A DNA stretch of 63,985 nucleotides, filler included, from Conidiobolus incongruus B7586 (lineage: Eukaryota), in NCBI GenBank assembly GCA_000697335.1. It is 10 parts of 10 records of this genome, joined end to end, with 100 filler letters (N's around TTAATTAATTAA, not from the genome) between each part and the next. Parts side by side here need not be neighbours in the genome. Positions count along the whole stretch, not along the records: positions 10,707 to 28,144 come from JNEM01006797.1; 9 more parts are not named here. The stretch is one strand, 5' to 3'. Positions 1-63,985 of the stretch are shown one piece after another; the first letter of the stretch is position 1, and the number at the start of each line of letters is the position of its first letter. The notes under the pieces are model-generated. The model was not told the origin of the DNA. It saw only the letters and a list, made by a program, of their open reading frames with translations, and did not search any database. Both the position numbers and the translations under genes were made by a program.

Positions 1-468
1 ATTAATAGTAAACTATATATTGCTTTTTTAAATAAAAGTATTTCTAATTAGTGTTCTCAATATAATTTGAGAAAACCTATTATTTTGCATGATAATTGCA
101 AAACACATAAATCTAAAGCTGTAAAAAACTTTCTAATTAAAAATAACTGGAAAGAACTACCACATCAGTATATTCCTTTGATTATAACCTATGTGATTAT
201 AATTGCTTTAGGCAATTAAAAAACCAGCTTGCAAGAAAGAAAATTTCTGCAGGAAAATTTAATTGGTTTGTGAAACATCAAATTTCAGTCTTTAATAAAA
301 AGAACTGTTTTTTAAGTGTTAGAAGTTTGCTAAAAGTATAGCAAAAAGTTATTAATAATAAAAGAAACTATTAAATTTATATTATATATTTATTTTTATA
401 TATCATATATTCAAATGTTTATTTATTTTTAATTGCAAAAAATTCCCATTATTAAAAATGCAGAGTAA
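1..468 (+). mobile_element. 3' part of mariner (DD34D) element, family A, inactivated
   Basis: Translates to ILHDNCKTHKSKAV...YNLCDYNCFRQLKNQ with a frameshift and stops; ends in the family right terminus ...cccattattaaaaatgcagagtaa followed by TA. Confidence 0.92.
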
Positions 469-2953
469 TATTAATTAAAGTAATATTTATATTATTTAAA
501 TTTAATATTATTTTATGTAATATATTCTATATAATAAATATTTTTATTAAAATATTATTATTTTTAATTATAAATTATTAAAATTAAATTTCAAAATTGA
601 ATTTGTTAATTTGAAATAATTATAAAAATCATTATTAATCTTGAATTCATTTATTTTTCAAATTTTAATTGATTTTTTTAATGTAAATATATTAGTAATG
701 TGATGAAATTGTCAAAGTAATAATATATTTCTGTTAAAAAAACTGCATGCAAAAATTATATTTAACAATATTTTGAAAAATTGCCAAGTAAATTAAATGT
801 AATATCAATAGAATTAAGTTTATATACTGATTAAAATCTTAAGTAATAACCATATTATGCGACAAATCAGATATTTTCTTCAGAATGTATTTTTTATTTC
901 TAATATCAATAGTAACGTTCATGCAATTTCGAATCCATATAATCATAATACGTTTCATATAGTTCACGAAAGTAGATCAAAATTCGATAATTTTATCAAA
1001 TGCAAAAAGAATAAATTTAACAATATTATTGATTGAAAATGGCTTTAATTTATAAATTATGAAGATTTATTGATATAGAAGTATTATTTGAAGATGATAA
1101 ATATAATTGGAAAATTCTATTAAAATTTTAAATATATTGAATTTTTAAACACTAATTGATTTTAATGAATTGAGAATAAAGATATTTTTAAATTTTATTC
1201 ATTAAATTGAAATTAGAATTTTTGCAAAATAATTGAATATATGAATGAAGAGTTTAAAATGCAATTATTTGATTTTAATGATATACTCATATGTTTACAA
1301 TTATTAAAATGGCAACAATTCCTCAAACTATATTCATATCAATTTGACTTTATTGACATTTAATATCCTAGCATTTAATGGAAAAAGCGTACTTTATTTC
1401 TGCAATGCATAAGAAAGTATGAAGATGATTATTGTAATTAAATGTGATTTCATATACTCGAAAATATTTTCAATTTGATTTCAAATGAAATTATTTGATC
1501 AAATTTGTTAATTTCATTATTATTTTTAATTTCTGATATAAATGGCTTAAAAATTGGTTTAATATAGCAATTATTCCTTTTAAAATTACTTAATAATTAA
1601 TTTGAAAAAAACTGGTTATATCCATTTAAACTATCTAAACTATCGCTTTGAATTATTTGGTTAATAAACAAATAAATTGTTATTCCTACTTTAAATTAAA
1701 TTTTGATTATTTTGGTTATTAAATCATTCAACCAACACCAATCATTCGACCAGCTTAATCAGCAATTAATAATTCAATTCAATTGGTGATCCAAAAATTT
1801 TGAACTACATTGCCTAATGGCAATTAGACAACATCTTTAATGGAATACTTTATATCAACAAATACAATTTTAATGGTTAATGTAGTACTTAATTATTTAA
1901 AAATATTGCCAATTTCCAAAATTTCATCCAATCAAATTGTATACACTGAAATATGGTTTAACTTCAGATATACTATTAATTTCATAAACAGTTTATATTA
2001 ATTTCTTTGCTGAATCTTTTTACTCTAATCATATTATGTTTAAATTTAACTAAATGATGAATATAAAAATATTATCACTATTGTTCAGACTTGAATAACT
2101 ATATATAACGATCATTATTCACAATGATTGGGAAAATTTGAACTAATAGATTAGAAGCATAATTCTAAGTTTAATACCATTCAATTTTTTTCAATTGTTT
2201 TTATAAGCATATTTGTACATTGATAAATATGTAAAATAGACTTAATGAAGAAACTAATATTGTTATCAAAAAACGTGACCAATTTAATCAATATGATGGC
2301 TGAATCGAACACAATTAACAGCGGCGTCAATTGCATAATAAATAGGAGAGGTGGATTTAGATTTGATACATTTCGGTCAGTTACAAACGTTCACTAATTT
2401 CCAATTTCAATACAAATGTGGAGACTTCCAGAATGTTATCGGAATAGAGACAACTTGGCATATTTCATTATAAATTTCAATATTATACTATAATATTAAA
2501 AATAATAATTATAGAGTTAGAGAGAGGTTCGGATGATTATTTACAATTAAATCATCACACTAAAGGAATATTCACACTATACAATATATGAAAAAATTTC
2601 CGATTTATCAACTATAATAATCCATAATATCAACAATGCAATTGTGTAGTGGGATGAGTTAATTGAGTTAATCTTAAAAATTGATCGATTGAGGGTCAAT
2701 TGGGGTTTAGTCAATCTTATTGGTTAATGTCTCAAATTTAAATTCATCGATACTTGAGTATAAATACACCGCCTTGAGTTCATTACAGATATTTCCTCAT
2801 CTCGAGTTTGGGATTAGCGTCGTTAATTAATTATTTTCTTATTATATTATACACCTGATATTTTTATATTGTGTTCTTAATATTTGGGATAGGATTGGGT
2901 AACATCATATTATAATTATTTCTGGTTTATTTTAATCAACAATCAATATCAAA

Positions 2954-3649
2954 ATGAAGGTATCAACAGCTATAAATGTTGCATTGCTGATGCTGTTAAA
3001 TTGGAATGGCGTCAATGCCCAAAATGATAACAATAATAATAATAATAATAATAATAGACCAACTCGTATACCAGAAATCAACAACCCTCAACCTACTAGA
3101 CCACCGGCAATGCCAGTCACAGGGAATATCCCTCCACCCCCACCTCCTCCATCAGATTCACAGCAACGCCCATCATCACCTACTCAGGACAATCGTCCCT
3201 CCTCGCCACAAAACCAGGATAATCCAAGGCCAACACCTGAGCCATCCAGACAGGATTCATCACCCCCAAGGAACCAACAGAGGCCAAGACCCACACAATC
3301 TAACCCAGCACCCCAAAACCAACCCCAAAATGCAGCATCATCCCAAAACCAGAATCAACCGAACACCCAATCACAAGATCAAAGTCAAAATGACGATGCT
3401 CCACAAGATTTCTTTAGTGCGCCCATGGCACCGCCACCTCCCAAGTCCACGGAAGGAGACACCAATAAGACCGCAATCATTTCAGCGAGTGTAGCAGGCT
3501 CTCTACTCGTAGTAAGTTTAGCAGCTTTTCTCATCTACAGGCGTCACAAGCGCCAAGCCATGTGGAAAGACGAGGAAGCTGTAAAAAATGGTGGAGGTGA
3601 TATTTTCAAGAGCACTTTGGAGAGGTATCACAAGAATTCAGGACTCTAA
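2954..3649 (+). CDS. Single-pass type I membrane protein with signal peptide and Pro/Gln/Asn/Ser-rich ectodomain (mucin/cell-surface-sensor-like architecture)
   Basis: Intronless 231-aa ORF in a GC-richer island. Signal peptide MKVSTAINVALLMLLNWNGVNA|Q, low-complexity ectodomain, TM helix AIISASVAGSLLVVSLAAFLIY, stop-transfer RRHKR, short cytoplasmic tail. Confidence 0.88.
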   Translation: MKVSTAINVALLMLLNWNGVNAQNDNNNNNNNNNRPTRIPEINNPQPTRPPAMPVTGNIPPPPPPPSDSQQRPSSPTQDNRPSSPQNQDNPRPTPEPSRQDSSPPRNQQRPRPTQSNPAPQNQPQNAASSQNQNQPNTQSQDQSQNDDAPQDFFSAPMAPPPPKSTEGDTNKTAIISASVAGSLLVVSLAAFLIYRRHKRQAMWKDEEAVKNGGGDIFKSTLERYHKNSGL

Positions 3650-5090
3650 GCAACCATCACTACTACTAATATTCATATCACTACTTATATGGTTCGCATT
3701 ATTAACTCTCATCAAACTGTGGCATTTGGACAATATCTTCAACTAAAGGGGGGGGGGTCCATTACCACGATTTTTCTGAGTTTAACAAGACAAAATTTGA
3801 CAGTCTCCAACCCTCAAAGAACCCCATATATCTCCACTCAATTTAAGTGAGCTAAAATTTAACTACTAACTAAAGTTTTTATTTTCATGTTAATTAATTT
3901 TTTATCAAATTTTTATTAATAAATCCATAAATAATTTTAATTAATAATAATAATAAAATTGATTATAATTTTTGAGAATTTATAAAACAATGAATATATA
4001 TATATATATTAATTTATATAGGATAAAAATCTTAATTTTTTTGTTTTAAAAGATATTTTTTAAATTTAAACAATTTAATTTTTTTATTAATAATAATAAT
4101 AATAATATAAATATATATTTTGTTTTAATTTTTTTTTGAAATTAATTATTTTATTAATTTAAATTTATTATATATTAGTTATTATTTATAATTTTTAAAG
4201 TTAAAAAAAGTTAATTTTTTGAAAAAGTTAAGAAAAAGAAAAATATTAAATAAAATATTTTTATTTTTATTTTTTAACTTTTTTTTTAATTATTTTCATT
4301 AATTTATATGACTTAATATTTTAATTTAATTAAATTAAAAAATAATTTGAAAATTATAATAATATAAATAAATATTAATTGTTTTTAATATTTAATTTCA
4401 TTTAAATTAATATTGATATAATATTATTTTAACTGGATTAGTTTAATAATATTATTCATATATTAGTTTATATTTCTTAAGAATAATATAGGTAATTTTA
4501 AATTAATATTGGTTAGAATGGTAATTAAATTTTTAAAAATTTTTTGATTTTTAATTATTTTAATATCTTTAATAAAATTAAAAAAAATATTGCGAATTGA
4601 GAATTATCTGATATTTAGTTAATACTTTATATATTCTTTATTTATTATATATATAGATTTTAATTTTGATGTCAAATTTAAAATATATTTTTATAAAAAT
4701 ATTAGAAATATAATTAATATAAAATTATCCAACTTAAATATTAATTTAAATAATAATATTGCTTAATATATTGGTGTATATAAAAAATATATAATAAATA
4801 AAAAATAAAAACCTTGTTATCATGATATATTAAGATAATGGAATTAAAATTAAATATATGAGTTGAAGATATATATAGTTGAATTAACTAAATATAAATA
4901 TTAATTAAAATTTTTTAATATTAAAATCTTAATTTAAAATAATATAAGTTATCTATAAAAAAGCATATTAATTATCTAGATAATTTTATTAATTATTAAT
5001 ATTAAAATATTAAAATAATTAGTGTTTATTATATTAATGATCTTTAATTGTTGTTAAATTTTAAATAAATTAATTTTACTAATTTTATTT

Positions 5091-5531
5091 ATGATGAAGA
5101 ATAATCTTGTCCATCACTCAAGAAACTCTGACTATTGCATTAATGCAAGAAGTCACATTGGAAGTACTTCATTTTATAAACTAGTCTAACTTAGTGCTTT
5201 CCACCTGAAGTTATTCATAGCCACCCAAACTCAACAATTGAACCTATTATAAGATCATCACAAGCCAATCAATAAACCTATCTTTCTATCTTCATTTTCA
5301 AAAGTATCCAGTCTCTAAGTTTTTCTCGTAACACTCACAAAACGTATTGAGTTGTGACGAGCGTGAGATATTTACTTTATTCGAAGACCTTGATTTGCAG
5401 TAAGCTATTTTCACCCAATTTGGTGAACCCTCTTAATTTCCCTTAACCTTGTGGTAATCTATCATTTAACCACTGGCGATTCCCCGTTTAAGCTCTAAAA
5501 GACTACTTCCTCCCACGTTTACGGTCGTCAT
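5091..5531. ncRNA. Candidate structured non-coding RNA, family unidentified
   Basis: GC- and CpG-retaining island with no long ORF, several hairpins and long-range complementarity (see findings). No known family motif recognised. Confidence 0.4.
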
Positions 5532-5975
5532 TTATATAAATATAATATTCAATATTTTACTCCTTAATAAAATTTATATTAATTATGTTTTTAATAAGAG
5601 AAAATTAAAAATTTATTAATTTTTGATTGTTAAAGTATATAATCAAATATAAAATTAAATATATATTAAAAATATTTAAAAAAATTTAATAATTCCAATA
5701 TATATATTAATAACTATTTTATATTAAAAATTTTTATTTAAAAATTTAATATTAAAATTAATTATATTAATATTAAATAATGATTTAAAATTCTTTTATA
5801 TAAAAATTATTATTAAATCTTAATTATAAACTTTTTATAATAGTTTAAAATATGGATATAATTTATAAAATTATTATATTATTTAAAAATATTATTTATC
5901 ACTAGATTTCTTATTTTGATATTAAAAATAATATTAATTAAAATTGACTATAATTTATTAAATAATTTTCTAATT

Positions 5976-6075
5976 NNNNNNNNNNNNNNNNNNNNNNNNN
6001 NNNNNNNNNNNNNNNNNNNTTAATTAATTAANNNNNNNNNNNNNNNNNNNNNNNNNNNNNNNNNNNNNNNNNNNN
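5976..6075. other. Assembly gap with artificial six-frame-stop linker TTAATTAATTAA; others at about 10607, 28145, 32315, 47591, 51423, 60351, 61598 and 62834
   Basis: The same ~100-bp N/TTAATTAATTAA/N block occurs nine times, mostly inside or beside repeats. Confidence 0.97.
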
Positions 6076-7269
6076 TATATATATATATATATAATAATTT
6101 TTTTGAGTAAAAATTAACTTTTTAAAATTAGTTGTTTAATTTAATTATACTTAAACTAAATAATAATCATCCAAAGTTTATTATTTGAGTATTAATTAAA
6201 CTTAACCATAAACCCTCTAACATTATTTAAAATTTACAAGCATCTTTTGGTAATAAAATATTATCTAAATTAATAATTTATTGTTAGGTAAATCACTTTA
6301 AAGCTAGCAAAAAAATTATCTAAAACTTGTTAAAATTTAGAAAACTAATTTTTACTGCTATTTTTTCAAATATTAATAGAGTGAAAAATTATATTGAAAA
6401 ACACCATTTTATTTTAACTAAAGAATTATCTAAATATTTTAATATTACTTTTATAAGTATTTTATACATATTAAAGTTTAAAGTCAAATTAATAAATAAA
6501 AATATAAAATAGGTATCTTATAATTTAACTAAAGCTTACAAATGTTAAGTAGTTATTGTTAAACAAAACTTATTAAAATATTACTAGAAGCCTAAACTTT
6601 TACAATAAATAATTACAATTGATGAATCTTAGATTATTATATATAATCCTTTATTAAAACACAAATCAAGATGTTAGATTAAGCTAAATTAACCTTTTTT
6701 ACAAATCCCTTAAAATAAATATTTTATTAATAAGCAAATGTTAATTATTATAATAAGTTATAATAGTATATGCTATTTCTATTTAGTTTCTAAAGGAAAA
6801 TCAATTAATAGTAAATTTTATATTGATTTTTTAAATAAAAGTATTTTTAATTAGGGTTTTCAGTATATTTTGAGTAGATCTCTTATTTTGCATAATAATT
6901 GCAAAATATATCAATCTAAAGTTATAAAAAGCTTTTTAATTAAAAATAACTGGAAAAACTACTATATCTAATATACTCTTTAGATTATAACCTATATAAT
7001 TATAATTGCTTTAGGTAATTAAAAAACTAGCTTACAAGAAAGAAAATTTTAACAAAAAAATTTAATTGGTTTGTAAAATATTAAATTTCATCTTTTAATA
7101 AAAAAACTGTTTTTTAAATATTTGATCTTTGTTAAAAGTATAGCAAGGATTATTAATAATAAATGAAACTTTTAAATATATATTATATATTTATTTTTAT
7201 ATATTTTATATTAAAATATTTATTTATTTTGAATTATAAATAATTCCCATTATTAAAAATATAGAGTAA
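6076..7269 (+). mobile_element. Mariner family A copy, heavily mutated, 5' end lost in gap
   Basis: Colinear with the copy at 11832-13150 (ITIDES*, ILHNNCK, YNLYNYNCF); right terminus ...aaaaatatagagtaa|TA. Confidence 0.92.
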
Positions 7270-7282
7270 TATTTTAAAAATA

Positions 7283-8855
7283 TACTAACCTATAAAAGTA
7301 AGTTATAAAATCAAAAACACCTATTTTTTTTACTAATAACTTGATTAATATTTAATGAAATAAACCTAAATTAAATAATTAAAATCTATTATATTTATTA
7401 ATTATATATATTATTAAATGATGTTATTTAGCTATTAATTGGTTAAAATATAAACCTTTAAATTTTACTTAAGGTGAGTTATAAATTTGTAGGTTTTTAA
7501 TAATAAAAAAAATTAACACTTAGTATATCTACCTTTAGCTTTTCTAACTTCTTTAAGTTTATAGGGTATAGAATTAATTAATATTTTATACTCAAAAAGG
7601 TTAATTTTGTTTTATATTTCTTAAATATATTCCTAAAGTTGATTTAAATCTTTTGTAAAAGGGAAAACTTTAATAGCTTTTTTTAACTAATCCTAAAGGT
7701 ATTTAATTAGATTAAAGTTAAAAGATTAAAAAAACTACTTTATAACTATTATCTTGTTATTTTTAAGCTATTTAGAAATAGAAGCTGTAGTATAGCAAAA
7801 AACATTATCTTACTGGAAAATAACATTAAATTTGTTTAACCTATACTATTCAATGGTTTTTTTCAATTTATAATTCAAAATACTTTAATATATCTTAGTA
7901 TTAATTCCCTTATTAACTTTATAAATATACCCTACACTTAAAAATAATATATATCCCTAAATAATAATTAACTTACCATTATACTTTTGGGTAAAATTAA
8001 CATAATAGTCACAAAGTAATTTTGTATCTTTTTTGAAACATCTAGCTTTTTTATTAGATTTACTAAGATATATTTTTGTTTTATTAAATTAAATAACCTT
8101 ACTTTAATTAATTTTGGTTTAATATTAGTGATGATATTTAAATTCCCATCTAGCTTTACAATAGGATTTCTTTAGTTAAGGGTGTTTTTTCTTGAGATGT
8201 AAGTAGTATCTATGTTAATATAAAGTACATATAATAGTATTAGTGCTAACTAATATTTTTATATAATTTCACAGTTCCTATTATATTTCTATAATAATAT
8301 TATACTTGCTTGTATTAATTAACCTATAAATATACTTCTTATTATATTCATTTATAATCTTAATATATTTAAGTTTAAGTTTAAATATTTCTTTATTACT
8401 AATTTTAATAACCTTAGCTATAATAGATTAACTAACACTAGTAATTCTAGTAATATCATAAGTTGATTTATCTTCTTTATAAAGTTAATTAATATACAAG
8501 TAAATTTTTTTAAAGAGGGATTTAGGTATAATAATACTAATAAAAAAAATTTTGTATATCTGTAAAATATTATATAAAATAATAACAAAGAGAAAAAAAA
8601 GATATAGTTACATATTGTTAAATATATCCCCTTATCTCAAAAACCTATAAATTTATAACTCACCTTAGTTAAATATTAATAGTTAATATTTTTGCTAATA
8701 ATTTACTAAATATATTTAAATAAATTAATTTATTATTAAATAATATATTTTAATAATAAATTATAGTTTCAAGTAATTTAATATATATAATTGTTTTAGT
8801 TATTAATTAAAATATATATATTTTTGATTTTATAACTCACTTTTATAGGTAAATA
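7283..8855 (-). mobile_element. Full-length (~1.57 kb) Tc1-like (DD34E-type) transposon relic
   Basis: Terminal inverted repeats TA|tactaacctataaaagtaagttataaaatcaaaaa ... tttttgattttataactcacttttataggt. The minus strand gives NVIFQ*DNV and other remnants of the Tc1 FQQDNAPCH/WPPQSPDLNPIE motifs. Confidence 0.88.
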
Positions 8856-8857
8856 TA

Positions 8858-10287
8858 TAAGTAAATATAATATTACTATAAAAGTATAATTAAAATTAAA
8901 AGATTATAAAGGAATATTAGTTAGTATTAATACTATTATATATAATTTATATTAGAGTAGATATTACTTATATTTTAATAAAAAATACCTTTAATTAAAA
9001 AAGTCCCATTATAAAAGTCAAAAAAAATTCAAAATTCATCATTAAAATTAAAATTAAAACTAACTAAAATAAGATTATTTTTTTAATAAAATAAATAAAT
9101 ATTTTATTAGATTTAATAAAAAAGCTAAATATTTTAAAAATATAAAAAATTACTTTATTATTATTATCATATTATAACATAAAAATACAATGATAAGTTA
9201 ATTATAAATTAATAATATATATTATTTTTAGATATAAAATATCTTTATAAAGTTCATAAAAGAATTAATATTGAGATATATTAAAATATTTTAAATAATC
9301 AATGGAAAAAAATTATTAAATGATATAAATTAAATATATTAAATATTATTTTCCAACAAAATAATATCCTTTGCTATATTATAAATTTCATTATTAAATG
9401 GCTTAAAATAACAAATTAATTATTATAAAATAACCTTTTTAATCTCTTATTTTAATCTAATTAATTATCTTTAGGATTAATTAAAATAATTAATTAAAGT
9501 TTTCCTTTTAATAAAGAATTTAAATCAATTTTAAAAGTATAAATAAGAAGCTTAAAATAATATTAGTTTTGATTAATATAAAAAGCTAGTTGACTTTATA
9601 TCTTATAAACTTAAAAAGGTTAAAAAAGCAAAATATAGATATTGTTAAGAGACTAGTCCTCTAAATTCTTATATATACTTTCATATAATCCAATTAACTA
9701 TAAATTATATAATTAATTTATACTTATATAGCTAAATTAATTATATAAATAGCATTGAATTATCTAATAAACTAGGTTCTTTTTTTTCCTCTCAATTCTT
9801 ACTATTTTTTACTTTTACACTATTTCTAAGATTGAGACTATATTCTGTCAATATTATAGGATATTGGCACTACCTAATATAAATCTTAATATATCAGTGA
9901 CTCATCCTAGTTCAAAGCTTAATTAAACTTTGTTTATACTTGCACACTATAGCCATATTATATTACCATGTTCTGCATACACTACTTTTATATTAAGTCT
10001 TCCTCTATACTATATTGGTTTAACTACCACTATACTTACAGATATATTAAATATTAGTTTTTTTATCAATATTAAAACCCACAAATTTATAACTTATTTT
10101 AGGTATATTTTTAGTTTTGATATATCAATTAATATTTATTTAAATCCAGCTTTATTTATTATATTATAGATTTCAAATATATATTAATTGAATAGTTTAA
10201 TATAAGTTTATTTATATTATAATTAATTAAGTTATTAATAGAAATATTCATTTATTTAATTTTATGACTTATTTTTGTAATCTAGTA
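8858..10287 (+). mobile_element. 5'-truncated Tc1-like copy interrupted by a solo LTR
   Basis: Colinear with 49087-50655; IFQQNN at ~9348; ends in TIR tttatgacttatttttgtaatctagta|TA. Confidence 0.85.
9643..10040 (+). mobile_element. Solo LTR (398 bp) of an LTR retrotransposon
   Basis: Starts TGTTAAG, ends CTTACA, flanked by 5-bp target-site duplication GATAT (9638-9642 and 10041-10045). Interrupts colinear Tc1 sequence; a second copy lies at 63103-63501. Confidence 0.9.
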
Positions 10288-11831
10288 TATAAGATGTTAA
10301 AATAAGTTATAAAATAAAATTAATTAAATTTATTAAATTAATAATTAATATATAAAATTACAATATTAATTAAAATATATAATAAGTCTATTTTAATTAA
10401 AAAAAATAATATTTAAGATATATTTATTTTTTTTCTAATTTTTTTAAATTTATAAGGTATAAGAATTATTGATTTATAATATTAAGCAAAATTAATATTA
10501 TTTTAGCTTTTTAAATATTTTTTTTAAAATAATTTGAATTTTTATCATAAAAATTAATTAATACTTTAATTAAACCAGAAATTATTCAATTAAATCAAGA
10601 TTATTANNNNNNNNNNNNNNNNNNNNNNNNNNNNNNNNNNNNNNNNNNNNTTAATTAATTAANNNNNNNNNNNNNNNNNNNNNNNNNNNNNNNNNNNNNN
10701 NNNNNNAATTAAATAATAATAATTAATTTAAACATTATATTATAAGATTAATTCTCTTTGAATATTAATGAAGATTAAGAAATTAAGGTTATTATTTAAT
10801 ATTTGATAATAATAAATTCTCAAATATAATATTATAAATTCAAATAATCAGATTTAGAATAAAAATCAATTTAAAAAACTTAACTGAATTAAGTTCTCTT
10901 ATATTTAATTTTAATCAAGGTATTATTAACTAAATTACAGATATATATAATATTATCTATATATTTTTATAAAACAAAACTTAAAGTTTCTATATTATCA
11001 TATTAATTCAAATTAATTTTAATTAATAAATTATTTAAATTTAATTAAAATATTAAGAAATCGGGTATTTAATTATTTTAAAAAATTCAGAGCTATTTAA
11101 ATAAAAAATAATAATTACTAACATATAAATGTCAATTTATAAATCAAAAATTTTGTCAAGTATTAAAATTACTTGAAAATTTGAAAAAAAATCAAATTTA
11201 TAAAATAAATAATAATAATATTTTATCAGGTTAATAATTATTAAAATGAATTCAATTAATTATTATAATATATTTCAAATATATAAAAATATTTATAATA
11301 TATTAATAAAGGTATTCTTGGTTAAAAATTATTAATTTAAATAATATAAATAATAAAAGCTTTTAAAATTTATTTATTATAAATATTAATCTTTCTGTCA
11401 TATCTGTCATATTTATTAGATATAAATCATAGTGATTAATATTATTTTGATATATTAAAAAAATATAATCAATTTTTTTCTTTAAATAATTTTTTGTATT
11501 TTTTGAAATTAAAGATATAATATATAAATCAAACTATAAGAATTTATATAAAGGGATTAATTGGTTTTTATTAATATTGAAATATATTATTAAAAAAGGA
11601 TATTATTAATTATCTAAGTTATATTATTTATATTCTATATATTATATATCTAAAATAGAAATTAAAAATTTATAAAATTATTTTTTGAATTAATGTATAT
11701 TATTATTAAATATCTAATAACTAAAATTATTTGTTTGATTTTGAATTAATAAGTATTATTTATAGAATTTGTAATAGTTTATTATCCAATGAATTAATTT
11801 CTAAATTAGAAAAAAATTATAAATAATAATA

Positions 11832-13150
11832 TTACTCTGTATTTTTAATAATGGGAATTTTTTGCAATTAAAAATAAATAAACATTTGAATATATGATAT
11901 ATAAAAATAAATATATAATATAAATTTAATAGTTTCCTTTATTATTAATAACTTTTTGCTATACTTTTGGTAAACTTCTAACACCTAAAAAACAGTTCTT
12001 TTTATTAAAGACTGAAATTTGATGTTTTACAAACCAATTAAATTTTCTTGCAGAAATTTTCTTTCCTGCAAGCTGGTTTTTTAATTGCCTAAAGCAATTA
12101 TAATCACATGGGTTATAATCAGGGGAATATACTAGATGTTGTAGTTCTTTCCAGTTATTTTTAATTAGAAAGTTTTTTACAGCTTTAAATTTATGTATTT
12201 TGTAATTATCATGCAAAATAATAGGTCTTCTCAAATTATATTAAGAACACCAATTAGAAATACTTTTATTTAAAAAAGCAATATATAGTTTACTATTAAT
12301 TGATTTTCCTTCAGGAACTAAATAAGAATAGCATATACTATTATAATCTATTGCAATAATTAACATTTGCTTATTAACAAAATGCTTATTTAAAGGGATT
12401 TATAGAGGGGGTTGATTTGGCTTAATCCAGCATTTTGATTTGTGTTTTAGTAAAGGATTATACATAAGGATCCAAGATTCATCAATTGTAATTATTTGCT
12501 GTAAAAGTTTAGGCTTCTAGTAATATTTTAATAGGTTTTGTTTAACAATAGCCACTCTAGCTTTTTTTAAGCTTTAGTTAAATTATAAGGTACCTATTTT
12601 GCATTTTTATTTATTAATTTTAGTTTAAACTTTAAAATATATCAAATACTTATAAGACTAATATTAGAGTGCTTAGATAATTCTCTAGCTGAAATAAAAG
12701 GGTGTTTTTCAATATATTTTTTCACTCTATTTACAATTGAAAGAGTAATAGTTGAAGTTGGTTTTCTAGATTTTAGCAGGTTTTAAATAGTTTCTCTTCT
12801 AGCTTTAAAGTAATTTACCCAGCAATAAATTGTTGATTTAGATAATGCTTCATTACCAAAAGCTGCTTGTAAATTTTGAATAATTTTAGAGGGTTTATGG
12901 TTAAGTTTTACTGATACCAAAATAAAAGACTTTTGATGATCACTATTTGGTTTAAGCATGATTAAATTAAACAACCAATTTTAAAAAGTTAATTTTTTAA
13001 TTAAAAAAACTAATATATATATAAATATATATATATATTAAAAATATATAATTTCCTATTAACTTTGTATATATTTATTCATTTCAAACTAATAATATGT
13101 TTGAAAAATTAGAAATTAAAAAATTTCCCATTATTTTAAATTCAAGGTAA
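11832..13150 (-). mobile_element. Full-length (~1.32 kb) mariner DD34D element, family A; transposase pseudogene (ATG at 12959 to stop near 11926)
   Basis: TA on both flanks, imperfect TIRs. Translation gives HTH region (EALSKSTIYCWVNYFK), K*VPYNL (WVPHEL-like), TIDESW, ILHDN and YSPDYNPCD, with 34 residues between the 2nd and 3rd Asp. Several in-frame stops. Confidence 0.95.
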
Positions 13151-14224
13151 TAAATTAAAAAAACTTTACTAATTAAAATAATTATAAATTTTTTTTCTAA
13201 TTGTTTTTTAAATCCAAATTGACCATTATTATATATAAGTGAGTGGATTTTAAATTTATATTATATTCTAAATAAAATTATAAATCTTGACTTTTTATAA
13301 TTAACTTCAGAAAAAATTCATTAGCAGTGAAGATGGAATTATTATCAAATCCTTAAACCCTTTGGATCTTAAAATACTCACTATCATTTAATTGCCATTA
13401 ATTATAATTGATAAAAATCAAACATCGCCTGATATATTGCTTATCCAATATGCAAATATCTTTATCATGCATTATATGCTCCTGATATTCTTGCCTCTAT
13501 TTGGGGTGATATATATATATATATAACCAAGATCAATAACACTCCTTATAATTACTCTATATTGATAACTAAAAAATATAGTAATAGCTATAATTTCTTA
13601 ATGTTGGGGAAGGTTATGCAAATAAATGATAGAGAAAATTATCTGATAATTAGTTAATATAGTTAATATTTACCATTATATTTTATCTCTATTAAATTAA
13701 CTAATTGTTTAAATATTAAATTATAAATTAGTTTTTAAATATTAGAATTACAAATTAAATATGAATAAATAATTTTATTTAATAACTCAATATTTATTCC
13801 TCCAATAATTATTAACTTATTAACTTATTAATCTATTAACCTGTTAACCTAATTTAACTTAAATTATGAATTATTGAAAAAATTAGTAATGATATAATAT
13901 AATTAGCTTTTTACTTAAGAATTTATATGATCCTAGCTTCTTTTACAGTCTTCTCATAATTATAAACTATGTAAAATTAGTAAGCCTTTTTGACTCTGCT
14001 ATTTAGTTGAAATATTTTGATTTATAACTTTGGAAAAAAATATAATAATGGAAAATTTCTTTAAGGAAAAACCTATATTATTGATACCCAGGTTGAATTT
14101 TTTACCTTATATTATTAATTAAATTTTTATTTGTATGAAAAATATTTATTTGAATTTTCCATATTTCATTAATTACTTTTATTTTAAATATTGAATTCTA
14201 ATTAAATTTGTGATTTTGACATTA

Positions 14225-15505
14225 TTAATACAGAAATTAAATAATGGTACAATTTTGAAATTAAAATTAAATAAATAAATTAATAAATAATATATAAAAG
14301 TTAATAGCCTCTTTTATTATTAATAGTTTTTTTCTATATTTTTGGTAAGCCTTTAATATTTAAAAATGGTTCTTTTTATTAATAACTGAAATTTGATAAT
14401 TTATAAACTAATTTAATTTATTTGCAAAGTATTTTTTTTCTTATAAGTTATTTTTTTGATTATTTATAGTAATTATAATCACATAAGTTATAATCAGGTA
14501 AATATATTAGATATGGTAACTCTCTTTATTTTTTTTATATAAAAAATGTTTTATAGTTTTAATTTTATATATTTCATAATTTTTATGCAAAATAATAAGT
14601 GTTTTAAAATTAAATTAAAAATACTATTTAAAAATTATTTTATTTAAAAAAATATATAATTTATTATTAATTAATTTCCCTTGAGATATTAAATAAAAAA
14701 AACTATATACTATTATAATCTATTATTATAATTATCATTTATTTATATTTGAAATACTTATTTACTAAAATTTATAAAAAAGATTAATTTAATTTAACTT
14801 AACATCTTGTTTAATTTTTAAGTAAAAGATTATATAAAAAAATTTAAGATTTATTAATTATAAGTATTTGCTATTAAAACCTTTATTTTTAGTTAAATTT
14901 AATAAGTTTAATTTAACTATAGCTACTCTAGTTTTTTTTTAGATATTTATTAAATTATAAAATATCTGTTTAATATCTTTGTTAATTAAATTAAGTTTAA
15001 ACTTAAGTATATATTATATGCTTATATAATTAATATTAAATTATTTTAATAATTCTTTAATAGAAATAAAAAGGAATTTCTTAATTTATTTTTTTATTTT
15101 TTTTATAAATAAAAGAGTAATAATATAAATTAATCTTTTAGCTTTTAGCAAATTTTAAATAATATCTTTTTTAACATTAAAATCACAAATCTAGCAATAT
15201 ATAGTAGTTTTAAATAAAGCACCATCTTTATAAGTTTTAAATGATTTTAAAGGGTTTATAATTAAGTTATAAAGATACAAAAATGAAAGCCTTTTCATAA
15301 TTATTATTTAATTTAAATATAATTAAATTTAAGTGTAAATTTTGAAATCAAAATATTTTAATAAAAATATAATTAAAATTAAATATATATAGTTTAGAAA
15401 TATTTATTTTCCTATATATTTTATATATATATAATCTTTTAAAATATATAATATGTTTGAAAGATCAGAAATAAAAAATTTACCATTTTTTAATTTCCAT
15501 ACTAA
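14225..15505 (-). mobile_element. Full-length mariner subfamily B copy, very heavily mutated
   Basis: Colinear with family A but with different termini (ttaatacagaaattaaataatggtacaatttt ... aaaatttaccattttttaatttccatactaa|TA) that match the copy at 59582. Confidence 0.85.
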
Positions 15506-17275
15506 TAAATTAGCAATTTAGTGATAAATAGGAGTTTATATTTTCAATTGTTTGATTAAAATTGATTTATTAATTTGAATTTAATGAGACTATAACCTTA
15601 TATAATGGATCTGTGTCAATTAATTCCTAGTTTATCACTGAAAAATTACCAATTATATATTAACTACAGCTAGTTTTAATAAAAATTTGAATTATAATAC
15701 ACTTGATGCATTTATATGTTTTTAATTCATCAAGTTTTATTTCAGTATTTCTTGTTTACAATATAATAAGATAGAAAAGAATATATATGCTAAGTATTAA
15801 GTTGTCTCAAATTATCCTATCTAGGTCTAATTCATCTCACCATTTATAAGTATAGCACTTAAAAAATGAAATATTAATTAAATACAATACTTTTTCATAA
15901 AATTTATTTGCGCTGTTTCAAACAACATTAGTATATCGAAGAGCTATATTCATTGATTGTATTTGAAATAAATTTGTTAATTATAAATATATGGAAACAA
16001 TGAAGTGTTACAAATTTTGTATAATAAGGCTCAAACAATCCAAAAATTCCTATTGGAACAGTTTATATAATAAAAATTAACTGTCGGAACCAATATTTTT
16101 TAAACGTTTAAAAAACCTTGACATTATCAAAGTCGTATTAATGAAAAAAGTCGATAAACTACGAGTATTAAAGCATTTTATTAAATGCCTCTAACTGAAG
16201 GTTTTAACCAGGTAATTTCATGAATTTCGAAATAAGAGTTTTATTCTTAACTATAATTTTAATATTTATTGTAATTAATTTAAAATTTGAAGAATAAATA
16301 ATATAACCAAATCCTATTTATAAATCAATAGTAATTATTCAATATTGACTTAGTCACTAATTTAAGTAAACTTTTCATATTATATATATATTCTATTCAG
16401 TTTCGATATTATACCAAAGCGAAAATTACAAAAAATAGTAAACAATTTAATTAAATAACATTATTCAATAAATTATATATATACTGTTATTAAATTAATT
16501 ATGATTAAAGACTGTTTATTTAAAGTATATAAAATTTCATACTACTCTATGCTTTCACAGCTAAATAACCATACTGTTGAATTGATGATTTCAAAGTTGT
16601 TATTTAAAATTTATTAATATTGAAAATGGATTCTTTTTAACTTGATTCAATTAAATAATCTAGAATATCATTTGATTTATTAATATTGGAATTAAAATAA
16701 TATTCCTTAAATTTTTTTATAAAACAACTCAAGTAAATATATTTTCAATATTTAATAACTTTTACTGTGTTCATAATAAGTCAAACAATTCTAATTATTA
16801 TTGATAAATAAATGAATAAACACTATTAATATAATATTGAACTTATTATTCTAGAATAAATGGTATTAAAATCATTACAAAAACATTATACTATTTATAT
16901 ATAGATTTGTCGAATTAAATTTTAATTGATAAAATATAGTTATAACACTCGAGATTAATCCAATATCTAGTAAAGATATCATAATTTTAATGACATTATA
17001 GTGTTTATAATTTCTGTAATAAATTTCTTATTTAGATATTTTTACACCTTTGAACTGAATATTATAGTGATTTTGTATTGAATATCGAATAAAATAATTA
17101 AAATAAAAGTCAGAAATGGATTATTAATACCTAATGTTATAAATACTACGGATTAAAGATCGATTAATAAATATTACAATAATCATATAAAATTTGAGTG
17201 TATTATGAAGCATTTCTTTTTTATTGAGAAGTGAAATAGGGATTGAACAGGGGAAAAAAGAAACACTCACTAAAA

Positions 17276-18029
17276 TTAATGTTTAGCGTGCTTATCTTTA
17301 TAAGCTTCCACTCGTTTAAGATAATCCTCCAAAGCAGTTTGATATTGATCAGTGTAATTCTAATTATTAGCAAATTAGTATAAGGATGGTGAATAAATGG
17401 GTTAAGAGGAATTTGTATACCTGTTTTTCTGAATCAGACAATTCTTTCCAAAGTTTTGCTAAGAATTGAGCCTGCTCAGTTGCATTCTGAGGAATGCTAT
17501 GAGGATTCCTATCTCTGTAATCCTTACAGAATAAGAGATAGGACGAAAGGGGGCGCTTTGGGAAGTTTGGATCACGCTGGGCTTTATGTAACCTCTTCAA
17601 TGCTTTCTCCTTTTTGAGTTGTTTAGTCTCTTTCTTCTTTTGGATAAAATCCTTTAAACCTTCAGGTCCCAATTTGGCTTTAAAAGCTTCCATATCTTGA
17701 TTATACTTGGCGATTTCTTTTTGGTATTTAGAGACGTATGCCTGCTTTTTCTTTGGGTCTAAAGTTTGCCACTTGTCGCCCAAATCTTTCATAACTTCTT
17801 TCATGGTTGAGGCACCACCTTCAGAATCTTTCAAATTATCTTTAACGAAATTAGCAAATGAAGTAGCAGGCCTTTTGGGAGGTTCTAAACAATATCTAAA
17901 TTAATTTATCATATTAACATTTATGAATTAATTACTTAAAGCATCGTGAATAATAGATAAATTAGAAAATGAACGACTTAAAAGAGCAATCGATTTAGTA
18001 GTCGTTCTAGTAGAAACTAATTTCAACAT
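17276..18029 (-). CDS. Two-HMG-box protein with mitochondrial-type presequence (Abf2/TFAM-like nucleoid protein), ~213 aa; exons 18029-17936, 17884-17421, 17359-17276
   Basis: GT-AG splicing gives an open frame: MLKLVSTRTTTKSIALLSRSFSNLS (basic/hydroxylated, no acidic residues), box 1 PPKRPATSFANFVKD...LGDKWQTLDPKKKQAY, box 2 DPNFPKRPLSSYLLFCKD...LAKLWKELSDSEKQNY. Confidence 0.88.
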
Positions 18030-19014
18030 ATTATATATTTTATTGTTGAATTTAAATTATTAGTATAAAATGATTTTTTATGTTATTTATTGTTATCAGT
18101 TTACGTTTTACGGTTGATTTTTTCAATTTAGCTAGTTATATATTTCCCTGAGAGTTACAATTGAATTGGATAATTATGGGTTTTGAATTGATAAGTTTAA
18201 TCTATGAGAGTTTGATGACGTGTGATATATTATAATGATGTAGAAATGAATGAAATTCAAAATTTCAGTCATCAGAAGTCCTAATGTGGTCTGATCTTTT
18301 CAATATGAAATAAATTATGGTATCAGTATTACAAAATAATAAAATATAAACTATTCATATGAATGAATGGCAATATAGTTCAAATTAAAGTCTACCATTT
18401 TATTGGATTTTAGTTTTATAATATTTTTATTATAAAATAAAATAGGTGTATTAAATAAAAATATTTTTAATATCAGATATATAAATAATTGTATTAATTC
18501 TAATAATCACTATTATTCGATATGTAAAAGAGATTAGATATATTACAATATTGATTATAGTTATTGTTGTTATAAAATAATTAAAAAAAGAATAGAGATA
18601 ATTCAGAATAATCATACAATCTCATCTGTAGTTGATTAAAATTTTCACTTTAAACGTTAAAGATAACTTATATTATGAAAACAATCAAAATCGACTAGGA
18701 TTTTATTATTAAATAAATCTCCTACTCTATGATAAAGATTCAATATTAACTAAATTTCAAATTAATATTGATTGTAAATACATAAACCATTTATGATTGA
18801 ATTGAAATGTTTATATTAAACCAAAATACTTGACATTATTATTAATACAATCAATTGGTCAATGTGTATTACATGTTTTAAAATATCAAAGTTGAAGAAT
18901 GAATTTGAATCAGTTATTCAATATTCTCTCATATGAAAATATCTAAATTATATATTATCATCCAGACAATTTTATTTTGATTTAATAAATTTTGAACAAA
19001 ATTCAAAAAATGAA

Positions 19015-19519
19015 TTAACGTGACTTCGATTGGTGATCATGGAGTAATTTGTCATATTTCTAAAATGAATAGATTAGTAAATATACCTTGATTAAATGAT
19101 AAATCTTTACCTTTCTTTCTTCATCATTCAAATCATTCCAAGCCTTATGAAAATATTGCATCTCTTCTTCAGGTTCTGTAGGCAATTTATTATTGGATTT
19201 CTGCTTCAACTCCCGACAGAATAGTTCGAATGGCGTCTGAGGAGTAAACTTGCTAGATCCATACTCACTCTTATTGAATCTTTCTTCAGAATATGGAAAA
19301 CTTGCACCATCTTCTGATCTCTCTTCAAATCGGGTTTTGATCGACTTTTTAATGGTTTTTGGACCTGAATCCTCTATCATACATGTTATTTAAAGAATTG
19401 TTGATTATGAATTATAATTTGTTACCTGATAACTGTAGTAAATAAGTCATTTGAGAAAATGGTCGCTTGTTCAAATATTGATACAATCTAATATTACTAA
19501 TACACTTTTTGAGCAACAT
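19015..19519 (-). CDS. Divergent single-HMG-box protein with presequence-like N-terminus, ~133 aa; exons 19519-19426, 19373-19111, 19059-19015
   Basis: Spliced frame is open: MLLKKCISNIRLYQYLNKRPFSQ...TPQTPFELFCRELKQK...FHKAWNDLNDEERKKYDKL. Intron positions match the neighbouring HMG gene. Confidence 0.78.
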
Positions 19520-20810
19520 TTTTAATCTTATTTTAATATTGAGTAATGAATGAAGCAGACATTTAAGGATTTTATACAGCTCAACTGTATAAATGATTTC
19601 ATTAATTCATCATTTTAAATATTTATTCAAATTGAAAATTTGGTTGATATCATTATGATGTTATTCAATTAAACTGGTGTATTTCATAATCAGATGGTTG
19701 ATTAAGAATTTATGACTTATTATTATATCAAACTTATTGACTTATTCGATGATGGGTATTGATCTTATCTTTAACTTTAATCGCATTAAAAATATTAATC
19801 AATATTTGTACAAAAATCATGATTTTTAAATATTTTTATTATATAATTTTTAACAAAGTCTTTGACTTAATTATTTTAATCAATTTAAATATATAAAAAT
19901 GACATTAATATAACTGTAGATTTAATATATTCTTCAAAATTTTGAAACAAACATATATTAAATAAGTAAATAGGAGAGTCTTCGGAGTTTTAAACTATTT
20001 TTCCGAACCTTCATAAAAATAAGTCACACTACTCAGTTTTTATAATTGATTAAAAATACAGACTTGGACAAAGAAAAGAGACTATATTTTTAATGCACAC
20101 GTTAAATTCCCGAAATATTTGTAATCCAATCATTATAACTTGCTTAAAATGGCTAATTGCTTTTGAGGAGAACTGTAAAATGGTTGAGTTATGTCTATGT
20201 ATAAATAAAATATTATCTTTTTTAATGTAATCAATTAGCATACAATTATTTGACTTTTAATTGCGATTACTTAATATACATAATTATATAATATTATATA
20301 GTATTCTCTAATAAGTTTTATTAACTTTAAATTCAATAAATATTAAGCTATTATTTCAAATACGCAGCTTGTTTTAGGAATAAGTTTATTATATTGAATA
20401 GATTTTGTAAATAATTCATTCAACAATTTATTTTTTGTTAAGGAAAAAAATTCAATAAGATCAGAGTGCTATGTTTGTGTCAATCAAAATTACCCAATAT
20501 GAATTATAAATATACTTCTTTTGAATAACATAATTTTTTTTCTGCTATAAACAAAGATTCAATTAATTTTTGACCCTTAATTATAAAAAAACATATTAAT
20601 TCTGGTGTTTCAATTGTCTTAGAGTTGGCAACGAATATTACTCAGTTTTTTCAATTTTTGTTATCTAAATCATTTTTTGATTCATATCTTAACACTTTTC
20701 GTAAATAATTTGATTTAATAAATACCGTGTACCATTTATCTTCTATATTTTTATTAACTTGACCTGTTTAGCACTTGTTTAAATCTTTTTAGCTGAACTT
20801 GATCAACAAA

Positions 20811-23800
20811 ATGGTCATTTACTCGGGTCCTAACTCCGACTATAATAAGAGAAGGCCTTATTATAATAGCAACTATTATTATAGCCCACACCCAAGTTAC
20901 CAAAGCTATTCAGGGTCACAGACTTATCCCCAACCGAATGACCCATATTCTCAGACTAATTACTACCAACAACAACAATACTATCCGACTTTAAACTACT
21001 ATCAACCATATTACTATCCCATAAGTAAATATTCAAATAATTTCAACAATACCATAATAATATCGTGACTTGAATACTGATCAAATTTGTTTGATAGATT
21101 ACAGCGGGTATACTGGACACTATAACCAGTCTTCGGTATGCCAGTCAACACAATACTCCATCACGTCAGGGGCTGTGAATGTAAGGTTTAATTTAGTACT
21201 ATTTAGCATTTATTATAACTAAAATTTATTACAGTTAACCAATCGCACTCTTAACAATTCCATCCAAACCCCCCACACCCCACAATCCACCAATCAGAGC
21301 CAAGAAACTATTTCACCCCCCAAGGATTCATCTCTCAATCTCTCGCAAAAAGGCTCCCTGAGCAATCATTTTCCCATTAAGAAGCCGAATGGATGGTCAG
21401 GCAAACTGTTTCAGCCTAAGAAGCTCGATAAATTCAAGTTTCAACTTGGACGTAATGTGTTCCAGTCACCTAGCCCTAATTCCCCCACCTTCATTGCACA
21501 GTCCAATCCAATTGAGGTTATTCCAGATCAATTGTCTGAAACTCAAACTCAAAATTTTGATCAAACAACAGTTGCTGAGCTTGCCACAGGAACTCAATCT
21601 CAAAATGAAAATGTTGCACAACCAGAAGAGGATAATCTAACTGAGCTAACGAATACTGAAAATCCTGATCAAGGAGCTAACGCTGAACAAATTGAAGTCA
21701 TTGACCAATCCAATGAATCTCTCCCCGAAGTGAACCCATCCGAAATTGTCGAAGATCCGCAAAGCTCCGAGGGTGAAGAAGTGCATGAAGTCATCCAGTA
21801 TGTCAAAGACTTCTCTCATCAGTCCTTAATACTCAATCAATATTTGACTCGTCATCAACTTAAGGAGATTTCTAAAATCAATGCAGACATCGATAATTCA
21901 AAATCTGGCGAATCTGACGATCACAGTGTCAACTCGGACTTTGGACAATCGAAACTACGCTTTGGACCACTTTCCAAGCTCAAGCAATCATTTACACCAG
22001 GCAGAATGGTGTGGGTCACTTGGGGAAAAGTAGATGCATATCCTGCAAAAGTATTGAAAACTAAGGCAACGAGAGTATTAATCAGATATGAAGGGTGGGG
22101 TGAACACCACGACGAATGGATTGAGATGAATTCCAGTCGTATATTGCTTCAAAAACCAATTCATGTAGAGATGAAAAGCGCTGATTTGGATCAATCCTAT
22201 GAACCTCCAAAAATCAACGATCAGATCATGGTAAAAGATCGCACAGGAATTTGGTGTGAAGCAATCATTTCGTCTATCAAGCAGGACAAGGTCATGATTA
22301 CTTACCCCTCCCAGCCACGCACTCGAGGTGAATGGATTCCTCTCAATTCTGACAGAATACGCTCCATACACGATTTTGAGAACATTGATCAGTTGAAAGC
22401 TACAGAGCTTCCCCCCATTCCAACTAAACCCCTGAAAACTAAATCTACTAAAAAAAAGATCATCAAGTTCAATCAATTGAAAAAGGTCGAGAAGGCTTTG
22501 GAGCATTTGGAGTATATTTCTGACATACCCGTGGATATTGAAAATGACAATACACAAGAACCAACCGAAAGCAAATACTGGCATATTTATTGTAACATCT
22601 GCCACATTGTTCTCAAACAATATCGTTACTATTGTACACATTGTGAAACTCCCTCCGAAGACTCGAGTTTTGATCTCTGTATCTGGTGTTATCAAAATTC
22701 ATTCCCTAGAGATCATCCTCATCCACCTCAATCTTTCGCTGTGGACTGTCTAATTACTGAAGAAATCATCGATTCTTTCGCTCCTAATAAGGTAAAAGAT
22801 TCTCTGATTTTAGCTCCATTTGTAAAAGATACATTCTACAATGGTCCTAGTTTAGAAGCCAGCTTCTGTAATCCAATTTGTGCACTATGCCATGATATCA
22901 GTTGCAACGATATCACAGGACCCTTCATCAATGAAAAACCGTTCTTGTTCACATCTCTGTCAACTCGAGTGAATGGAGTGAAAGCTGCCCACAAGAAGAA
23001 TATCTTCTGGATGCATCAGAATTGCGCTATGGTATCTCCACAGGTCATTGTCTTCCATCTCAAGGATCCAGAAAAGGAAGTTTGGTACAATCTCGACAAA
23101 ACAGTATATCGTGCTAGCAAGATGAAATGCAGTAAATGTCGAATGATGGGAGCGACTGTTGGATGTTTCAATTCCAAATGCCCCAGAATCTACCACTTGA
23201 CATGCTGTGGCAAAAATCCCAAACTTTTCCTCCAGGGCGCTATCTTCTACTGTCCCAAGCACGAAGAGATCACTAATAAAACCCAGCATTACGAGGAGCA
23301 CTACCACTGCGACAACTGTAAGAAGAGCTTACCGTGCCCCAATCCCAGAGGCCCTTTCCCCGATCTTTCACCTGACGAGTGGTACACCTGTCAAGCTTGC
23401 GTGGAAGAGAATTTTTTTTCGGGCTTTGACCTCTGTACTGAATGCTTTGTGCATAATTTCAAATCTATCAAGCATCATCACAGATCGAGTAGATTTATCA
23501 GAACCACCAAAAACCAATTAGAAGTTTTATTGGATGAACTGGCCAATAACAAGATAGCAAGTTTGAAGCATAAAAAGAATAAAGCCAAATCGGAATCCAA
23601 TGCTAGGACCAGACAGAGCGAGGAGCCCAACGATTCAAATAAAGAGGAGCAAGCACCACCTAAGAAGCGCAAAATCGTCAAAAAGATTATTCAATACCAG
23701 CCCAATGTCCATTGCTCGTACTGCTGGTCCACCACCTCGACCATCTGGCGTCGTGGATATATGGGCGTTCTATTATGCTCCACCTGTTTCATGAATACGT

Positions 23801-26413
23801 CCGCCGAAAACAATTCTACCGCCGTCAATCCCAACACTGAGGAAGACCCTGAAGAGATCATCATTGACGTAGTGAACGACTCGCCATCACCTCAAGAGAA
23901 ATTCGGGTACCACGGAGATTACGAAGACTACATCCACCAACCTTATCATACCCGCAACCTACCGCAATTGAGTGCCCTTGCAGCGGACATACCCAAACTG
24001 AATCACAATGCTTTGGTGAACCGAGCAATCCATCTCGAAACTTATGGTCCCACCATCTACCAAGCGTTCTCTTTAGATTTTAGGTCAACCTATTACGATA
24101 TTCCTGGATCAGCTCCCAGATGTAAGTATTTTTAATATTTTAAAAAATTTTTGATTAATTTTTGTTAGGGGCTTCTCACTCAGGATCGGATTATCACGGT
24201 AATTAGTCATACATTCTTATTTTATATTGATATTAATTAGAGTTTAGGCACTTGGTTACCACAAACTGTACGCAGGTAAATAATAATTGATTCATTATAT
24301 AATTTTACAATATTAAACAATTGATATAGAGCTATTACACGATACACCAAAGAGGGTGATATGGTCTTAAGTAATTTTTTGGGACGAGGTAACTTCAATA
24401 ATTTGGAATTTGTATATTGGAATTAATTGGAATTAGGTACGGATGCTATAGAGTGTTTTTTGCTAAAGAGAAGGTAATTTTATTGTATTAATTTGAGTTT
24501 TGTCTTATTAATAAGTTTTTAGGTGTATTGGTATCGATATTAACCCTGTAAAACATTTACATTCAATTAAATGATATAATTTCTAACAAATTCCATTAGG
24601 TAGCTGTTGCTCTATCCCAAAAGAACATCTCTTTTGCACTTCCGCCATCCCTGCTGGCGAATTCGGAATCTAAGTACCATCGCCCCACCATCATTCAAGC
24701 TGATGCTCGCAACATGTTCTCCATCCTGGCTAACGAAAGTGTGGCTCACGTCCTTTCACATCCTCCCTACAAGGATTGCGTCGAGTATTCCAACAATATC
24801 GACGGCGATCTTTCAAAGTTTGCTAACAATCAGGAATTTTGCAAGGAGATGCAGAAGGTGGTGAATGAAACTTGGAGGTATATATTACATTTATTACATA
24901 TATGTGTGGTGATTTATTAATGTTTTTTTTGTAGAGTATTGAAAATGGGAGGACGATGTACATTAGGAATAGGTGACAATCGCGATCAATGTTTCTACCA
25001 ACCTGTTGCATTTGAAGTCATCCAACTCTACATGAATACTGGTTTTCAAGTGGAAGAAATTGTAAATCAATTAAAACACTCCAATATCATGATTATTAAT
25101 TTTATGATAGATTGTGAAACGTCAACGGCAATGTCGAGCCTTCGGTCTCGGAACTTTTTTATGTGTTAAATATGATTTCTTAATGTTTACTCACGAATTT
25201 ATTATGACGGTTAGAAAGACTCCAATGACGAGATCCATGAGTAGAGCTATGAAAAAAAGTAATACTGTCATCAATAATGTAAGAATATGGCTAACTTTAT
25301 GATAGATTTCAAACCAGCCAAAGACATTTCTAGATGGAAACACATGGTAGGCTACCGCATCAAAGTTAGACAGATTCCAGACTGCCCTATCGAGCGCAAA
25401 TCCGTCATCATGGGCTCCGTATGGGTATTCCGTCCCAATCATAAGTATTCGTTCCCTGGCCTCTGTGTCTCCAGAATGGTAAACATTTTTCAAAATATTT
25501 TTCAAGTATTTAACAATTTTTAGGTGGAGAGATTTGGAAGAAATAATACGAATTGGGAAGAAGTGATATTAAGATTTAAAAAATCTAATGTAATTTTTAT
25601 TTTATATACATATAGTATTATTGTATTAATAGTATTTTAGACTAATGATGATAGCAATGTAGCAGAAGGTAAATTAACCATCAATTTTTGCAATGTTAGT
25701 TTCTAATTGGAATTTTTTAGATCCTACTATAATTGTACCTGATCCTGAGCCTATCGACTCTCATTATGAGAAAATGCGTCAAGTTAGAATTAAATCTAAC
25801 AAGAGAAAGTTGCTATCTTTGGTAATTTGCTCAATCATTATATAATTTTCATATGGTTTACATCTGAATAGGGACTAATCTCTGAATTGAGTGACGATCG
25901 CTCTGAAGACATAATCCATCACGACAAAATGATGAAAATGAAAGCGCTGCCCTCTGCCCCCATCTCCCTCATTGTCGTGCCTCACGTCCCCAACCACAAG
26001 CTCGATTGCGAAATTATTCCTTTTTACAGACGCGCCATCATCGAAATGACGCTGTACGCACTCCAAACTCTGCCACCCTCTGGAATGTTTATCGTTGGGG
26101 TCCAAGACTACCGCATGTCAGAAGGCACTCTCATTCCCTTGAGTATCCTGGTGTACCAGGATATCAGCGAAATCATCCGCAAGAGCGATCACATGAAACT
26201 GAAGGAATTGGTAGTGTGTGTTCCGCAAGGCTACAGTTGTGACCGGACGAAAGAGTATACAAAAATCCCTAAACAACCCTGCGTCGTTGGTGAAAAATTG
26301 CAAGATGTGAAGCATTTACCCATTGTTCACGTAAGTTGAATCATTTTTTATATAATTTTAGTTATTAATTTTTGATATAGGCTATCTATATGATCTTTAT
26401 GAAATTGAAATAA
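20811..26413 (+). CDS. Chromatin-reader-fused N6-adenine/N4-cytosine-type DNA methyltransferase, ~1591 aa, 17 exons: 20811-21024, 21098-21180, 21235-24121, 24169-24198, 24248-24275, 24330-24388, 24437-24473, 24523-24547, 24600-24877, 24935-25061, 25111-25258, 25306-25478, 25524-25589, 25641-25668, 25721-25821, 25872-26330, 26381-26413
   Basis: All 16 introns are GT-AG with consistent phases; total 4776 nt. Domains: chromo-barrel x2 (RYEGWGEHHDEWI; TYPSQPRTRGEWI), ZZ (CNIC...YYCTHC...FDLCIWC), extended PHD (CALC...HQNC...CSKC...GC...C...HLTC...CPKH), ZZ (CDNC...CQAC...FDLCTEC), NLS PPKKRK, GATA-type Cx2Cx17Cx2C, MTase (NFLGRGT, GIDINP, QADAR, SHPPY), then a degenerate second MTase copy. Confidence 0.9.
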
Positions 26414-26886
26414 ATTTGAAGTTGATAATTTAGTTGCTGGAATTGATTAAAGTTCAAAATCTAAAGAAACGAAATAGAGTTAATAGTACTTTCATTAATC
26501 TTTTTATAATTTTAAATGTTCATTCAATATTCATTAGACCAGAAAAAACTATGCTTCAATTATCTCATAAATTCAAACTAAATTTAAATAACATTATTCA
26601 ATTACATCATAATATAATCAAATTATCCTAATAATAATAATGATCTAACTAAAAATGCTTTGTAAAAGCAAAAAAATCTTAATTGAAATAATATTAAAAT
26701 GAGAGAAAATAATATTCTTTTAATATTCATAAAATTCCAAAAAACTAGTTCATAATTATTTTTGATATTATTTATAATAGAAACATTAGTTAAACATTTA
26801 ATAGTATAGCTAATTAATAGGATAATTGAAATATTAAAAAATATAGATAATTTTTCAAATTATAAACTCTAACCAAATTTATAATA

Positions 26887-28144
26887 TTACTATAGAATTA
26901 AAGAAATGGGAAATTTTTTAATTATCTGATTTTTCAAATATATTATTAGTTTCAAATAAAAAATATATACAAAACAAATAGGAAAATAAATAGTTTTGAA
27001 TTATATATATATATATATAATTTTTTTGATTAAAAAATTTATTTTTTATAATTAGTTGTTTAATTTAATTATGCTTAAATTAAATAATAACTATCAAAAG
27101 TCTTTTATTTTAATACTAATAAAATTTAATTACAAACTCTTTAAAATTATTTAAAATTTACAAGCAACTTTTAATAATAAAGCATTATTTAAATTAACAA
27201 TTTATCACTAGGTAAATTACTTTAAAGTTAAGAAAAAAACTACCTAAAACCTATTAAAATTTAAAAGATTAATTTTAACTATTATTTTTTTAATTATTAA
27301 TAAAATGAAAAATTATATTAAAAAACACTTTTTTATTTTAATTAAAGAATTATAAAGGTACTTTAATATTAGTTATATAAGTATTTTATATATATTAAAA
27401 TTTAAATTAAAATTAATTAATAAAAATATAAAATAAGTACCTTATAATTTAACTAAAGCTTAAAATAAATTAGAGTAGCTATTGTTAAATAAAACTTACT
27501 AAGGTATAATTAGAAATTAAAGCTTTTATAATAAATAATTATAATTAATGAATCTTAATTTTTTTTATATAATCTTTTATTAAAACATAAATCAAAGTGT
27601 TATATTAAGTTAAATTAACCTTTTTTACAAATTTCTTTAAATAAACACTTTATTAATCAATGAATATTAATTGCTAAAATAAATTATAATAATATATACT
27701 ATTCTTATTTAATTTTTAAAAAAATTAATTAATAGTAAACTTTATATTGTTTTTTTAAATAAAAGTATTTCTAATTAATATTCTTAATAAAATTTGAGAA
27801 AACTTATTATTTTATATGATAATTATAAAATACATAAATCTAAAGCTATAAAAAAACTTTTTAATTAAAAATAACTAGAAAAAACTACCATATCTAGTAT
27901 ATTTTTTAAATTATAACCTATATAATTATAATTGCTTTAAATAATTAACAAACTAGCTTGCAAGAAAAAAAATTTTTATAAGAAAATTTAATTAGTTTAT
28001 AAAATAATAAATTTCTATCTTTAATAAAAAGAATTATTTTTTAGGTATTAGAAGTTTGCTAAAAATATAACAAAAAGCTATTAATGAAAAAACTATTAAA
28101 TTTATATTATATATTTATTTTTATATATTATATATTAAATTATT
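26887..28144 (+). mobile_element. Mariner family A copy, heavily mutated, right end lost in gap
   Basis: Left terminus TA|ttactatagaattaaagaaatgggaaatttttt; colinear with the other copies up to the gap. Confidence 0.9.
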
Positions 28145-30562
28145 NNNNNNNNNNNNNNNNNNNNNNNNNNNNNNNNNNNNNNNNNNNNTTAATTAATTAA
28201 NNNNNNNNNNNNNNNNNNNNNNNNNNNNNNNNNNNNNNNNNNNNTTATTTATTTATTTATTTTGGAAATATTATTCTTTGAAAATATTTTCTTGTGTTTC
28301 CATTAATATTAATGAGAAATAACTTTTTATTAACTCCTCAAATATAGCTTACGATTTATTTATATTCGAATTAATATAAATAAACCAAATTAAAATTTTA
28401 ATAAAATTTTAAATTCTATTTTTTATAAATTAGGAAATAGCAAATATTAAAACAGTAAAATTTATCTTATTCAATAAAATTCATGTAATTATCCTTGAAA
28501 TTATCATTAAACCCTTAAACTTATTTTAAAAATGTCAAACTAACTCAACAGTGATTTTATTTAATGGCAAGTGTGTTAATTTTAAATCAAGCTTTCGGCA
28601 TTATAATAATCTCTTTTAAATATCTCCTAAATAATAAATTACATTAAACCCAAAAAGGCTTCAAATTCTTGTTTAAGCTGGCACGCTTGAGAGGATAAAG
28701 TTTCATTACCATTAAATATGAAATTTCTAATTTGGTTTAGAAGGCATTGATCCAAAACATGTAGGAGGGTATATAATAGTTCATCATGCAATAATCATGA
28801 ATTAAGCTTGAATCCAATTGACGGCTTGAATGAATTAAATTTGCTCTACTATCTCCATTTAGAAGCATTACACTAATTGTTAATGATCTTTTTAATGCGT
28901 ATTATATGAGGTGATAATATAAGTTTAGATAAATTATTTATATTCGTATCAGAAACATTGTGTTAATTTATAGAATATCAATACTATTTATATCAGTTTC
29001 AATTATTTTTGTTTATTTAATCAAATAAATTTTTAAAATTAAATTTTAATTAAAAATTTTGTAAGTTATGTAATTTTATAATAGTAATTATGATAAATTA
29101 ATTAACCCTAGTAACTTTGATTTATAATTTATTTTCATAATATATACAATTTGATAATGTTTAATCAGTGAATTAGATTCAGAAGTGATGAACAAATTCA
29201 AGTAATTGCCAACTAATTCTAAATATAACAAAATATTAAATACAGTTCTTGATGATTACCAATATGCTTGAAATTAGTGGAATTAACCCAATTTTGCAAA
29301 CTTTAAATTATTAATTAAAATATCCAACTCAAAAATAACTTGATAACAATTATTTAAATTACCAAATCCAGTCAATTTCGGATAGAAAAATTGTGAAAAG
29401 ATTAATTAATACAATATTAATTAATAAATTAAATAATTACAAAATTGATCAAATAATGCTAAAGTAGAATAGCCCTTATTGCCAAGACATGGATACATAT
29501 GAAAGAATCCTATCTGAAATAATTTGTATTTTTTCAAAATGTTGAATCTAATCTTAATAATTAATAAAAATATTAGTATAATATGTTAAAAATTAATTTA
29601 ATAATAATATTAATAAAATCAAAATTTTAAAAACTAAATTTTTCACTTCACAGTATAATCAACTTAATATATATATATATATTATAATATTACAAATAAA
29701 ATTATGACTTTAGAGATATAATTCAGTATAATTAATTAATTAATTAATACACTAATCAATATTGTTATCAATAATGCTTTTAAATTTAATAGCATACAAG
29801 CTTTGTTATATTAATAATTAATTTTTTTAAAATGATAAAATTAATTAATAAAATATCAAATTATATTATTAAAATATAAAATTTAAAATAAACATTAATA
29901 AAACTAGGGGTATATTATAGTTTGAAACGGTTATAAATGAATTAAAAAATTGGACTCAATATAAACATCACGTTCATTGTTTTTAATTTAAACTCATACG
30001 CCTAGAACGAATCAATGTTATTAGCATTATTAAATAGCAAACCTAATAAAAAAATTATTAAAACTGAGGACATGATAACTTTTAAGTAGTACGAATCAAT
30101 TAACGATTCAAAATATTTATTGGTGACCTTACCTACCTGTTTTGGAACAAAGAATTCCAATTTTTATAACTCAAATTGATTAATTCAAAACAATTTTATT
30201 TATTAATTACATGAATTTAATTTGATTTCATTTGTCACAATTATTACTTTGTTTTTTAATTTGATTGTGAAATATATTTATTAAAATAATTTTTATATAA
30301 TAATAAAAATTTTCTAGTAGTTATCATTTTAAAATATTAAAAAAAATTAAAATTATATTTGATTAATTCATCATTATTCAATAGGAAATAATTGATATTA
30401 TGTAATAGATGACAATATTCTTAAATTATTTTATTTTGAAAAATATTAAGTTTGAAAATATGATAATTTTATTTAAAAATTAAATTAAAATTAATAATTA
30501 TCAAAATGATTTTATTAAAGAATATTATCTTCAATAGTTTATATTTACCTTTTTTTAACTTT

Positions 30563-30595
30563 TATTATTAATATTATTATTATTAATATTATTAA

Positions 30596-30657
<62 letters not shown>
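30563..30657. repeat. (TAT)n microsatellite, interrupted at its 5' end
   Basis: About 20 perfect TAT units from ~30596, preceded by imperfect units. Confidence 0.9.
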
Positions 30658-30659
<2 letters not shown>

Positions 30660-33600
30660 TGATATTTAAAAAATTAATAAAATATAAAATTATCCCTTTC
30701 TAGCCAATTATCATTTATTAATGCTATATTTAAATAGGTTTAGTTAGGAATAACTTAAATATATTATTCCAAAAAGCTTAAAATTTAATACAAAATTCCA
30801 AGAGTAAAATACTAATGAATAAATATATATACAACTTAATTAATCAAAATTAAAATAATTAAAAATATGATTTCCATATTTTAACCTATAATTATAAGGA
30901 TAATTAGTTAAGGATTCATTCGACAAATTTATTGAAGATCTAATAAATTCATGATAAATTGAAAAAAAAATTTGCTTTAATTATCATAAAGATTCATTAA
31001 AATCCTTGAGTAAATAAATTTATTATGATAATTAACAATTATTGAATTTTTATAACATTTATAATAATATATTTTGAATCAATAAAGTATTATAAATATT
31101 ATTACTATTACTATTATATAGATAGTATTTGGTTGATAATAATTACATCTTATTCACTTAATTACTATGAATTTTAAATAAATTTTGACATAATATTTCA
31201 AAATTGATTCATAATTTTTTACTATTTGGAATGATCAAATTCGATTAGAGTTATATATATATATATTGAAAACTATTTCAAATATTGTTTAAAAAATTAG
31301 CAAATACGGTTTATACTCAAAATTATTTAATATGAAAATACTAAAAATGCATTATTATTATTATTACTATTATTATTATATAAAATTTTAATTTAAAATG
31401 ATTTTGTTAATTTAATATTATTTTGAATCTTATTATAAAAGAATGCTGCTAATTAAAAGTATGAATATTGATATGATTATCAATTCAAAGTAATTGAACT
31501 TTAACTGAATATTTAATTATTTTGGGTATAAATACTTTTAATATATATATGTATATGTATATTTTATAATTTATTAATAAATTTTGAAATAATTAAATCA
31601 TTTAATTAATTTTTATTAAGATCATTAAACTATAAGATTAATAAGTAAATAATCATATAATATAAAAAATAAATCTGCTTTATTAATACAATAAATACCA
31701 AATTTGAATGATTTTCACAGTAAACGAATAACTTTGAAAAAATTAGTTAATCAGTCATAAATAATTAATTTTAATGCATTAATTTTATCCAATTATATTC
31801 ATTAGAAAATCAAACTTAAGATTAATTGAATTTTCAAGAATCTTTGAATATAAAAAACTGAATAATTAAAAGAAAAAAAATATTTGAATATAATATTATT
31901 TTTTTTATTAATTTATTAAATTTTAAATATATACTTTATAATTATTATTTTTTAATTGATCTATATTAAAAAAGTTATTAATTAAAATATTGACTTTTAT
32001 AATTTATTTATGACAAATTAAAGTAATATTATTATATAAAGGATTAAACAATATTATTAAATATTATATAATATAATTTCAATATATTCAAACTTATTAA
32101 TTTAAAAATATTTATTAAAATTAAATTAAAATCAAAATAATATTATTTTTTAAAATTAAAATCATTATTATTTTTTATTATTATAAGATTAATTTGAATT
32201 ATAATTAGGTAAATAGTTTTTATTAATAATTAATAGGCTGATTTATGATTAAATAATATTATCATAATTTCAGAATATATACTCAGATATTAGGTATACA
32301 AAATAATTCATAAANNNNNNNNNNNNNNNNNNNNNNNNNNNNNNNNNNNNNNNNNNNNTTAATTAATTAANNNNNNNNNNNNNNNNNNNNNNNNNNNNNN
32401 NNNNNNNNNNNNNNAAAAAAATTACCAAATAAAGTAAGAGTAAATTAATTATGAGTATTATGAATAATATTAATAATTATATAATAACGGAATTAATATT
32501 TTTTTTCTAAATAATTTAAAATTTAATTTGATTTTAATATTTCAAATTTTTATATCTAAAAAAGTTTTGATTTTTAATTATAAAAACAAATAAATGAATA
32601 AGAAATATTTTCAAAATTATATAAAAAATTTTAATATGTATTTTATAATTTAAAATTAATATTACTTTTAAAATTATCTAAAATCTCAAAGATAAAAATA
32701 AAAAAATTTAATCAAGTATACAAATTTATTAAGGTTAAATTGAAATTTATTGGTTAAACGAATATGAATACTAAGAAAATTAAAGATTTAAAAAATAATT
32801 CAATTAATGTACAATTAATATTGATTAAATGCTACATTGGTAAGCTTTTTCATCTTTTTTAATATAGAACTTAATTGGAGTTTTAGTCATATATTAATAA
32901 TTTTATGAGGATTAAATATGATAATTGAAATTTAACTATTGTGAATAATAATGCAATAATACATTTAAACTTATAGTATAGTAACAAAAAGCATATTTAA
33001 TTACAAATTAAGAAATTTAATAGTTTGATATTTTTTATAAATGATTGAATAGCAATATTAATTAATAGAAAATCAATAATATTAATTTGAGGTGAAAAAA
33101 ATAATATTCTATTATAGAAAATAATCTCTATGACCTAATACCAAATCAATTTGTAAACATATATATATATATATATTCAAGCATATTAAACTACCTATCA
33201 AAATGAATATAGCATATGCAATTAATCGTCCACTATGTATAATATCGCATATTCAATGATATTTAATAAAATATCTCCTATCATTTAATAAAAAAATTCC
33301 AATACATATATATATTAGTTTGTAAAATTATTCATAAGAGAAAAAAAATAATTTATGAAGTCACATTCGTATCACATCTTAAAATACTAATAGTACAAAT
33401 GATCTGCACATAATAAAACTAATCACCTATGATTTAATAATATTGTCACTCTTTAATTAACCAATTCATAATTGAACCTGTATAATATGTAAATTGGGAA
33501 TAAACTTATAAATTTATAATTAATTAATTTTATATTACAAATATTGTAATTAAGAGAGAAAAAGTTTTATATAAAATTTTAAAAGTGATTATGAATCATA

Positions 33601-35153
33601 ATAAATGATTAATTATGATATTTTAAATATAACAATGTATAATCATTGAATATAATTTAATATTAATAAAATTATTGCAAATGGTGTATGCATCATTTTT
33701 AAATTATTCTATTAATAAATTGATTATTTGAAATAATGACAATATTTCAATAAAAACAATGTAAAATTATTTGGCAAGTAGTTTACATATTGAAACTAGT
33801 ACTATTGTTACTAACCAGAATATAGAAGTATCGCTACAATAATTATTTTAGGTAATATTGAAATAATAAATCATCTTACAACTGATTACTTGTATAATAT
33901 CCGATTTTATAATTTAAGAATGATAGTTAAAAATCATTTAATAAAATATAACTCAAATGGGTATTAATATTTTATAGCTTTATTAATTATATATTTGTGT
34001 AATTTAATTAATTTTATTTATCAAATTATTTATATAAATATTAAAATATTTATAAATTTTAATTATAATTTAAATTTTATTAAAAAATATTGATAATTAT
34101 TGTAAAATAATAATTAACTATTTAATATCTCAAATATCATTAAAAATATTATATTATATATTTCCAAATTTAAAAATAATTACAATATTATATATTAAAA
34201 TTTTAAAAATCTGATATTTAATATAATAAATTATAAAAAAATAATAATTTAATATTCATATTAAAATTCAAAATTTTGTCAATTTGTAACAGATAATAGT
34301 TTCAATATTAATGTTAGTTGTTTTGTGTTTTTAGCTGGGTACTAAAAAGGAAAATTATTTTAATGCTTTAATATTAATATTTGGACAGATATTTTATTGG
34401 AATTGGTATTAAAATATTCTATAAAGTATACTAAATTAGATCACCATTTAATAGTGAATACTAAAAATGATCAATATGTACAATATTAAGAAAATTACAA
34501 AGAGTCCACTAACCAATTTAATACTCAATTCACAATATAATTTAGAGTATTCCAAGATCTTTCACAAACTTGAAAAAATTCCGCTAATCTACACTAGCAT
34601 ACAATTGTAAATGCACAAAATTATGAATTATAATTAATATGCAATATTGTGGTCAAAGGTAACAATTCTTGGTTATAACTCCAAAAAATACTAATTAAAC
34701 TGGATATTATAGACTACAATAAAATGATTCTTAGGTCTTCTTTATACTTTTTAATTGGAATAGTATTACAAACATGGTAAGCAACATGGAGACAAAAACT
34801 CTTTTTTAAAAAAAAGAGTTGTTTATTAGGAATTTACTAAATCTCTCTCAATCTGCAAATTGATTAATTTTAAAATTAATTACAAATTAAATATAAAATA
34901 ATATAAAAAAGGAATCTGGAAAAAAAAATTTAAAAAAAATTATTATAATACGTCATAAATACATTAAATATACTTTCTATACATTATATTTATAATATTA
35001 AGTTTTGTTATCGATGAAATATACTTTGATTAAAGTGACTAATATTCCATTCAACTCAAACCTCTATAATATTTTCTCATTGATTTGAGGGTTTATTAGA
35101 ATTAATAAATTTTGCATAATTGATCATAATCCATTTCGGATGAATTATAAATG

Positions 35154-35184
<31 letters not shown>

Positions 35185-35765
35185 TTGAAATATTAATTAT
35201 AAGAGAAAATTGAGAGAAAAAAAAGAGAAATTTTTTTTAAAAAAATAAAATAATTATTATCATTTATATTAATGATTAGAGTTAATAATATTTTAATTCA
35301 AATCTTATAAAATATACATATATATATTAAAAAATTTTCACTATTATAAAATTTCAAATAAGTAATTTTATATTAAATAAAATAAAAATAATAATAATAA
35401 TAATTTAAAATTATTAAATTGAGAAAATATTAGAAAGATTTAATTTGAACAAAAAAAATATATTAATTAATATATATATATATATAAATTCGAAAAAAAA
35501 ATAATTAGGAGTGTGAGTGAGATGATGAAATTTAATAAAATAGAATAAAAATAAAAAATTAATAATAATGATAATTGTTGTAGTTTATTTAATTGTGATG
35601 ATTGATAAAATTGAAATATTCATTTATTTAAGATGAATTGAAAAAAATTTAAAATTTTGAATATAAATAATAATAATTATCACTGAATATATGCAGAGTA
35701 TTTTTGGTCGAGAGGTGATGGGTGATATAATACAATAAGATAGAGAGTTGCGTCGGAATGGTTAC

Positions 35766-36470
35766 TTAATAATAATACGGACTACTGAATCCTGCACTCG
35801 TGGGTGTATGGATAGGGTAGGAGGGGAATTGATACGTTGATACATTGTTATACAATTGAGGGCTGCTAGGCGTCGAGTAGGTGGAACATTGAGGACTACT
35901 GGGAGTAGAAATGGGAAGAACTTTTGATACGATTTGAACACTCAATACAAGATTGCCTGGCAAATTATATTGGTAATGATGTGTTGGCATGGGACCATTG
36001 GTAGATCGTGTAAAATGATGCAAACATGGAACTCCTTGAACTGCCAAGGTGGTGGGAGCCATCATTTTGTTTGAAATAGGAGTATTAGCGGGAGTGGGAA
36101 GAGGTTGTGATTGAGGTAAATATTGAACCAAATTCAATTGAGAGTTTGCAAGATGATAATGTAAAGCAGCTTGTGATATTTGCCCTGTGGGATGATGAAT
36201 ATCAAATTGTATTGTTAAAATGTTTGGATTGATCCACTCAGGAATCCCTGTTATAATAGCTTGTTGAGGTTCATTTAAATTTTGAATCAAAGAAATGCTT
36301 ATTGAGCATAATGGATGATCATAGTAAAAAGGAGAGTTTTCACTCAATGATCTTGACTTTGATGAAGATGATGATGAAGACAATAAGTTTAGACTAGAAT
36401 TCAAACTAGATAAACTAGAGTCTATGTTTGAAGCATCACTATATCTACTTATCGTTATAGAATCAGCCAT
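35766..36470 (-). CDS. Hypothetical Ser/Pro/Thr-rich protein, 234 aa, no family recognised
   Basis: Intronless ORF in a GC-richer island, start context aaaATGG; poly-Ser N-terminus, STPSSPQ twice near the C-terminus. Confidence 0.75.
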   Translation of the reverse strand: MADSITISRYSDASNIDSSLSSLNSSLNLLSSSSSSSKSRSLSENSPFYYDHPLCSISISLIQNLNEPQQAIITGIPEWINPNILTIQFDIHHPTGQISQAALHYHLANSQLNLVQYLPQSQPLPTPANTPISNKMMAPTTLAVQGVPCLHHFTRSTNGPMPTHHYQYNLPGNLVLSVQIVSKVLPISTPSSPQCSTYSTPSSPQLYNNVSTYQFPSYPIHTPTSAGFSSPYYY

Positions 36471-38075
36471 TTTGAAAATATAATATAATACAAATTTTTA
36501 AAACCCAAGACTAGAAATAATAAAAGTTTAAATACTCGAAAGTATTAATTTTTACCCAGATACTTGTCGTGTAGGGAGAGAGAGATATATATTTATATAT
36601 ATAATCTAATTGAGGAATCCTTAGGGATGGTCCTAGTGTGCAGGAATAGGGAGAGTGAATAAAATATTGCAATGTCATGATGAGAGGCAAGGTGTATTTA
36701 TAGTGGAGGAGGATGATTAAACTTCAAAAACAAAGGGGATGGGTGGAAATAAGTGGATATAATGGGAAATAGGTAGAAGTTGATCCATTGGACGAATAAC
36801 GGAGGACAAAATTCAAACTGAAGATCAATAACCATTAGTTCATTTCAGGAGGAGGGAAAGTTTGATTATGTTTAAGTAAATTGGGTTAAATCACTGTTTA
36901 ATAATTATATCCGATCTATTTAATTCTATCCACCCTCCCACCCACCAGATCTGCCCATTCATGTGAATTAAAATGAATCCTCACTCGGCTTCCCAATTCG
37001 GCTATTCTTACTAACGATTCATTTGTCCTAAGTTAGAAATTTGCTTCAATCCATTCAGAGTGGATGAGTGTTGGTATATAAGACAAATATGGAAATTATT
37101 TGTTTTTCTTTGTGATCCTCCTAAACTAATTTCATTCAAGCATCTTGGATTTTACCAAGGAAATACTCCTCGGACTCTGATTGGTTCTCCTCTGAAACTC
37201 AATTGTAGTGTTAATGTGGCAATTAGTCCATGGTACTTGGTGTGGGTTGCTTATTAGGCAGGAGACGCAAAATCGAATGGTTTCACTAGATGAAACATTG
37301 TTTAATCGGAACATTGAGCGAATCAACTCTTGCCAATCCACAGCCTTTCTCTCATTCTGAGGTAATATCATATTATCAAATCTCTTCCACTAAAATATTA
37401 TTGATTGATTGATTGATTGTTATCTATAAATAGAAGTAGCCAATAATGGGTTGGATTTATATCAATCATCCTCAGAGGAAATGTAAAATTTCCATTTTGC
37501 TACATTCGCCAACGATTGGCAATTGAACAAATTCAAAGGTTTTTTTTTTGATAATTAGAATAATTTAATTTCACATTAAAATCCAATTACTCAGTTCTTC
37601 ACTCATTATAGAAATTCCATTGTTTCATATGTTATGATTGGTTATTGATAATATTCAATATACAAGTAAGTGGGAGAGGAATAACAATTAAACCTGTGGT
37701 CAATATATAAACAATTCATAAACATTAAGCCATTTTATTACATTTAGTTAAATATAAGTTTGACGTAAAATATATAATACATAATATATAATATCTAAGT
37801 GATTTTAGGAGAAATACACTAATTATGAATCATTTTAATACACTATTTGTAATAATGAAACTTGAAAAAACAAAGCTATAAACCTACAGAATGAATTCCA
37901 ATGATACTAATGTAATTATTCCCCCTTTCCTATAACTTCATCAAACTCCCCTACCAACTAGTAACAACTTTAATAGAGGTAAATTAATTGAATAAAATCT
38001 CAAGTTTCGAGTCATTATTAATTAATTAATTATTATTGTTATTATTGAAAATAGAATATTATTTTAGAACATCTT

Positions 38076-38106
<31 letters not shown>

Positions 38107-41100
38107 GTTATTTAATATTATAATTTATTTAAAATATATTAAGTATCATATTATTATCATTAATAGAATTAACTTTAAATGAATTACCAATTAATTTAAT
38201 TTAAGTAGTATAATAAAATACTGAAAAAAATTAAGGATTAAATAAAATAAATTGAATTAAATGCTTAAAATATACTATTCTATTTTTATATAGACCCAAT
38301 CCTTTTTAATATATATATATTTAAATTTAATACTTTTTAAAATGTATCAGTTAAAGGAATGGTTATATAAATTATTATTTTAAACTAAAATAAGTAATTT
38401 AAAATGTGTCCAAAACTCATGTTAATTAAAAATTATTATACTAATTTTGTATTTTAAAGGAGGGGGAAGGTTAAAAAAATTGAAAATAAATTTCATAGCC
38501 ATTGCAATTTTATATTGGCTTAATATGAGTGATAATTCATAAAATTGATTTTTAATTGTTTAGTATATGAATGCTTATTAACTTTTTATCAATTTAAAAT
38601 TATTTGATAAATTCTCTAACTTAATTAATATTATAAATAATAATTTATATTATTATTATTATTATTATTATAATTTTTCAATTTTTTGAAATGCAACTAA
38701 AATTTTAATTTAATATTTAAAAATTTAAAATTTATATTTAAAAATGATGATTATGTTTTGTTATTAAGAATATTAATACAAATAATGATTTAAATTAATA
38801 TTAAAATTTATAAACTTATTTTAGTTAAATGAAATTTTTATTAGTTTTTTTATAGTTATATATTTGTTAAATACAAAAAATATTGAATCTTAATGTTGAT
38901 TTTTAGTGTTAGGAGGTTATTAGGGATATGAAAAGCGATTACATTAACAATAAAGTAATGATTTTAAATTCTTAAGGGTTATTAATATGCCATATTGTTA
39001 TCATGTATTTGACCTCGATGCACCAAGATAATGATTTGGTTACATTGATGAATTCATAATATAATCAAATATTCAGGAGACAATCTTCTTTTATTAACTA
39101 TTAGGAGAGTAATCAATTTTTTTTATTTGATAGATTAATGAAAAAATTTCCAATATTTACTAGAATATCAGATCAAACCATATTAAACTGAATGTATTTG
39201 CACTCATTGTAACAAGTCAAATCGACTCTGAGATACAAATTTGTATTAATGATTTCTAATTTCCTTACAATTGTCAATTATTTATATATCACAATGATTC
39301 AGTATATTTCATACTGATGTAATTTGATATAATCATTCAGATTTTCAATTTTTTAAAAATTAAAATTAAAATAAATAAATTAATATATATAAATAATATA
39401 AAATATTATCTAATACTTTAATAAATTTAACTATTTATAATGTATATATAAATATATTTTAATAGTTATAATTATATCAATTTTCATAATTAGCGTATTA
39501 TTTGTTACAATTTACATAAAAATTATAATTTCAAATTAAAACTTACATTAAAATCAAAATACGGAAATTATTTAAATTTAATTTTTATTAATGTAATTTA
39601 TAATTTTATTAATTTTAAAATTAAAATTATTTATTCAATCCATCATTTCTTTTATTATTATGCATGTTGTTAATAATCACATATTTTCATATTATCTTCT
39701 AAGCCATTAAATACAAATCAGTTTTCACTCTAATATGATTCAATGGTATTACTATTAATTTATTAATTTTTACTTATTTGTTGATTAATTTAACTTTTAG
39801 AAATAATGAAAATGGAAATATATGTAATAATAAATCGGAGAAAACTAAATATAAAAAGAATTTTAATTAAATGCATTAATTCTTCAAAATGAATTTAATT
39901 GAAATATTAATAAGATTAATATCTATGGTTATCAATATAATGATATTATTAATAATATGATAATGTATAGTATATGATTACTAATGATAACTCTAATCAT
40001 TATGATAATTATACTTTAAAATTAATTGAAGTTTTTATCACAATTAGTTTCAATATAGAAAGTTCCATTATGAATATGTAATTCATCGAATTGTAGTTGA
40101 GAATTGAAAATTCTAAATTGCAAAGTGGTGAAAATCAATATTTATATAACATTGACAAATTCATGATTATTTAATTTCCTATTCAGTTGATTTTGCAGAT
40201 CTTTGCTTTAAAAAAATATTTGGGATGGTTGAATTTGTAAGCTATGAAATCAATTTGTTTTTAAGCGTTGGTTTGTTTACACTATTTTTATTTTATTGGT
40301 TAAAAAGTGCAAAGCAGAGAATTTCATTATCAATTAAATTGGTTATGCTAATTGATTCTGATTTAACGAGTATAATATCGTTTGATACTATTATTAATAT
40401 TCATAATACTTAAATATTTTTTTTCAATTGAACTGATACAATATTATACTATTTTAAAAACGATACTCAATCTGTTATTAACTAATATATATACTTTTTA
40501 TTAATTTTGAAAAAAATTTAGAAAAAATTAATTAAATAATAAGTGAGAATTTTACATTGAATCATTAGTTATAAATAATAAATTGATTTGAATCCAAATG
40601 GATCTTCAAAAATCCAATTTTAACTAATTTATCATTGGATATCAGGGTGATCTTAGAGGCTTACTTTGAAACAAAGATTCTTGGTCAAATCACACCATTT
40701 CTCAAACTGTAACTTAAATATCGTTGGGGATTTTTATTGGTTGTAAGAGCGTGAAAGTTTGGGAATTTGGCTTTTTGATTCCATTTGTATCATTTATTCC
40801 TCAAGTTGAGTTAAATTCCCAATATTTTGAACAAAAAATTTCTATAATTCCGAAGCCTATTAAATCATCCTTTTGCTTAAAAGTGAAATCAATGCAGCTT
40901 TTTATTGCATAAAGTATTTATTTGATTCACATTAAAAAACAAAAAATTATCAGCAAAATGATAATGTTGATAGTTATTGGATAATATTTATCGATCCTAT
41001 TTCTCATAATAACATCCTTCAAACATTGGGTATTGTTCAAATATCATTATCAAATATTTGAGTTAATCTTTATTTGATAATTTTATTCAGTTATATTGAT

Positions 41101-44100
41101 ATGTATAATGACAATTATTTAAGTTATTATTACTAATTATCTATTTAAGCTTTAAGTTTAAAAAATATTGATAAATTATTATAATAAATAATTTAAATAT
41201 TAAAATTAATATAAAATAAATAAGAACTTATATTGCTAAATATTGACCTATAGTGAGTTAATATAAAGAAATCAATATTCAAAATTATCAAAGGATGATT
41301 AAATTAGACAATCATTTTCAAGTCATTTAAAATTGATTTATATTTATTGGGATGTTAATGATGATAGTCCTAATCCCAATAGTAGATTAAATCATGAATC
41401 AGGGTTAATTGTGATAGAGTGATAATCACCTACATATTTGGATCTCAATTGAGATGCTACTTCCTGATCTTCCCAACTAAAACCTAATCATCAATATCAT
41501 CGTCATCGTTTTATTTCATAAACAAAAGGCTATTTTTATCACCAACTAACTCTATTAAATTCCAAATAGCATCATTCCATTATCAACCTATAAACCAAAT
41601 CTATTATTTGTTAAATATTTGAAAATAGAGAAAATATAAAACTTTTTAATTATAGGTGGTAATGAATTAATAATAATAAAATTTATTAAAAATACTATCT
41701 AGTTTTCAAAAAAAATTATTCCAAATCTAATAAAACTAATATTAAACATGTAGGGAGAAGGAGGGGGTTAATATTGTCAAATATATTAATATATCAAGAA
41801 ACGACCCCAATGAGTTTACTTAAAACAGTAGTTTATTCATATTGCTTATTACCAAAAGTATCAAAGATTTAGTATAGTTTCCCTGTGCGCAATATTTAAT
41901 AATCCACATTAAAAATAAAGGATAAAAAATCTGTTTGATTATTAAAAATAAAATAATTAAATTTTTTATTAAATACTAAAACTTTTAAAATATACTATCT
42001 ATACTTTATTTATGATCGATATTTAGATTAGTTAATGATAATTTAAGTTAAATTAAAATTGGATTAATGTGATAATTGGATGAATTTTAAGAAATGAGTG
42101 GGAATTAAGATAACGATTGGGGTGCCAAATAGGATAAAATTTAGTATGATTAGGGAATTTGTTATTCAACTTAAAATTTATTATTTAGAACTTGATTTAA
42201 TCCTTTAATTGTTATAACATATTTTTCAGTTAATTGGCTAATCGTCCATATTTAGAGTTAGGAGATAACTTACTTAATTCATTAGGATCAATTTTGGAGA
42301 ATATAACCATTAATTGATATAGTTGCAAGAAGATTTACCGATATTAAATAATACTTTAACTATTATTGATTAAATTTCAAAATACATTAACATTAAAGAT
42401 ATAGAATCAAACCACTTGGCTGAAAAAACTTAAGGAAATTAATATAAAAGTTAAATTACCTCAAACAACCATGATTTAACAAGGATAAAGTATACCTTTT
42501 TATTTAATTCACCAAGTATTAACAGTTCAAATACGTGTAACTTATTTAACAATTTTCATAAGTTTATCCATTTATTGAATTACTAACCAATTTAGTTACT
42601 TTATTAAATAGCGTATTGTTTGATAAATTATCTGAGATTATTGAGCGTATGATCCAATTTTAATTTATCTTTAATAATAAATTATTATTATTAATATTAT
42701 AGAATAGTAAAAAATTGTTAATATAATTTTTACAAACTATATATATACATATAATTTTTTAAATATATTTTCACAATAACAACTATATTATATATCAAGA
42801 TAATAAATAATAATGTTTATTTTATAGGAAAAATTGTATAATAATTAATTTTCAATGACTACTCAGAAAAAGTTGATATTAACATTGACCAATTGAATCA
42901 AAATTCCGGAAAAATTCTGGGAAATAATTGGATGATTATATCAATAAATCCAATTAAAAAATTATTTTATCTTAAAATATATATATATAAATAAAAGAAT
43001 TAAATTTATCAAGCTTAATAAAGTTATAATAATCCAAATTATATCATTTGATTTAAATATGGTAAAATATTATTAAAAATTTTGTTATATAATTCTCTAT
43101 CAAGTATAATAATTTTTATTAATATTAAAAAAATTATTTAATTTATTAGGTAACTTTTCAATACTTGATATTAAAATCGATAAAATATTTTTAATAACTT
43201 GATTTACAAAATGGAGGAGGCGCAAAAGAGAGAATAATAATGGAATCTAAAAAAAAATGTTAAAGATGGTAAATAAGAATTTAATTGTTTTCCTTTGCTC
43301 ATAAAATTTAAGGAGGCGGAAAATTGAGGAGTATACACAGAATCTCCCTCAAAATAAAAAATCAAAGGTTGTCAAAATGATATCATTGGGTACTCATTCC
43401 ATAATGATGGATTAATTGGATGTTTTCATGAAGTTGGACAATTGGAGAGAAGTGAAATTAATATATTGGGATGGTGGATACAAGGTGTTCCACATTAATG
43501 AATATTGCTTCTTAATAATGTGAACGCAAAGGGTGAGAGATGCAATTAATTTCAATATTGGGTAACTATCATGTTTATAGAAATAGCAACAATTGATAGA
43601 TGATCACAAATACCTATTTTCTCTATTATTAAAAAAATCCTAATAAAAACTATATTCAAAATAGAAATAATTAATATAGAATTTAAGGATATCTGATTCG
43701 AATGATTTCATAAGCGTTCATAAATTGATAAAATTTGGCCAATTGAATAATTACCATTACATCTAATTTTAAAAATCATAATAGTAGTTTTTTCTCAAAA
43801 TCAAAAATTCGATTTTCACATTGCACCAACTTATCAAGTATAATATTTCGTAACTTAAGATTTTATTCAAGTTTTCAATAAAGACTTTAATAAATAGAAA
43901 ATGCCATGCTCTGTTAAATCATATATCAATCATCATACAATACACAAATATCCTTTTTAATTAATCATCAAATGACCTTTAATAGTTTGCTTTAAAGTTT
44001 TTTCTATTTATTATTCAAGTTTATTTATTAAACCGAATATTATTAATAAAATTCAAAGAATTAAAAATTGTTATCAATAATAATGAAAAAAGATTTTCTA

Positions 44101-47100
44101 AAATAATGCCGATATTTCAATGAATCAAGCTAATATTAAAATATGTATTAAGTTAATGAAGATTAGTATTTCAATATTTAATCATTATTTCTATTAATAT
44201 TATTCATCCGAATTATGATAAAAAAGTTTTTCTGATCAATTAGTATCAAATCGAATGGATAATTAGTTGAAAATTTCCAATTTTATCTCAAAAATCAAAT
44301 TAAATTTAAAAATAATTTAATAATTTATTTAATTATAAAATTTTGTATTTTTTTTATGCAATATATATATTATATAATAAACAATTATCTTTATTAAATA
44401 AATATGTTTCATATCAAAAAAATAATTTCTAAATGATCAATTTTAGTTATTAATCAATTATTTATTTGTTTAAATAAATAAATTTTTTAAAGGATTAAAA
44501 TATGTATAAAGTAATTATTTTATTAAATTACTTTTAAGACCAAAGAAAAATAACTATTAAAAATTAAAAGGATGATTATAGGATTTTGGATTATCTATAA
44601 TTAGGTATAATGGTCTAGATGTGAAATTTGAATAACAGTAAAAAATCAAACAATTTAATCCTTTTCAATAGAATTACTAATTTAGCCAACACTACCCAAA
44701 TAAATTAAAATTATGCGAATTAGAAATTATATCACTTGTACTTTATCTTCAATCTTATCCAATTAATTTTTTCCAAATTTTAATTTATTGGGTAATATTG
44801 TTGAGGTAGATAGTTTTTTTAAACGGTTGAATTATTCTAATTCATAATTAAAGCATTTATTTCTAACCAAAATTAATATCACCTAGTTTAGTAATTTTTT
44901 TTCCCTAATGTTAAAATTCTGCTAATATTATTATTAAATATTAAATATTAAATTATATTAATTTTGAACTAATAAATGATAAATCAATTGGGAATTAAGT
45001 AAATTATAACATGATACATATATTTCTTTATTTTATGACTTACATCTTTTATTTATAATCAAATATAATTTTTATTATTATAATATTACTTTCCATATTT
45101 GTATTGACTAATTTAATTCAATTTCTAATTTTAGAAATGAGAAATATTTGTTAAGTTTAGACTGAATTCTTATTAAACTGTCTGTCAAAAATTCTGGGAT
45201 CACCTAAATAAATTGTAATATTTTAAACTCGATGGAAAATGATAAAATATGGTCATGTAGCATTTGAAAGTGAAAAATTCTTAAATAGCTTTAATCACAT
45301 TACAGATATCGTATTACTCAATGTAATTAGCTATGGAATTACTTTCTTTAATAATACGCACCCCGACAATTGTTGAAAAAATCCAAGAATATTTATTTTT
45401 CGGATATATTAACAAACTCATTTAATTTACACTTCAACTAATACAAGAATATAATGCAACAAGAAAATTTTGTTTTATTTTCCAAATTTTTGGCTTTATA
45501 TTGGGAGATCATTAATTTATGAACATAATCCACTACAACGTTGCCAAATATTTAAAACTAATACCCTTTATTAATCCATCAATTGAACTATCTGATTGCC
45601 CAATTTATTGAATTATCAATTATATGATTAAATCATTCATTACACAAGAATATTGTTTTATTATAATATTATTAGCAATATTGATGATATTTTTAAGTAT
45701 CATTATCTACTAATATTCTTAAATATTTCATCCAAAATATATTCATTATCAATTGACTGAATTATATTTTACTATAATTTGATAAATATACGACAATTAT
45801 TCTTTTTTTTGTGAACAAAATAATTTTTTTAATTTTAACATATATATATATATATAAATTTAAATAAAATAATTAAATAAAGTATAGGCGAAATTTAAAT
45901 TGTTGAAAATAAAATAACAATTATTAAAAAAATTGATAAAATTAAATCATATGAGAATTTAAATCAATTTAATAGATAAATTGATTTGTCATTTAAGTAT
46001 CATCTTTTAAATTCTTGTGTATGGGGAAAATTAGGTAACATGGCTGAGATATCACCAGATGGTCCATCTGTGATTATTTATCTTGATTTTTTATTAATCT
46101 GACAGTTTGTAATACTTGAATGTAAAGTCAAAAATTGAGCGGATATTTAATTTAAATAAGGATACTTCTTTTCATCTGATTAATTAAAAATGTAATGATT
46201 GTCAATTTCTTAAGTTGCTTGAATTAATATTGGAAAAGTGGCTATTTTTATCAAGTGTGTTAATCAGTTAGTGTTTAGTTATATTTTGAGGAGTTGTGGA
46301 TTTTATATATATGATTTCAACTGTATCATGATTCATTCTTATTGTAAGAGATAGTTAATTATTTAAATTAATTTAATCCTTGTAATATTCTTTAAAATTC
46401 CTTTTATTTAATCCAAAAGTAGTTATCCAATCATCTATGCATATTTTACAAGGATATTATTTAATTGGCTAAATAAAGGAATTCCTATATTTTCAAATTC
46501 GAAATTTCACAGCATATATTGAAAAATTTTATCAAAATTGTTGAAAATTAAAGATTATATAAGAATTTTATAGAAATTCTATAATATATATATATATATA
46601 TATATTATCAATTATATCTATTACATATAGTTGCTTTATTATATAATAATCACCAATTAATATTTCAAATTACTTAGCTTTTTTTAATTTTACTCAATCA
46701 TTAAAATTTTATTTCAATAGTCATGAGTAAATTTAAAACAAAATAATTCTCATAAATTTTTGAAGTTTGAAATATAATATTTAAAAAAATTATAACTAAA
46801 TATAGAAAATATATATTTGTTATAAAAATAATTTTAGTAATTTAACAAATTTTAAAACAATTATTTTATTAACTTTAAATTTGATAATTTAATAAAATTT
46901 AATTTTCATAAAAATTTTAACTAATAGCAAATTACCCTTAAATTATTTACTTTTAAGTCAATATTAATAAAATATCAATATAATACATTGAGAATTAAAT
47001 ACTATCTGATATTTATTCATTATCAACTATATATTATTCTTTTGTTTCAATCAAATTTATAATTTACAAAAAATATAACTAATACATTACATCATTTAAT

Positions 47101-48174
47101 AAATTTGATTGATTATAAGTTGATTAGATAAGCTCAACATTTTATGAATGAATTTTTTGAATCAAAATTATAAAAATAGAATTTATTAATTCTCTAAAAA
47201 TATTAAGTATAAAAATTTTAATTTAAAAAAGAATTTGATTATAGTCAGTTATTTAATAGTTCCATTGTGGAATATGATTAATAACAATGGTTGACCACTT
47301 TGTGGTCAATTAGCTCCATATACATTGGCTTTGGATTAATGGCCGCAATATAGTAATAGTATTAATTATATATTCCAATTTAATGATTTAAAATTATTAT
47401 TAACAATATTGGAAGATCTGATATTATACAAAAAGGATATTTTTAACAATTACTTGGCAATGATATTAAGGAATTTAATATAATTTTTTAAATATAAAAC
47501 AAATTATTTTTGGATTTTAAAAACCAAAAAAAAATTTATTTAATATATATTATTTTATAAGTTTAAATGGGTATTATATTTTATCTTTATNNNNNNNNNN
47601 NNNNNNNNNNNNNNNNNNNNNNNNNNNNNNNNNNTTAATTAATTAANNNNNNNNNNNNNNNNNNNNNNNNNNNNNNNNNNNNNNNNNNNNAATATAATAA
47701 ATAATATTATTTTATAATTTTAATAATAGGAATTTTTTGCAATTGTAAATAAATAAATATTTTTATATATAATATATAAAAATAAATATATAATATAAAT
47801 TTTATAGTTATTTTATTAATAACTTTTTATTATATTTTTAATAAACATTTAATATTTAAAAAATTATTCTTTTTATTAAAGACTGAAATTTGATATTTTA
47901 TAAACTAATTAAATTTTTTTGCAAAAATTTTCTTTCTTATAAGTAGGTTTTTTAATTTCTTAAAAAATTTATTTAAAGGAATATATAAAGGTAATTAATT
48001 CACTTTAATTAAATATTTTGATTTGTTTTTTAACTAAGAACTATATATAAAGATTTAAGATTCATTAATTATAATTATTTGTTATAAAAGTTTAGGTTCC
48101 TAGAAATATTTCAATAAGTTTTGTTTAATAATAACTACTTTAGCTTTTAAGTTTTAGTTAAATTATAAGATATA

Positions 48175-51100
48175 CACTAACCTGCAAAAATGAGTCATAA
48201 AATAAAAATCACTTATATACTTACTTGTAACTTAAACAATTCTAAATTAAATTAATTTAAATTAAAATATATAATTAAAATATATTACCTGATTATAATA
48301 AATTATATTTAATTATATTTAATATATCATTGGTTAATATATTAAATCTTAAACTTTAAATAGGATAAGTTATAAATTTAAAGATTTAAGAGTTAAAAGG
48401 GTATATAAAACAAAAATTACTTAATTTTTTTTCTTTTATTAAATTATATATATATATATATTAATATTATTATTGTAAATTATTAATTTAAATAATATTA
48501 ATATTAAAATACCTAAATCCCTCTCTAAAAAGATTTATTTGTGTATTAATCAACTCTATAGTAAAGATAAATTAACTTGTAAAATTGCTGGAATTACTAT
48601 AGTTAGCTAGTTTATTATAGCTAGGGTTATTAAAAATTATGATAAAAATATATCTAAACTTAAATTTAAATATGTTAGGATTTTAGATAAATATAATAAA
48701 AGATATATTTATAGGTTAATTAATACAAGTAAATATAATATTACTATAGAAATATAGAAAGAATTACAAGACTATACAAGAATATTAATTAATACTAATA
48801 TTATTATATATATTTTATGTTATAATAAATACCACTTGCATTTTAAAAAAACACCCCTAATTAAAAAAATCCCACTATAAAGTTAAGTAAGAGTTTAAAT
48901 ATCACTATTAAAGTTGAACCAAAACTAATTAAAGTAAGGTTATTTAGTTTAATAAAACAATAATATACTTTAATAAATTTGATAAAAAAGCTAGATATTT
49001 CAGAAAAAACAAAAAACTACTTTGTAACTATTATGTTATTTCAACCCAAAAATATAATAATAGGTTAAATATAGTTTAGGGATATATATCAACTTGCAAA
49101 AATAAGTTATAAAATTAAAATTACTTAAATATTTACTTATATCTTAAATAATTCCTAATTAAATAAATTTAAATTAAAATATATAATTTACCTATATTAA
49201 TTAATTATAACTAACTATATTTGATTATATTATATTAGCTATTGGTTAATATATCAAAACTTAAAATTTAACTAAGGTAAGTTATAAATTTACAGGTTTA
49301 TAAGTTAAAAGGGTATAAATAACAAAACTTATATATATCTTTTTTTTCTTTTGTTATATTATATATATTATAAAACTATTAAACTAATATTTTAAAATTA
49401 ATATTATAATGCTTAAATCTCTTTCTAAAAAAGTTTACTTATATATTAATCAACATTATAATAAAAATAAATCAACTTATAAGATTGCTAGAATTACTAA
49501 TGTTAGCTAATTTATTATAATTAGGGTTATTAAAAATAATGTTAAAGAAACACCTAAACTAAAACTTAAGTGTGTTAAAATTATAGATAAATATAATAAA
49601 AAGTATATTTGTAGATTAATTAGTACAGGTAAATATAATACTATTATAGAAGTATAACAAGAATTACAAGATTATACAAGAATATTAGTTAGTATTAATA
49701 CTATTATATATGTTTTATGTTAGAATAGATATTGTTTACATCTTAAGAAAAAACACCCCTAATTAAAAAAGTTTTATCATAAAATTAAATAGGAGTTTAA
49801 ATGTTAATACTAAAGTTAAACTAAAATTAACTAGAGTAAAGTTATTTAGTTTAATGAAATAAAGATATATTTTAATAAATTTAATAGAAAAGCTAGATAT
49901 TTCAAAAAAGATAAAGAATTACTTTATAACCATTATGTTATTACAACCTAAAAATACAATAGTAGGTTAATTATAGTTTAGGGATATATATTATCTTTAA
50001 GTATAAAATATCTTTGTAGGGTTAATAGGGGAATTAATATTAAGATGTACTAAAGTATTTTAAATAATGAATTGAAAAAAACTATTAAGTGATATAGATT
50101 AAAAAAATCAAATATTATTTTCTAACAATATAATACACCTTGTTATACTATAAATTCTACTATTAAATGGCTTAAAAATAACAAAATAACTATTATAAAA
50201 TAACCTCCTCAATCTCTTAATTTTAACCTAATTAAATATCTTTAAGATTAACTAAAAAAATTAATTAAAGTTTTTCCCCTAGCAAAAAATTTAAATTAAA
50301 TTTAAAAGTATATTTAAGAAGCTTAGAATAATATTAATCTTGTTTAATATAAGAAGCTAGTTAACTCTATACCTTATAAACTTAAAGAAGTTAGAAAAGC
50401 AAAAGGTAAATATACTAGATATTAATTTTTCTATCAATACTAAAACCTACAAATTTATAACTCACTTTAAATATACTTTTAGTGTTAATATATCAATTAA
50501 TAATTAATTAAATTTAATTATATATATTATATTATAAATAAAAAATATATATTAATTACATAGTTTAATATAAGTTTATTTAAATTAGAATTGATTAAGA
50601 TATTAATAAAAATATATATATTTTTTATTTTATAACTTACTTTTGTAAGCTAATATATGTTATCTTTTAGTATAAAGTATTTTTATAAAGTTGATAGGGG
50701 AATTAATATTGAAATATACTAAAATATTTTAAATAATAAATTTAAAAAAACTATTGAATAATATAAGTTAAATAAATCAGATGTTATTTTTTAACAAGAT
50801 AATACCTTTTGCTATATTATTATTTTTACTACCAAATGGTTTAAAAATAATAAAATAATAATTATGAAGTAGCTTTTTTAATCTTTTAACTTTAATCTAA
50901 TTAAACACCTTTAGGATTAGTTAAAAAAAGTAGTTAAAGCTTTCCCACTAGCAAAAAATTTAAATGAGCTTTAAAAATATATTTAAGAAACTTAGAACAA
51001 AATTAATCTTTTTTAATATAGAAAGTTAGTTGACTCTATACCCTATAAATTTAAGGAAGTTAAGAAAGCAAAAGATAAATATATTAAGTTTTAATTTTTT

Positions 51101-51322
51101 TTATAACTAAAATATATAAATTTATAACTTATCTTAAGTAAAATTTAAACTTTAATATATCAACTAAAAGTTAATATAATTAGATTAAATATACTTAATT
51201 ATAAATAAATAATATAAGTTTATTATATGTTTAAATTTAAATTAATTTAATTAAGAGTTAACAGAGTTAATGATAAAAATATATATAATTATAATTTTAT
51301 GACTTATTTTTGCAAGCTAGTA
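48175..51322 (+). mobile_element. Tc1-like element (outer) inserted at a TA in mariner
   Basis: TA|cactaacctgcaaaaatgagtcataaaa ... ttttatgacttatttttgcaagctagta|TA; ~1.58 kb after removing the inner copy; VIF*QDN at ~50782. Confidence 0.9.
49087..50655 (+). mobile_element. Tc1-like element (inner) nested in a copy of the same family
   Basis: Has its own TIRs with TA flanks, ~1.57 kb; remnants IF*QYNTPCY and *PPQSLNFNLIKYL* (WPPQSPDxNPIEHLW). Confidence 0.9.
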
Positions 51323-51799
51323 TATATCTTATATTTCTAATTATTAATTTAAATTTAAATTTTCATATATATATATATATATCTTATATAACTAATATTA
51401 AAATATCTTAATAATTCTTTAANNNNNNNNNNNNNNNNNNNNNNNNNNNNNNNNNNNNNNNNNNNNTTAATTAATTAANNNNNNNNNNNNNNNNNNNNNN
51501 NNNNNNNNNNNNNNNNNNNNNNAATATTTAAAAAATCAAAAATTAAAAAATTTCCTATTTTTTGATTCTATAGTAATATAAGTGATGATATTTTGAGATT
51601 TTAAACTTATTTACATAGCTTATTATAGTATTTAAATAAAATTTAATATATTTAAGATAAAATATCAATTCATTTAAATTATAAAAACTTTATATATTTA
51701 TTATCAATATTATTTATTTATTATATTAATATTTTTAAAATATAATATATTATATTTGTTTTTCTATATAATAATTGAATAATATTGACATAAATGATA

Positions 51800-53108
51800 T
51801 TACCTTAAATTTAAAAAAATTGGAAATTTTTTAATTTCTAATTTTTCAAACATATTAATAGTTTGAAATAAATAAATATATACAAAGTTAATAGGAAATT
51901 ATATATTTTTAATATATATATATATAATAATTTTTTGATTAAAAAATTAATTTTTTAAAATTGGCTATTTAATTTAATTATGTTTAAACTAATAAGTGAT
52001 CATTAAAAGTTTTTTATTTTAGTATCAATAAAACTTAACCATAAGCCCTTTAAAATTATTTAAAATTTACAAGAAGCTTTTAATAATGAAGTATTATCTA
52101 AATTAACAATTTATCACTAGGTAAATTACTTTAAAGCTAGGAAAGAAATTATCTAAAACTTGCTAAAATCTAAAAGATTAACTTTAACTATTACTCTTTT
52201 AATTGTTAATAGAGTGAAAAAATATATTAAAAAACACTTTTTTATTTCAGCTAGAGAATTATCCAAGAATTTTAATATTAGTTTTATAAGTATTTTATAT
52301 ATATTAAAGTTTAAACTCAAATTAATAAATAGAAATATAAAATAGGTATCTTATAATTTAACTAAAGCTTAAAAAAAAGCTAGAGTAGCTATTATTAAAC
52401 AAAACTTACTAAAATATTACTAGAAGCTTAAACTTTTACAATGAATAATTACAATTGATGAATCTTAAATCTTTATGTATAATCCTTTACCAAAACACAA
52501 ATTAAAATGCTAGATTAAGCTAAATTAACCCCCTCTACAAATCCCTTTAAATAAACATTTTATTAATAAGCAAATGTTAATTATTGTAATGTATTATAAT
52601 AGTATATGCTACTTTTATTTAATTCCTGAAGGAAAATCAATTAATAGTAAACTTTATATTGCTTTTTTAAATAAAAGTATTTTTAATTGGTATTCTTAAT
52701 ATAATTTAAAAAAACCTATTATTTTACATGATATTTGTAAAATTCATAAATCTAAAACTATAACAAACTTTCTAATTAAAAATAACTGGAAAAAACTACC
52801 ACATCTAGTATATTCTTTAGATTATAACCTATGTGATTATAATTGCTTTAGGTAATTAAAAAACCAGCTTGCAGGAAAGAAAATTTCTACAAGAAAATTT
52901 AATTGGTTTGTAAAACATTAAATTTTAGTCTTTAATAAAAAGAACTGTTTTTTAAGTGTTAGATCTTTGCTAAAAGTATAGCAAAAAGTTATTAATAATA
53001 AAGGAAACTATTAAATTTTTATTATATATTTATTTTTATATATTTTATATTAAAATATTTATTTATTTTCAATTGCAAAAAATTCCCATTATTAAAAATA
53101 CAGAGTAA
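51800..53108 (+). mobile_element. Full-length mariner family A copy, transposase pseudogene
   Basis: TA|ttaccttaaattt... to ...aaaaatacagagtaa|TA; ITIDES*, ILHDICK, YSLDYNLCD. Confidence 0.95.
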
Positions 53109-54699
53109 TAATAAAATTAATATAAAGGATAAACCAATGAATAATAACATAATATTAAATACTTAGCTATAAATAATAGCCTACAATAATATAAGTTATG
53201 ATGATACATATGATCCTTCAAAATCCAAATTAAAAATATTAAAAAAATGAAGTTTGATTTAATTAATAAATAAATTAAAATAATTTTTTATTCATTGATA
53301 TTTTTTAATAATATTCTTAATTTTTTGCCTTAGTAATTAACTAGTTATTGGATTTAGTTTCATCTTTTTTGTGTTTTTTATCAAAGAACTAAATAAATAT
53401 ATCAATCAATATATAGCTAGTAGTATATATATATAAATATTATACCGTGTTAATCTAGGTTATTTATTTTAATATAAATGTATTCTGATTAGTTTAATTA
53501 TATTATATTAAGTTTTATTTTGTCATTTTCTAAAAAAAATAAATTGGTTAGTAATATTAAAATAAGATAAAAAATTTACTATTAAATAAGGAATTATTTA
53601 TATACTTTCAAAGTAAATGGAACCTAGAAGAAACTATAGATAATATCTAAAAGGGTGAAGTTTTAATATTCAAATTTTGTTAAAATAATTCTTGTCTATT
53701 AATTTAATTTTATCAATTTAAGAAAATAATAAAAAATTAAACATATAATTGAATAATTATATTTTAACCTTTTGAAGGAATAGACTATTAATATAATATT
53801 TTTAGAATTCAAAGTGATAATTAGTTGAATTTGATTAAAAGTTTTAATACCCAAAATTAATAACAATTTTAATAATTAAAATGATTATTTTTTATTAGTA
53901 CAAGTGATTATATTAATCTAATTTATATAATCCATTTAAGATTTCCAATATTAATTATATAATTTTATCATCTTTAATCTCAGAAATAGAATAATTGAAA
54001 TTATATTTTTATAAACAAATTAGATTTAATTTAAACAATATATATTTCATTTATTATTTTTTGTAAATTATATTTTTATAAATTTAAAATTTTGATTATT
54101 TTTTAATTCCTTTATTTCAATTTTTCAAGGGAAAAATATTTGAAATTTTATTTTAAATATATGATTCAAATAGTAAATTATTAATATTTCAAAATTATAT
54201 ATAGTTTATTATTATTATCAAATATCAATAATTATCTAATAACTCATGAAGTAATTTCTTATATTAGAACAATATTATATTATAAATAATAATGCTTCAT
54301 TTTAAATTTGATATAGTTATAAATAGCTGTAATTGATTTATTAATTCAATAAATTCATTTTATATAAAATACAACTTGTTAGAAAAATATTCAATAAAGA
54401 CAAAATTACTGAAAATAATAAATTTATAATTTTGCCCGAGTTAAACAAAGTGACAGTGTTAAAATATTATATTATAGAAATTATTCAAAATAGTCTTAAT
54501 GTAGCAATGGGTGGCATAAGGCTTTTAAAATGTAAAATTGAAAACTGTTTTAATTAACATAAATTGAAAAGTCTGGTATAAAAAATTTACCTTATTTAAG
54601 TTAATTTACATATATCGCTAATTAAAGAAATATAAATAAAATTAAGAATAATTTCAAAAATCATACAAAAACCTTATAAAAAGAAATAATATAATTTCT

Positions 54700-55524
54700 A
54701 TATTTTAATATCAACTTAAATATTATTTTATTAAAAGTTAATTCAAAATAAATTGAAAAATTGAGTATATAAGTACTTTATATTTAAATTAAAAATTAAA
54801 CAAATACGATAAGAGATATACCTAATATAAATTTTTGATAATATAATGCTTATCTTGTTATGCTTAAAAAAACTATTATAATAGATAAATTATGGATCCT
54901 GATATATGATCCATTACCAAGAAATAATAGGAACTCTTGGGTTAAAAAATCAATACTATTATTATAAATTCGAATATAAATATTATTAGAAAAAACAAAA
55001 GAGAGTATTAAATATAGATATTATAGGTATAGAACTCAATTAATTATTACCAGAAAATGTAAAAATAATAGAGAAATATATTAGACTATTAAGATTTAAT
55101 AATATACATCAATATAAGAAAAATCAATTAAAAATTATTTATTTTATAAGATAATAGATATATACATATAACAGCAATTATCCAATATTTGTTTATTGAA
55201 AAGAGCTGGCCCTTATTACCCTATCTAGCATATTCACCAGATATGAATACTTGTGATTTTGATTGTTTTGGCATGTTGAAAAATTTGATTTAAGGAAAAA
55301 GATTTAATAATATTTCAACTTTATATTTTGAAATTATAGGTGTAATTCTTAAGATAAATCAAAAAAACCTATGTAGAGCGGTTAGATAATTCGAATTAGT
55401 ATGTGATTGTATCATTGAAAAACAAAGAAGTTATCAGTTATAAAAATCATTTTATTTTTCTTTGGTTTTATTTATTTTTTTAAAATATAATTTGAAATTA
55501 ATGAACTTATATTTTGAACCACAG
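54700..55524 (+). mobile_element. Relic of a third, more distant mariner family; left boundary uncertain
   Basis: IVDKLWILIYDPLPRNNRNSWVKK (~54880), IL*DN (~55141), SWPLLPYLAYSPDMNTCDFDCFGMLK (~55204). Probable right end ...ttttgaaccacag|TA. Confidence 0.75.
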
Positions 55525-56461
55525 TATTTTTCACCTGAAATATAAATTAGAACTTTCGAAACATGGGATCTTGATTACTAGTTTTGAAAATTTGTCACCA
55601 AATTCTATATACGGTTCATGGTTAATGAGTTATTGAAATTGTATGATTTTAATAATATGAAGATATTTTTCAAATTCAACTCTTCCTTTATTATGAATAT
55701 TGTTAAATATAACTAGTCAAATTTTCCTATATTTATAAATCTATGGAATCAAGTTAATTTTATATGATAGATTCATTTTGTTAACTAGTTGAAAGTTGAT
55801 TATTAGATATTATAACAAAGAAATTAATCAGTCAATTGAGAATATTTTAAACAAATAAATAATATTATTTGATATGGATACCATTTATAATTTATATTTA
55901 AAATTTTTGATTTATCATTTTAATTTATTAAAAAGATTATTCTATTTAATCTAAAAGTAAATAAACAAAAAATAATAATAAATATATACACAATATTATA
56001 AGTATAATCAAAATAAACAAACAACCCTAATTAGATAACTCAAAACCATCAAACTTAGTAACTCAACACTATCAAAATCATGAAATCATATTGTCTACAA
56101 TTCAATAACCTACAATTCTACTAAATCTGAAAATTTGAATTGCACCACTATTTCACTTTCATTAATATCTAACCAAATCAAGATAAAATTAAAACGAATT
56201 AAGAATGAAACTTTGGAGTGAGTTTTGAAATTTGGAACAATTGATTTAATATTTAATGGAAATTTCGTAACTTTTAGCACTTTATCAAATTAGCATAACT
56301 TTCATATTTGCAATTGTATAAATATATGGTGAATGTTATTAGGATTTCAAGTTTTTTTCTCTTTGAAATACTTATCAATTGCTATATTCAAATTAATATA
56401 TTTAATTAATTAATTTTTATTATTTGATTGGAATTTTTAACCAAATTATTCAATCATCATA

Positions 56462-57872
56462 ATGGAGTCAACAATGAACTCAGTAAAATTGGCAGCTCCT
56501 ACTGGTAATTCGCATTAATTTGATTAATGAAAAATGAAATTAACCATTGTTGTTTAGTGCCTCTTGTCGGTACAATTATCACTATCTTGAGTGCTGCTAC
56601 AGCATTTATATTAATTTTGTTGCGATTATTAGAGCATATTAGTTATTATTCAATGGTAATTGATTACTTTTATTGGTGTATCAACACATTACTTATTTAC
56701 TTTAAATATAGTCAAATCAACAAAAATGCCAATTAAGAATTCTATTCCTACTAATAGGACTCAATATTCTACCGATTTTAGACTATCATTGGATGTTTTT
56801 CCATAGTATTTACCAATTTATACAGACTTTGATCGAGTGTTCAATTCTTGTGCATTTGATCAATTTTCTCATTCAAATTATCAAGGATCAACAACCGAAG
56901 GACTCGCCAAATCTGACCAACTACCTGGACCACGAGTATATTAATCCTCCAATATGGGCACAGATGGCATCGTGGTTCCAGTACAAGAAGCCCATAAGAA
57001 TGCCATTCCCATTTCGAAATGTGAGGCTGCGACCGGGAAAGCAGCGTTTCTTTTTTTGGACACTCACCTTCATCTTTCAGTATCCTATACTCCGCAGCAT
57101 ACTTAGCTGTATACAACTGATTCTCAATTTGGCACAGCCTAACTCTTATAAATTTCAATTTGTTATCCAGAACTCGGCACCTTTCGCATTCTACTGTGTC
57201 GAACTCGCCAGTCTGATCGTGTGTTTCTACTTCAGTAGTCTTTTCTTCAAAGTGATCCGCTCGGACCTCATGTTCCCACTGGTGGGGGCGAGTATCAATC
57301 CTAGTACTCAGTTCTGCGCCACGTTCACTTACCTATTCATCGTCTCTGGACAAACCATCATGATCACAATTATCAATCAATTCCGTCCAATCGAAGTGAT
57401 GCCGTTATTGGATCACACATCCGACGCTATCGTCCTATGTGCTCTATTGGAAAGTGTAGAAATCGCCACATTCACAGTCATTACAGTAATCACTCTTCGC
57501 GTAATCGACAAAGGTATACCACCCTACTACCGCGGCGGCTTCCAATACCCACCTCGATACCTTGCACTTTTAGATACGTTTAATATTTGGAAAGACATTA
57601 AGGAAATTTTTAGGATTTCTAAACAATTCTTTAAATTCCTTTGGTATAATCGTAATTTTGAAAAATTGAAAATTTCTGATAAGTTTAATATTTCTAAATC
57701 AGAATCTTGTGAGAGATTGAGATACACAAATGATTGTAATGATTTTAAGACTGCTTCAAATATAATTGGGACTTTGGCAAGACCGAAGTCAGTGAAATTT
57801 CCTGGAAGGTCTAAACCTACATTTAAGGAGAATGATGATGACAAGGTGGGTACAATTGAATTGATAGAGTGA
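56462..57872 (+). CDS. Multi-pass membrane protein, OST-alpha/TMEM184 (organic solute transporter)-like, ~433 aa; exons 56462-56504, 56558-56655, 56712-57872
   Basis: GT-AG splicing joins the two ORF-track pieces in frame. About 7 hydrophobic segments; LLEHISYYSMSNQQKCQLRILFL resembles the family HLxxYxxPxxQRxIxRIL motif; also FQYPILR, LLESVE and ALLDTFNIWKDIKE. Confidence 0.72.
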
Positions 57873-58456
57873 GTAGAATGAATATAAATTTAGATAAGTA
57901 TATAAATATGGTTTGATGTTATTATTATAAAATTTTCTGTTGATTCATTACTATTCTATAATACTAGATATTCTTGGTAGTATATTGAATTTTCGAATAA
58001 ATGAAAATTTATTTGAAATTTAAATTAATTATATTTTATATTTTAGATAAATTCTCATTTACAAATACAACAATATTAAATGAATAATTTTTATAATTTA
58101 TTTAATAGATATAAATTTTATGAAATGAATAATTCAAATATTTTCAATTACTTAACCGAATATAAATATAAATAAATTGAGTGTTTTTATATTGATTTCA
58201 TAAATTTTATCCTATTTATATCAATTTATATTAATGATTTAATTCAACAGTATTGATTTATATAATAATATATTTATTAAAATTAATGATATAATTATTA
58301 TTAGTATAATTAGATAACGACATCATAATACAAAATGAGATCTTATATATCAAACTGTATACAAATTGTTGAAACTCAATATAGTGAAACTAAATACCAT
58401 TGTATAAATTCATCAATGAATTACTTAAATGGTATTAAATAAAACAATTAGTAATA

Positions 58457-58655
58457 TTACTCTGCATTTTTAATAATGGGAATTTTTTGTGATTAAAAAT
58501 AAATAAACATTTGAATATATGATATATAAAAATAAATATATATTAAAAATATATAATTTCCTATTAACTTTGTATATATTTATTCATTTCAAACTAATAA
58601 TATGTTTGAAAAATCGGAAATTAAAAAATTTCCCATTATTTCAAATTCAAGGTAA
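58457..58655 (-). mobile_element. 199-bp MITE-like internal-deletion derivative of mariner family A
   Basis: Both family A termini fused at an (AT)n microhomology, TA on both flanks, no coding sequence. Confidence 0.93.
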
Positions 58656-58778
58656 TATTAGAGAAATTGTGTTCAATAACAAAAATTAATAATTCGAGTG
58701 ATAACTTGAATATTAAAATTAGTAAACAAAATGAAAGGTAAATGAAAAATTAAATATATACTATTTTAATAATAAGTT

Positions 58779-58851
58779 CACCCAACGTGGGGGTCGAACC
58801 CACAACCTTGAGATTAAGAGTCTCACACTCTACCGATTGAGCTAGCTGGGC
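58779..58851 (-). tRNA. trnK-CUU: tRNA-Lys(CUU), intronless
   Basis: Reverse complement GCCCAGC TA GCTC AATCGGTA GAGT G TGAGA CTCTTAA TCTCA AGGTT GTGGG TTCGACC CCCAC GTTGGGT G folds as a 73-nt cloverleaf with anticodon CTT. Confidence 0.95.
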
Positions 58852-59581
58852 TTATTAGATTCCAAAATAAATTTAAATTTCGATATTATTAAACACATTT
58901 TCATTGCATATATTTCAATTTTTTATATATCTTAAGTATCTCAAAATCCTATATATTCGACCTACACTATATTTTAACTTTTTATATTAGTAATTTAATT
59001 TATTTATTTTTTTAATTTTATTATTCTTGTTAAGAGACAAGATCTCAAAGTTCTTCATATATTTTATTAAAGTTTATTATTCAATTTAAAGATTAATTAA
59101 TGCCATGTGATGTCTTATGGACCCATGTGTCATTTTTATATTAGAATTAATATAAATTAAATTCAATTTATTTATTAAACAGGGTTCTTCCTTTGTTCTT
59201 TCAATTTCCTCTTATAATTAATTATATTCTTGATTATTTATTTAGTTAATATCTAATTCTTTAATTATAAAACTATTTTTATAATTTACTACTTGTATTT
59301 AATAGTATCTACTAGTTTGAATTACTTTAATTATTAATCAAAGGCATATTACTTCTAATTGTGAATAAAGTTATTTTTTACTTTATTTCTAAGTCTTCCT
59401 CTGCAATATTGTATTCCTTTGAATACAAGGCTATTTTTGCTATTATCACATCTATTTATCAAAAGTTATTATTTTATTAAATTAATCTACGAATTAGATT
59501 CAATCTGTTATTTATCTTAAATTAAAAAGTCTATAAAACATATTATTTATTTAACTCATGTAATATCAACTTTCCTATATA

Positions 59582-60125
59582 TTAGTGTAGAAATTAAGTA
59601 ATGGCACAATTTTAAAATTAAAATTAAACAAATAAATTAATAAATAATATATAAAATTTAATGAATAATATAAAATTAATAGCCTCCTTTATTATTAATA
59701 ACTCTTTTCCATACCTTTGGTAAGCTTCTAATACCTAAAAAACAGTTCTTTTTATTAAGGACTGAAATTTGATGTTTCACAAACCAATTTAATTTGTTTG
59801 CAGGAATTTTTTTTCCTGTAAGCTGTTTTTTTAATTGTCTAAAATAATTATAATCACATGGATTATAATCAGGTGAATATACTAGATGTGGTAACTCCCT
59901 CCAATTTTTTTTATATAAAAAATCTTTTACAGCTTTAGCTTTATATATTTTGCAATTATCATGCAAAATAATAAGTGTCTTTAATTTATATTGAGAACAC
60001 CATTTAAAAATTGTTTTATTTAAAAAAGTAATATATAACTTACTATTAATTAATTTTCCTTGAGGTATTAAATAAAAAGACCATATACTATTATAATCCA
60101 TTACAACAATTAACATTCACTTATA
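59582..60125 (-). mobile_element. 3' half of mariner subfamily B copy with an open 146-aa catalytic C-terminus, interrupted by Tc1
   Basis: ORF 59676-60116 contains ILHDNCK...YSPDYNPCD...VWKRVINNKGGY; terminus TA|ttagtgtagaaattaagtaatggcacaatttt. Confidence 0.92.
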
Positions 60126-61060
60126 CACTAACCTGCAAAAGTGAGTCATAAAATCAAAAATATATATATTTTAATTAATAACTAAAACAATTGTATATAT
60201 TAGATTACTTGAAACTATAATATATAATTAAGGTATATTATTTAATAATAAATAAATATATTTAGATATATTTAGTAAACTATTAGCAAAAATATTAACC
60301 CTTAATATTTAACCAAGGTGAGTTATAAATTTGTGGGTTTTTGAGATAAANNNNNNNNNNNNNNNNNNNNNNNNNNNNNNNNNNNNNNNNNNNNTTAATT
60401 AATTAANNNNNNNNNNNNNNNNNNNNNNNNNNNNNNNNNNNNNNNNNNNNAAGGTTAATAAAGGAATTAATATTAAGATATATTAAAATATTCTCAATAA
60501 TAATTTGAAAAAAATATTGAATAATATAAGTTAAACAAACTAAACATTATTTTTTAATAAAATAATATCTTTTATTATATTATCATTTTTATTATTAAAT
60601 GGCTTAAAAATAGCAAAATAACTGTTATAAAATAACCTCTTTAATTTTTTAATTTTAACCTAATGGAATATCTTTATAATCAATTAAAAAAATTAATTAA
60701 TGTTTTTCTTTAATAAAAAATTTAAATTAACTTAAAAAGTATATTTAAAAAGCTTGGAATAATATTAGTCATATTTAATATAAAAAGATAATTGACTTTA
60801 AACTATATAAATTTAATAAGGTTAAAAAACAAAAGATAGATATATTAGATATTAATTTTACTTTTAATCTTAAAACCTATAAATTTATTACTTATCTTAA
60901 ATATATCTTTAGTTTTAATATATCAATTAATAATTAATTAAATTTAATTCTATATATTATATTATAAGTAAAAAATATATAATAATTACATAATTTGATA
61001 TAAATTCATTTGAATAAAAATTATTCAAAATAAAAATAAAAATAAAAATATTTTTAATTT
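60126..61060 (+). mobile_element. Tc1-like element spanning a gap, right TIR interrupted
   Basis: TA|cactaacctgcaaaagtgagtcataaaatcaaaaa; sequence after the gap is colinear with the Tc1 3' part. Continuity across the gap is unproven. Confidence 0.8.
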
Positions 61061-61062
61061 TA

Positions 61063-61597
61063 TTACCTTGAATTTGAAATAATGGGAAATTTTTTAATTT
61101 CTGATTTTTCAAAAATATTATTAGTTTGAAATGAATAAATATATACAAAGTTGATAGGAAATTATATATTTTTAATATATATATATATTAGTTTTTTGAT
61201 TAAAAAATTAACTTTTTAAAATTGGTTGTTTAATTTAATCATGCTTAAACCAAATAGTGATCATCAAAAGTCTTTTATTTTGGTATCAGTAAAACTTAAC
61301 CATAAACCCTCTAAAATTATTTAAAATTTACAAGCAGCTTTTGGTAATAAAGTATTATCTAAATCAACAATTTATTGCTGGGTAAATTACTTTAAAGCTA
61401 AGAGAGAAACTATTCAAAACCTGCTAAAATCTGGAAAACTAACTTTAACTGTCACTCTTTCAATTGTAAATAAAGTGAAAAAATATATTGAAAAGCACCT
61501 TTTTATTTCAGTCAGAGAATTATCTAAGCACTTTAATATTAGTTTTACAAGTATTTTATATATTTTAAAGTTTAAACTAAAATTAATAAATAAAAAT
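61063..61597 (+). mobile_element. 5' half of mariner family A copy, lightly mutated
   Basis: TA|ttaccttgaatttgaaataatggg; ATG at 61241 gives MLKPNSDHQKSFILVSVKLNHKPSKII*NLQ...; runs into a gap. Confidence 0.93.
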
Positions 61598-61697
61598 NNN
61601 NNNNNNNNNNNNNNNNNNNNNNNNNNNNNNNNNNNNNNNNNTTAATTAATTAANNNNNNNNNNNNNNNNNNNNNNNNNNNNNNNNNNNNNNNNNNNN

Positions 61698-62833
61698 TTT
61701 TTAGTTATATATATTATTAAATGATAATATTTAGTTATTAATTAGTTAAAATATAAACCTTTAAATTTTACTTAAGGTAAGTTATAAATTTATAGGTTTT
61801 TGGTGATAAAAAAAAATTAAAATTTAGTGTATCTACCTTTAACTTTTTTAACTTCTTTAAGTTTATAAGGTATAAAATCAATTAACTTCTTACATTAAAA
61901 AAAGTTAATTTTGTTTTATACTTCTTAAATATATTTTTAAAGTTGATTTAAATTTTTTGTTGGGGGGAAAACTTTAATAACTTTTTTTAATTAATCCTAA
62001 AAGTGTTTAATTAAATTAAAATTAAAAAATTAAAGAAGTTATTTTATAACTATTATCTTGTTATTTTTAAGTTATTTAGTAGTAAAAGTTATAGTATAAT
62101 AAAAAGTATTATCTTACTAGAAAATAACATCAGATTTATTTAATTTATATTATTTAATGGTTTTTTTTTAATTTATTATTTAAAATACTTTAATATATTT
62201 TAGTATTAATTCCCTTATTAAGTTTATAAAGATATTTTATACTTAAAAATAATATATATCCTTAAATAATAATTAACCTACTATTATATTTTTAGGTAAA
62301 ATTAACATAATAGTCATAAAGTAATTTTATATTTTTTTTAAAGTATTTAGTTTTTTTATTAAATCTACTAAAATATATTTTTGTTTTATTAAATTAAATA
62401 ACTTTATTCTAATTAGTTTCAATTTAATATTAGTGGTGATATTTAAACTTTTACCTAGTTTTACAGTAGGATTTTTTTAATTAAGGGTGTTTTTTCTTAA
62501 AATGTAAGTAGTATCTATATTAGTATAAAACATATATAATAATATTAGTGTTAACTAATATTCTTATATAATCTTATAATTCTTGTTATATTTCTACAGT
62601 AATATTATACTTGCTTATATTAACTAACTTATAAATATATTTCTTATTATGTTTATTTATAATTTTAACATATTTAAGTTTAAGTTTAAATGTGTCTTTA
62701 TTGTTATTATTAATAACTTTAACTATAATAAATTAACTAACATTAGTAATTCTAATAATATTATAAGTTAATTTACTTTTTTTATAAAGTTAATTAATAC
62801 ACAAGTAGATTTTTTTAAAGAGGGAATTAAATA
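61698..62833 (-). mobile_element. Tc1-like fragment between two gaps
   Basis: Colinear with about 7400-8530. Confidence 0.85.
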
Positions 62834-62933
62834 NNNNNNNNNNNNNNNNNNNNNNNNNNNNNNNNNNNNNNNNNNNNTTAATTAATTAANNNNNNNNNNN
62901 NNNNNNNNNNNNNNNNNNNNNNNNNNNNNNNNN

Positions 62934-63501
62934 CAGCATTAAAATAATATGAGGGTATCTCCTTTTTTAGTGGTATTATAGTATATAGTGTTAAATTTGA
63001 ATGAAATAAATTATAGATAAAATTTAAAATAGTAATAATTAGGTTTGATACAGACAGTTATTAATATCTAGTAGGTTTTTAATAGTTTTGTTGCTGCTAC
63101 CATATAAGTGTTGTGGTAGTTAAACTAATATAGTGTAGAGGAAGACTTAATATAAAAGTAGTGTGGTGCAGAATGTGGTAATATAATGTGGCTGTAGTGT
63201 GCAAGTGTAAACAAAGTTTAATTAAGCTTCAAACTAGGATGAGTCACTGATATATTAAGATTTATATTAGGTAGTGCCAATATCCTACAATATTGATAGA
63301 ATATAGTCTCAATCTTAGAAATAGTGTGAAAGTAAAAAATAGTAAGAATTGAGAGGAAAAAGAGGAACCTAGTTTATTAGATAATTTAATACTATTTATA
63401 CAATTAATTAAACTATATAAGTATAAATTAATCATATAATTTATAGTTAATTGGATTATATGAAAGTGTATATAAGAATTTAGAGAACTAGTCTCTTAAC
63501 A
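62934..63501 (-). mobile_element. 5' LTR (63501-63103), primer-binding site and start of internal region of an LTR retrotransposon
   Basis: Reverse complement of the solo LTR at 9643-10040. Followed immediately on the minus strand by TGGTAGCAGC, complementary to a tRNA 3' end (...GCUGCUACCA, initiator-Met type). Confidence 0.85.
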
Positions 63502-63957
63502 ATTATTATTAGTAGTTTAAACTATAGTAAACTAGCTAACACTAGTAATTCTAATAATATTATAAGTTGATTTATTTTTTTTATAAAGTTGATTAATACA
63601 TAAATAGATTTTTTTAATAAGAGATTTAAGTATAATAATACTAATAAAAAAATTTAATATATTTATAAAATATTATATAAAATAATAGCAAAAAGAGAAA
63701 AAAAATATAATTATATATTGTTAAATATATCCCCTTATCTTAAAAACTTATAAATTTATAACTCACCTTAATTTAATATTAAGGGTGATTATTTTTTCTA
63801 ATAATTTACTAAATATATCTTAATAAATTAATTATTATCAAATGATATATCTTAATTATAAATTATATTTTCAAATAATCTAATATATATAATTATTTTA
63901 GTAATAAATTAAAATATATATATTTTTGATTTTATAACTTACTTTTAGAAGTTAGTA
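63502..63957 (-). mobile_element. 5' part of a Tc1-like copy hosting the LTR element
   Basis: Colinear with about 8400-8855; ends in TIR tttttgattttataacttacttttagaagttagta|TA. Confidence 0.85.
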
Positions 63958-63985
63958 TATAAGTCTATATAATAATATTATTAAA

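What the first reader, a model, noticed from the sequence alone, without database searches (positions are those of the whole stretch)
11832..13150. RIP-like CpA>TpA hypermutation of repeats in an apparently early-diverging fungus
Seen: differences among the mariner, Tc1 and LTR copies are overwhelmingly C>T/G>A, mostly at CpA/TpG, and each copy carries a different subset. Examples: attCaaaat (this copy) vs attTaaaat (~61318); tgcTGGgta (~61376) vs tgtTAGgta (~6282); attCaaaac (~61412) vs attTaaaac (this copy); gtaTGG (copy B ~59710) vs gtaTAG (~337, ~7138, ~52977). The Tc1 FQQDN codons are hit differently at ~7805, ~9351, ~50119 and ~50790. Long copies are essentially CpG-free while neighbouring exons keep CpG. 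Established: CpA-biased RIP is a defence of filamentous ascomycetes and needs RID. Inference: an analogous homology-directed mutator, or dense CpG/CpA methylation with deamination, acts here. Some changes (e.g. TGG>TAA) fall in other contexts.
Basis: partly seen in the sequence, partly recalled or inferred. Interest (0 to 1): 0.8.

Follow-up and report, generated by a model that had tools for sequence, protein, structure and literature searches.

The report
Transposon copies eroded by C-to-T change
Dead mariner and Tc1-like transposon copies in a relative of the fungus Conidiobolus coronatus contain no CG step at all and have lost up to about half of their C and G letters to C-to-T change while neighbouring genes have not, which is likely slow damage from DNA methylation aimed at transposons rather than the classic fungal repeat-mutating defence (RIP).

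Summary
The 18 kb of mariner/Tc1-like blocks hold 0 CpG against 110 expected. Unique intergenic DNA (o/e 0.59) and exon-like DNA (0.66) keep CpG. The six longest CpG-free stretches of the window all sit on these blocks.

Differences between the youngest copy pairs are 64 transitions to 6 transversions. Choosing the G/C state at transition columns reopens the transposase frame. A non-stationary likelihood model gives C>T about 29 times T>C per site, a root GC of 0.29 and an equilibrium GC of 0.04-0.09.

The claim "mostly at CpA" fails: CpA takes 35% of events and holds 31% of the C sites. The order is CpG >> CpA > CpT > CpC. There are no strand-coordinated runs, and C>T load rises with other changes.

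The organism is a relative of Conidiobolus coronatus (71% protein identity), so "early-diverging fungus" holds.

Best reading: transposon-targeted cytosine methylation plus deamination. A RIP-like mutator is not excluded. RIP-index signals in allied Entomophthorales are already in print (PMC10515909). No genome was held, so DNA methyltransferases and 5mC could not be checked.

The parts
11832..13150 (-). Mariner copy A1, the finding's own copy. It is full length (1319 nt), the least decayed of the long copies (GC 0.217), and holds 0 CpG. TA lies at 11830-11831 and at 13151-13152.
   Evidence: Searches show the inverted ends and the TA flanks. One search gives HTH_48 E 6.2e-5, Transposase_1 E 4.2e-5 and DDE_3 E 6.3e-6, all just under the curated cut-offs. 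One search counts 32 stops. One search gives the composition.
51798..53122 (+). Mariner copy A2 (GC 0.172, 0 CpG).
   Evidence: 89.8% identity to A1.
6076..7273 (+). Mariner copy A3, cut off by a contig end (GC 0.153, 0 CpG).
   Evidence: 85.2% to A1.
26836..28144 (+). Mariner copy A4, heavily decayed (GC 0.116, 0 CpG). It has lost 54-62% of the inferred ancestral G/C.
   Evidence: A1-A4 differ by 186 transitions and 40 transversions.
14271..15512 (-). Mariner copy A5, of a second subfamily, heavily decayed (GC 0.120, 0 CpG).
   Evidence: 74%.
1..506 (+). Partial mariner copy A6 at the window edge, close to A1.
   Evidence: 94.1%. A1-A6 differ by 17 transitions and 1 transversion over 470 nt.
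59594..60124 (-). Partial mariner copy A7, of the same subfamily as A5 but little decayed.
   Evidence: A5-A7 differ by 77 transitions and 16 transversions; 66 of the 77 transitions are G/C in A7 against A/T in A5.
61045..61597 (+). Partial mariner copy A8, close to A1.
   Evidence: 92.8%; 24 transitions and 3 transversions.
47693..48172 (-). Partial mariner copy A9 with an internal deletion, heavily decayed (GC 0.112).
58414..58694 (.). A 281-nt internally deleted (MITE-like) mariner derivative, 85 nt from tRNA-Lys(CTT). It keeps a CG at 58615 where all 5 aligned long copies have CA or TA.
   Evidence: the two ends match A1 at 86-89%; alignment; tRNA.
7275..8862 (-). Tc1-like copy B1, full length with inverted ends of about 220 nt (GC 0.167, 0 CpG).
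   Evidence: HTH_Tnp_Tc3_2 E 0.0041, below the cut-off. FQ*DN.
49080..50665 (+). Tc1-like copy B2, full length (GC 0.157, 0 CpG).
   Evidence: no Pfam hit.
61698..62833 (-). Tc1-like copy B3a, cut off by a contig end. It has the highest C>T excess of its family.
   Evidence: B1-B3a differ by 137 transitions and 18 transversions. C>T multiplier 17.4.
63522..63985 (-). Tc1-like partial copy B3b.
48152..49089 (+). Tc1-like partial copy B4.
8842..9642 (+). Tc1-like partial copy B5.
   Evidence: FQQNN.
50653..51325 (+). Tc1-like partial copy B6.
   Evidence: F*QDN.
60451..61066 (+). Tc1-like partial copy B7.
60115..60349 (+). Tc1-like end fragment B8.
   Evidence: 90.6%.
63105..63503 (.). Young repeat pair with 9641-10038 in inverted orientation. 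The two differ by 23 transitions and 2 transversions.
   Evidence: 93.5%.
47344..53446 (.). The longest CpG-free stretch (6102 nt). Expected CpG is 33.6; the GpC count is 57.
5526..11062 (.). CpG-free stretch of 5536 nt (26.5 CpG expected, 43 GpC).
59490..63985 (.). CpG-free stretch of 4495 nt (28.8 CpG expected, 33 GpC).
11062..15911 (.). Two adjoining CpG-free stretches (2364 and 2485 nt) separated by the single CpG at 13426. They cover A1 and A5.
26470..28352 (.). CpG-free stretch of 1882 nt over A4.

Best explanation
The mariner and Tc1-like copies in this window carry no CpG at all and have lost 9-63% of their inferred ancestral G and C to C>T/G>A transitions; this is likely the slow product of cytosine methylation aimed at transposons, followed by deamination of 5-methylcytosine to thymine. 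On that reading methylation is near-complete at CpG and partial at CpA > CpT > CpC.

Shown by my calls:
- The loss is confined to the transposon blocks and about 250 nt of their flanks.
- Its direction is G/C>A/T.
- It takes CpG first.
- It hits both strands evenly and without runs.
- It grows with the age of a copy.
- It drives copies from about 29% GC towards 4-9% GC, below the 19% of unique non-coding DNA.

Inferred, not shown:
- That 5mC is the intermediate.
- That DNMT1-type and DIM-2-type enzymes write it.
- That targeting goes through heterochromatin or small RNA rather than DNA-DNA homology.
For: 1. Restriction to transposons.
- There are 0 CpG in 18,002 nt of mariner/Tc1 blocks against 109.8 expected. 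Deep unique intergenic DNA has 108 against 183.9 and exon-like DNA 277 against 421.9.
- In GC-matched 200-nt windows, transposon DNA has 0 against 105.6 expected (83 windows) and unique DNA 92 against 161.1 (92 windows).
- The six longest CpG-free stretches (22.9 kb, 129.6 CpG expected, 216 GpC) all lie on these blocks.
- CpG o/e in non-transposon DNA is 0.18-0.19 within 250 nt of a block, 0.61 at 250-500 nt and 0.74-1.03 beyond.

2. CpGs were there and were lost.
- At 17 sites some copies have TG and others CA. None of 97 site-copies is intact, against 121/337 and 52/212 intact for GpC.
- The 281-nt deletion derivative keeps CG where 5 of 5 long copies have CA or TA.

3. Direction.
- A G/C-preferring consensus opens frames of 196 and 166 codons, against 62 for the majority consensus.
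- The stationary model is rejected (2dlnL 174.9 and 103.7, 1 df).

4. Spectrum, the same in two unrelated families.
- C>T 1: C>A 0.04-0.06: C>G 0.02-0.04: T>C 0.033-0.035: T>A 0.05: T>G 0.007-0.010.
- Equilibrium GC is 0.036-0.086 for every root within 31 lnL units of the best.
- The oldest copies are already at GC 0.112-0.122, below the unique intergenic 0.187 and the six short introns at 0.12-0.24.

5. Context: CpG 0.68 > CpA 0.56 > CpT 0.50 > CpC 0.39 mutated. This is the order I recall for CG and non-CG preference of DNMT-type enzymes; that is recall, not a call.

6. Gradual accumulation.
- C>T branch length tracks the length from other changes (Spearman 0.77, p 0.015; and 0.64, p 0.066).
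- There is no excess of same-strand neighbours (1350 observed, 1343.8 expected, p 0.39).

7. Literature (passages read).
- Repeat-restricted 5mC, CG-enriched, is reported in the early-diverging fungi Phycomyces and Linderina (PMC11258239) and Rhizopus microsporus (PMC12019607).
- All Entomophthorales examined, C. coronatus included, carry PF00145 genes (PMC10515909).
- CpG or CpG+CpA C>T signatures in Microbotryum and Tuber are attributed to 5mC deamination (PMC4352252).
Against: - No methylation data and no genome were available, so neither 5mC nor any DNMT was seen in this organism.
- PMC11258239 (Discussion passage) calls 5mC scarce in Zoopagomycota.
- Non-CpG loss is almost context-free (CHG 0.55 against CHH 0.48, no +2 effect). 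It could therefore come from deamination of unmethylated cytosine in silent chromatin.
- The ratio of C>T to other changes differs among terminal branches (2dlnL 25.4 and 31.4, 8 df, p 0.0013 and 0.00012; multipliers 2-18). A strict clock does not predict this.
- Unique intergenic DNA and introns may be held above their mutational equilibrium by selection, which would weaken the 0.04-0.09 against 0.19 contrast.
- A conservative parsimony reading of young pairs allows an equilibrium near 0.12. That figure is my arithmetic on the counts.
- All numbers come from one 64-kb window made of 10 joined contigs and from two transposon families.
Confidence: 0.5

Rival explanations
1. A RIP-like, repeat-directed cytosine mutator works here outside Dikarya. 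It would be either homology-triggered around nuclear fusion or a methyltransferase-dependent mitotic mutator of the Dim2 kind. Its target range would be broad (CpN, with CpG and CpA favoured), and it would actively convert C to T in duplicated DNA.
For: - The composite RIP index is above 0 in 15 of 17 windows that are at least 80% transposon, and in 0 of 81 windows under 20% transposon.
- In the mariner family (CpA+TpG)/(ApC+GpT) falls from 1.39 in the G/C-preferring ancestor to 1.18, 0.86, 0.81 and 0.63 as load rises.
- Ts:Tv is 64:6 in the three youngest pairs.
- C>T excess is uneven among copies of similar age: A4 has a multiplier of 17.7 and B3a 17.4, against 2-5 for others.
- The only short (281-nt) derivative keeps a CpG that 5 of 5 long copies lost, as a length threshold would predict (n = 1).
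- PMC10515909 (passages) reports the same index positive over 24.2% of the Zoophthora radicans genome, and RID-architecture methyltransferases in three Entomophthorales.
- PMC8016269 (passages) shows a Dim2-dependent mitotic C>T mutator in transposons.
Against: - CpA takes 35% of events for 31% of sites. This compares with 90% of sites in Leptosphaeria (PMC4352252) and over 98% in the Zymoseptoria experiment (PMC8016269).
- CpG is hit hardest, whereas the Dim2 mutator spares CpG (PMC8016269).
- There are no strand-coordinated runs.
- C>T load tracks other changes.
- Repeats of 400-560 nt that are 94-96% identical persist with only 17-24 transitions between them.
- PMC12543289 (abstract and passages) finds repeat-enriched RIP-like signatures only in ascomycetes.
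Confidence: 0.3
2. This is ordinary neutral decay under a genome-wide GC>AT mutation bias. Dead transposons that entered at about 29% GC simply drift to the AT-rich background, and nothing targets repeats.
For: - The window is AT-rich throughout its non-coding DNA (GC 0.14-0.19).
- Loss occurs in every context and on both strands.
- Load scales with age.
- Other short AT-rich repeats (5.9 kb, GC 0.089) have CpG o/e 0.53, like unique DNA.
Against: - It cannot explain 0 of about 110 expected CpG in transposons against o/e 0.59 in unique DNA of matched GC.
- It cannot explain the exact overlap of CpG-free stretches with transposon blocks.
- It cannot explain the opposite CpA/TpG bias: 0.72-0.74 in transposons against 1.09-1.14 in unique DNA.
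- Transposon equilibrium GC is 0.04-0.09, and old copies at 0.11-0.12 already lie below unique intergenic DNA (0.187) and short introns (0.12-0.24). Host four-fold sites are at GC 0.24-0.63.
Confidence: 0.1
3. The CpG-free, CpA-poor make-up is an inherited property of these transposon families, from a donor genome or from long adaptation to the host, and not the result of mutation after insertion.
For: - Even the least decayed copies (A1, A6, A8) have 0 CpG.
- The G/C-preferring ancestors are already CpG-poor (o/e 0.29 and 0.22). The Tc1-like ancestor already has (CpA+TpG)/(ApC+GpT) of 0.82.
- A1/A6/A8 share their CpG losses by descent.
Against: - TG-versus-CA splits at 17 sites and the CG retained in the short derivative show CpGs lost within the family's history in this genome.
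- The indices worsen step by step with each copy's load.
- CpG depletion spills into the flanks.
- Two unrelated families show the same spectrum.
Confidence: 0.05

Closest known systems
Repeat-induced point mutation (RIP) of Neurospora crassa and other Pezizomycotina (RID-dependent)
   Same: C:G>T:A transitions are confined to repeated DNA. Stop codons are created. TpA/ApT rises and (CpA+TpG)/(ApC+GpT) falls. The composite index is positive only on repeats.
   Different: The target preference is CpG >> CpA > CpT > CpC with only a mild CpA excess. There are no strand-coordinated runs. Accumulation is gradual. The host is an entomophthoralean fungus, outside Dikarya. RID could not be looked for.
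CpG, or CpG plus CpA, C>T signatures of transposons in Microbotryum, rusts and Tuber melanosporum, attributed to 5mC deamination (PMC4352252, passages read)
   Same: CpG is the primary target, with a secondary CpA component as in Tuber. The signature is restricted to transposons. Methylation and deamination is the proposed cause.
   Different: CpG removal here is total (0 of about 110 expected). Loss at CpT and CpC is nearly as strong as at CpA, taking copies to 11-12% GC. The lineage is different.
Composite-RIP-index signal in Zoophthora radicans and other Entomophthorales (PMC10515909, passages read)
   Same: The same fungal order and the same index are involved, and the index is positive on repeats. 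That paper already raises RIP outside Dikarya and notes PF00145 methyltransferases in all species examined.
   Different: In the passages I read, that work is based on a composition index and gives no alignment-based spectrum. I did not see index values for Conidiobolus or Neoconidiobolus; they may sit in its Fig. 2E or supplements. Here the spectrum, direction, context and strand behaviour are measured on aligned copies.
Dim2-dependent mitotic C>T mutation in transposons of Zymoseptoria tritici (PMC8016269, passages read)
   Same: A C>T excess is confined to methylated transposons, arises without meiosis, and lowers CA/TG while raising TA.
   Different: There over 98% of C>T changes fall at CA and CpG is spared. 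Here CpG is lost first and CpA is only mildly favoured.
Repeat-restricted 5mC in the early-diverging fungi Phycomyces, Linderina pennispora and Rhizopus microsporus (PMC11258239 and PMC12019607, passages read)
   Same: Cytosine methylation there is concentrated on repeats and DNA transposons, enriched at CG. That pattern would produce what is seen here.
   Different: Those are direct methylation maps. Here only the presumed mutational footprint is seen.

Membership tests
RIP (Neurospora type) | C:G>T:A transitions restricted to repeated DNA | tested here: met
   C>T is 16-29 times any other per-site rate in both families. The composite index is above 0 in 15 of 17 transposon windows and 0 of 81 non-transposon windows.
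RIP (Neurospora type) | Strong dinucleotide preference, canonically CpA>TpA | tested here: not met
   CpA takes 857 of 2423 events (35%) for 31% of sites. Fractions mutated are CpG 0.68, CpA 0.56, CpT 0.50 and CpC 0.39.
RIP (Neurospora type) | Bursts in which one DNA strand is deaminated, giving runs of C>T or of G>A | tested here: not met
   Same-strand neighbour pairs number 1350 observed against 1343.8 +/- 21.6 expected (p 0.39). Under the stricter ancestor rule they number 637 against 665.5 (p 0.97). After many rounds such runs could be blurred.
RIP (Neurospora type) | Acts only on duplicates above a length and identity threshold | tested here: inconclusive
   A 281-nt derivative keeps one CpG that 5 of 5 long copies lost, which is a single site. 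Repeats of 400-560 nt at 94-96% identity persist.
RIP (Neurospora type) | RID/Masc1-class methyltransferase present; premeiotic timing | not testable with these tools
   No genome is held for the window.
Methylation-driven decay of transposons (5mC deamination) | CpG depletion confined to transposons, with TpG/CpA as products | tested here: met
   0 against 109.8 expected CpG in transposon blocks, against o/e 0.59-0.66 elsewhere. At 17 sites copies split into TG and CA, with 0 of 97 site-copies intact.
Methylation-driven decay of transposons (5mC deamination) | Gradual accumulation on both strands | tested here: met
   Spearman 0.77 and 0.64 between C>T load and other changes. C>T and G>A are balanced in every copy. 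Residual heterogeneity among copies is significant.
Methylation-driven decay of transposons (5mC deamination) | 5mC actually present on the transposons | not testable with these tools
   Only the source sample's four coded DNA runs hold the stretch. No methylation data were available.
Methylation-driven decay of transposons (5mC deamination) | C5 DNA methyltransferase (DNMT1, DIM-2 or DNMT5) encoded | not testable with these tools
   No genome was held. PMC10515909 states that all Entomophthorales in its set, which includes C. coronatus, have PF00145 genes (passage read).
mariner (Mos1-like, Tc1/mariner superfamily) | HTH_48 DNA-binding domain plus a DDE/D catalytic domain, short inverted ends, TA duplication | tested here: met
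   Pfam hits score 23.5, 23.8 and 26.5 bits, each 0.2-2.1 bits under the curated cut-off, in a copy with 32 stops. The G/C-preferring consensus shows D..D..D blocks. Inverted ends of about 30 nt and TA flanks are visible.
Tc1-like element (family B) | Tc3-type HTH, DDE with an FQQDN-like block, inverted ends | tested here: inconclusive
   The only hit is HTH_Tnp_Tc3_2 at E 0.0041, 17.8 bits against a cut-off of 31.5. Nine further frames of three copies gave no hit. FQ*DN, FQQNN and F*QDN are present. Inverted ends of about 220 nt are present.

The most novel reading that the evidence does not exclude
A true repeat-directed cytosine mutator operates in Entomophthorales, outside Dikarya. It would be a RIP analogue with broad CpN specificity, perhaps driven by a DIM-2- or RID-like methyltransferase. 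It would have built this genome's AT-rich non-coding compartment by eroding transposons to under 10% GC while host genes keep GC3 near 0.44.
Probability: 0.2. Interest if true: 0.8.

Novelty: new member of a known kind. Interest (0 to 1): 0.45.

Why it matters
Whether anything like RIP exists outside Dikarya is an open question.
- One comparative paper reports RIP-index signals in Entomophthorales (PMC10515909).
- A kingdom-wide screen finds such signatures only in ascomycetes (PMC12543289).

This window gives alignment-level evidence from a Conidiobolus relative. C>T erosion is real, strong and confined to transposons. Its spectrum (CpG first, then CpA > CpT > CpC, no strand runs, gradual) looks like methylation damage rather than RIP.

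It also shows that a positive composite RIP index can arise without a CpA-specific mutator, which bears on how index-based claims are read.

If the process is methylation-driven, these fungi, reported as 5mC-poor, would still carry enough transposon-directed 5mC to shape genome composition.

Tried and rejected
- Whole genome: none is held, so there was no genome-wide RIPCAL-type analysis and no search for DNMTs.
- Sequencing runs: only four coded DNA runs of the source sample hold the stretch, and no RNA holder is listed.
- The search for related loci in metagenome contigs found nothing, first with P0002 and then with alignment A1.
- The protein atlas gave no usable taxon. The HMG-box ORF found no relatives.
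- The search of earlier findings by place and by sequence found nothing.
- Majority-rule singleton polarisation was rejected. Parallel C>T in several copies makes retained C look like T>C; it gave 143 transitions to 129 transversions and an absurd equilibrium GC of 0.30.
- Pairwise counts on untrimmed alignments inflated transversions through non-homologous flanks. One search replaces them.
- One script gave no answer. It was re-run in parts without the bootstrap, so no bootstrap interval is reported.
- The methyltransferase-like gene at 24240-26340 had no Pfam hit. Its only match to a solved structure was at E 0.4.
- Other Tc1-like copies had no Pfam hit.
- CHG against CHH and the +2 base showed no marked effect.
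- Literature searches listed no paper that reports an alignment-based C>T spectrum for Conidiobolus. I read passages of only some of the listed papers.
Full report
**What the window is**

The window has 63,985 bases at about 21% GC. It is not one contiguous piece. Nine gaps each read N44-TTAATTAATTAA-N44, so ten contigs have been joined by a stop-codon linker. No whole genome is held.

Host ORFs are moderately GC-rich: GC 0.36-0.47, with GC3 of 0.44 for the two longest. Introns are short (46-61 nt, GT..AG in the clear cases) with GC 0.12-0.24.

The Ostalpha-family ORF (P0002; Pfam) has only two relatives in the 5.8-billion-protein search, both at 69% identity. The cluster of one of them contains KXN73582.1 of Conidiobolus coronatus NRRL 28638. 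That protein is 71% identical to P0002 over 401 residues. The lineage is Entomophthorales. The species itself was not named, and I did not try to name it.

**The repeats**

Self-comparison marks about 25.5 kb as repeated. Two families dominate.

- Family A is a Mos1-like mariner.
  - The finding's interval, 11832-13150, is exactly one element. It has ~30-nt inverted ends and TA on both sides.
  - Its minus strand gives HTH_48, Transposase_1 and DDE_3 hits just under the curated cut-offs, with 32 stops in frame.
  - There are four other long copies, four partial copies and a 281-nt internally deleted derivative.
- Family B has ~220-nt inverted ends, an FQQDN-like block and one weak Tc3-HTH hit. 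Nine further frames gave no Pfam hit. "Tc1-like" is therefore tentative.

**Are the differences mostly transitions, and in which direction?**

- On alignments trimmed to the elements, the three youngest pairs differ by 17:1, 24:3 and 23:2 transitions to transversions. B1-B3a gives 137:18. Older pairs fall to 1.5-4.8 as G/C sites run out and A<->T changes build up.
- An earlier count on untrimmed alignments had inflated the transversions and is superseded.
- Direction cannot be read from majority rule. Three things settle it:
  1. Taking the G/C state at C/T and G/A columns opens mariner frames of 196 and 166 codons carrying the catalytic D..D..D blocks. The majority consensus opens only 62.
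  2. Pairwise asymmetry. For example, 158 sites are G/C in A1 and A/T in A4, against 32 the other way.
  3. A strand-symmetric, non-stationary likelihood model on the FastTree topology rejects stationarity, with 2dlnL of 174.9 and 103.7 at 1 df.
- The two families give nearly the same rates. C>T 1: C>A 0.036/0.061: C>G 0.038/0.018: T>C 0.035/0.033: T>A 0.050/0.051: T>G 0.010/0.007. Root GC is 0.291 in both. Equilibrium GC is 0.042 and 0.036.
- Equilibrium GC stays at 0.036-0.086 for every root within 31 lnL units of the best. Only roots on decayed tips, 48-92 units worse, give 0.14-0.15.
- Copies have lost 9-55% of ancestral G/C under the strict rule, or 29-63% under the lenient rule.

**Is it specific to repeats?**

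- The mariner/Tc1 blocks (18,002 nt, GC 0.156) contain 0 CpG against 109.8 expected.
- Deep unique intergenic DNA (21,154 nt, GC 0.187) has 108 against 183.9. Exon-like DNA has 277 against 421.9.
- In GC-matched 200-nt windows, transposon DNA has 0 against 105.6 expected and unique DNA 92 against 161.1.
- An unbiased scan finds that the six longest CpG-free stretches (1.9-6.1 kb) all lie on these blocks. They hold 216 GpC but no CpG.
- CpG o/e in non-transposon DNA is 0.18-0.19 within 250 nt of a block, and normal beyond 500 nt.
- CpA and TpG are under-represented in the blocks (0.72, 0.74) and over-represented in unique DNA (1.09, 1.14).
- The composite RIP index, as used in PMC10515909, is positive in 15 of 17 windows that are at least 80% transposon, in 4 of 10 mixed windows and in 0 of 81 others.
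- The oldest copies (GC 0.112-0.122) are already below unique intergenic DNA and introns. Host four-fold sites are at GC 0.24-0.63.
- The repeat spectrum is therefore not the one that maintains the rest of the window. Selection on unique DNA could account for part of the gap.

**Context**

Pooled over both families, the fraction of ancestral C site-copies changed to T is:

| Context | Changed / total | Fraction |
|---|---|---|
| CpG | 129/189 | 0.68 |
| CpA | 857/1535 | 0.56 |
| CpT | 1003/2025 | 0.50 |
| CpC | 434/1125 | 0.39 |

- CpA takes 35% of events for 31% of sites. "Mostly CpA" is therefore wrong, although the CpA excess is real. In the mariner family (CpA+TpG)/(ApC+GpT) falls from 1.39 in the ancestor to 0.63 in the most decayed copy.
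- CpG is destroyed in every copy. At 17 sites some copies have TG and others CA, and 0 of 97 site-copies are intact. GpC is intact in 121/337 and 52/212.
- The 281-nt derivative next to a tRNA-Lys gene keeps CG where the long copies have CA (3) or TA (2).
- CHG against CHH (0.55 against 0.48) and the +2 base add little.

**Tempo and strands**

- C>T and G>A are balanced in each copy.
- Mutated sites show no excess of same-strand neighbours: 1350 against 1343.8 +/- 21.6, p 0.39; under the stricter rule 637 against 665.5, p 0.97.
- C>T is 16-fold (family A) and 3-fold (family B) higher on terminal than on internal branches. Most of it therefore arose after each copy was laid down.
- A1/A6/A8 share their CpG losses, so already-decayed copies were still being duplicated.
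- Per-branch C>T length tracks the length from other changes: Spearman 0.77, p 0.015, and 0.64, p 0.066.
- Significant heterogeneity remains, with multipliers of 2-18 and p of 0.0013 and 0.00012.

**Reading**

The CpG-first order, the two-strand and run-free pattern, the roughly clock-like build-up and the spill into flanks fit transposon-directed cytosine methylation followed by 5mC deamination.

- Repeat-restricted, CG-enriched 5mC is documented in other early-diverging fungi (PMC11258239 and PMC12019607, passages).
- PF00145 genes are reported in all Entomophthorales examined, C. coronatus included (PMC10515909, passages).
- CpG or CpG+CpA signatures in Microbotryum and Tuber are explained the same way (PMC4352252, passages).

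I put this reading at about 0.5.

A repeat-directed mutator with broad specificity remains possible, at about 0.3.
- The RIP index is strongly positive and the excess is uneven among copies.
- PMC10515909 reports the same index over 24.2% of Zoophthora radicans and raises RIP outside Dikarya.
- PMC8016269 shows a Dim2-dependent mitotic mutator, though one that targets CA and spares CG.
- Against this, PMC12543289 finds repeat-enriched RIP-like signatures only in ascomycetes.

Plain neutral decay (about 0.1) fails on the CpG contrast.

I treat it as a lead, not as support.

**Limits**

- The evidence comes from one window and two families.
- There is no genome, no methylation data and no neutral polymorphism control.
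- The bootstrap was not run, because that script was lost.
- I read passages of the cited papers, not whole texts. I did not see Fig. 2E or the supplements of PMC10515909, or Supplementary Data 4 of PMC11258239. These may hold RIP-index or methyltransferase data for Conidiobolus.

Noticed in passing
window 5976-6075, 10607-10706, 28145-28244, 32315-32414, 47591-47690, 51423-51522, 60351-60450, 61598-61697, 62834-62933: Each gap reads N44 + TTAATTAATTAA + N44, a six-frame stop linker. The window is therefore ten contigs joined end to end, and neighbouring pieces need not be neighbours in the genome. Most joins sit at repeat copies.
   Followed up: partly
window 24240-26340 (+): A multi-exon, CpG-rich gene carries methyltransferase-like motifs: a GxG-type motif I, then LSHPPY, then RVLKMGG. 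It has no Pfam hit. Its only match to a solved structure is a weak one (E 0.4) to a putative modification methylase, 2zie. PMC11258239 lists a metB adenine methylase in C. coronatus (KXN73575.1) whose accession is 7 away from the Ostalpha orthologue KXN73582.1. Whether this gene is its counterpart was not tested, and it did not hit PF02384.
   Followed up: partly
window 58414-58694 and 58779-58851: A 281-nt internally deleted mariner derivative lies 85 nt from a tRNA-Lys(CTT) gene. It is the only mariner-derived piece in the window that still has a CpG.
   Followed up: partly
window 21223-24135 (+): An uninterrupted 970-codon ORF encodes an MBT repeat plus PHD-like zinc fingers (zf-HC5HC2H). 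The only relative found (74% identity) belongs to a cluster held by Logan and JGI/IMG.
   Followed up: partly
window 7275-10603 and 47691-51422: The Tc1-like copies sit as nested, inverted and near-tandem arrays, with a roughly 900-nt period between 48169-49095 and 49081-49997. Some of this may be assembly collapse at contig ends.
   Followed up: no
window 3875-5971, 10921-11750, 30281-34274, 35164-35565, 38596-39635: Short, low-identity (65-72%) repeats of very low GC (0.089 overall) keep CpG at o/e 0.53, like unique DNA. They may be very old transposon relics or simple AT-rich sequence.
   Followed up: no
host ORFs, e.g. 21223-24132 and 56712-57869: Host coding DNA has GC3 near 0.44 and four-fold-site GC of 0.24-0.63. 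Six short introns of one neighbouring multi-exon gene (24463-25871) are at GC 0.12-0.24. This is a sharp compositional split between coding and non-coding DNA.
   Followed up: partly

What the first reader, a model, noticed from the sequence alone, without database searches (positions are those of the whole stretch)
20811..26413. Bacterial-type amino-DNA-methyltransferase fused to six chromatin/DNA-reader modules
Seen: hand-splicing joins at least six ORF-track fragments into one ~1591-aa protein. It has a Tyr/Gln-rich N-terminus, two chromo-barrel/Tudor domains (~21991-22362), ZZ (~22588-22725), extended PHD (~22879-23263), ZZ (~23305-23480), an NLS and a GATA-type finger (~23713-23787). It then reads WASHSGSDYHGTWLPQTVRRAITRYTKEGDMVLSNFLGRGTDAIECFLLKRRCIGIDINP...QADAR...SHPPY (HPPY at 24759-24770). 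Established: FxGxG plus (D/N/S/H)PPY marks amino-methyltransferases (6mA/4mC), unrelated to 5mC DNMTs and distinct from MT-A70/METTL proteins. From memory, the segment resembles a prokaryotic THPPY methylase family, and similar fusions have been described in early-diverging fungi (Mucorales MetB-type), so the family itself is probably not new. Inference: a single-chain, histone-mark- and sequence-guided DNA methylation writer; its substrate and targets in this lineage are unknown.
Basis: partly seen in the sequence, partly recalled or inferred. Interest (0 to 1): 0.88.

Follow-up and report, generated by a model that had tools for sequence, protein, structure and literature searches.

The report
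Fungal chromatin-guided DNA adenine methyltransferase
This 17-exon gene belongs to an already described but apparently never bench-tested family of early-branching fungi that joins chromatin-reader-type domains to a bacterial-type methyltransferase; it likely marks adenines in DNA, and it likely took its paired active-plus-dead enzyme core ready-made from bacteria.

Summary
The gene is real. A script splice gives the same 16 introns and 1591 aa, and 11 of the 14 junctions tested lie in conserved, ungapped columns of 113 homologues. Readers and methyltransferase are one chain across Mucoro-, Zoopago- and Chytridiomycota. It is not MetB-type (PF02384). It is a member of Group-1 Clade 4 N6A-MTases (Iyer et al. 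2016), about 47-50% identical over about 550 aa to three proteins listed there. I did not find two points in print. First, prokaryotes already carry the active+inactive pair, and the two inactive halves are homologous (HHalign 99%, E 4e-18). Second, the halves are predicted to pack as a pseudo-twofold dimer (0.82 versus best control 0.01). Bacterial relatives sit in DpnII-type restriction loci, which points to DNA adenine. Against a bulk role: Mucor lusitanicus has this gene, yet MetB and Mta1 explain most of its 6mA. Against DNA: the top fold hits are tRNA m2G enzymes. The substrate is untested. New member of a known kind.

The parts
20811..26413 (+). Whole gene, 17 exons, 1591 aa. Exons: 20811-21024, 21098-21180, 21235-24121, 24169-24198, 24248-24275, 24330-24388, 24437-24473, 24523-24547, 24600-24877, 24935-25061, 25111-25258, 25306-25478, 25524-25589, 25641-25668, 25721-25821, 25872-26330, 26381-26413
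   Evidence: splice; junction check; collinear with P0010 at 42% over 1215 aa
20811..21990 (+). Tyr/Gln-rich then acidic low-complexity N-terminus (exons 1-3); the least certain part of the model
   Evidence: the Massospora homologue P0120 also starts Tyr/Pro-rich; junctions 1-2 untested
21994..22155 (+). Chromo-barrel/MBT-like domain 1, with a cage-like Y..W pattern
   Evidence: Pfam MBT E 4e-5; L3MBTL/Eaf3/PHF20L1 hits; iterated HMM E 4e-14
22210..22368 (+). Chromo-barrel 2, aromatic pattern degenerate
22585..22737 (+). ZZ-type zinc finger 1 (label from Cys/His pattern and Iyer 2016)
   Evidence: conserved in 124 of 124 long homologues; no Pfam ZZ hit
22870..23265 (+). Extended PHD (zf-HC5HC2H)
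   Evidence: Pfam E 8e-10; KMT2D E 4e-8; 124 of 124
23299..23487 (+). ZZ-type zinc finger 2
   Evidence: 122 of 124; its HMM cross-hits ZZ1, so the count is an upper bound
23656..23685 (+). Basic NLS-like patch
   Evidence: sequence; function inferred
23713..23793 (+). GATA-type zinc finger
   Evidence: GATA-1 E 2e-4; 120 of 124
24122..24168 (+). Intron 3; it holds the stop at 24133-24135 and its removal joins readers to the MTase
   Evidence: junction ungapped in 110 of 113 homologues
24070..25221 (+). MTase 1, unpermuted amino-MTase: FLGRG 24376-24438 (split by intron 6), HPPY 24759-24770
   Evidence: HPPY in 112 and FLGRG in 105 of 113 homologues; PADLOC Type II MTase E 2e-36 for homologue P0126; 42% identity to bacterial P0163
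25392..26410 (+). MTase 2, degenerate: no FxGxG or xPP[YFW]; carries a helical insert (Iyer's KRI, about 25759-25883)

Best explanation
The gene encodes one 1591-aa chain in which chromatin-reader-type domains precede an intact HPPY methyltransferase and a dead copy of it; the two are predicted to pack as a built-in dimer that likely methylates adenine N6 in DNA at sparse, likely chromatin-selected sites. Shown: gene structure, domain order, near-invariant SAM-binding and catalytic motifs, membership of Iyer's Clade 4, and homology of both halves to prokaryotic tandem MTases. Predicted: pseudo-twofold packing of the halves. Inferred: (1) chromo-barrel 1, ZZ, ePHD and GATA dock the enzyme on nucleosomes and DNA; (2) the dead half holds DNA or scaffolds while the live half flips and methylates the base, as in beta-class dimers and METTL3-14 or MTA1-9; (3) the mark is rare, conditional or on opened DNA, because known writers account for most fungal 6mA.
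For: Family match: text; same motifs and architecture; 47-50% identity to three listed proteins. DNA context: of the best 80 of 583 GTDB loci, 69 have a Dam/D12 MTase and 56 a DpnII nuclease within 4 kb. The best PADLOC model is a Type II DNA MTase, matched over 20-248 of 249 positions. The best PDB sequence hit of the bacterial relative is a beta-class MTase (2ZIE) in two permuted pieces. Tree: 31 eukaryotic rows form one clade (99) inside the prokaryotic HPPY family, far from five THUMP/UPF0020 RNA MTases (BLAST E at best 0.009 against 1e-38 to 1e-67). Tandem origin: (68 of 68 and 114 of 114 reciprocal preferences). Packing, on homologue P0126: score 0.82, best control 0.01, runs agree in at least 49% of contacts, partner pLDDT at least 68; the mark was reached by 51 of 78 solved and 2 of 108 mismatched microbial pairs and by 39 of 65 and 2 of 126 eukaryotic pairs; equivalent elements touch each other. 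In L132, L157 and genome G037 the tandem form is the only MTase seen beside a DpnII-family gene.
Against: No activity data exist here, and I found none in print. Mucor lusitanicus carries the gene (P0114), yet metB deletion removes 70-75% of 6mA and its motif, and mta1 or p1 deletion removes all symmetric sites. So this enzyme makes no detectable symmetric GATC/ApT mark there. The top fold matches are tRNA m2G enzymes, Trm11/TrmN/Trm14, at Z 16-17.5. The closest tandem prokaryotic forms mostly lack Dam (3 of 80 loci) and DpnII (5 by a strict HMM, 10 by clustering), so their target is unproven. The AU test does not reject grouping the fungi with the single-domain forms (p 0.57). The complex test used two halves of one chain and may pass by likeness to solved MTase dimers.
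Confidence: 0.55

Rival explanations
1. It methylates RNA (nascent-RNA adenine, or guanine N2 as in Trm11/Trm14) at chromatin.
For: The top structural matches are Trm11, TrmN and Trm14 (Z 17.5, rmsd 2.7, 178 aligned). Iyer notes 4-5 recruitments of such enzymes to RNA. Known writers explain most Mucor 6mA.
Against: No THUMP domain was hit. Sequence similarity to THUMP enzymes is negligible (E 0.009 or worse) against about 40% identity to restriction-locus MTases. The fold ranking is order-dependent, so permuted DNA MTases cannot align fully (inference), and an unrelated SAM MTase ties at Z 17.5.
Confidence: 0.15
2. It writes N4-methylcytosine in DNA, like rotifer N4CMT, which would be invisible to 6mA-centred studies.
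For: Same PF01555 family as N4CMT, a chromodomain-fused 4mC writer. In the two Mucorales papers 4mC occurred only in a reference or not at all.
Against: N4C enzymes typically have Ser first in motif IV; here it is His in 112 of 113. The partner nucleases are DpnII-family, a system defined by adenine methylation of GATC.
Confidence: 0.13
3. It is a major writer of genome-wide double-strand 6mA, for example at GATC.
For: Tandem relatives stand alone beside DpnII-family nucleases in a few loci. The gene is kept across the early-diverging lineages sampled.
Against: The Mucor knockouts, and robust 6mA only in AMT1-encoding species.
Confidence: 0.07
4. It is a chromatin scaffold or protein methyltransferase with no nucleic-acid product.
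For: The wider clade includes HemK-type protein MTases, and the protein has many protein-binding modules.
Against: 107 of 244 MTase1 columns are at least 95% conserved, including surface motifs shared with the bacterial DNA enzymes.
Confidence: 0.07
5. Readers and MTase are separate genes here.
For: An in-frame stop at 24133-24135 if intron 3 is kept; no transcript evidence.
Against: Canonical 47-nt intron; junction ungapped in 110 of 113 homologues; 114 stored proteins carry the ePHD core motif and HPPY in one chain.
Confidence: 0.03

Closest known systems
Group-1 Clade 4 N6A-MTases of basal fungi (Iyer, Zhang, Aravind 2016, PMC4738411)
   Same: Chromo(n)+ZZ+PHD+PHD+ZZ+GATA+MTase+inactive MTase(KRI), the same motifs, 47-50% identity to listed members, and bacterial kin in DpnII loci
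   Different: Two chromo-barrels (homologues have 0-4, most often 4). No DNMT3-like finger or AT-hook seen. Iyer's bacterial list (part read, longest 364 aa) shows single-domain forms; here tandem prokaryotic forms match both halves.
Second MTase of DpnII-type R-M loci (DpnA role)
   Same: Single-domain HPPY relatives occupy that slot next to Dam and DpnII
   Different: PDB entries labelled DpnA (5HEK/5HFJ) match only weakly (E 1e-5). ssDNA specificity is shown for pneumococcal DpnA, not for the HPPY family.
MetB of Mucorales (Lax 2024, PMC11258239)
   Same: Bacteria-derived amino-MTase in early-diverging fungi
   Different: MetB is PF02384, MmeI-like with a TRD; a different family. Mucor lusitanicus has MetB and also a Clade 4 gene.
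N4CMT of bdelloid rotifers (PMC8885841)
   Same: PF01555 MTase of bacterial origin fused to a chromodomain, histone-read/DNA-write design
   Different: Permuted beta type, writes 4mC, one chromodomain; 8S9N matches only a short piece
Beta-class dimers, METTL3-METTL14 and MTA1-MTA9 (PMC7544214)
   Same: Active plus inactive partner with division of labour (predicted here)
   Different: Here both halves are in one chain and unpermuted; not MT-A70
Trm11/Trm14/TrmN tRNA m2G MTases
   Same: Closest solved folds (Z 16-17.5)
   Different: No THUMP hit, about 20% identity, separate branch in the tree

Membership tests
Iyer Group-1 Clade 4 | Unpermuted amino-MTase with [DNSH]PP[YFW] at strand 4 | tested here: met
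   FLGRG at aa 1097 precedes HPPY at aa 1175; model of homologue
Iyer Group-1 Clade 4 | Sequence belongs with the listed members | tested here: met
   49%, 50% and 47% over about 550 aa to P0052, P0039 and P0115; P0052 and P0039 match by gene name, P0115 by species, name and length; eukaryote clade 99
Iyer Group-1 Clade 4 | Fusion to chromo, ZZ, PHD and GATA | tested here: met
   ZZ by pattern only
Iyer Group-1 Clade 4 | Second C-terminal inactive MTase | tested here: met
   MTase fold (nearly all of the 50 top rows are MTases, Z 6.3-8.2); catalytic motifs in 0 of 114; HHalign to MTase1 itself is weak (E 0.03)
Iyer Group-1 Clade 4 | KRI domain inserted in MTase 2 | tested here: inconclusive
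   A conserved helical insert is at that place; no KRI profile hit in the Pfam scans
Iyer Group-1 Clade 4 | Prokaryotic relatives in DpnII R-M loci | tested here: met
   69 and 56 of 80 loci; much rarer for tandem forms
Iyer Group-1 Clade 4 | Host is a basal fungus | tested here: inconclusive
   Source unknown. The protein groups with zygomycete/glomeromycete rows (95) and is sister to Massospora only at 80, unresolved
Iyer Group-1 Clade 4 | 6mA activity on (ss)DNA (predicted, not shown, by the authors) | not testable with these tools
   needs an assay
MetB | PF02384 N6_Mtase domain | tested here: not met
   No PF02384 hit at E 0.05 or better in four homologues, PF01555 instead
Trm11/Trm14 | THUMP domain plus grouping with THUMP MTases | tested here: not met
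   No THUMP hit while control L085 hits it; NCBIfam TIGR01177 scores 44 against a cut-off of 317 for P0163; tree; the AU test of this grouping did not finish

The most novel reading that the evidence does not exclude
Early-diverging fungi carry a third, still undetected nucleic-acid methylation system. An ancestor captured a whole bacterial active+dead MTase pseudo-dimer, wired it to histone and DNA readers, and kept it across these lineages to write a mark that current methylomes miss: 4mC, or 6mA on transiently opened DNA.
Probability: 0.35. Interest if true: 0.75.

Novelty: new member of a known kind. Interest (0 to 1): 0.4.

Why it matters
The architecture is in print since 2016, so the gene alone is no surprise. 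What remains open is worthwhile. The enzyme is highly conserved across early-diverging fungi, yet it was not among the candidates deleted in the Mucor study, and known writers already explain most 6mA there. Mucor lusitanicus has the gene and knockout tools, so the question is directly testable. The prokaryotic tandem proteins (about 500 aa) offer a small soluble stand-in for finding the substrate. They would also be a single-chain parallel to METTL3-14-type active/inactive pairs.

Tried and rejected
No whole genome was held, so copy number and the presence of MetB or AMT1 in this organism were not checked. RNA runs: no RNA holder was listed, which is no evidence either way. MetB link rejected. 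HHalign of MTase1 against MTase2 is weak (E 0.03). Foldseek gave no hit at E 0.001 or better for MTase2. The tree cannot name the donor: nests the fungi among tandem forms (97), but the AU test on 40 of the 102 rows does not reject fungi plus single-domain forms, and the 102-row tests did not finish. Both trees were quick LG+G4 with a long outgroup. I looked for a characterised bacterial member: the C. thermocellum methylome does not assign Cthe_1513, and M. hominis DAM1/2 are alpha-class. The partner genes of tandem MTases stayed unnamed. GATC is not depleted in the window (111 observed against 93 expected), which is uninformative. In the genome check, 3 of 5 tandem-bearing genomes have D12-class matches over the cut-off elsewhere, and the genomes may be incomplete, so 'sole MTase' is only suggestive.
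Full report
OBSERVATION. The window is AT-rich eukaryotic DNA. The ends were given and the score used AT content, so this is not fully independent. The independent check is homology. Of 14 junctions in the C-terminal part, 11 are ungapped in 100-113 of 113 homologues, three lie in variable linkers, and junctions 1-2 were not tested. The stop at 24133-24135 is inside intron 3. The model is collinear with Geosiphon P0010 at 42% over 1215 aa.

FAMILY. A search with the MTase region of P0003 gave 155 long homologues, 120 of them listed, from Glomero-, Mortierello-, Mucoro-, Kickxello- and Entomophthoromycotina and Basidiobolus. Iyer, Zhang and Aravind 2016 (PMC4738411; I read the abstract, section 3, part 1 of section 5, passages, and supplement parts 13-14 of 68 plus term searches; cells there were cut) describe exactly this as Group-1 Clade 4. 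Their features are basal fungi only, an unpermuted MTase, fusion to chromo, ZZ, PHD and GATA, a second inactive MTase with a KRI insert, and bacterial kin in DpnII systems. The window protein is 47-50% identical over about 550 aa to three proteins in their table. MetB is a different family, PF02384 (Lax 2024, passages and section 12); four homologues hit PF01555 and not PF02384. An earlier scan note on a Dimargaris copy reached the same family call; I had reached it before seeing that note.

ANATOMY. After a low-complexity N-terminus come two chromo-barrels, ZZ, extended PHD, ZZ, a basic patch and a GATA finger. These are conserved in 120-124 of 124 long homologues, which were selected for length over 1300 aa and HPPY. 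Only barrel 1 keeps a cage-like pattern; the cage reading is from recalled knowledge of royal domains. MTase 1 has HPPY in 112 and FLGRG in 105 of 113 homologues. MTase 2 has neither motif in any of 114 rows, but a homologue's model folds as a class I MTase (pLDDT 83; Z 6.3-8.2). Both folds and the complex job used homologues (P0126, P0191), not the window's own chain.

ORIGIN. The MTase 1 domain is 36-42% identical to its closer prokaryotic HPPY MTases. Single-domain forms sit beside Dam in 69 and DpnII in 56 of the best 80 of 583 GTDB loci. Many top prokaryotic hits are longer, about 460-550 aa, and their tails match fungal MTase 2: HHalign 99%, E 3.7e-18. The fungal MTase 2 profile prefers bacterial tails over bacterial MTase 1 in 68 of 68 proteins (68 of 71 could be split), and the reverse holds in 114 of 114. 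The pair was therefore most likely transferred whole (inference). I did not see tandem prokaryotic forms in the part of Iyer's supplement read or in a term search of it (12 of 13 and 6 of 6 places shown). The tree agrees but does not prove it (AU p 0.57).

CONTEXT OF TANDEM FORMS. In the best 80 of 578 metagenome loci, Dam is present in 3. The tandem gene is flanked, usually directly downstream, by one of several interchangeable genes: a 185-aa family in 28 loci, a ~400-aa family in 18 and a DpnII-family nuclease in 10. Among those 10, L132 and L157 have both flanks held and show no other MTase, L127 has Dam, and the rest are cut short. In G037 the only DpnII-family gene follows the tandem MTase. 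This hints at activity on double-stranded DNA and weakens a strict ssDNA reading, but the numbers are small.

PACKING. The two halves of P0126 scored 0.82 against a best control of 0.01. Runs agreed in at least 49% of contacts, with partner pLDDT at least 68. The mark was reached by 51 of 78 solved and 2 of 108 mismatched microbial pairs, and by 39 of 65 and 2 of 126 eukaryotic pairs. Equivalent elements touch: 377-388 with 680-690, 397-404 with 702-710, 426-428 with 743-748. That is a pseudo-twofold. It may reflect likeness to solved MTase dimers. Division of labour between subunits is established for beta-class MTases (PMC7544214, passages).

MECHANISM. Most likely the readers dock the chain on chromatin, the dead half helps hold DNA, and the live half methylates adenine N6 (0.55). 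Against a bulk role: Mucor lusitanicus has the gene (P0114), yet metB deletion removes 70-75% of 6mA and mta1 or p1 deletion removes all symmetric sites; robust 6mA tracks AMT1 (PMC12695648, passages). Against DNA: the best fold matches are tRNA m2G enzymes, although sequence, tree, lack of THUMP and PADLOC all favour DNA MTases. 4mC remains possible by analogy with N4CMT (PMC8885841, passages).

LITERATURE LIMITS. I found no bench test of Clade 4 in nine searches (five of them aimed at the fungal family) of an open-access library. Other papers seen as passages: PMC13297926, PMC6791906, PMC8298701, PMC12019607, PMC3812788, PMC10305163. Mondo 2017 was not read, and the Lax supplements were not opened; they may list this gene.

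VERDICT. A real gene and a new member of a described, untested family. The modest additions are the tandem prokaryotic ancestor and the predicted built-in dimer. Interest 0.4.

Noticed in passing
L119:4662-5867 and 17 other metagenome loci; L173:3059-4435: A ~400-450 aa gene follows tandem MTases in 18 of 80 loci. It has a helix-hairpin-helix glycosylase-like motif by eye (recalled pattern) and conserved cysteines, but no Pfam, PADLOC, PHROG or PDB hit. It could be an uncharacterised restriction partner.
   Followed up: partly
L148:6065-6619 and 27 other loci; L046:293-823; L174, L175: A ~185-aa unnamed family with an invariant RTPxHxH and QEKTN follows tandem MTases in 28 of 80 loci and also occurs in single-domain loci; no family hit.
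   Followed up: partly
P0181, P0134, P0138, P0148, P0289: Deep-branching eukaryotic homologues, including Paramicrosporidium, suggest that the family reaches further down the fungal tree than the 2016 list.
   Followed up: partly
window 17370-17900 (-) and 19063-19389 (-): An HMG-box gene (Pfam E 6e-19) upstream on the opposite strand; the second exon-like frame had no Pfam hit.
   Followed up: no
window 56712-57869 (+): Organic solute transporter OST-alpha family gene (E 5e-11).
   Followed up: no
window 59679-60116 (-): DDE_3 transposase fragment (E 6e-6).
   Followed up: no
window 2936-3649 (+): Pro/Gln/Asn-rich frame with a signal-like start and one transmembrane-like stretch; no Pfam hit.
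   Followed up: no
window 35766-36497 (-): Ser/Pro-rich 243-aa frame with no Pfam hit.
   Followed up: no

Follow-up and report, generated by a model that had tools for sequence, protein, structure and literature searches.

The gene at 20811..26413 (+ strand) of the window, by which we mean the whole 63,985-nucleotide stretch of Conidiobolus incongruus B7586 DNA that was analyzed, encodes a DpnA-like amino-methyltransferase of Group-1 Clade 4, a family already known from early-diverging fungi, and its C-terminal part is a second, catalytically dead methyltransferase (MTase) copy that is homologous to the intact first domain. The dead copy is probably a tethered subunit that rebuilds a dimer within one chain, and the tandem was probably acquired whole from prokaryotes. 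The copy with its inserted helix is not a discovery: it was described in 2016 (Iyer, Zhang and Aravind, PMC4738411). The present analysis adds the half-domain anatomy of the copy, a prokaryotic tandem with its likely whole import, a modelled pseudo-two-fold pair and a holozoan member.

In the mechanism that we propose, the copy would serve as the non-catalytic second subunit of the kind of dimer that related DNA amino-methyltransferases need. Domain 1 alone would bind SAM and methylate an exocyclic amine, most likely N6 of adenine in DNA that is opened or single-stranded; the copy would stabilize domain 1 and complete the nucleic-acid-binding surface; the N-terminal chromo, PHD, ZZ and GATA domains would place the enzyme on chromatin; and the inserted KRI helix, a presumed eukaryotic addition at the site of the lost SAM lobe, may give the enzyme one more basic contact with chromatin or DNA.

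The methylase gene and its published family

The features of the gene, all on the + strand, are:
20811..26413, +: whole gene (spliced model: 17 exons, 1591 amino acids, one terminal stop)
21235..24121, +: long third exon, chromatin-reader domains (Pfam hits)
24069..25227, +: domain 1, catalytically intact amino-MTase, nine exons, unpermuted (motif I, then motif IV)
24376..24438, +: motif I, FLGRG (SAM binding), with a 48-nt intron inside
24759..24770, +: motif IV, HPPY (catalytic)
25306..26413, +: dead second MTase copy, the gene's last six exons (25306-25478, 25524-25589, 25641-25668, 25721-25821, 25872-26330, 26381-26413; profile matches and the AlphaFold2 model of an ortholog)
25410..25541, +: MGSVWVF strand and FPGLCVSRMVERFGR helix, equivalents of the N-terminal strand and WLPQTVRRAITRYTK helix of domain 1
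25762..25877, +: KRI helix, 22 residues, seven K/R and one D/E, with a 50-nt intron inside
25965..25991, +: strand 4, degenerate motif IV (VPHVP)
26058..26410, +: strands 5-7 and the helix after strand 5, predicted interface with domain 1

The DNA of the window is AT-rich and eukaryotic, with short introns and an intergenic GC content of 11-20%; its genes and their best relatives indicate an early-diverging fungus. In the spliced model the methylase gene is interrupted by 16 GT-AG introns of 45-73 nt, and its MTase part can be aligned over its whole length with proteins of Lunasporangiospora, Coemansia and Endogone; exons 1-2 (20811-21024 and 21098-21180) are placed by their splice sites alone. 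From the N to the C terminus the protein consists of a low-complexity segment, two chromo/Tudor-like domains, a ZZ domain, a PHD pair, a second ZZ domain, a GATA-type finger, the active MTase and the dead copy with its KRI helix. Pfam recognizes zf-HC5HC2H (E 1.1e-9), zf-HC5HC2H_2 and MBT (E 3.3e-5) on the long third exon; the ZZ and GATA assignments rest on Cys patterns together with Pfam matches to orthologs. Single window exons from both MTase domains gave no Pfam match (four of four scanned), and PF01555 is matched by 44 of 57 aligned relatives. Motif I (FLGRG, residues 1097-1101 of the spliced model) precedes motif IV (HPPY, residues 1175-1178), which is retained in 36 of the 38 eukaryotic members that are long enough to score. 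Domain 1 is 63-67% identical to its best database orthologs and falls within the eukaryotic clade of a quick unrooted domain-1 tree; the corresponding identity of the dead copy is 40-48%.

Group-1 Clade 4 was described as 'fungal N6-DNA MTases' with a second, inactive MTase domain that carries a KRI helix, the examples being Rhizophagus GLOINDRAFT_316719, Rhizopus RO3G_02774 and Spizellomyces Spun1000004719 (PMC4738411). The sequence features of Clade 4 are present here: the unpermuted domain, the chromo, ZZ, PHD and GATA domains, the inactive C-terminal MTase and the KRI helix. The Rhizopus, Mucor and Rhizophagus rows of the published supplement, read by eye, match the window protein motif by motif; Clade 4 members are listed with the same architecture, and nothing excludes membership. 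There are differences of detail: the window protein has two chromo-like domains, and a DNMT3-like finger was not seen in it, unlike the Clade 4 description, and the KRI helix is said in PMC4738411 to lie 'between strands 3 and 4', whereas strands 2-3 are missing from the ortholog model examined here. The published range, 'only basal fungi', also differs from ours, in which Chromosphaera perkinsii contributes a protein with this tandem and a KRI helix. The named members come from chytrids, Zoopagomycota, Mucoromycota, Paramicrosporidium and Chromosphaera perkinsii; because the last is among them, the family reaches beyond the fungi.

In the protein of this holozoan (P0050), PHD fingers accompany the two MTase domains and the KRI helix; the same holds for P0051, whose prefix, 'Clim', presumably stands for Corallochytrium limacisporum. 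A divergent eukaryote-like protein of 683 residues, P0086, has a PHD-like finger, an HPPY domain and C-terminal motifs like those of strands 5-7, with no KRI helix; it is matched by neither copy profile and forms a long branch beside the eukaryotic clade.

MetB was considered as the identity of the window protein and rejected, since MetB belongs to PF02384, a different family; no PF02384 match occurs in the aligned relatives among the 25 of 40 families listed, or on P0004. MetB, like this enzyme, is a bacteria-derived amino-MTase of early-diverging fungi; unlike this one, it is a type I/IIL-like N6_Mtase (PF02384) and the asymmetric 6mA writer of Mucor (PMC11258239).

The target of domain 1 and the known writers of 6mA

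Methylation of adenine N6 in single-stranded DNA, as by DpnA, was predicted for the clade in PMC4738411. No assay of any Clade 4 enzyme was found in the literature searched, and the fungal 6mA literature that was found holds no test of this one; a 2026 review (PMC13297926) does not list it in the passages considered. In fungal mutants the mark has been traced to other enzymes. Knockouts in Mucor, in the portion of PMC11258239 that reports them, assign 70-75% of 6mA and the asymmetric motif to MetB and all symmetric sites to MTA1c. In Rhizopus, according to the relevant part of PMC12019607, MTA1c alone deposits 6mA, and R. microsporus is included in the Clade 4 list of PMC4738411. Across eukaryotes, robust 6mA tracks AMT1 (PMC12695648). 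Because knockouts credit MetB and MTA1c, though R. microsporus has a Clade 4 member, this enzyme is unlikely to be a writer of bulk genomic 6mA; if it does mark DNA, it probably does so sparsely or conditionally.

The earlier note had proposed that the active/inactive pair could impose strand asymmetry. With one active site per unit, any single binding event would mark one strand. Genome-wide asymmetry imposed by this enzyme is not supported, however, because the asymmetric motif of Mucor belongs to MetB, the 6mA of Rhizopus to MTA1c, and robust 6mA tracks AMT1.

A related question is whether the target is adenine in DNA at all. The enzyme might retain the anatomy described here with a substrate that has shifted in eukaryotes to RNA or to N4 of cytosine, the copy supporting that activity instead. 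The target base is not fixed by HPPY, the 6mA of fungi is already explained by MTA1c and MetB, repeated shifts of such enzymes to RNA are on record (Iyer et al.), and the best fold matches of domain 1 are Trm11 and TrmN, tRNA m2G methylases. Against this, the enzyme is fused to chromo, PHD, ZZ and GATA domains, DpnII and other nucleases adjoin its prokaryotic relatives, and its sequence neighbors in the PDB are the DNA methylases TTHA0409, M.MboIIA, N4CMT and CcrM. Such a shift of target is therefore judged unlikely, and an adenine methylase acting on DNA, with the copy as its tethered partner, is the reading that is followed below.

The dead copy and its predicted pairing with domain 1

Homology of the two domains is not apparent from pairwise comparison (the best E in BLASTP of domain 1 against domain 2 is 17, not significant); it emerges from profiles. 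By hhalign, the eukaryotic second domains (37 rows) match eukaryotic first domains (39 rows) weakly (P 27.9%, E 6.4e-4) and single-domain prokaryotic relatives better (P 92.4%, E 5.1e-7); when eukaryotic and prokaryotic rows are pooled, domain 2 (59 rows) matches domain 1 (77 rows) over 113 columns with P 96.9% and E 1.8e-10, and P rises to 98.5% in global alignment. A self-HMM alignment had been suggested as the check on the claim that the C-terminus parallels the active domain motif by motif, and it comes out in favor of that claim. The motifs quoted for it are all present, and in a sliding profile test each of the five pairings ranks first of ~240 domain 1 registers, in collinear order (z 3.2-5.2). 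A sixth block, MGSVWVF, also ranks first with the pooled profile and is placed elsewhere with the eukaryote-only profile, which leaves five of six blocks collinear; in the pooled test this strand ranks first of 246 registers and the FPGLCVSRMVERFGR helix first of 238. The motif IV block is the weakest: a one-residue shift is needed to align both His residues (SLIVVPHVP and VAHVLSHPP), and hhalign places this strand differently from the sliding test. The dead copy is homologous to domain 1.

What survives of the fold is less than was supposed. A profile-free HMMER search with the Coemansia ortholog returned 2073 matches, and from the best 150 of these 43 eukaryotic proteins, 22 prokaryotic tandems and 17 prokaryotic single-domain proteins were picked by eye. 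None of the 43 eukaryotic second domains has FxGxG, whose absence had been pointed out for the window protein, or the catalytic [DNSH]PP[YFW]; the His of VPHVP remains in 33 of the 37 eukaryotic members aligned. The copy retains an N-terminal strand, a helix, strand 1 and then strands 4-7. As modelled in an ortholog, the second domain is what remains of a Rossmann class I MTase fold, a half-domain from which motif I, strands 2-3 and the SAM-binding helices have been lost. Thus, of the suggestion that the C-terminus is an MTase copy with a helical insert, the MTase kinship and the helix stand, and the whole Rossmann domain does not. The inactivity of the copy and the presence of the KRI helix are borne out, as they had been in print since PMC4738411.

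The KRI helix (residues 573-591 in the ortholog model) follows a variable acidic linker and occupies the site of the lost SAM-binding lobe, before strand 4. Its YExxR......N pattern is found in 39 of the 43 eukaryotic second domains and in none of the 22 prokaryotic tandems, and it is as conserved as the core of the copy. A search with the KRI region recovered two family members among 11 candidates, and no Pfam family covering the region appears among the 25 of 40 families listed. This helix is presumably kin to the KRI helices of unrelated chromatin proteins, as described by Iyer et al.; theirs was the sole account of KRI found.

The case for pairing comes from structure prediction on an ortholog. 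All models of the pair were made on the Linderina ortholog P0010 rather than on the window protein, with 57 rows as AlphaFold2 input; the single-chain model (pTM 0.81, mean pLDDT 77) has five core strands in its second domain, 1, 4, 5, 6 and 7. Folded as two chains, domains 1 and 2 of P0010 score 0.82 against 0.22 for the best of three controls, on a scale whose mark 51 of 78 solved complexes and 2 of 108 mismatched pairs attain (for eukaryotes, 39 of 65 and 2 of 126). The two chains belong to a single protein and resemble beta-class dimers of known structure, and the passing score may reflect that likeness. At least 72% of contacts are common to the runs, and partner pLDDT is at least 64. The contacts are pseudo-symmetric: each half contributes its N-terminal strand, the Asp-Arg loop and helix that follow strand 5, strand 6 itself and the segment preceding strand 7, with D372/D673, F384/M686, L397-V402/L703-V708 and F423-H428/H743-H748 as equivalent residues. 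Interface positions of the copy, which lie partly within core strands that are conserved in any case, are more conserved than the rest (0.72 versus 0.49 in eukaryotes, 0.58 versus 0.34 in prokaryotes). The copy is thus predicted to pack on domain 1 as a dimer mimic, through equivalent elements of both halves, and the intramolecular pseudo-dimer that was proposed from the window alone is upheld as a model.

Other structural searches add less. Residues 85-358 of the ortholog P0006 match N6_N4_Mtase clusters of predicted models in the Atlas with TM 0.50-0.57, the top two clusters being ~500-residue bacterial proteins; a single-sequence AlphaFold2 model of the P0006 second domain has pLDDT 31.7. 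The match lists of PDB searches (Foldseek, VIA-align) were taken up by domain 1. An Atlas feature search with the window's last long exon placed 22 of 30 matches in PF01555 clusters (scores ~0.90, 149-154 shared features), and is a lead only.

The copy might instead be a mere scaffold, there to display the KRI helix or to dock partner proteins, with no part in substrate handling by domain 1. Loss of the SAM lobe and of the catalytic motif fits such a role, as does a KRI helix as conserved as the core; yet the copy is retained in prokaryotic tandems, none of whose 22 examples has the helix, and its conserved positions gather at the predicted contact with domain 1. A pure scaffold is quite unlikely on these grounds.

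The predicted dimer mimic has ready parallels. M.MboIIA, CcrM, M.BceJIV, N4CMT, METTL3-METTL14 and MTA1-MTA9 belong to the same structural group as this protein, and the interface predicted here, through strands 6-7 and the helix that follows strand 5, may resemble that of those dimers. The M.BceJIV dimer is formed via a helix and strands (PMC11380664, in its account of the interface); by reading of the residue numbering in that description, its elements appear to correspond to the predicted interface. The subunits of beta-class enzymes divide labor (PMC7544214 and PMC10406627, in the parts that treat the dimers), a division shown for the beta-class motif order, whereas domain 1 here has the order I-IV. 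More generally, beta-class and MT-A70 dimers are permuted (motif IV before I) and consist of two chains with full domains; this protein has the order I-IV in a single chain, with a half-domain as partner. In METTL3-METTL14 and MTA1-MTA9 an active subunit is joined to an inactive one, as predicted here. Of the two analogies drawn in the earlier note, that with METTL3-METTL14 is accordingly apt (same structural group, dimer-type interface); that with DNMT3A-DNMT3L, a C5 system, is loose.

Prokaryotic tandem methylases and the origin of the pair

The active/dead tandem is not a fungal invention; it is present in many bacteria and archaea. Among the best 150 of the 2073 matches, the nearest prokaryotic proteins have an HPPY domain followed by a C-terminal dead copy in 420-550 residues (P0075, P0079/P0154), and one prokaryotic cluster includes a Halobacteriota archaeon; the bacterial homologs in the portion of the PMC4738411 supplement list that was covered have 364 residues or fewer and are single-domain. 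In a genome scan, the best 80 of 593 matches (loci L002-L081) spread over many bacterial phyla and archaea; 78 of these 80 loci have an HPPY ORF, and 71 of the 78 also have the dead copy.

The prokaryotic copy matches its own domain 1 with P 97.5% and E 5.5e-12 (hhalign). Measured from the first helix to strand 5, it is ~70 residues shorter (median 69.5 versus 139), and the shortened lobe is the one missing from the eukaryotic copy model. The prokaryotic tandems therefore share with the fungal enzyme an active HPPY domain, then a dead copy without the SAM lobe, and the motifs of strands 5-7. They differ in having no KRI helix or acidic linker, and in an N-terminal part that is zinc-finger- or HTH-like instead of a set of chromatin readers. 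They are also part of restriction-modification-like cassettes, beside DpnII-type and PD-(D/E)xK nucleases: the 110 ORFs that adjoin tandem loci include BLAST-linked groups of 26, 16, 10 and 7, mostly directly downstream, and the one member tested of the 16-ORF group is DpnII (E 6e-12), that of the 7-ORF group PDDEXK_11. The 26-ORF group (a 185-residue protein) and the 10-ORF group (a 400-residue protein) matched no Pfam or NCBIfam family. The downstream partners of the tandem methylases appear interchangeable (e.g., L003:5554-6111 and L002:6134-7342).

The eukaryotic copy is far closer to the prokaryotic copy (P 99.2%, E 1.6e-19) than to its own domain 1 (E 6.4e-4), and the prokaryotic-copy profile matches 35 of 43 eukaryotic C-terminal parts and 2 of 43 eukaryotic first domains. 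Prokaryotes thus have the tandem without KRI, and the fungal copy resembles their dead copy more than it resembles the fungal first domain. The pseudo-dimer therefore probably came over in one piece, its source being a restriction-modification methylase of prokaryotes and its arrival falling around or ahead of the time when fungi arose. As reconstructed from these comparisons, one duplication in prokaryotes would have been followed by transfer of the whole tandem and by later insertion of the linker and the KRI helix. In a joint tree (60 rows, 99 columns) all 26 copies, which are long branches, lie on one side of a branch with SH-aLRT 99; in the quick unrooted domain-1 tree, the prokaryotic tandems are mixed with single-domain forms, and the donor is not identified. 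That the eukaryotic copy came from its own duplication after transfer, converging on the prokaryotic tandem, is highly improbable: an AU test does not reject it (p 0.118) and the intermixed, unrooted domain-1 tree leaves room for it, but profile scores favor the prokaryotic copy as closer kin, both copies have lost strands 2-3, and the joint tree groups all copies.

Taking import of the whole tandem as the preferred account, one may go further, tentatively and with more doubt than conviction, and see in this family a third DNA amino-methyltransferase of early opisthokonts. An active/dead pseudo-dimer would have been imported ready-made from GATC-type restriction-modification cassettes before the split of fungi and holozoans and then joined to histone readers; it would write sparse, chromatin-guided 6mA or 4mC, on one strand or in opened DNA, that methylome models based on MTA1c and MetB miss, and the KRI helix would couple activity to nucleosomes. 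The family is still an orphan, intact in chytrids, Zoopagomycota, Mucoromycota and at least one holozoan. The prokaryotic tandems (~500 residues, intronless, beside their own nucleases) are simple stand-ins for work on the substrate, the motif and what the dead half does, and they would show the minimal single-chain form of the active/inactive division of labor of METTL3-METTL14.

Viral contigs and a phage collection yielded no relatives, and a plasmid collection one, a single-domain protein. This relative (L001:3001-3657), with 31% identity to domain 1, lies in a 2.1-Mb Fusobacterium record that is filed as a plasmid and is probably a chromosome.

The window contains several other features. 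A low-complexity ORF (2936-3649, + strand), with no Pfam match, has a signal-like start, a Pro/Gln-rich middle and one membrane segment near its C-terminus. Remnants of IS630/Tc1-mariner-type transposases are seen on the - strand at 11959-12240, 59676-60116 (DDE_3, E 6e-6) and 61325-61645, and an ORF of the organic solute transporter Ost-alpha family (PF03619, E 6.5e-11) lies at 56712-57872 (+ strand). An HMG-box gene (17367-19389, - strand; PF00505 in two stretches, E 6e-19) is divergent from the methylase gene.
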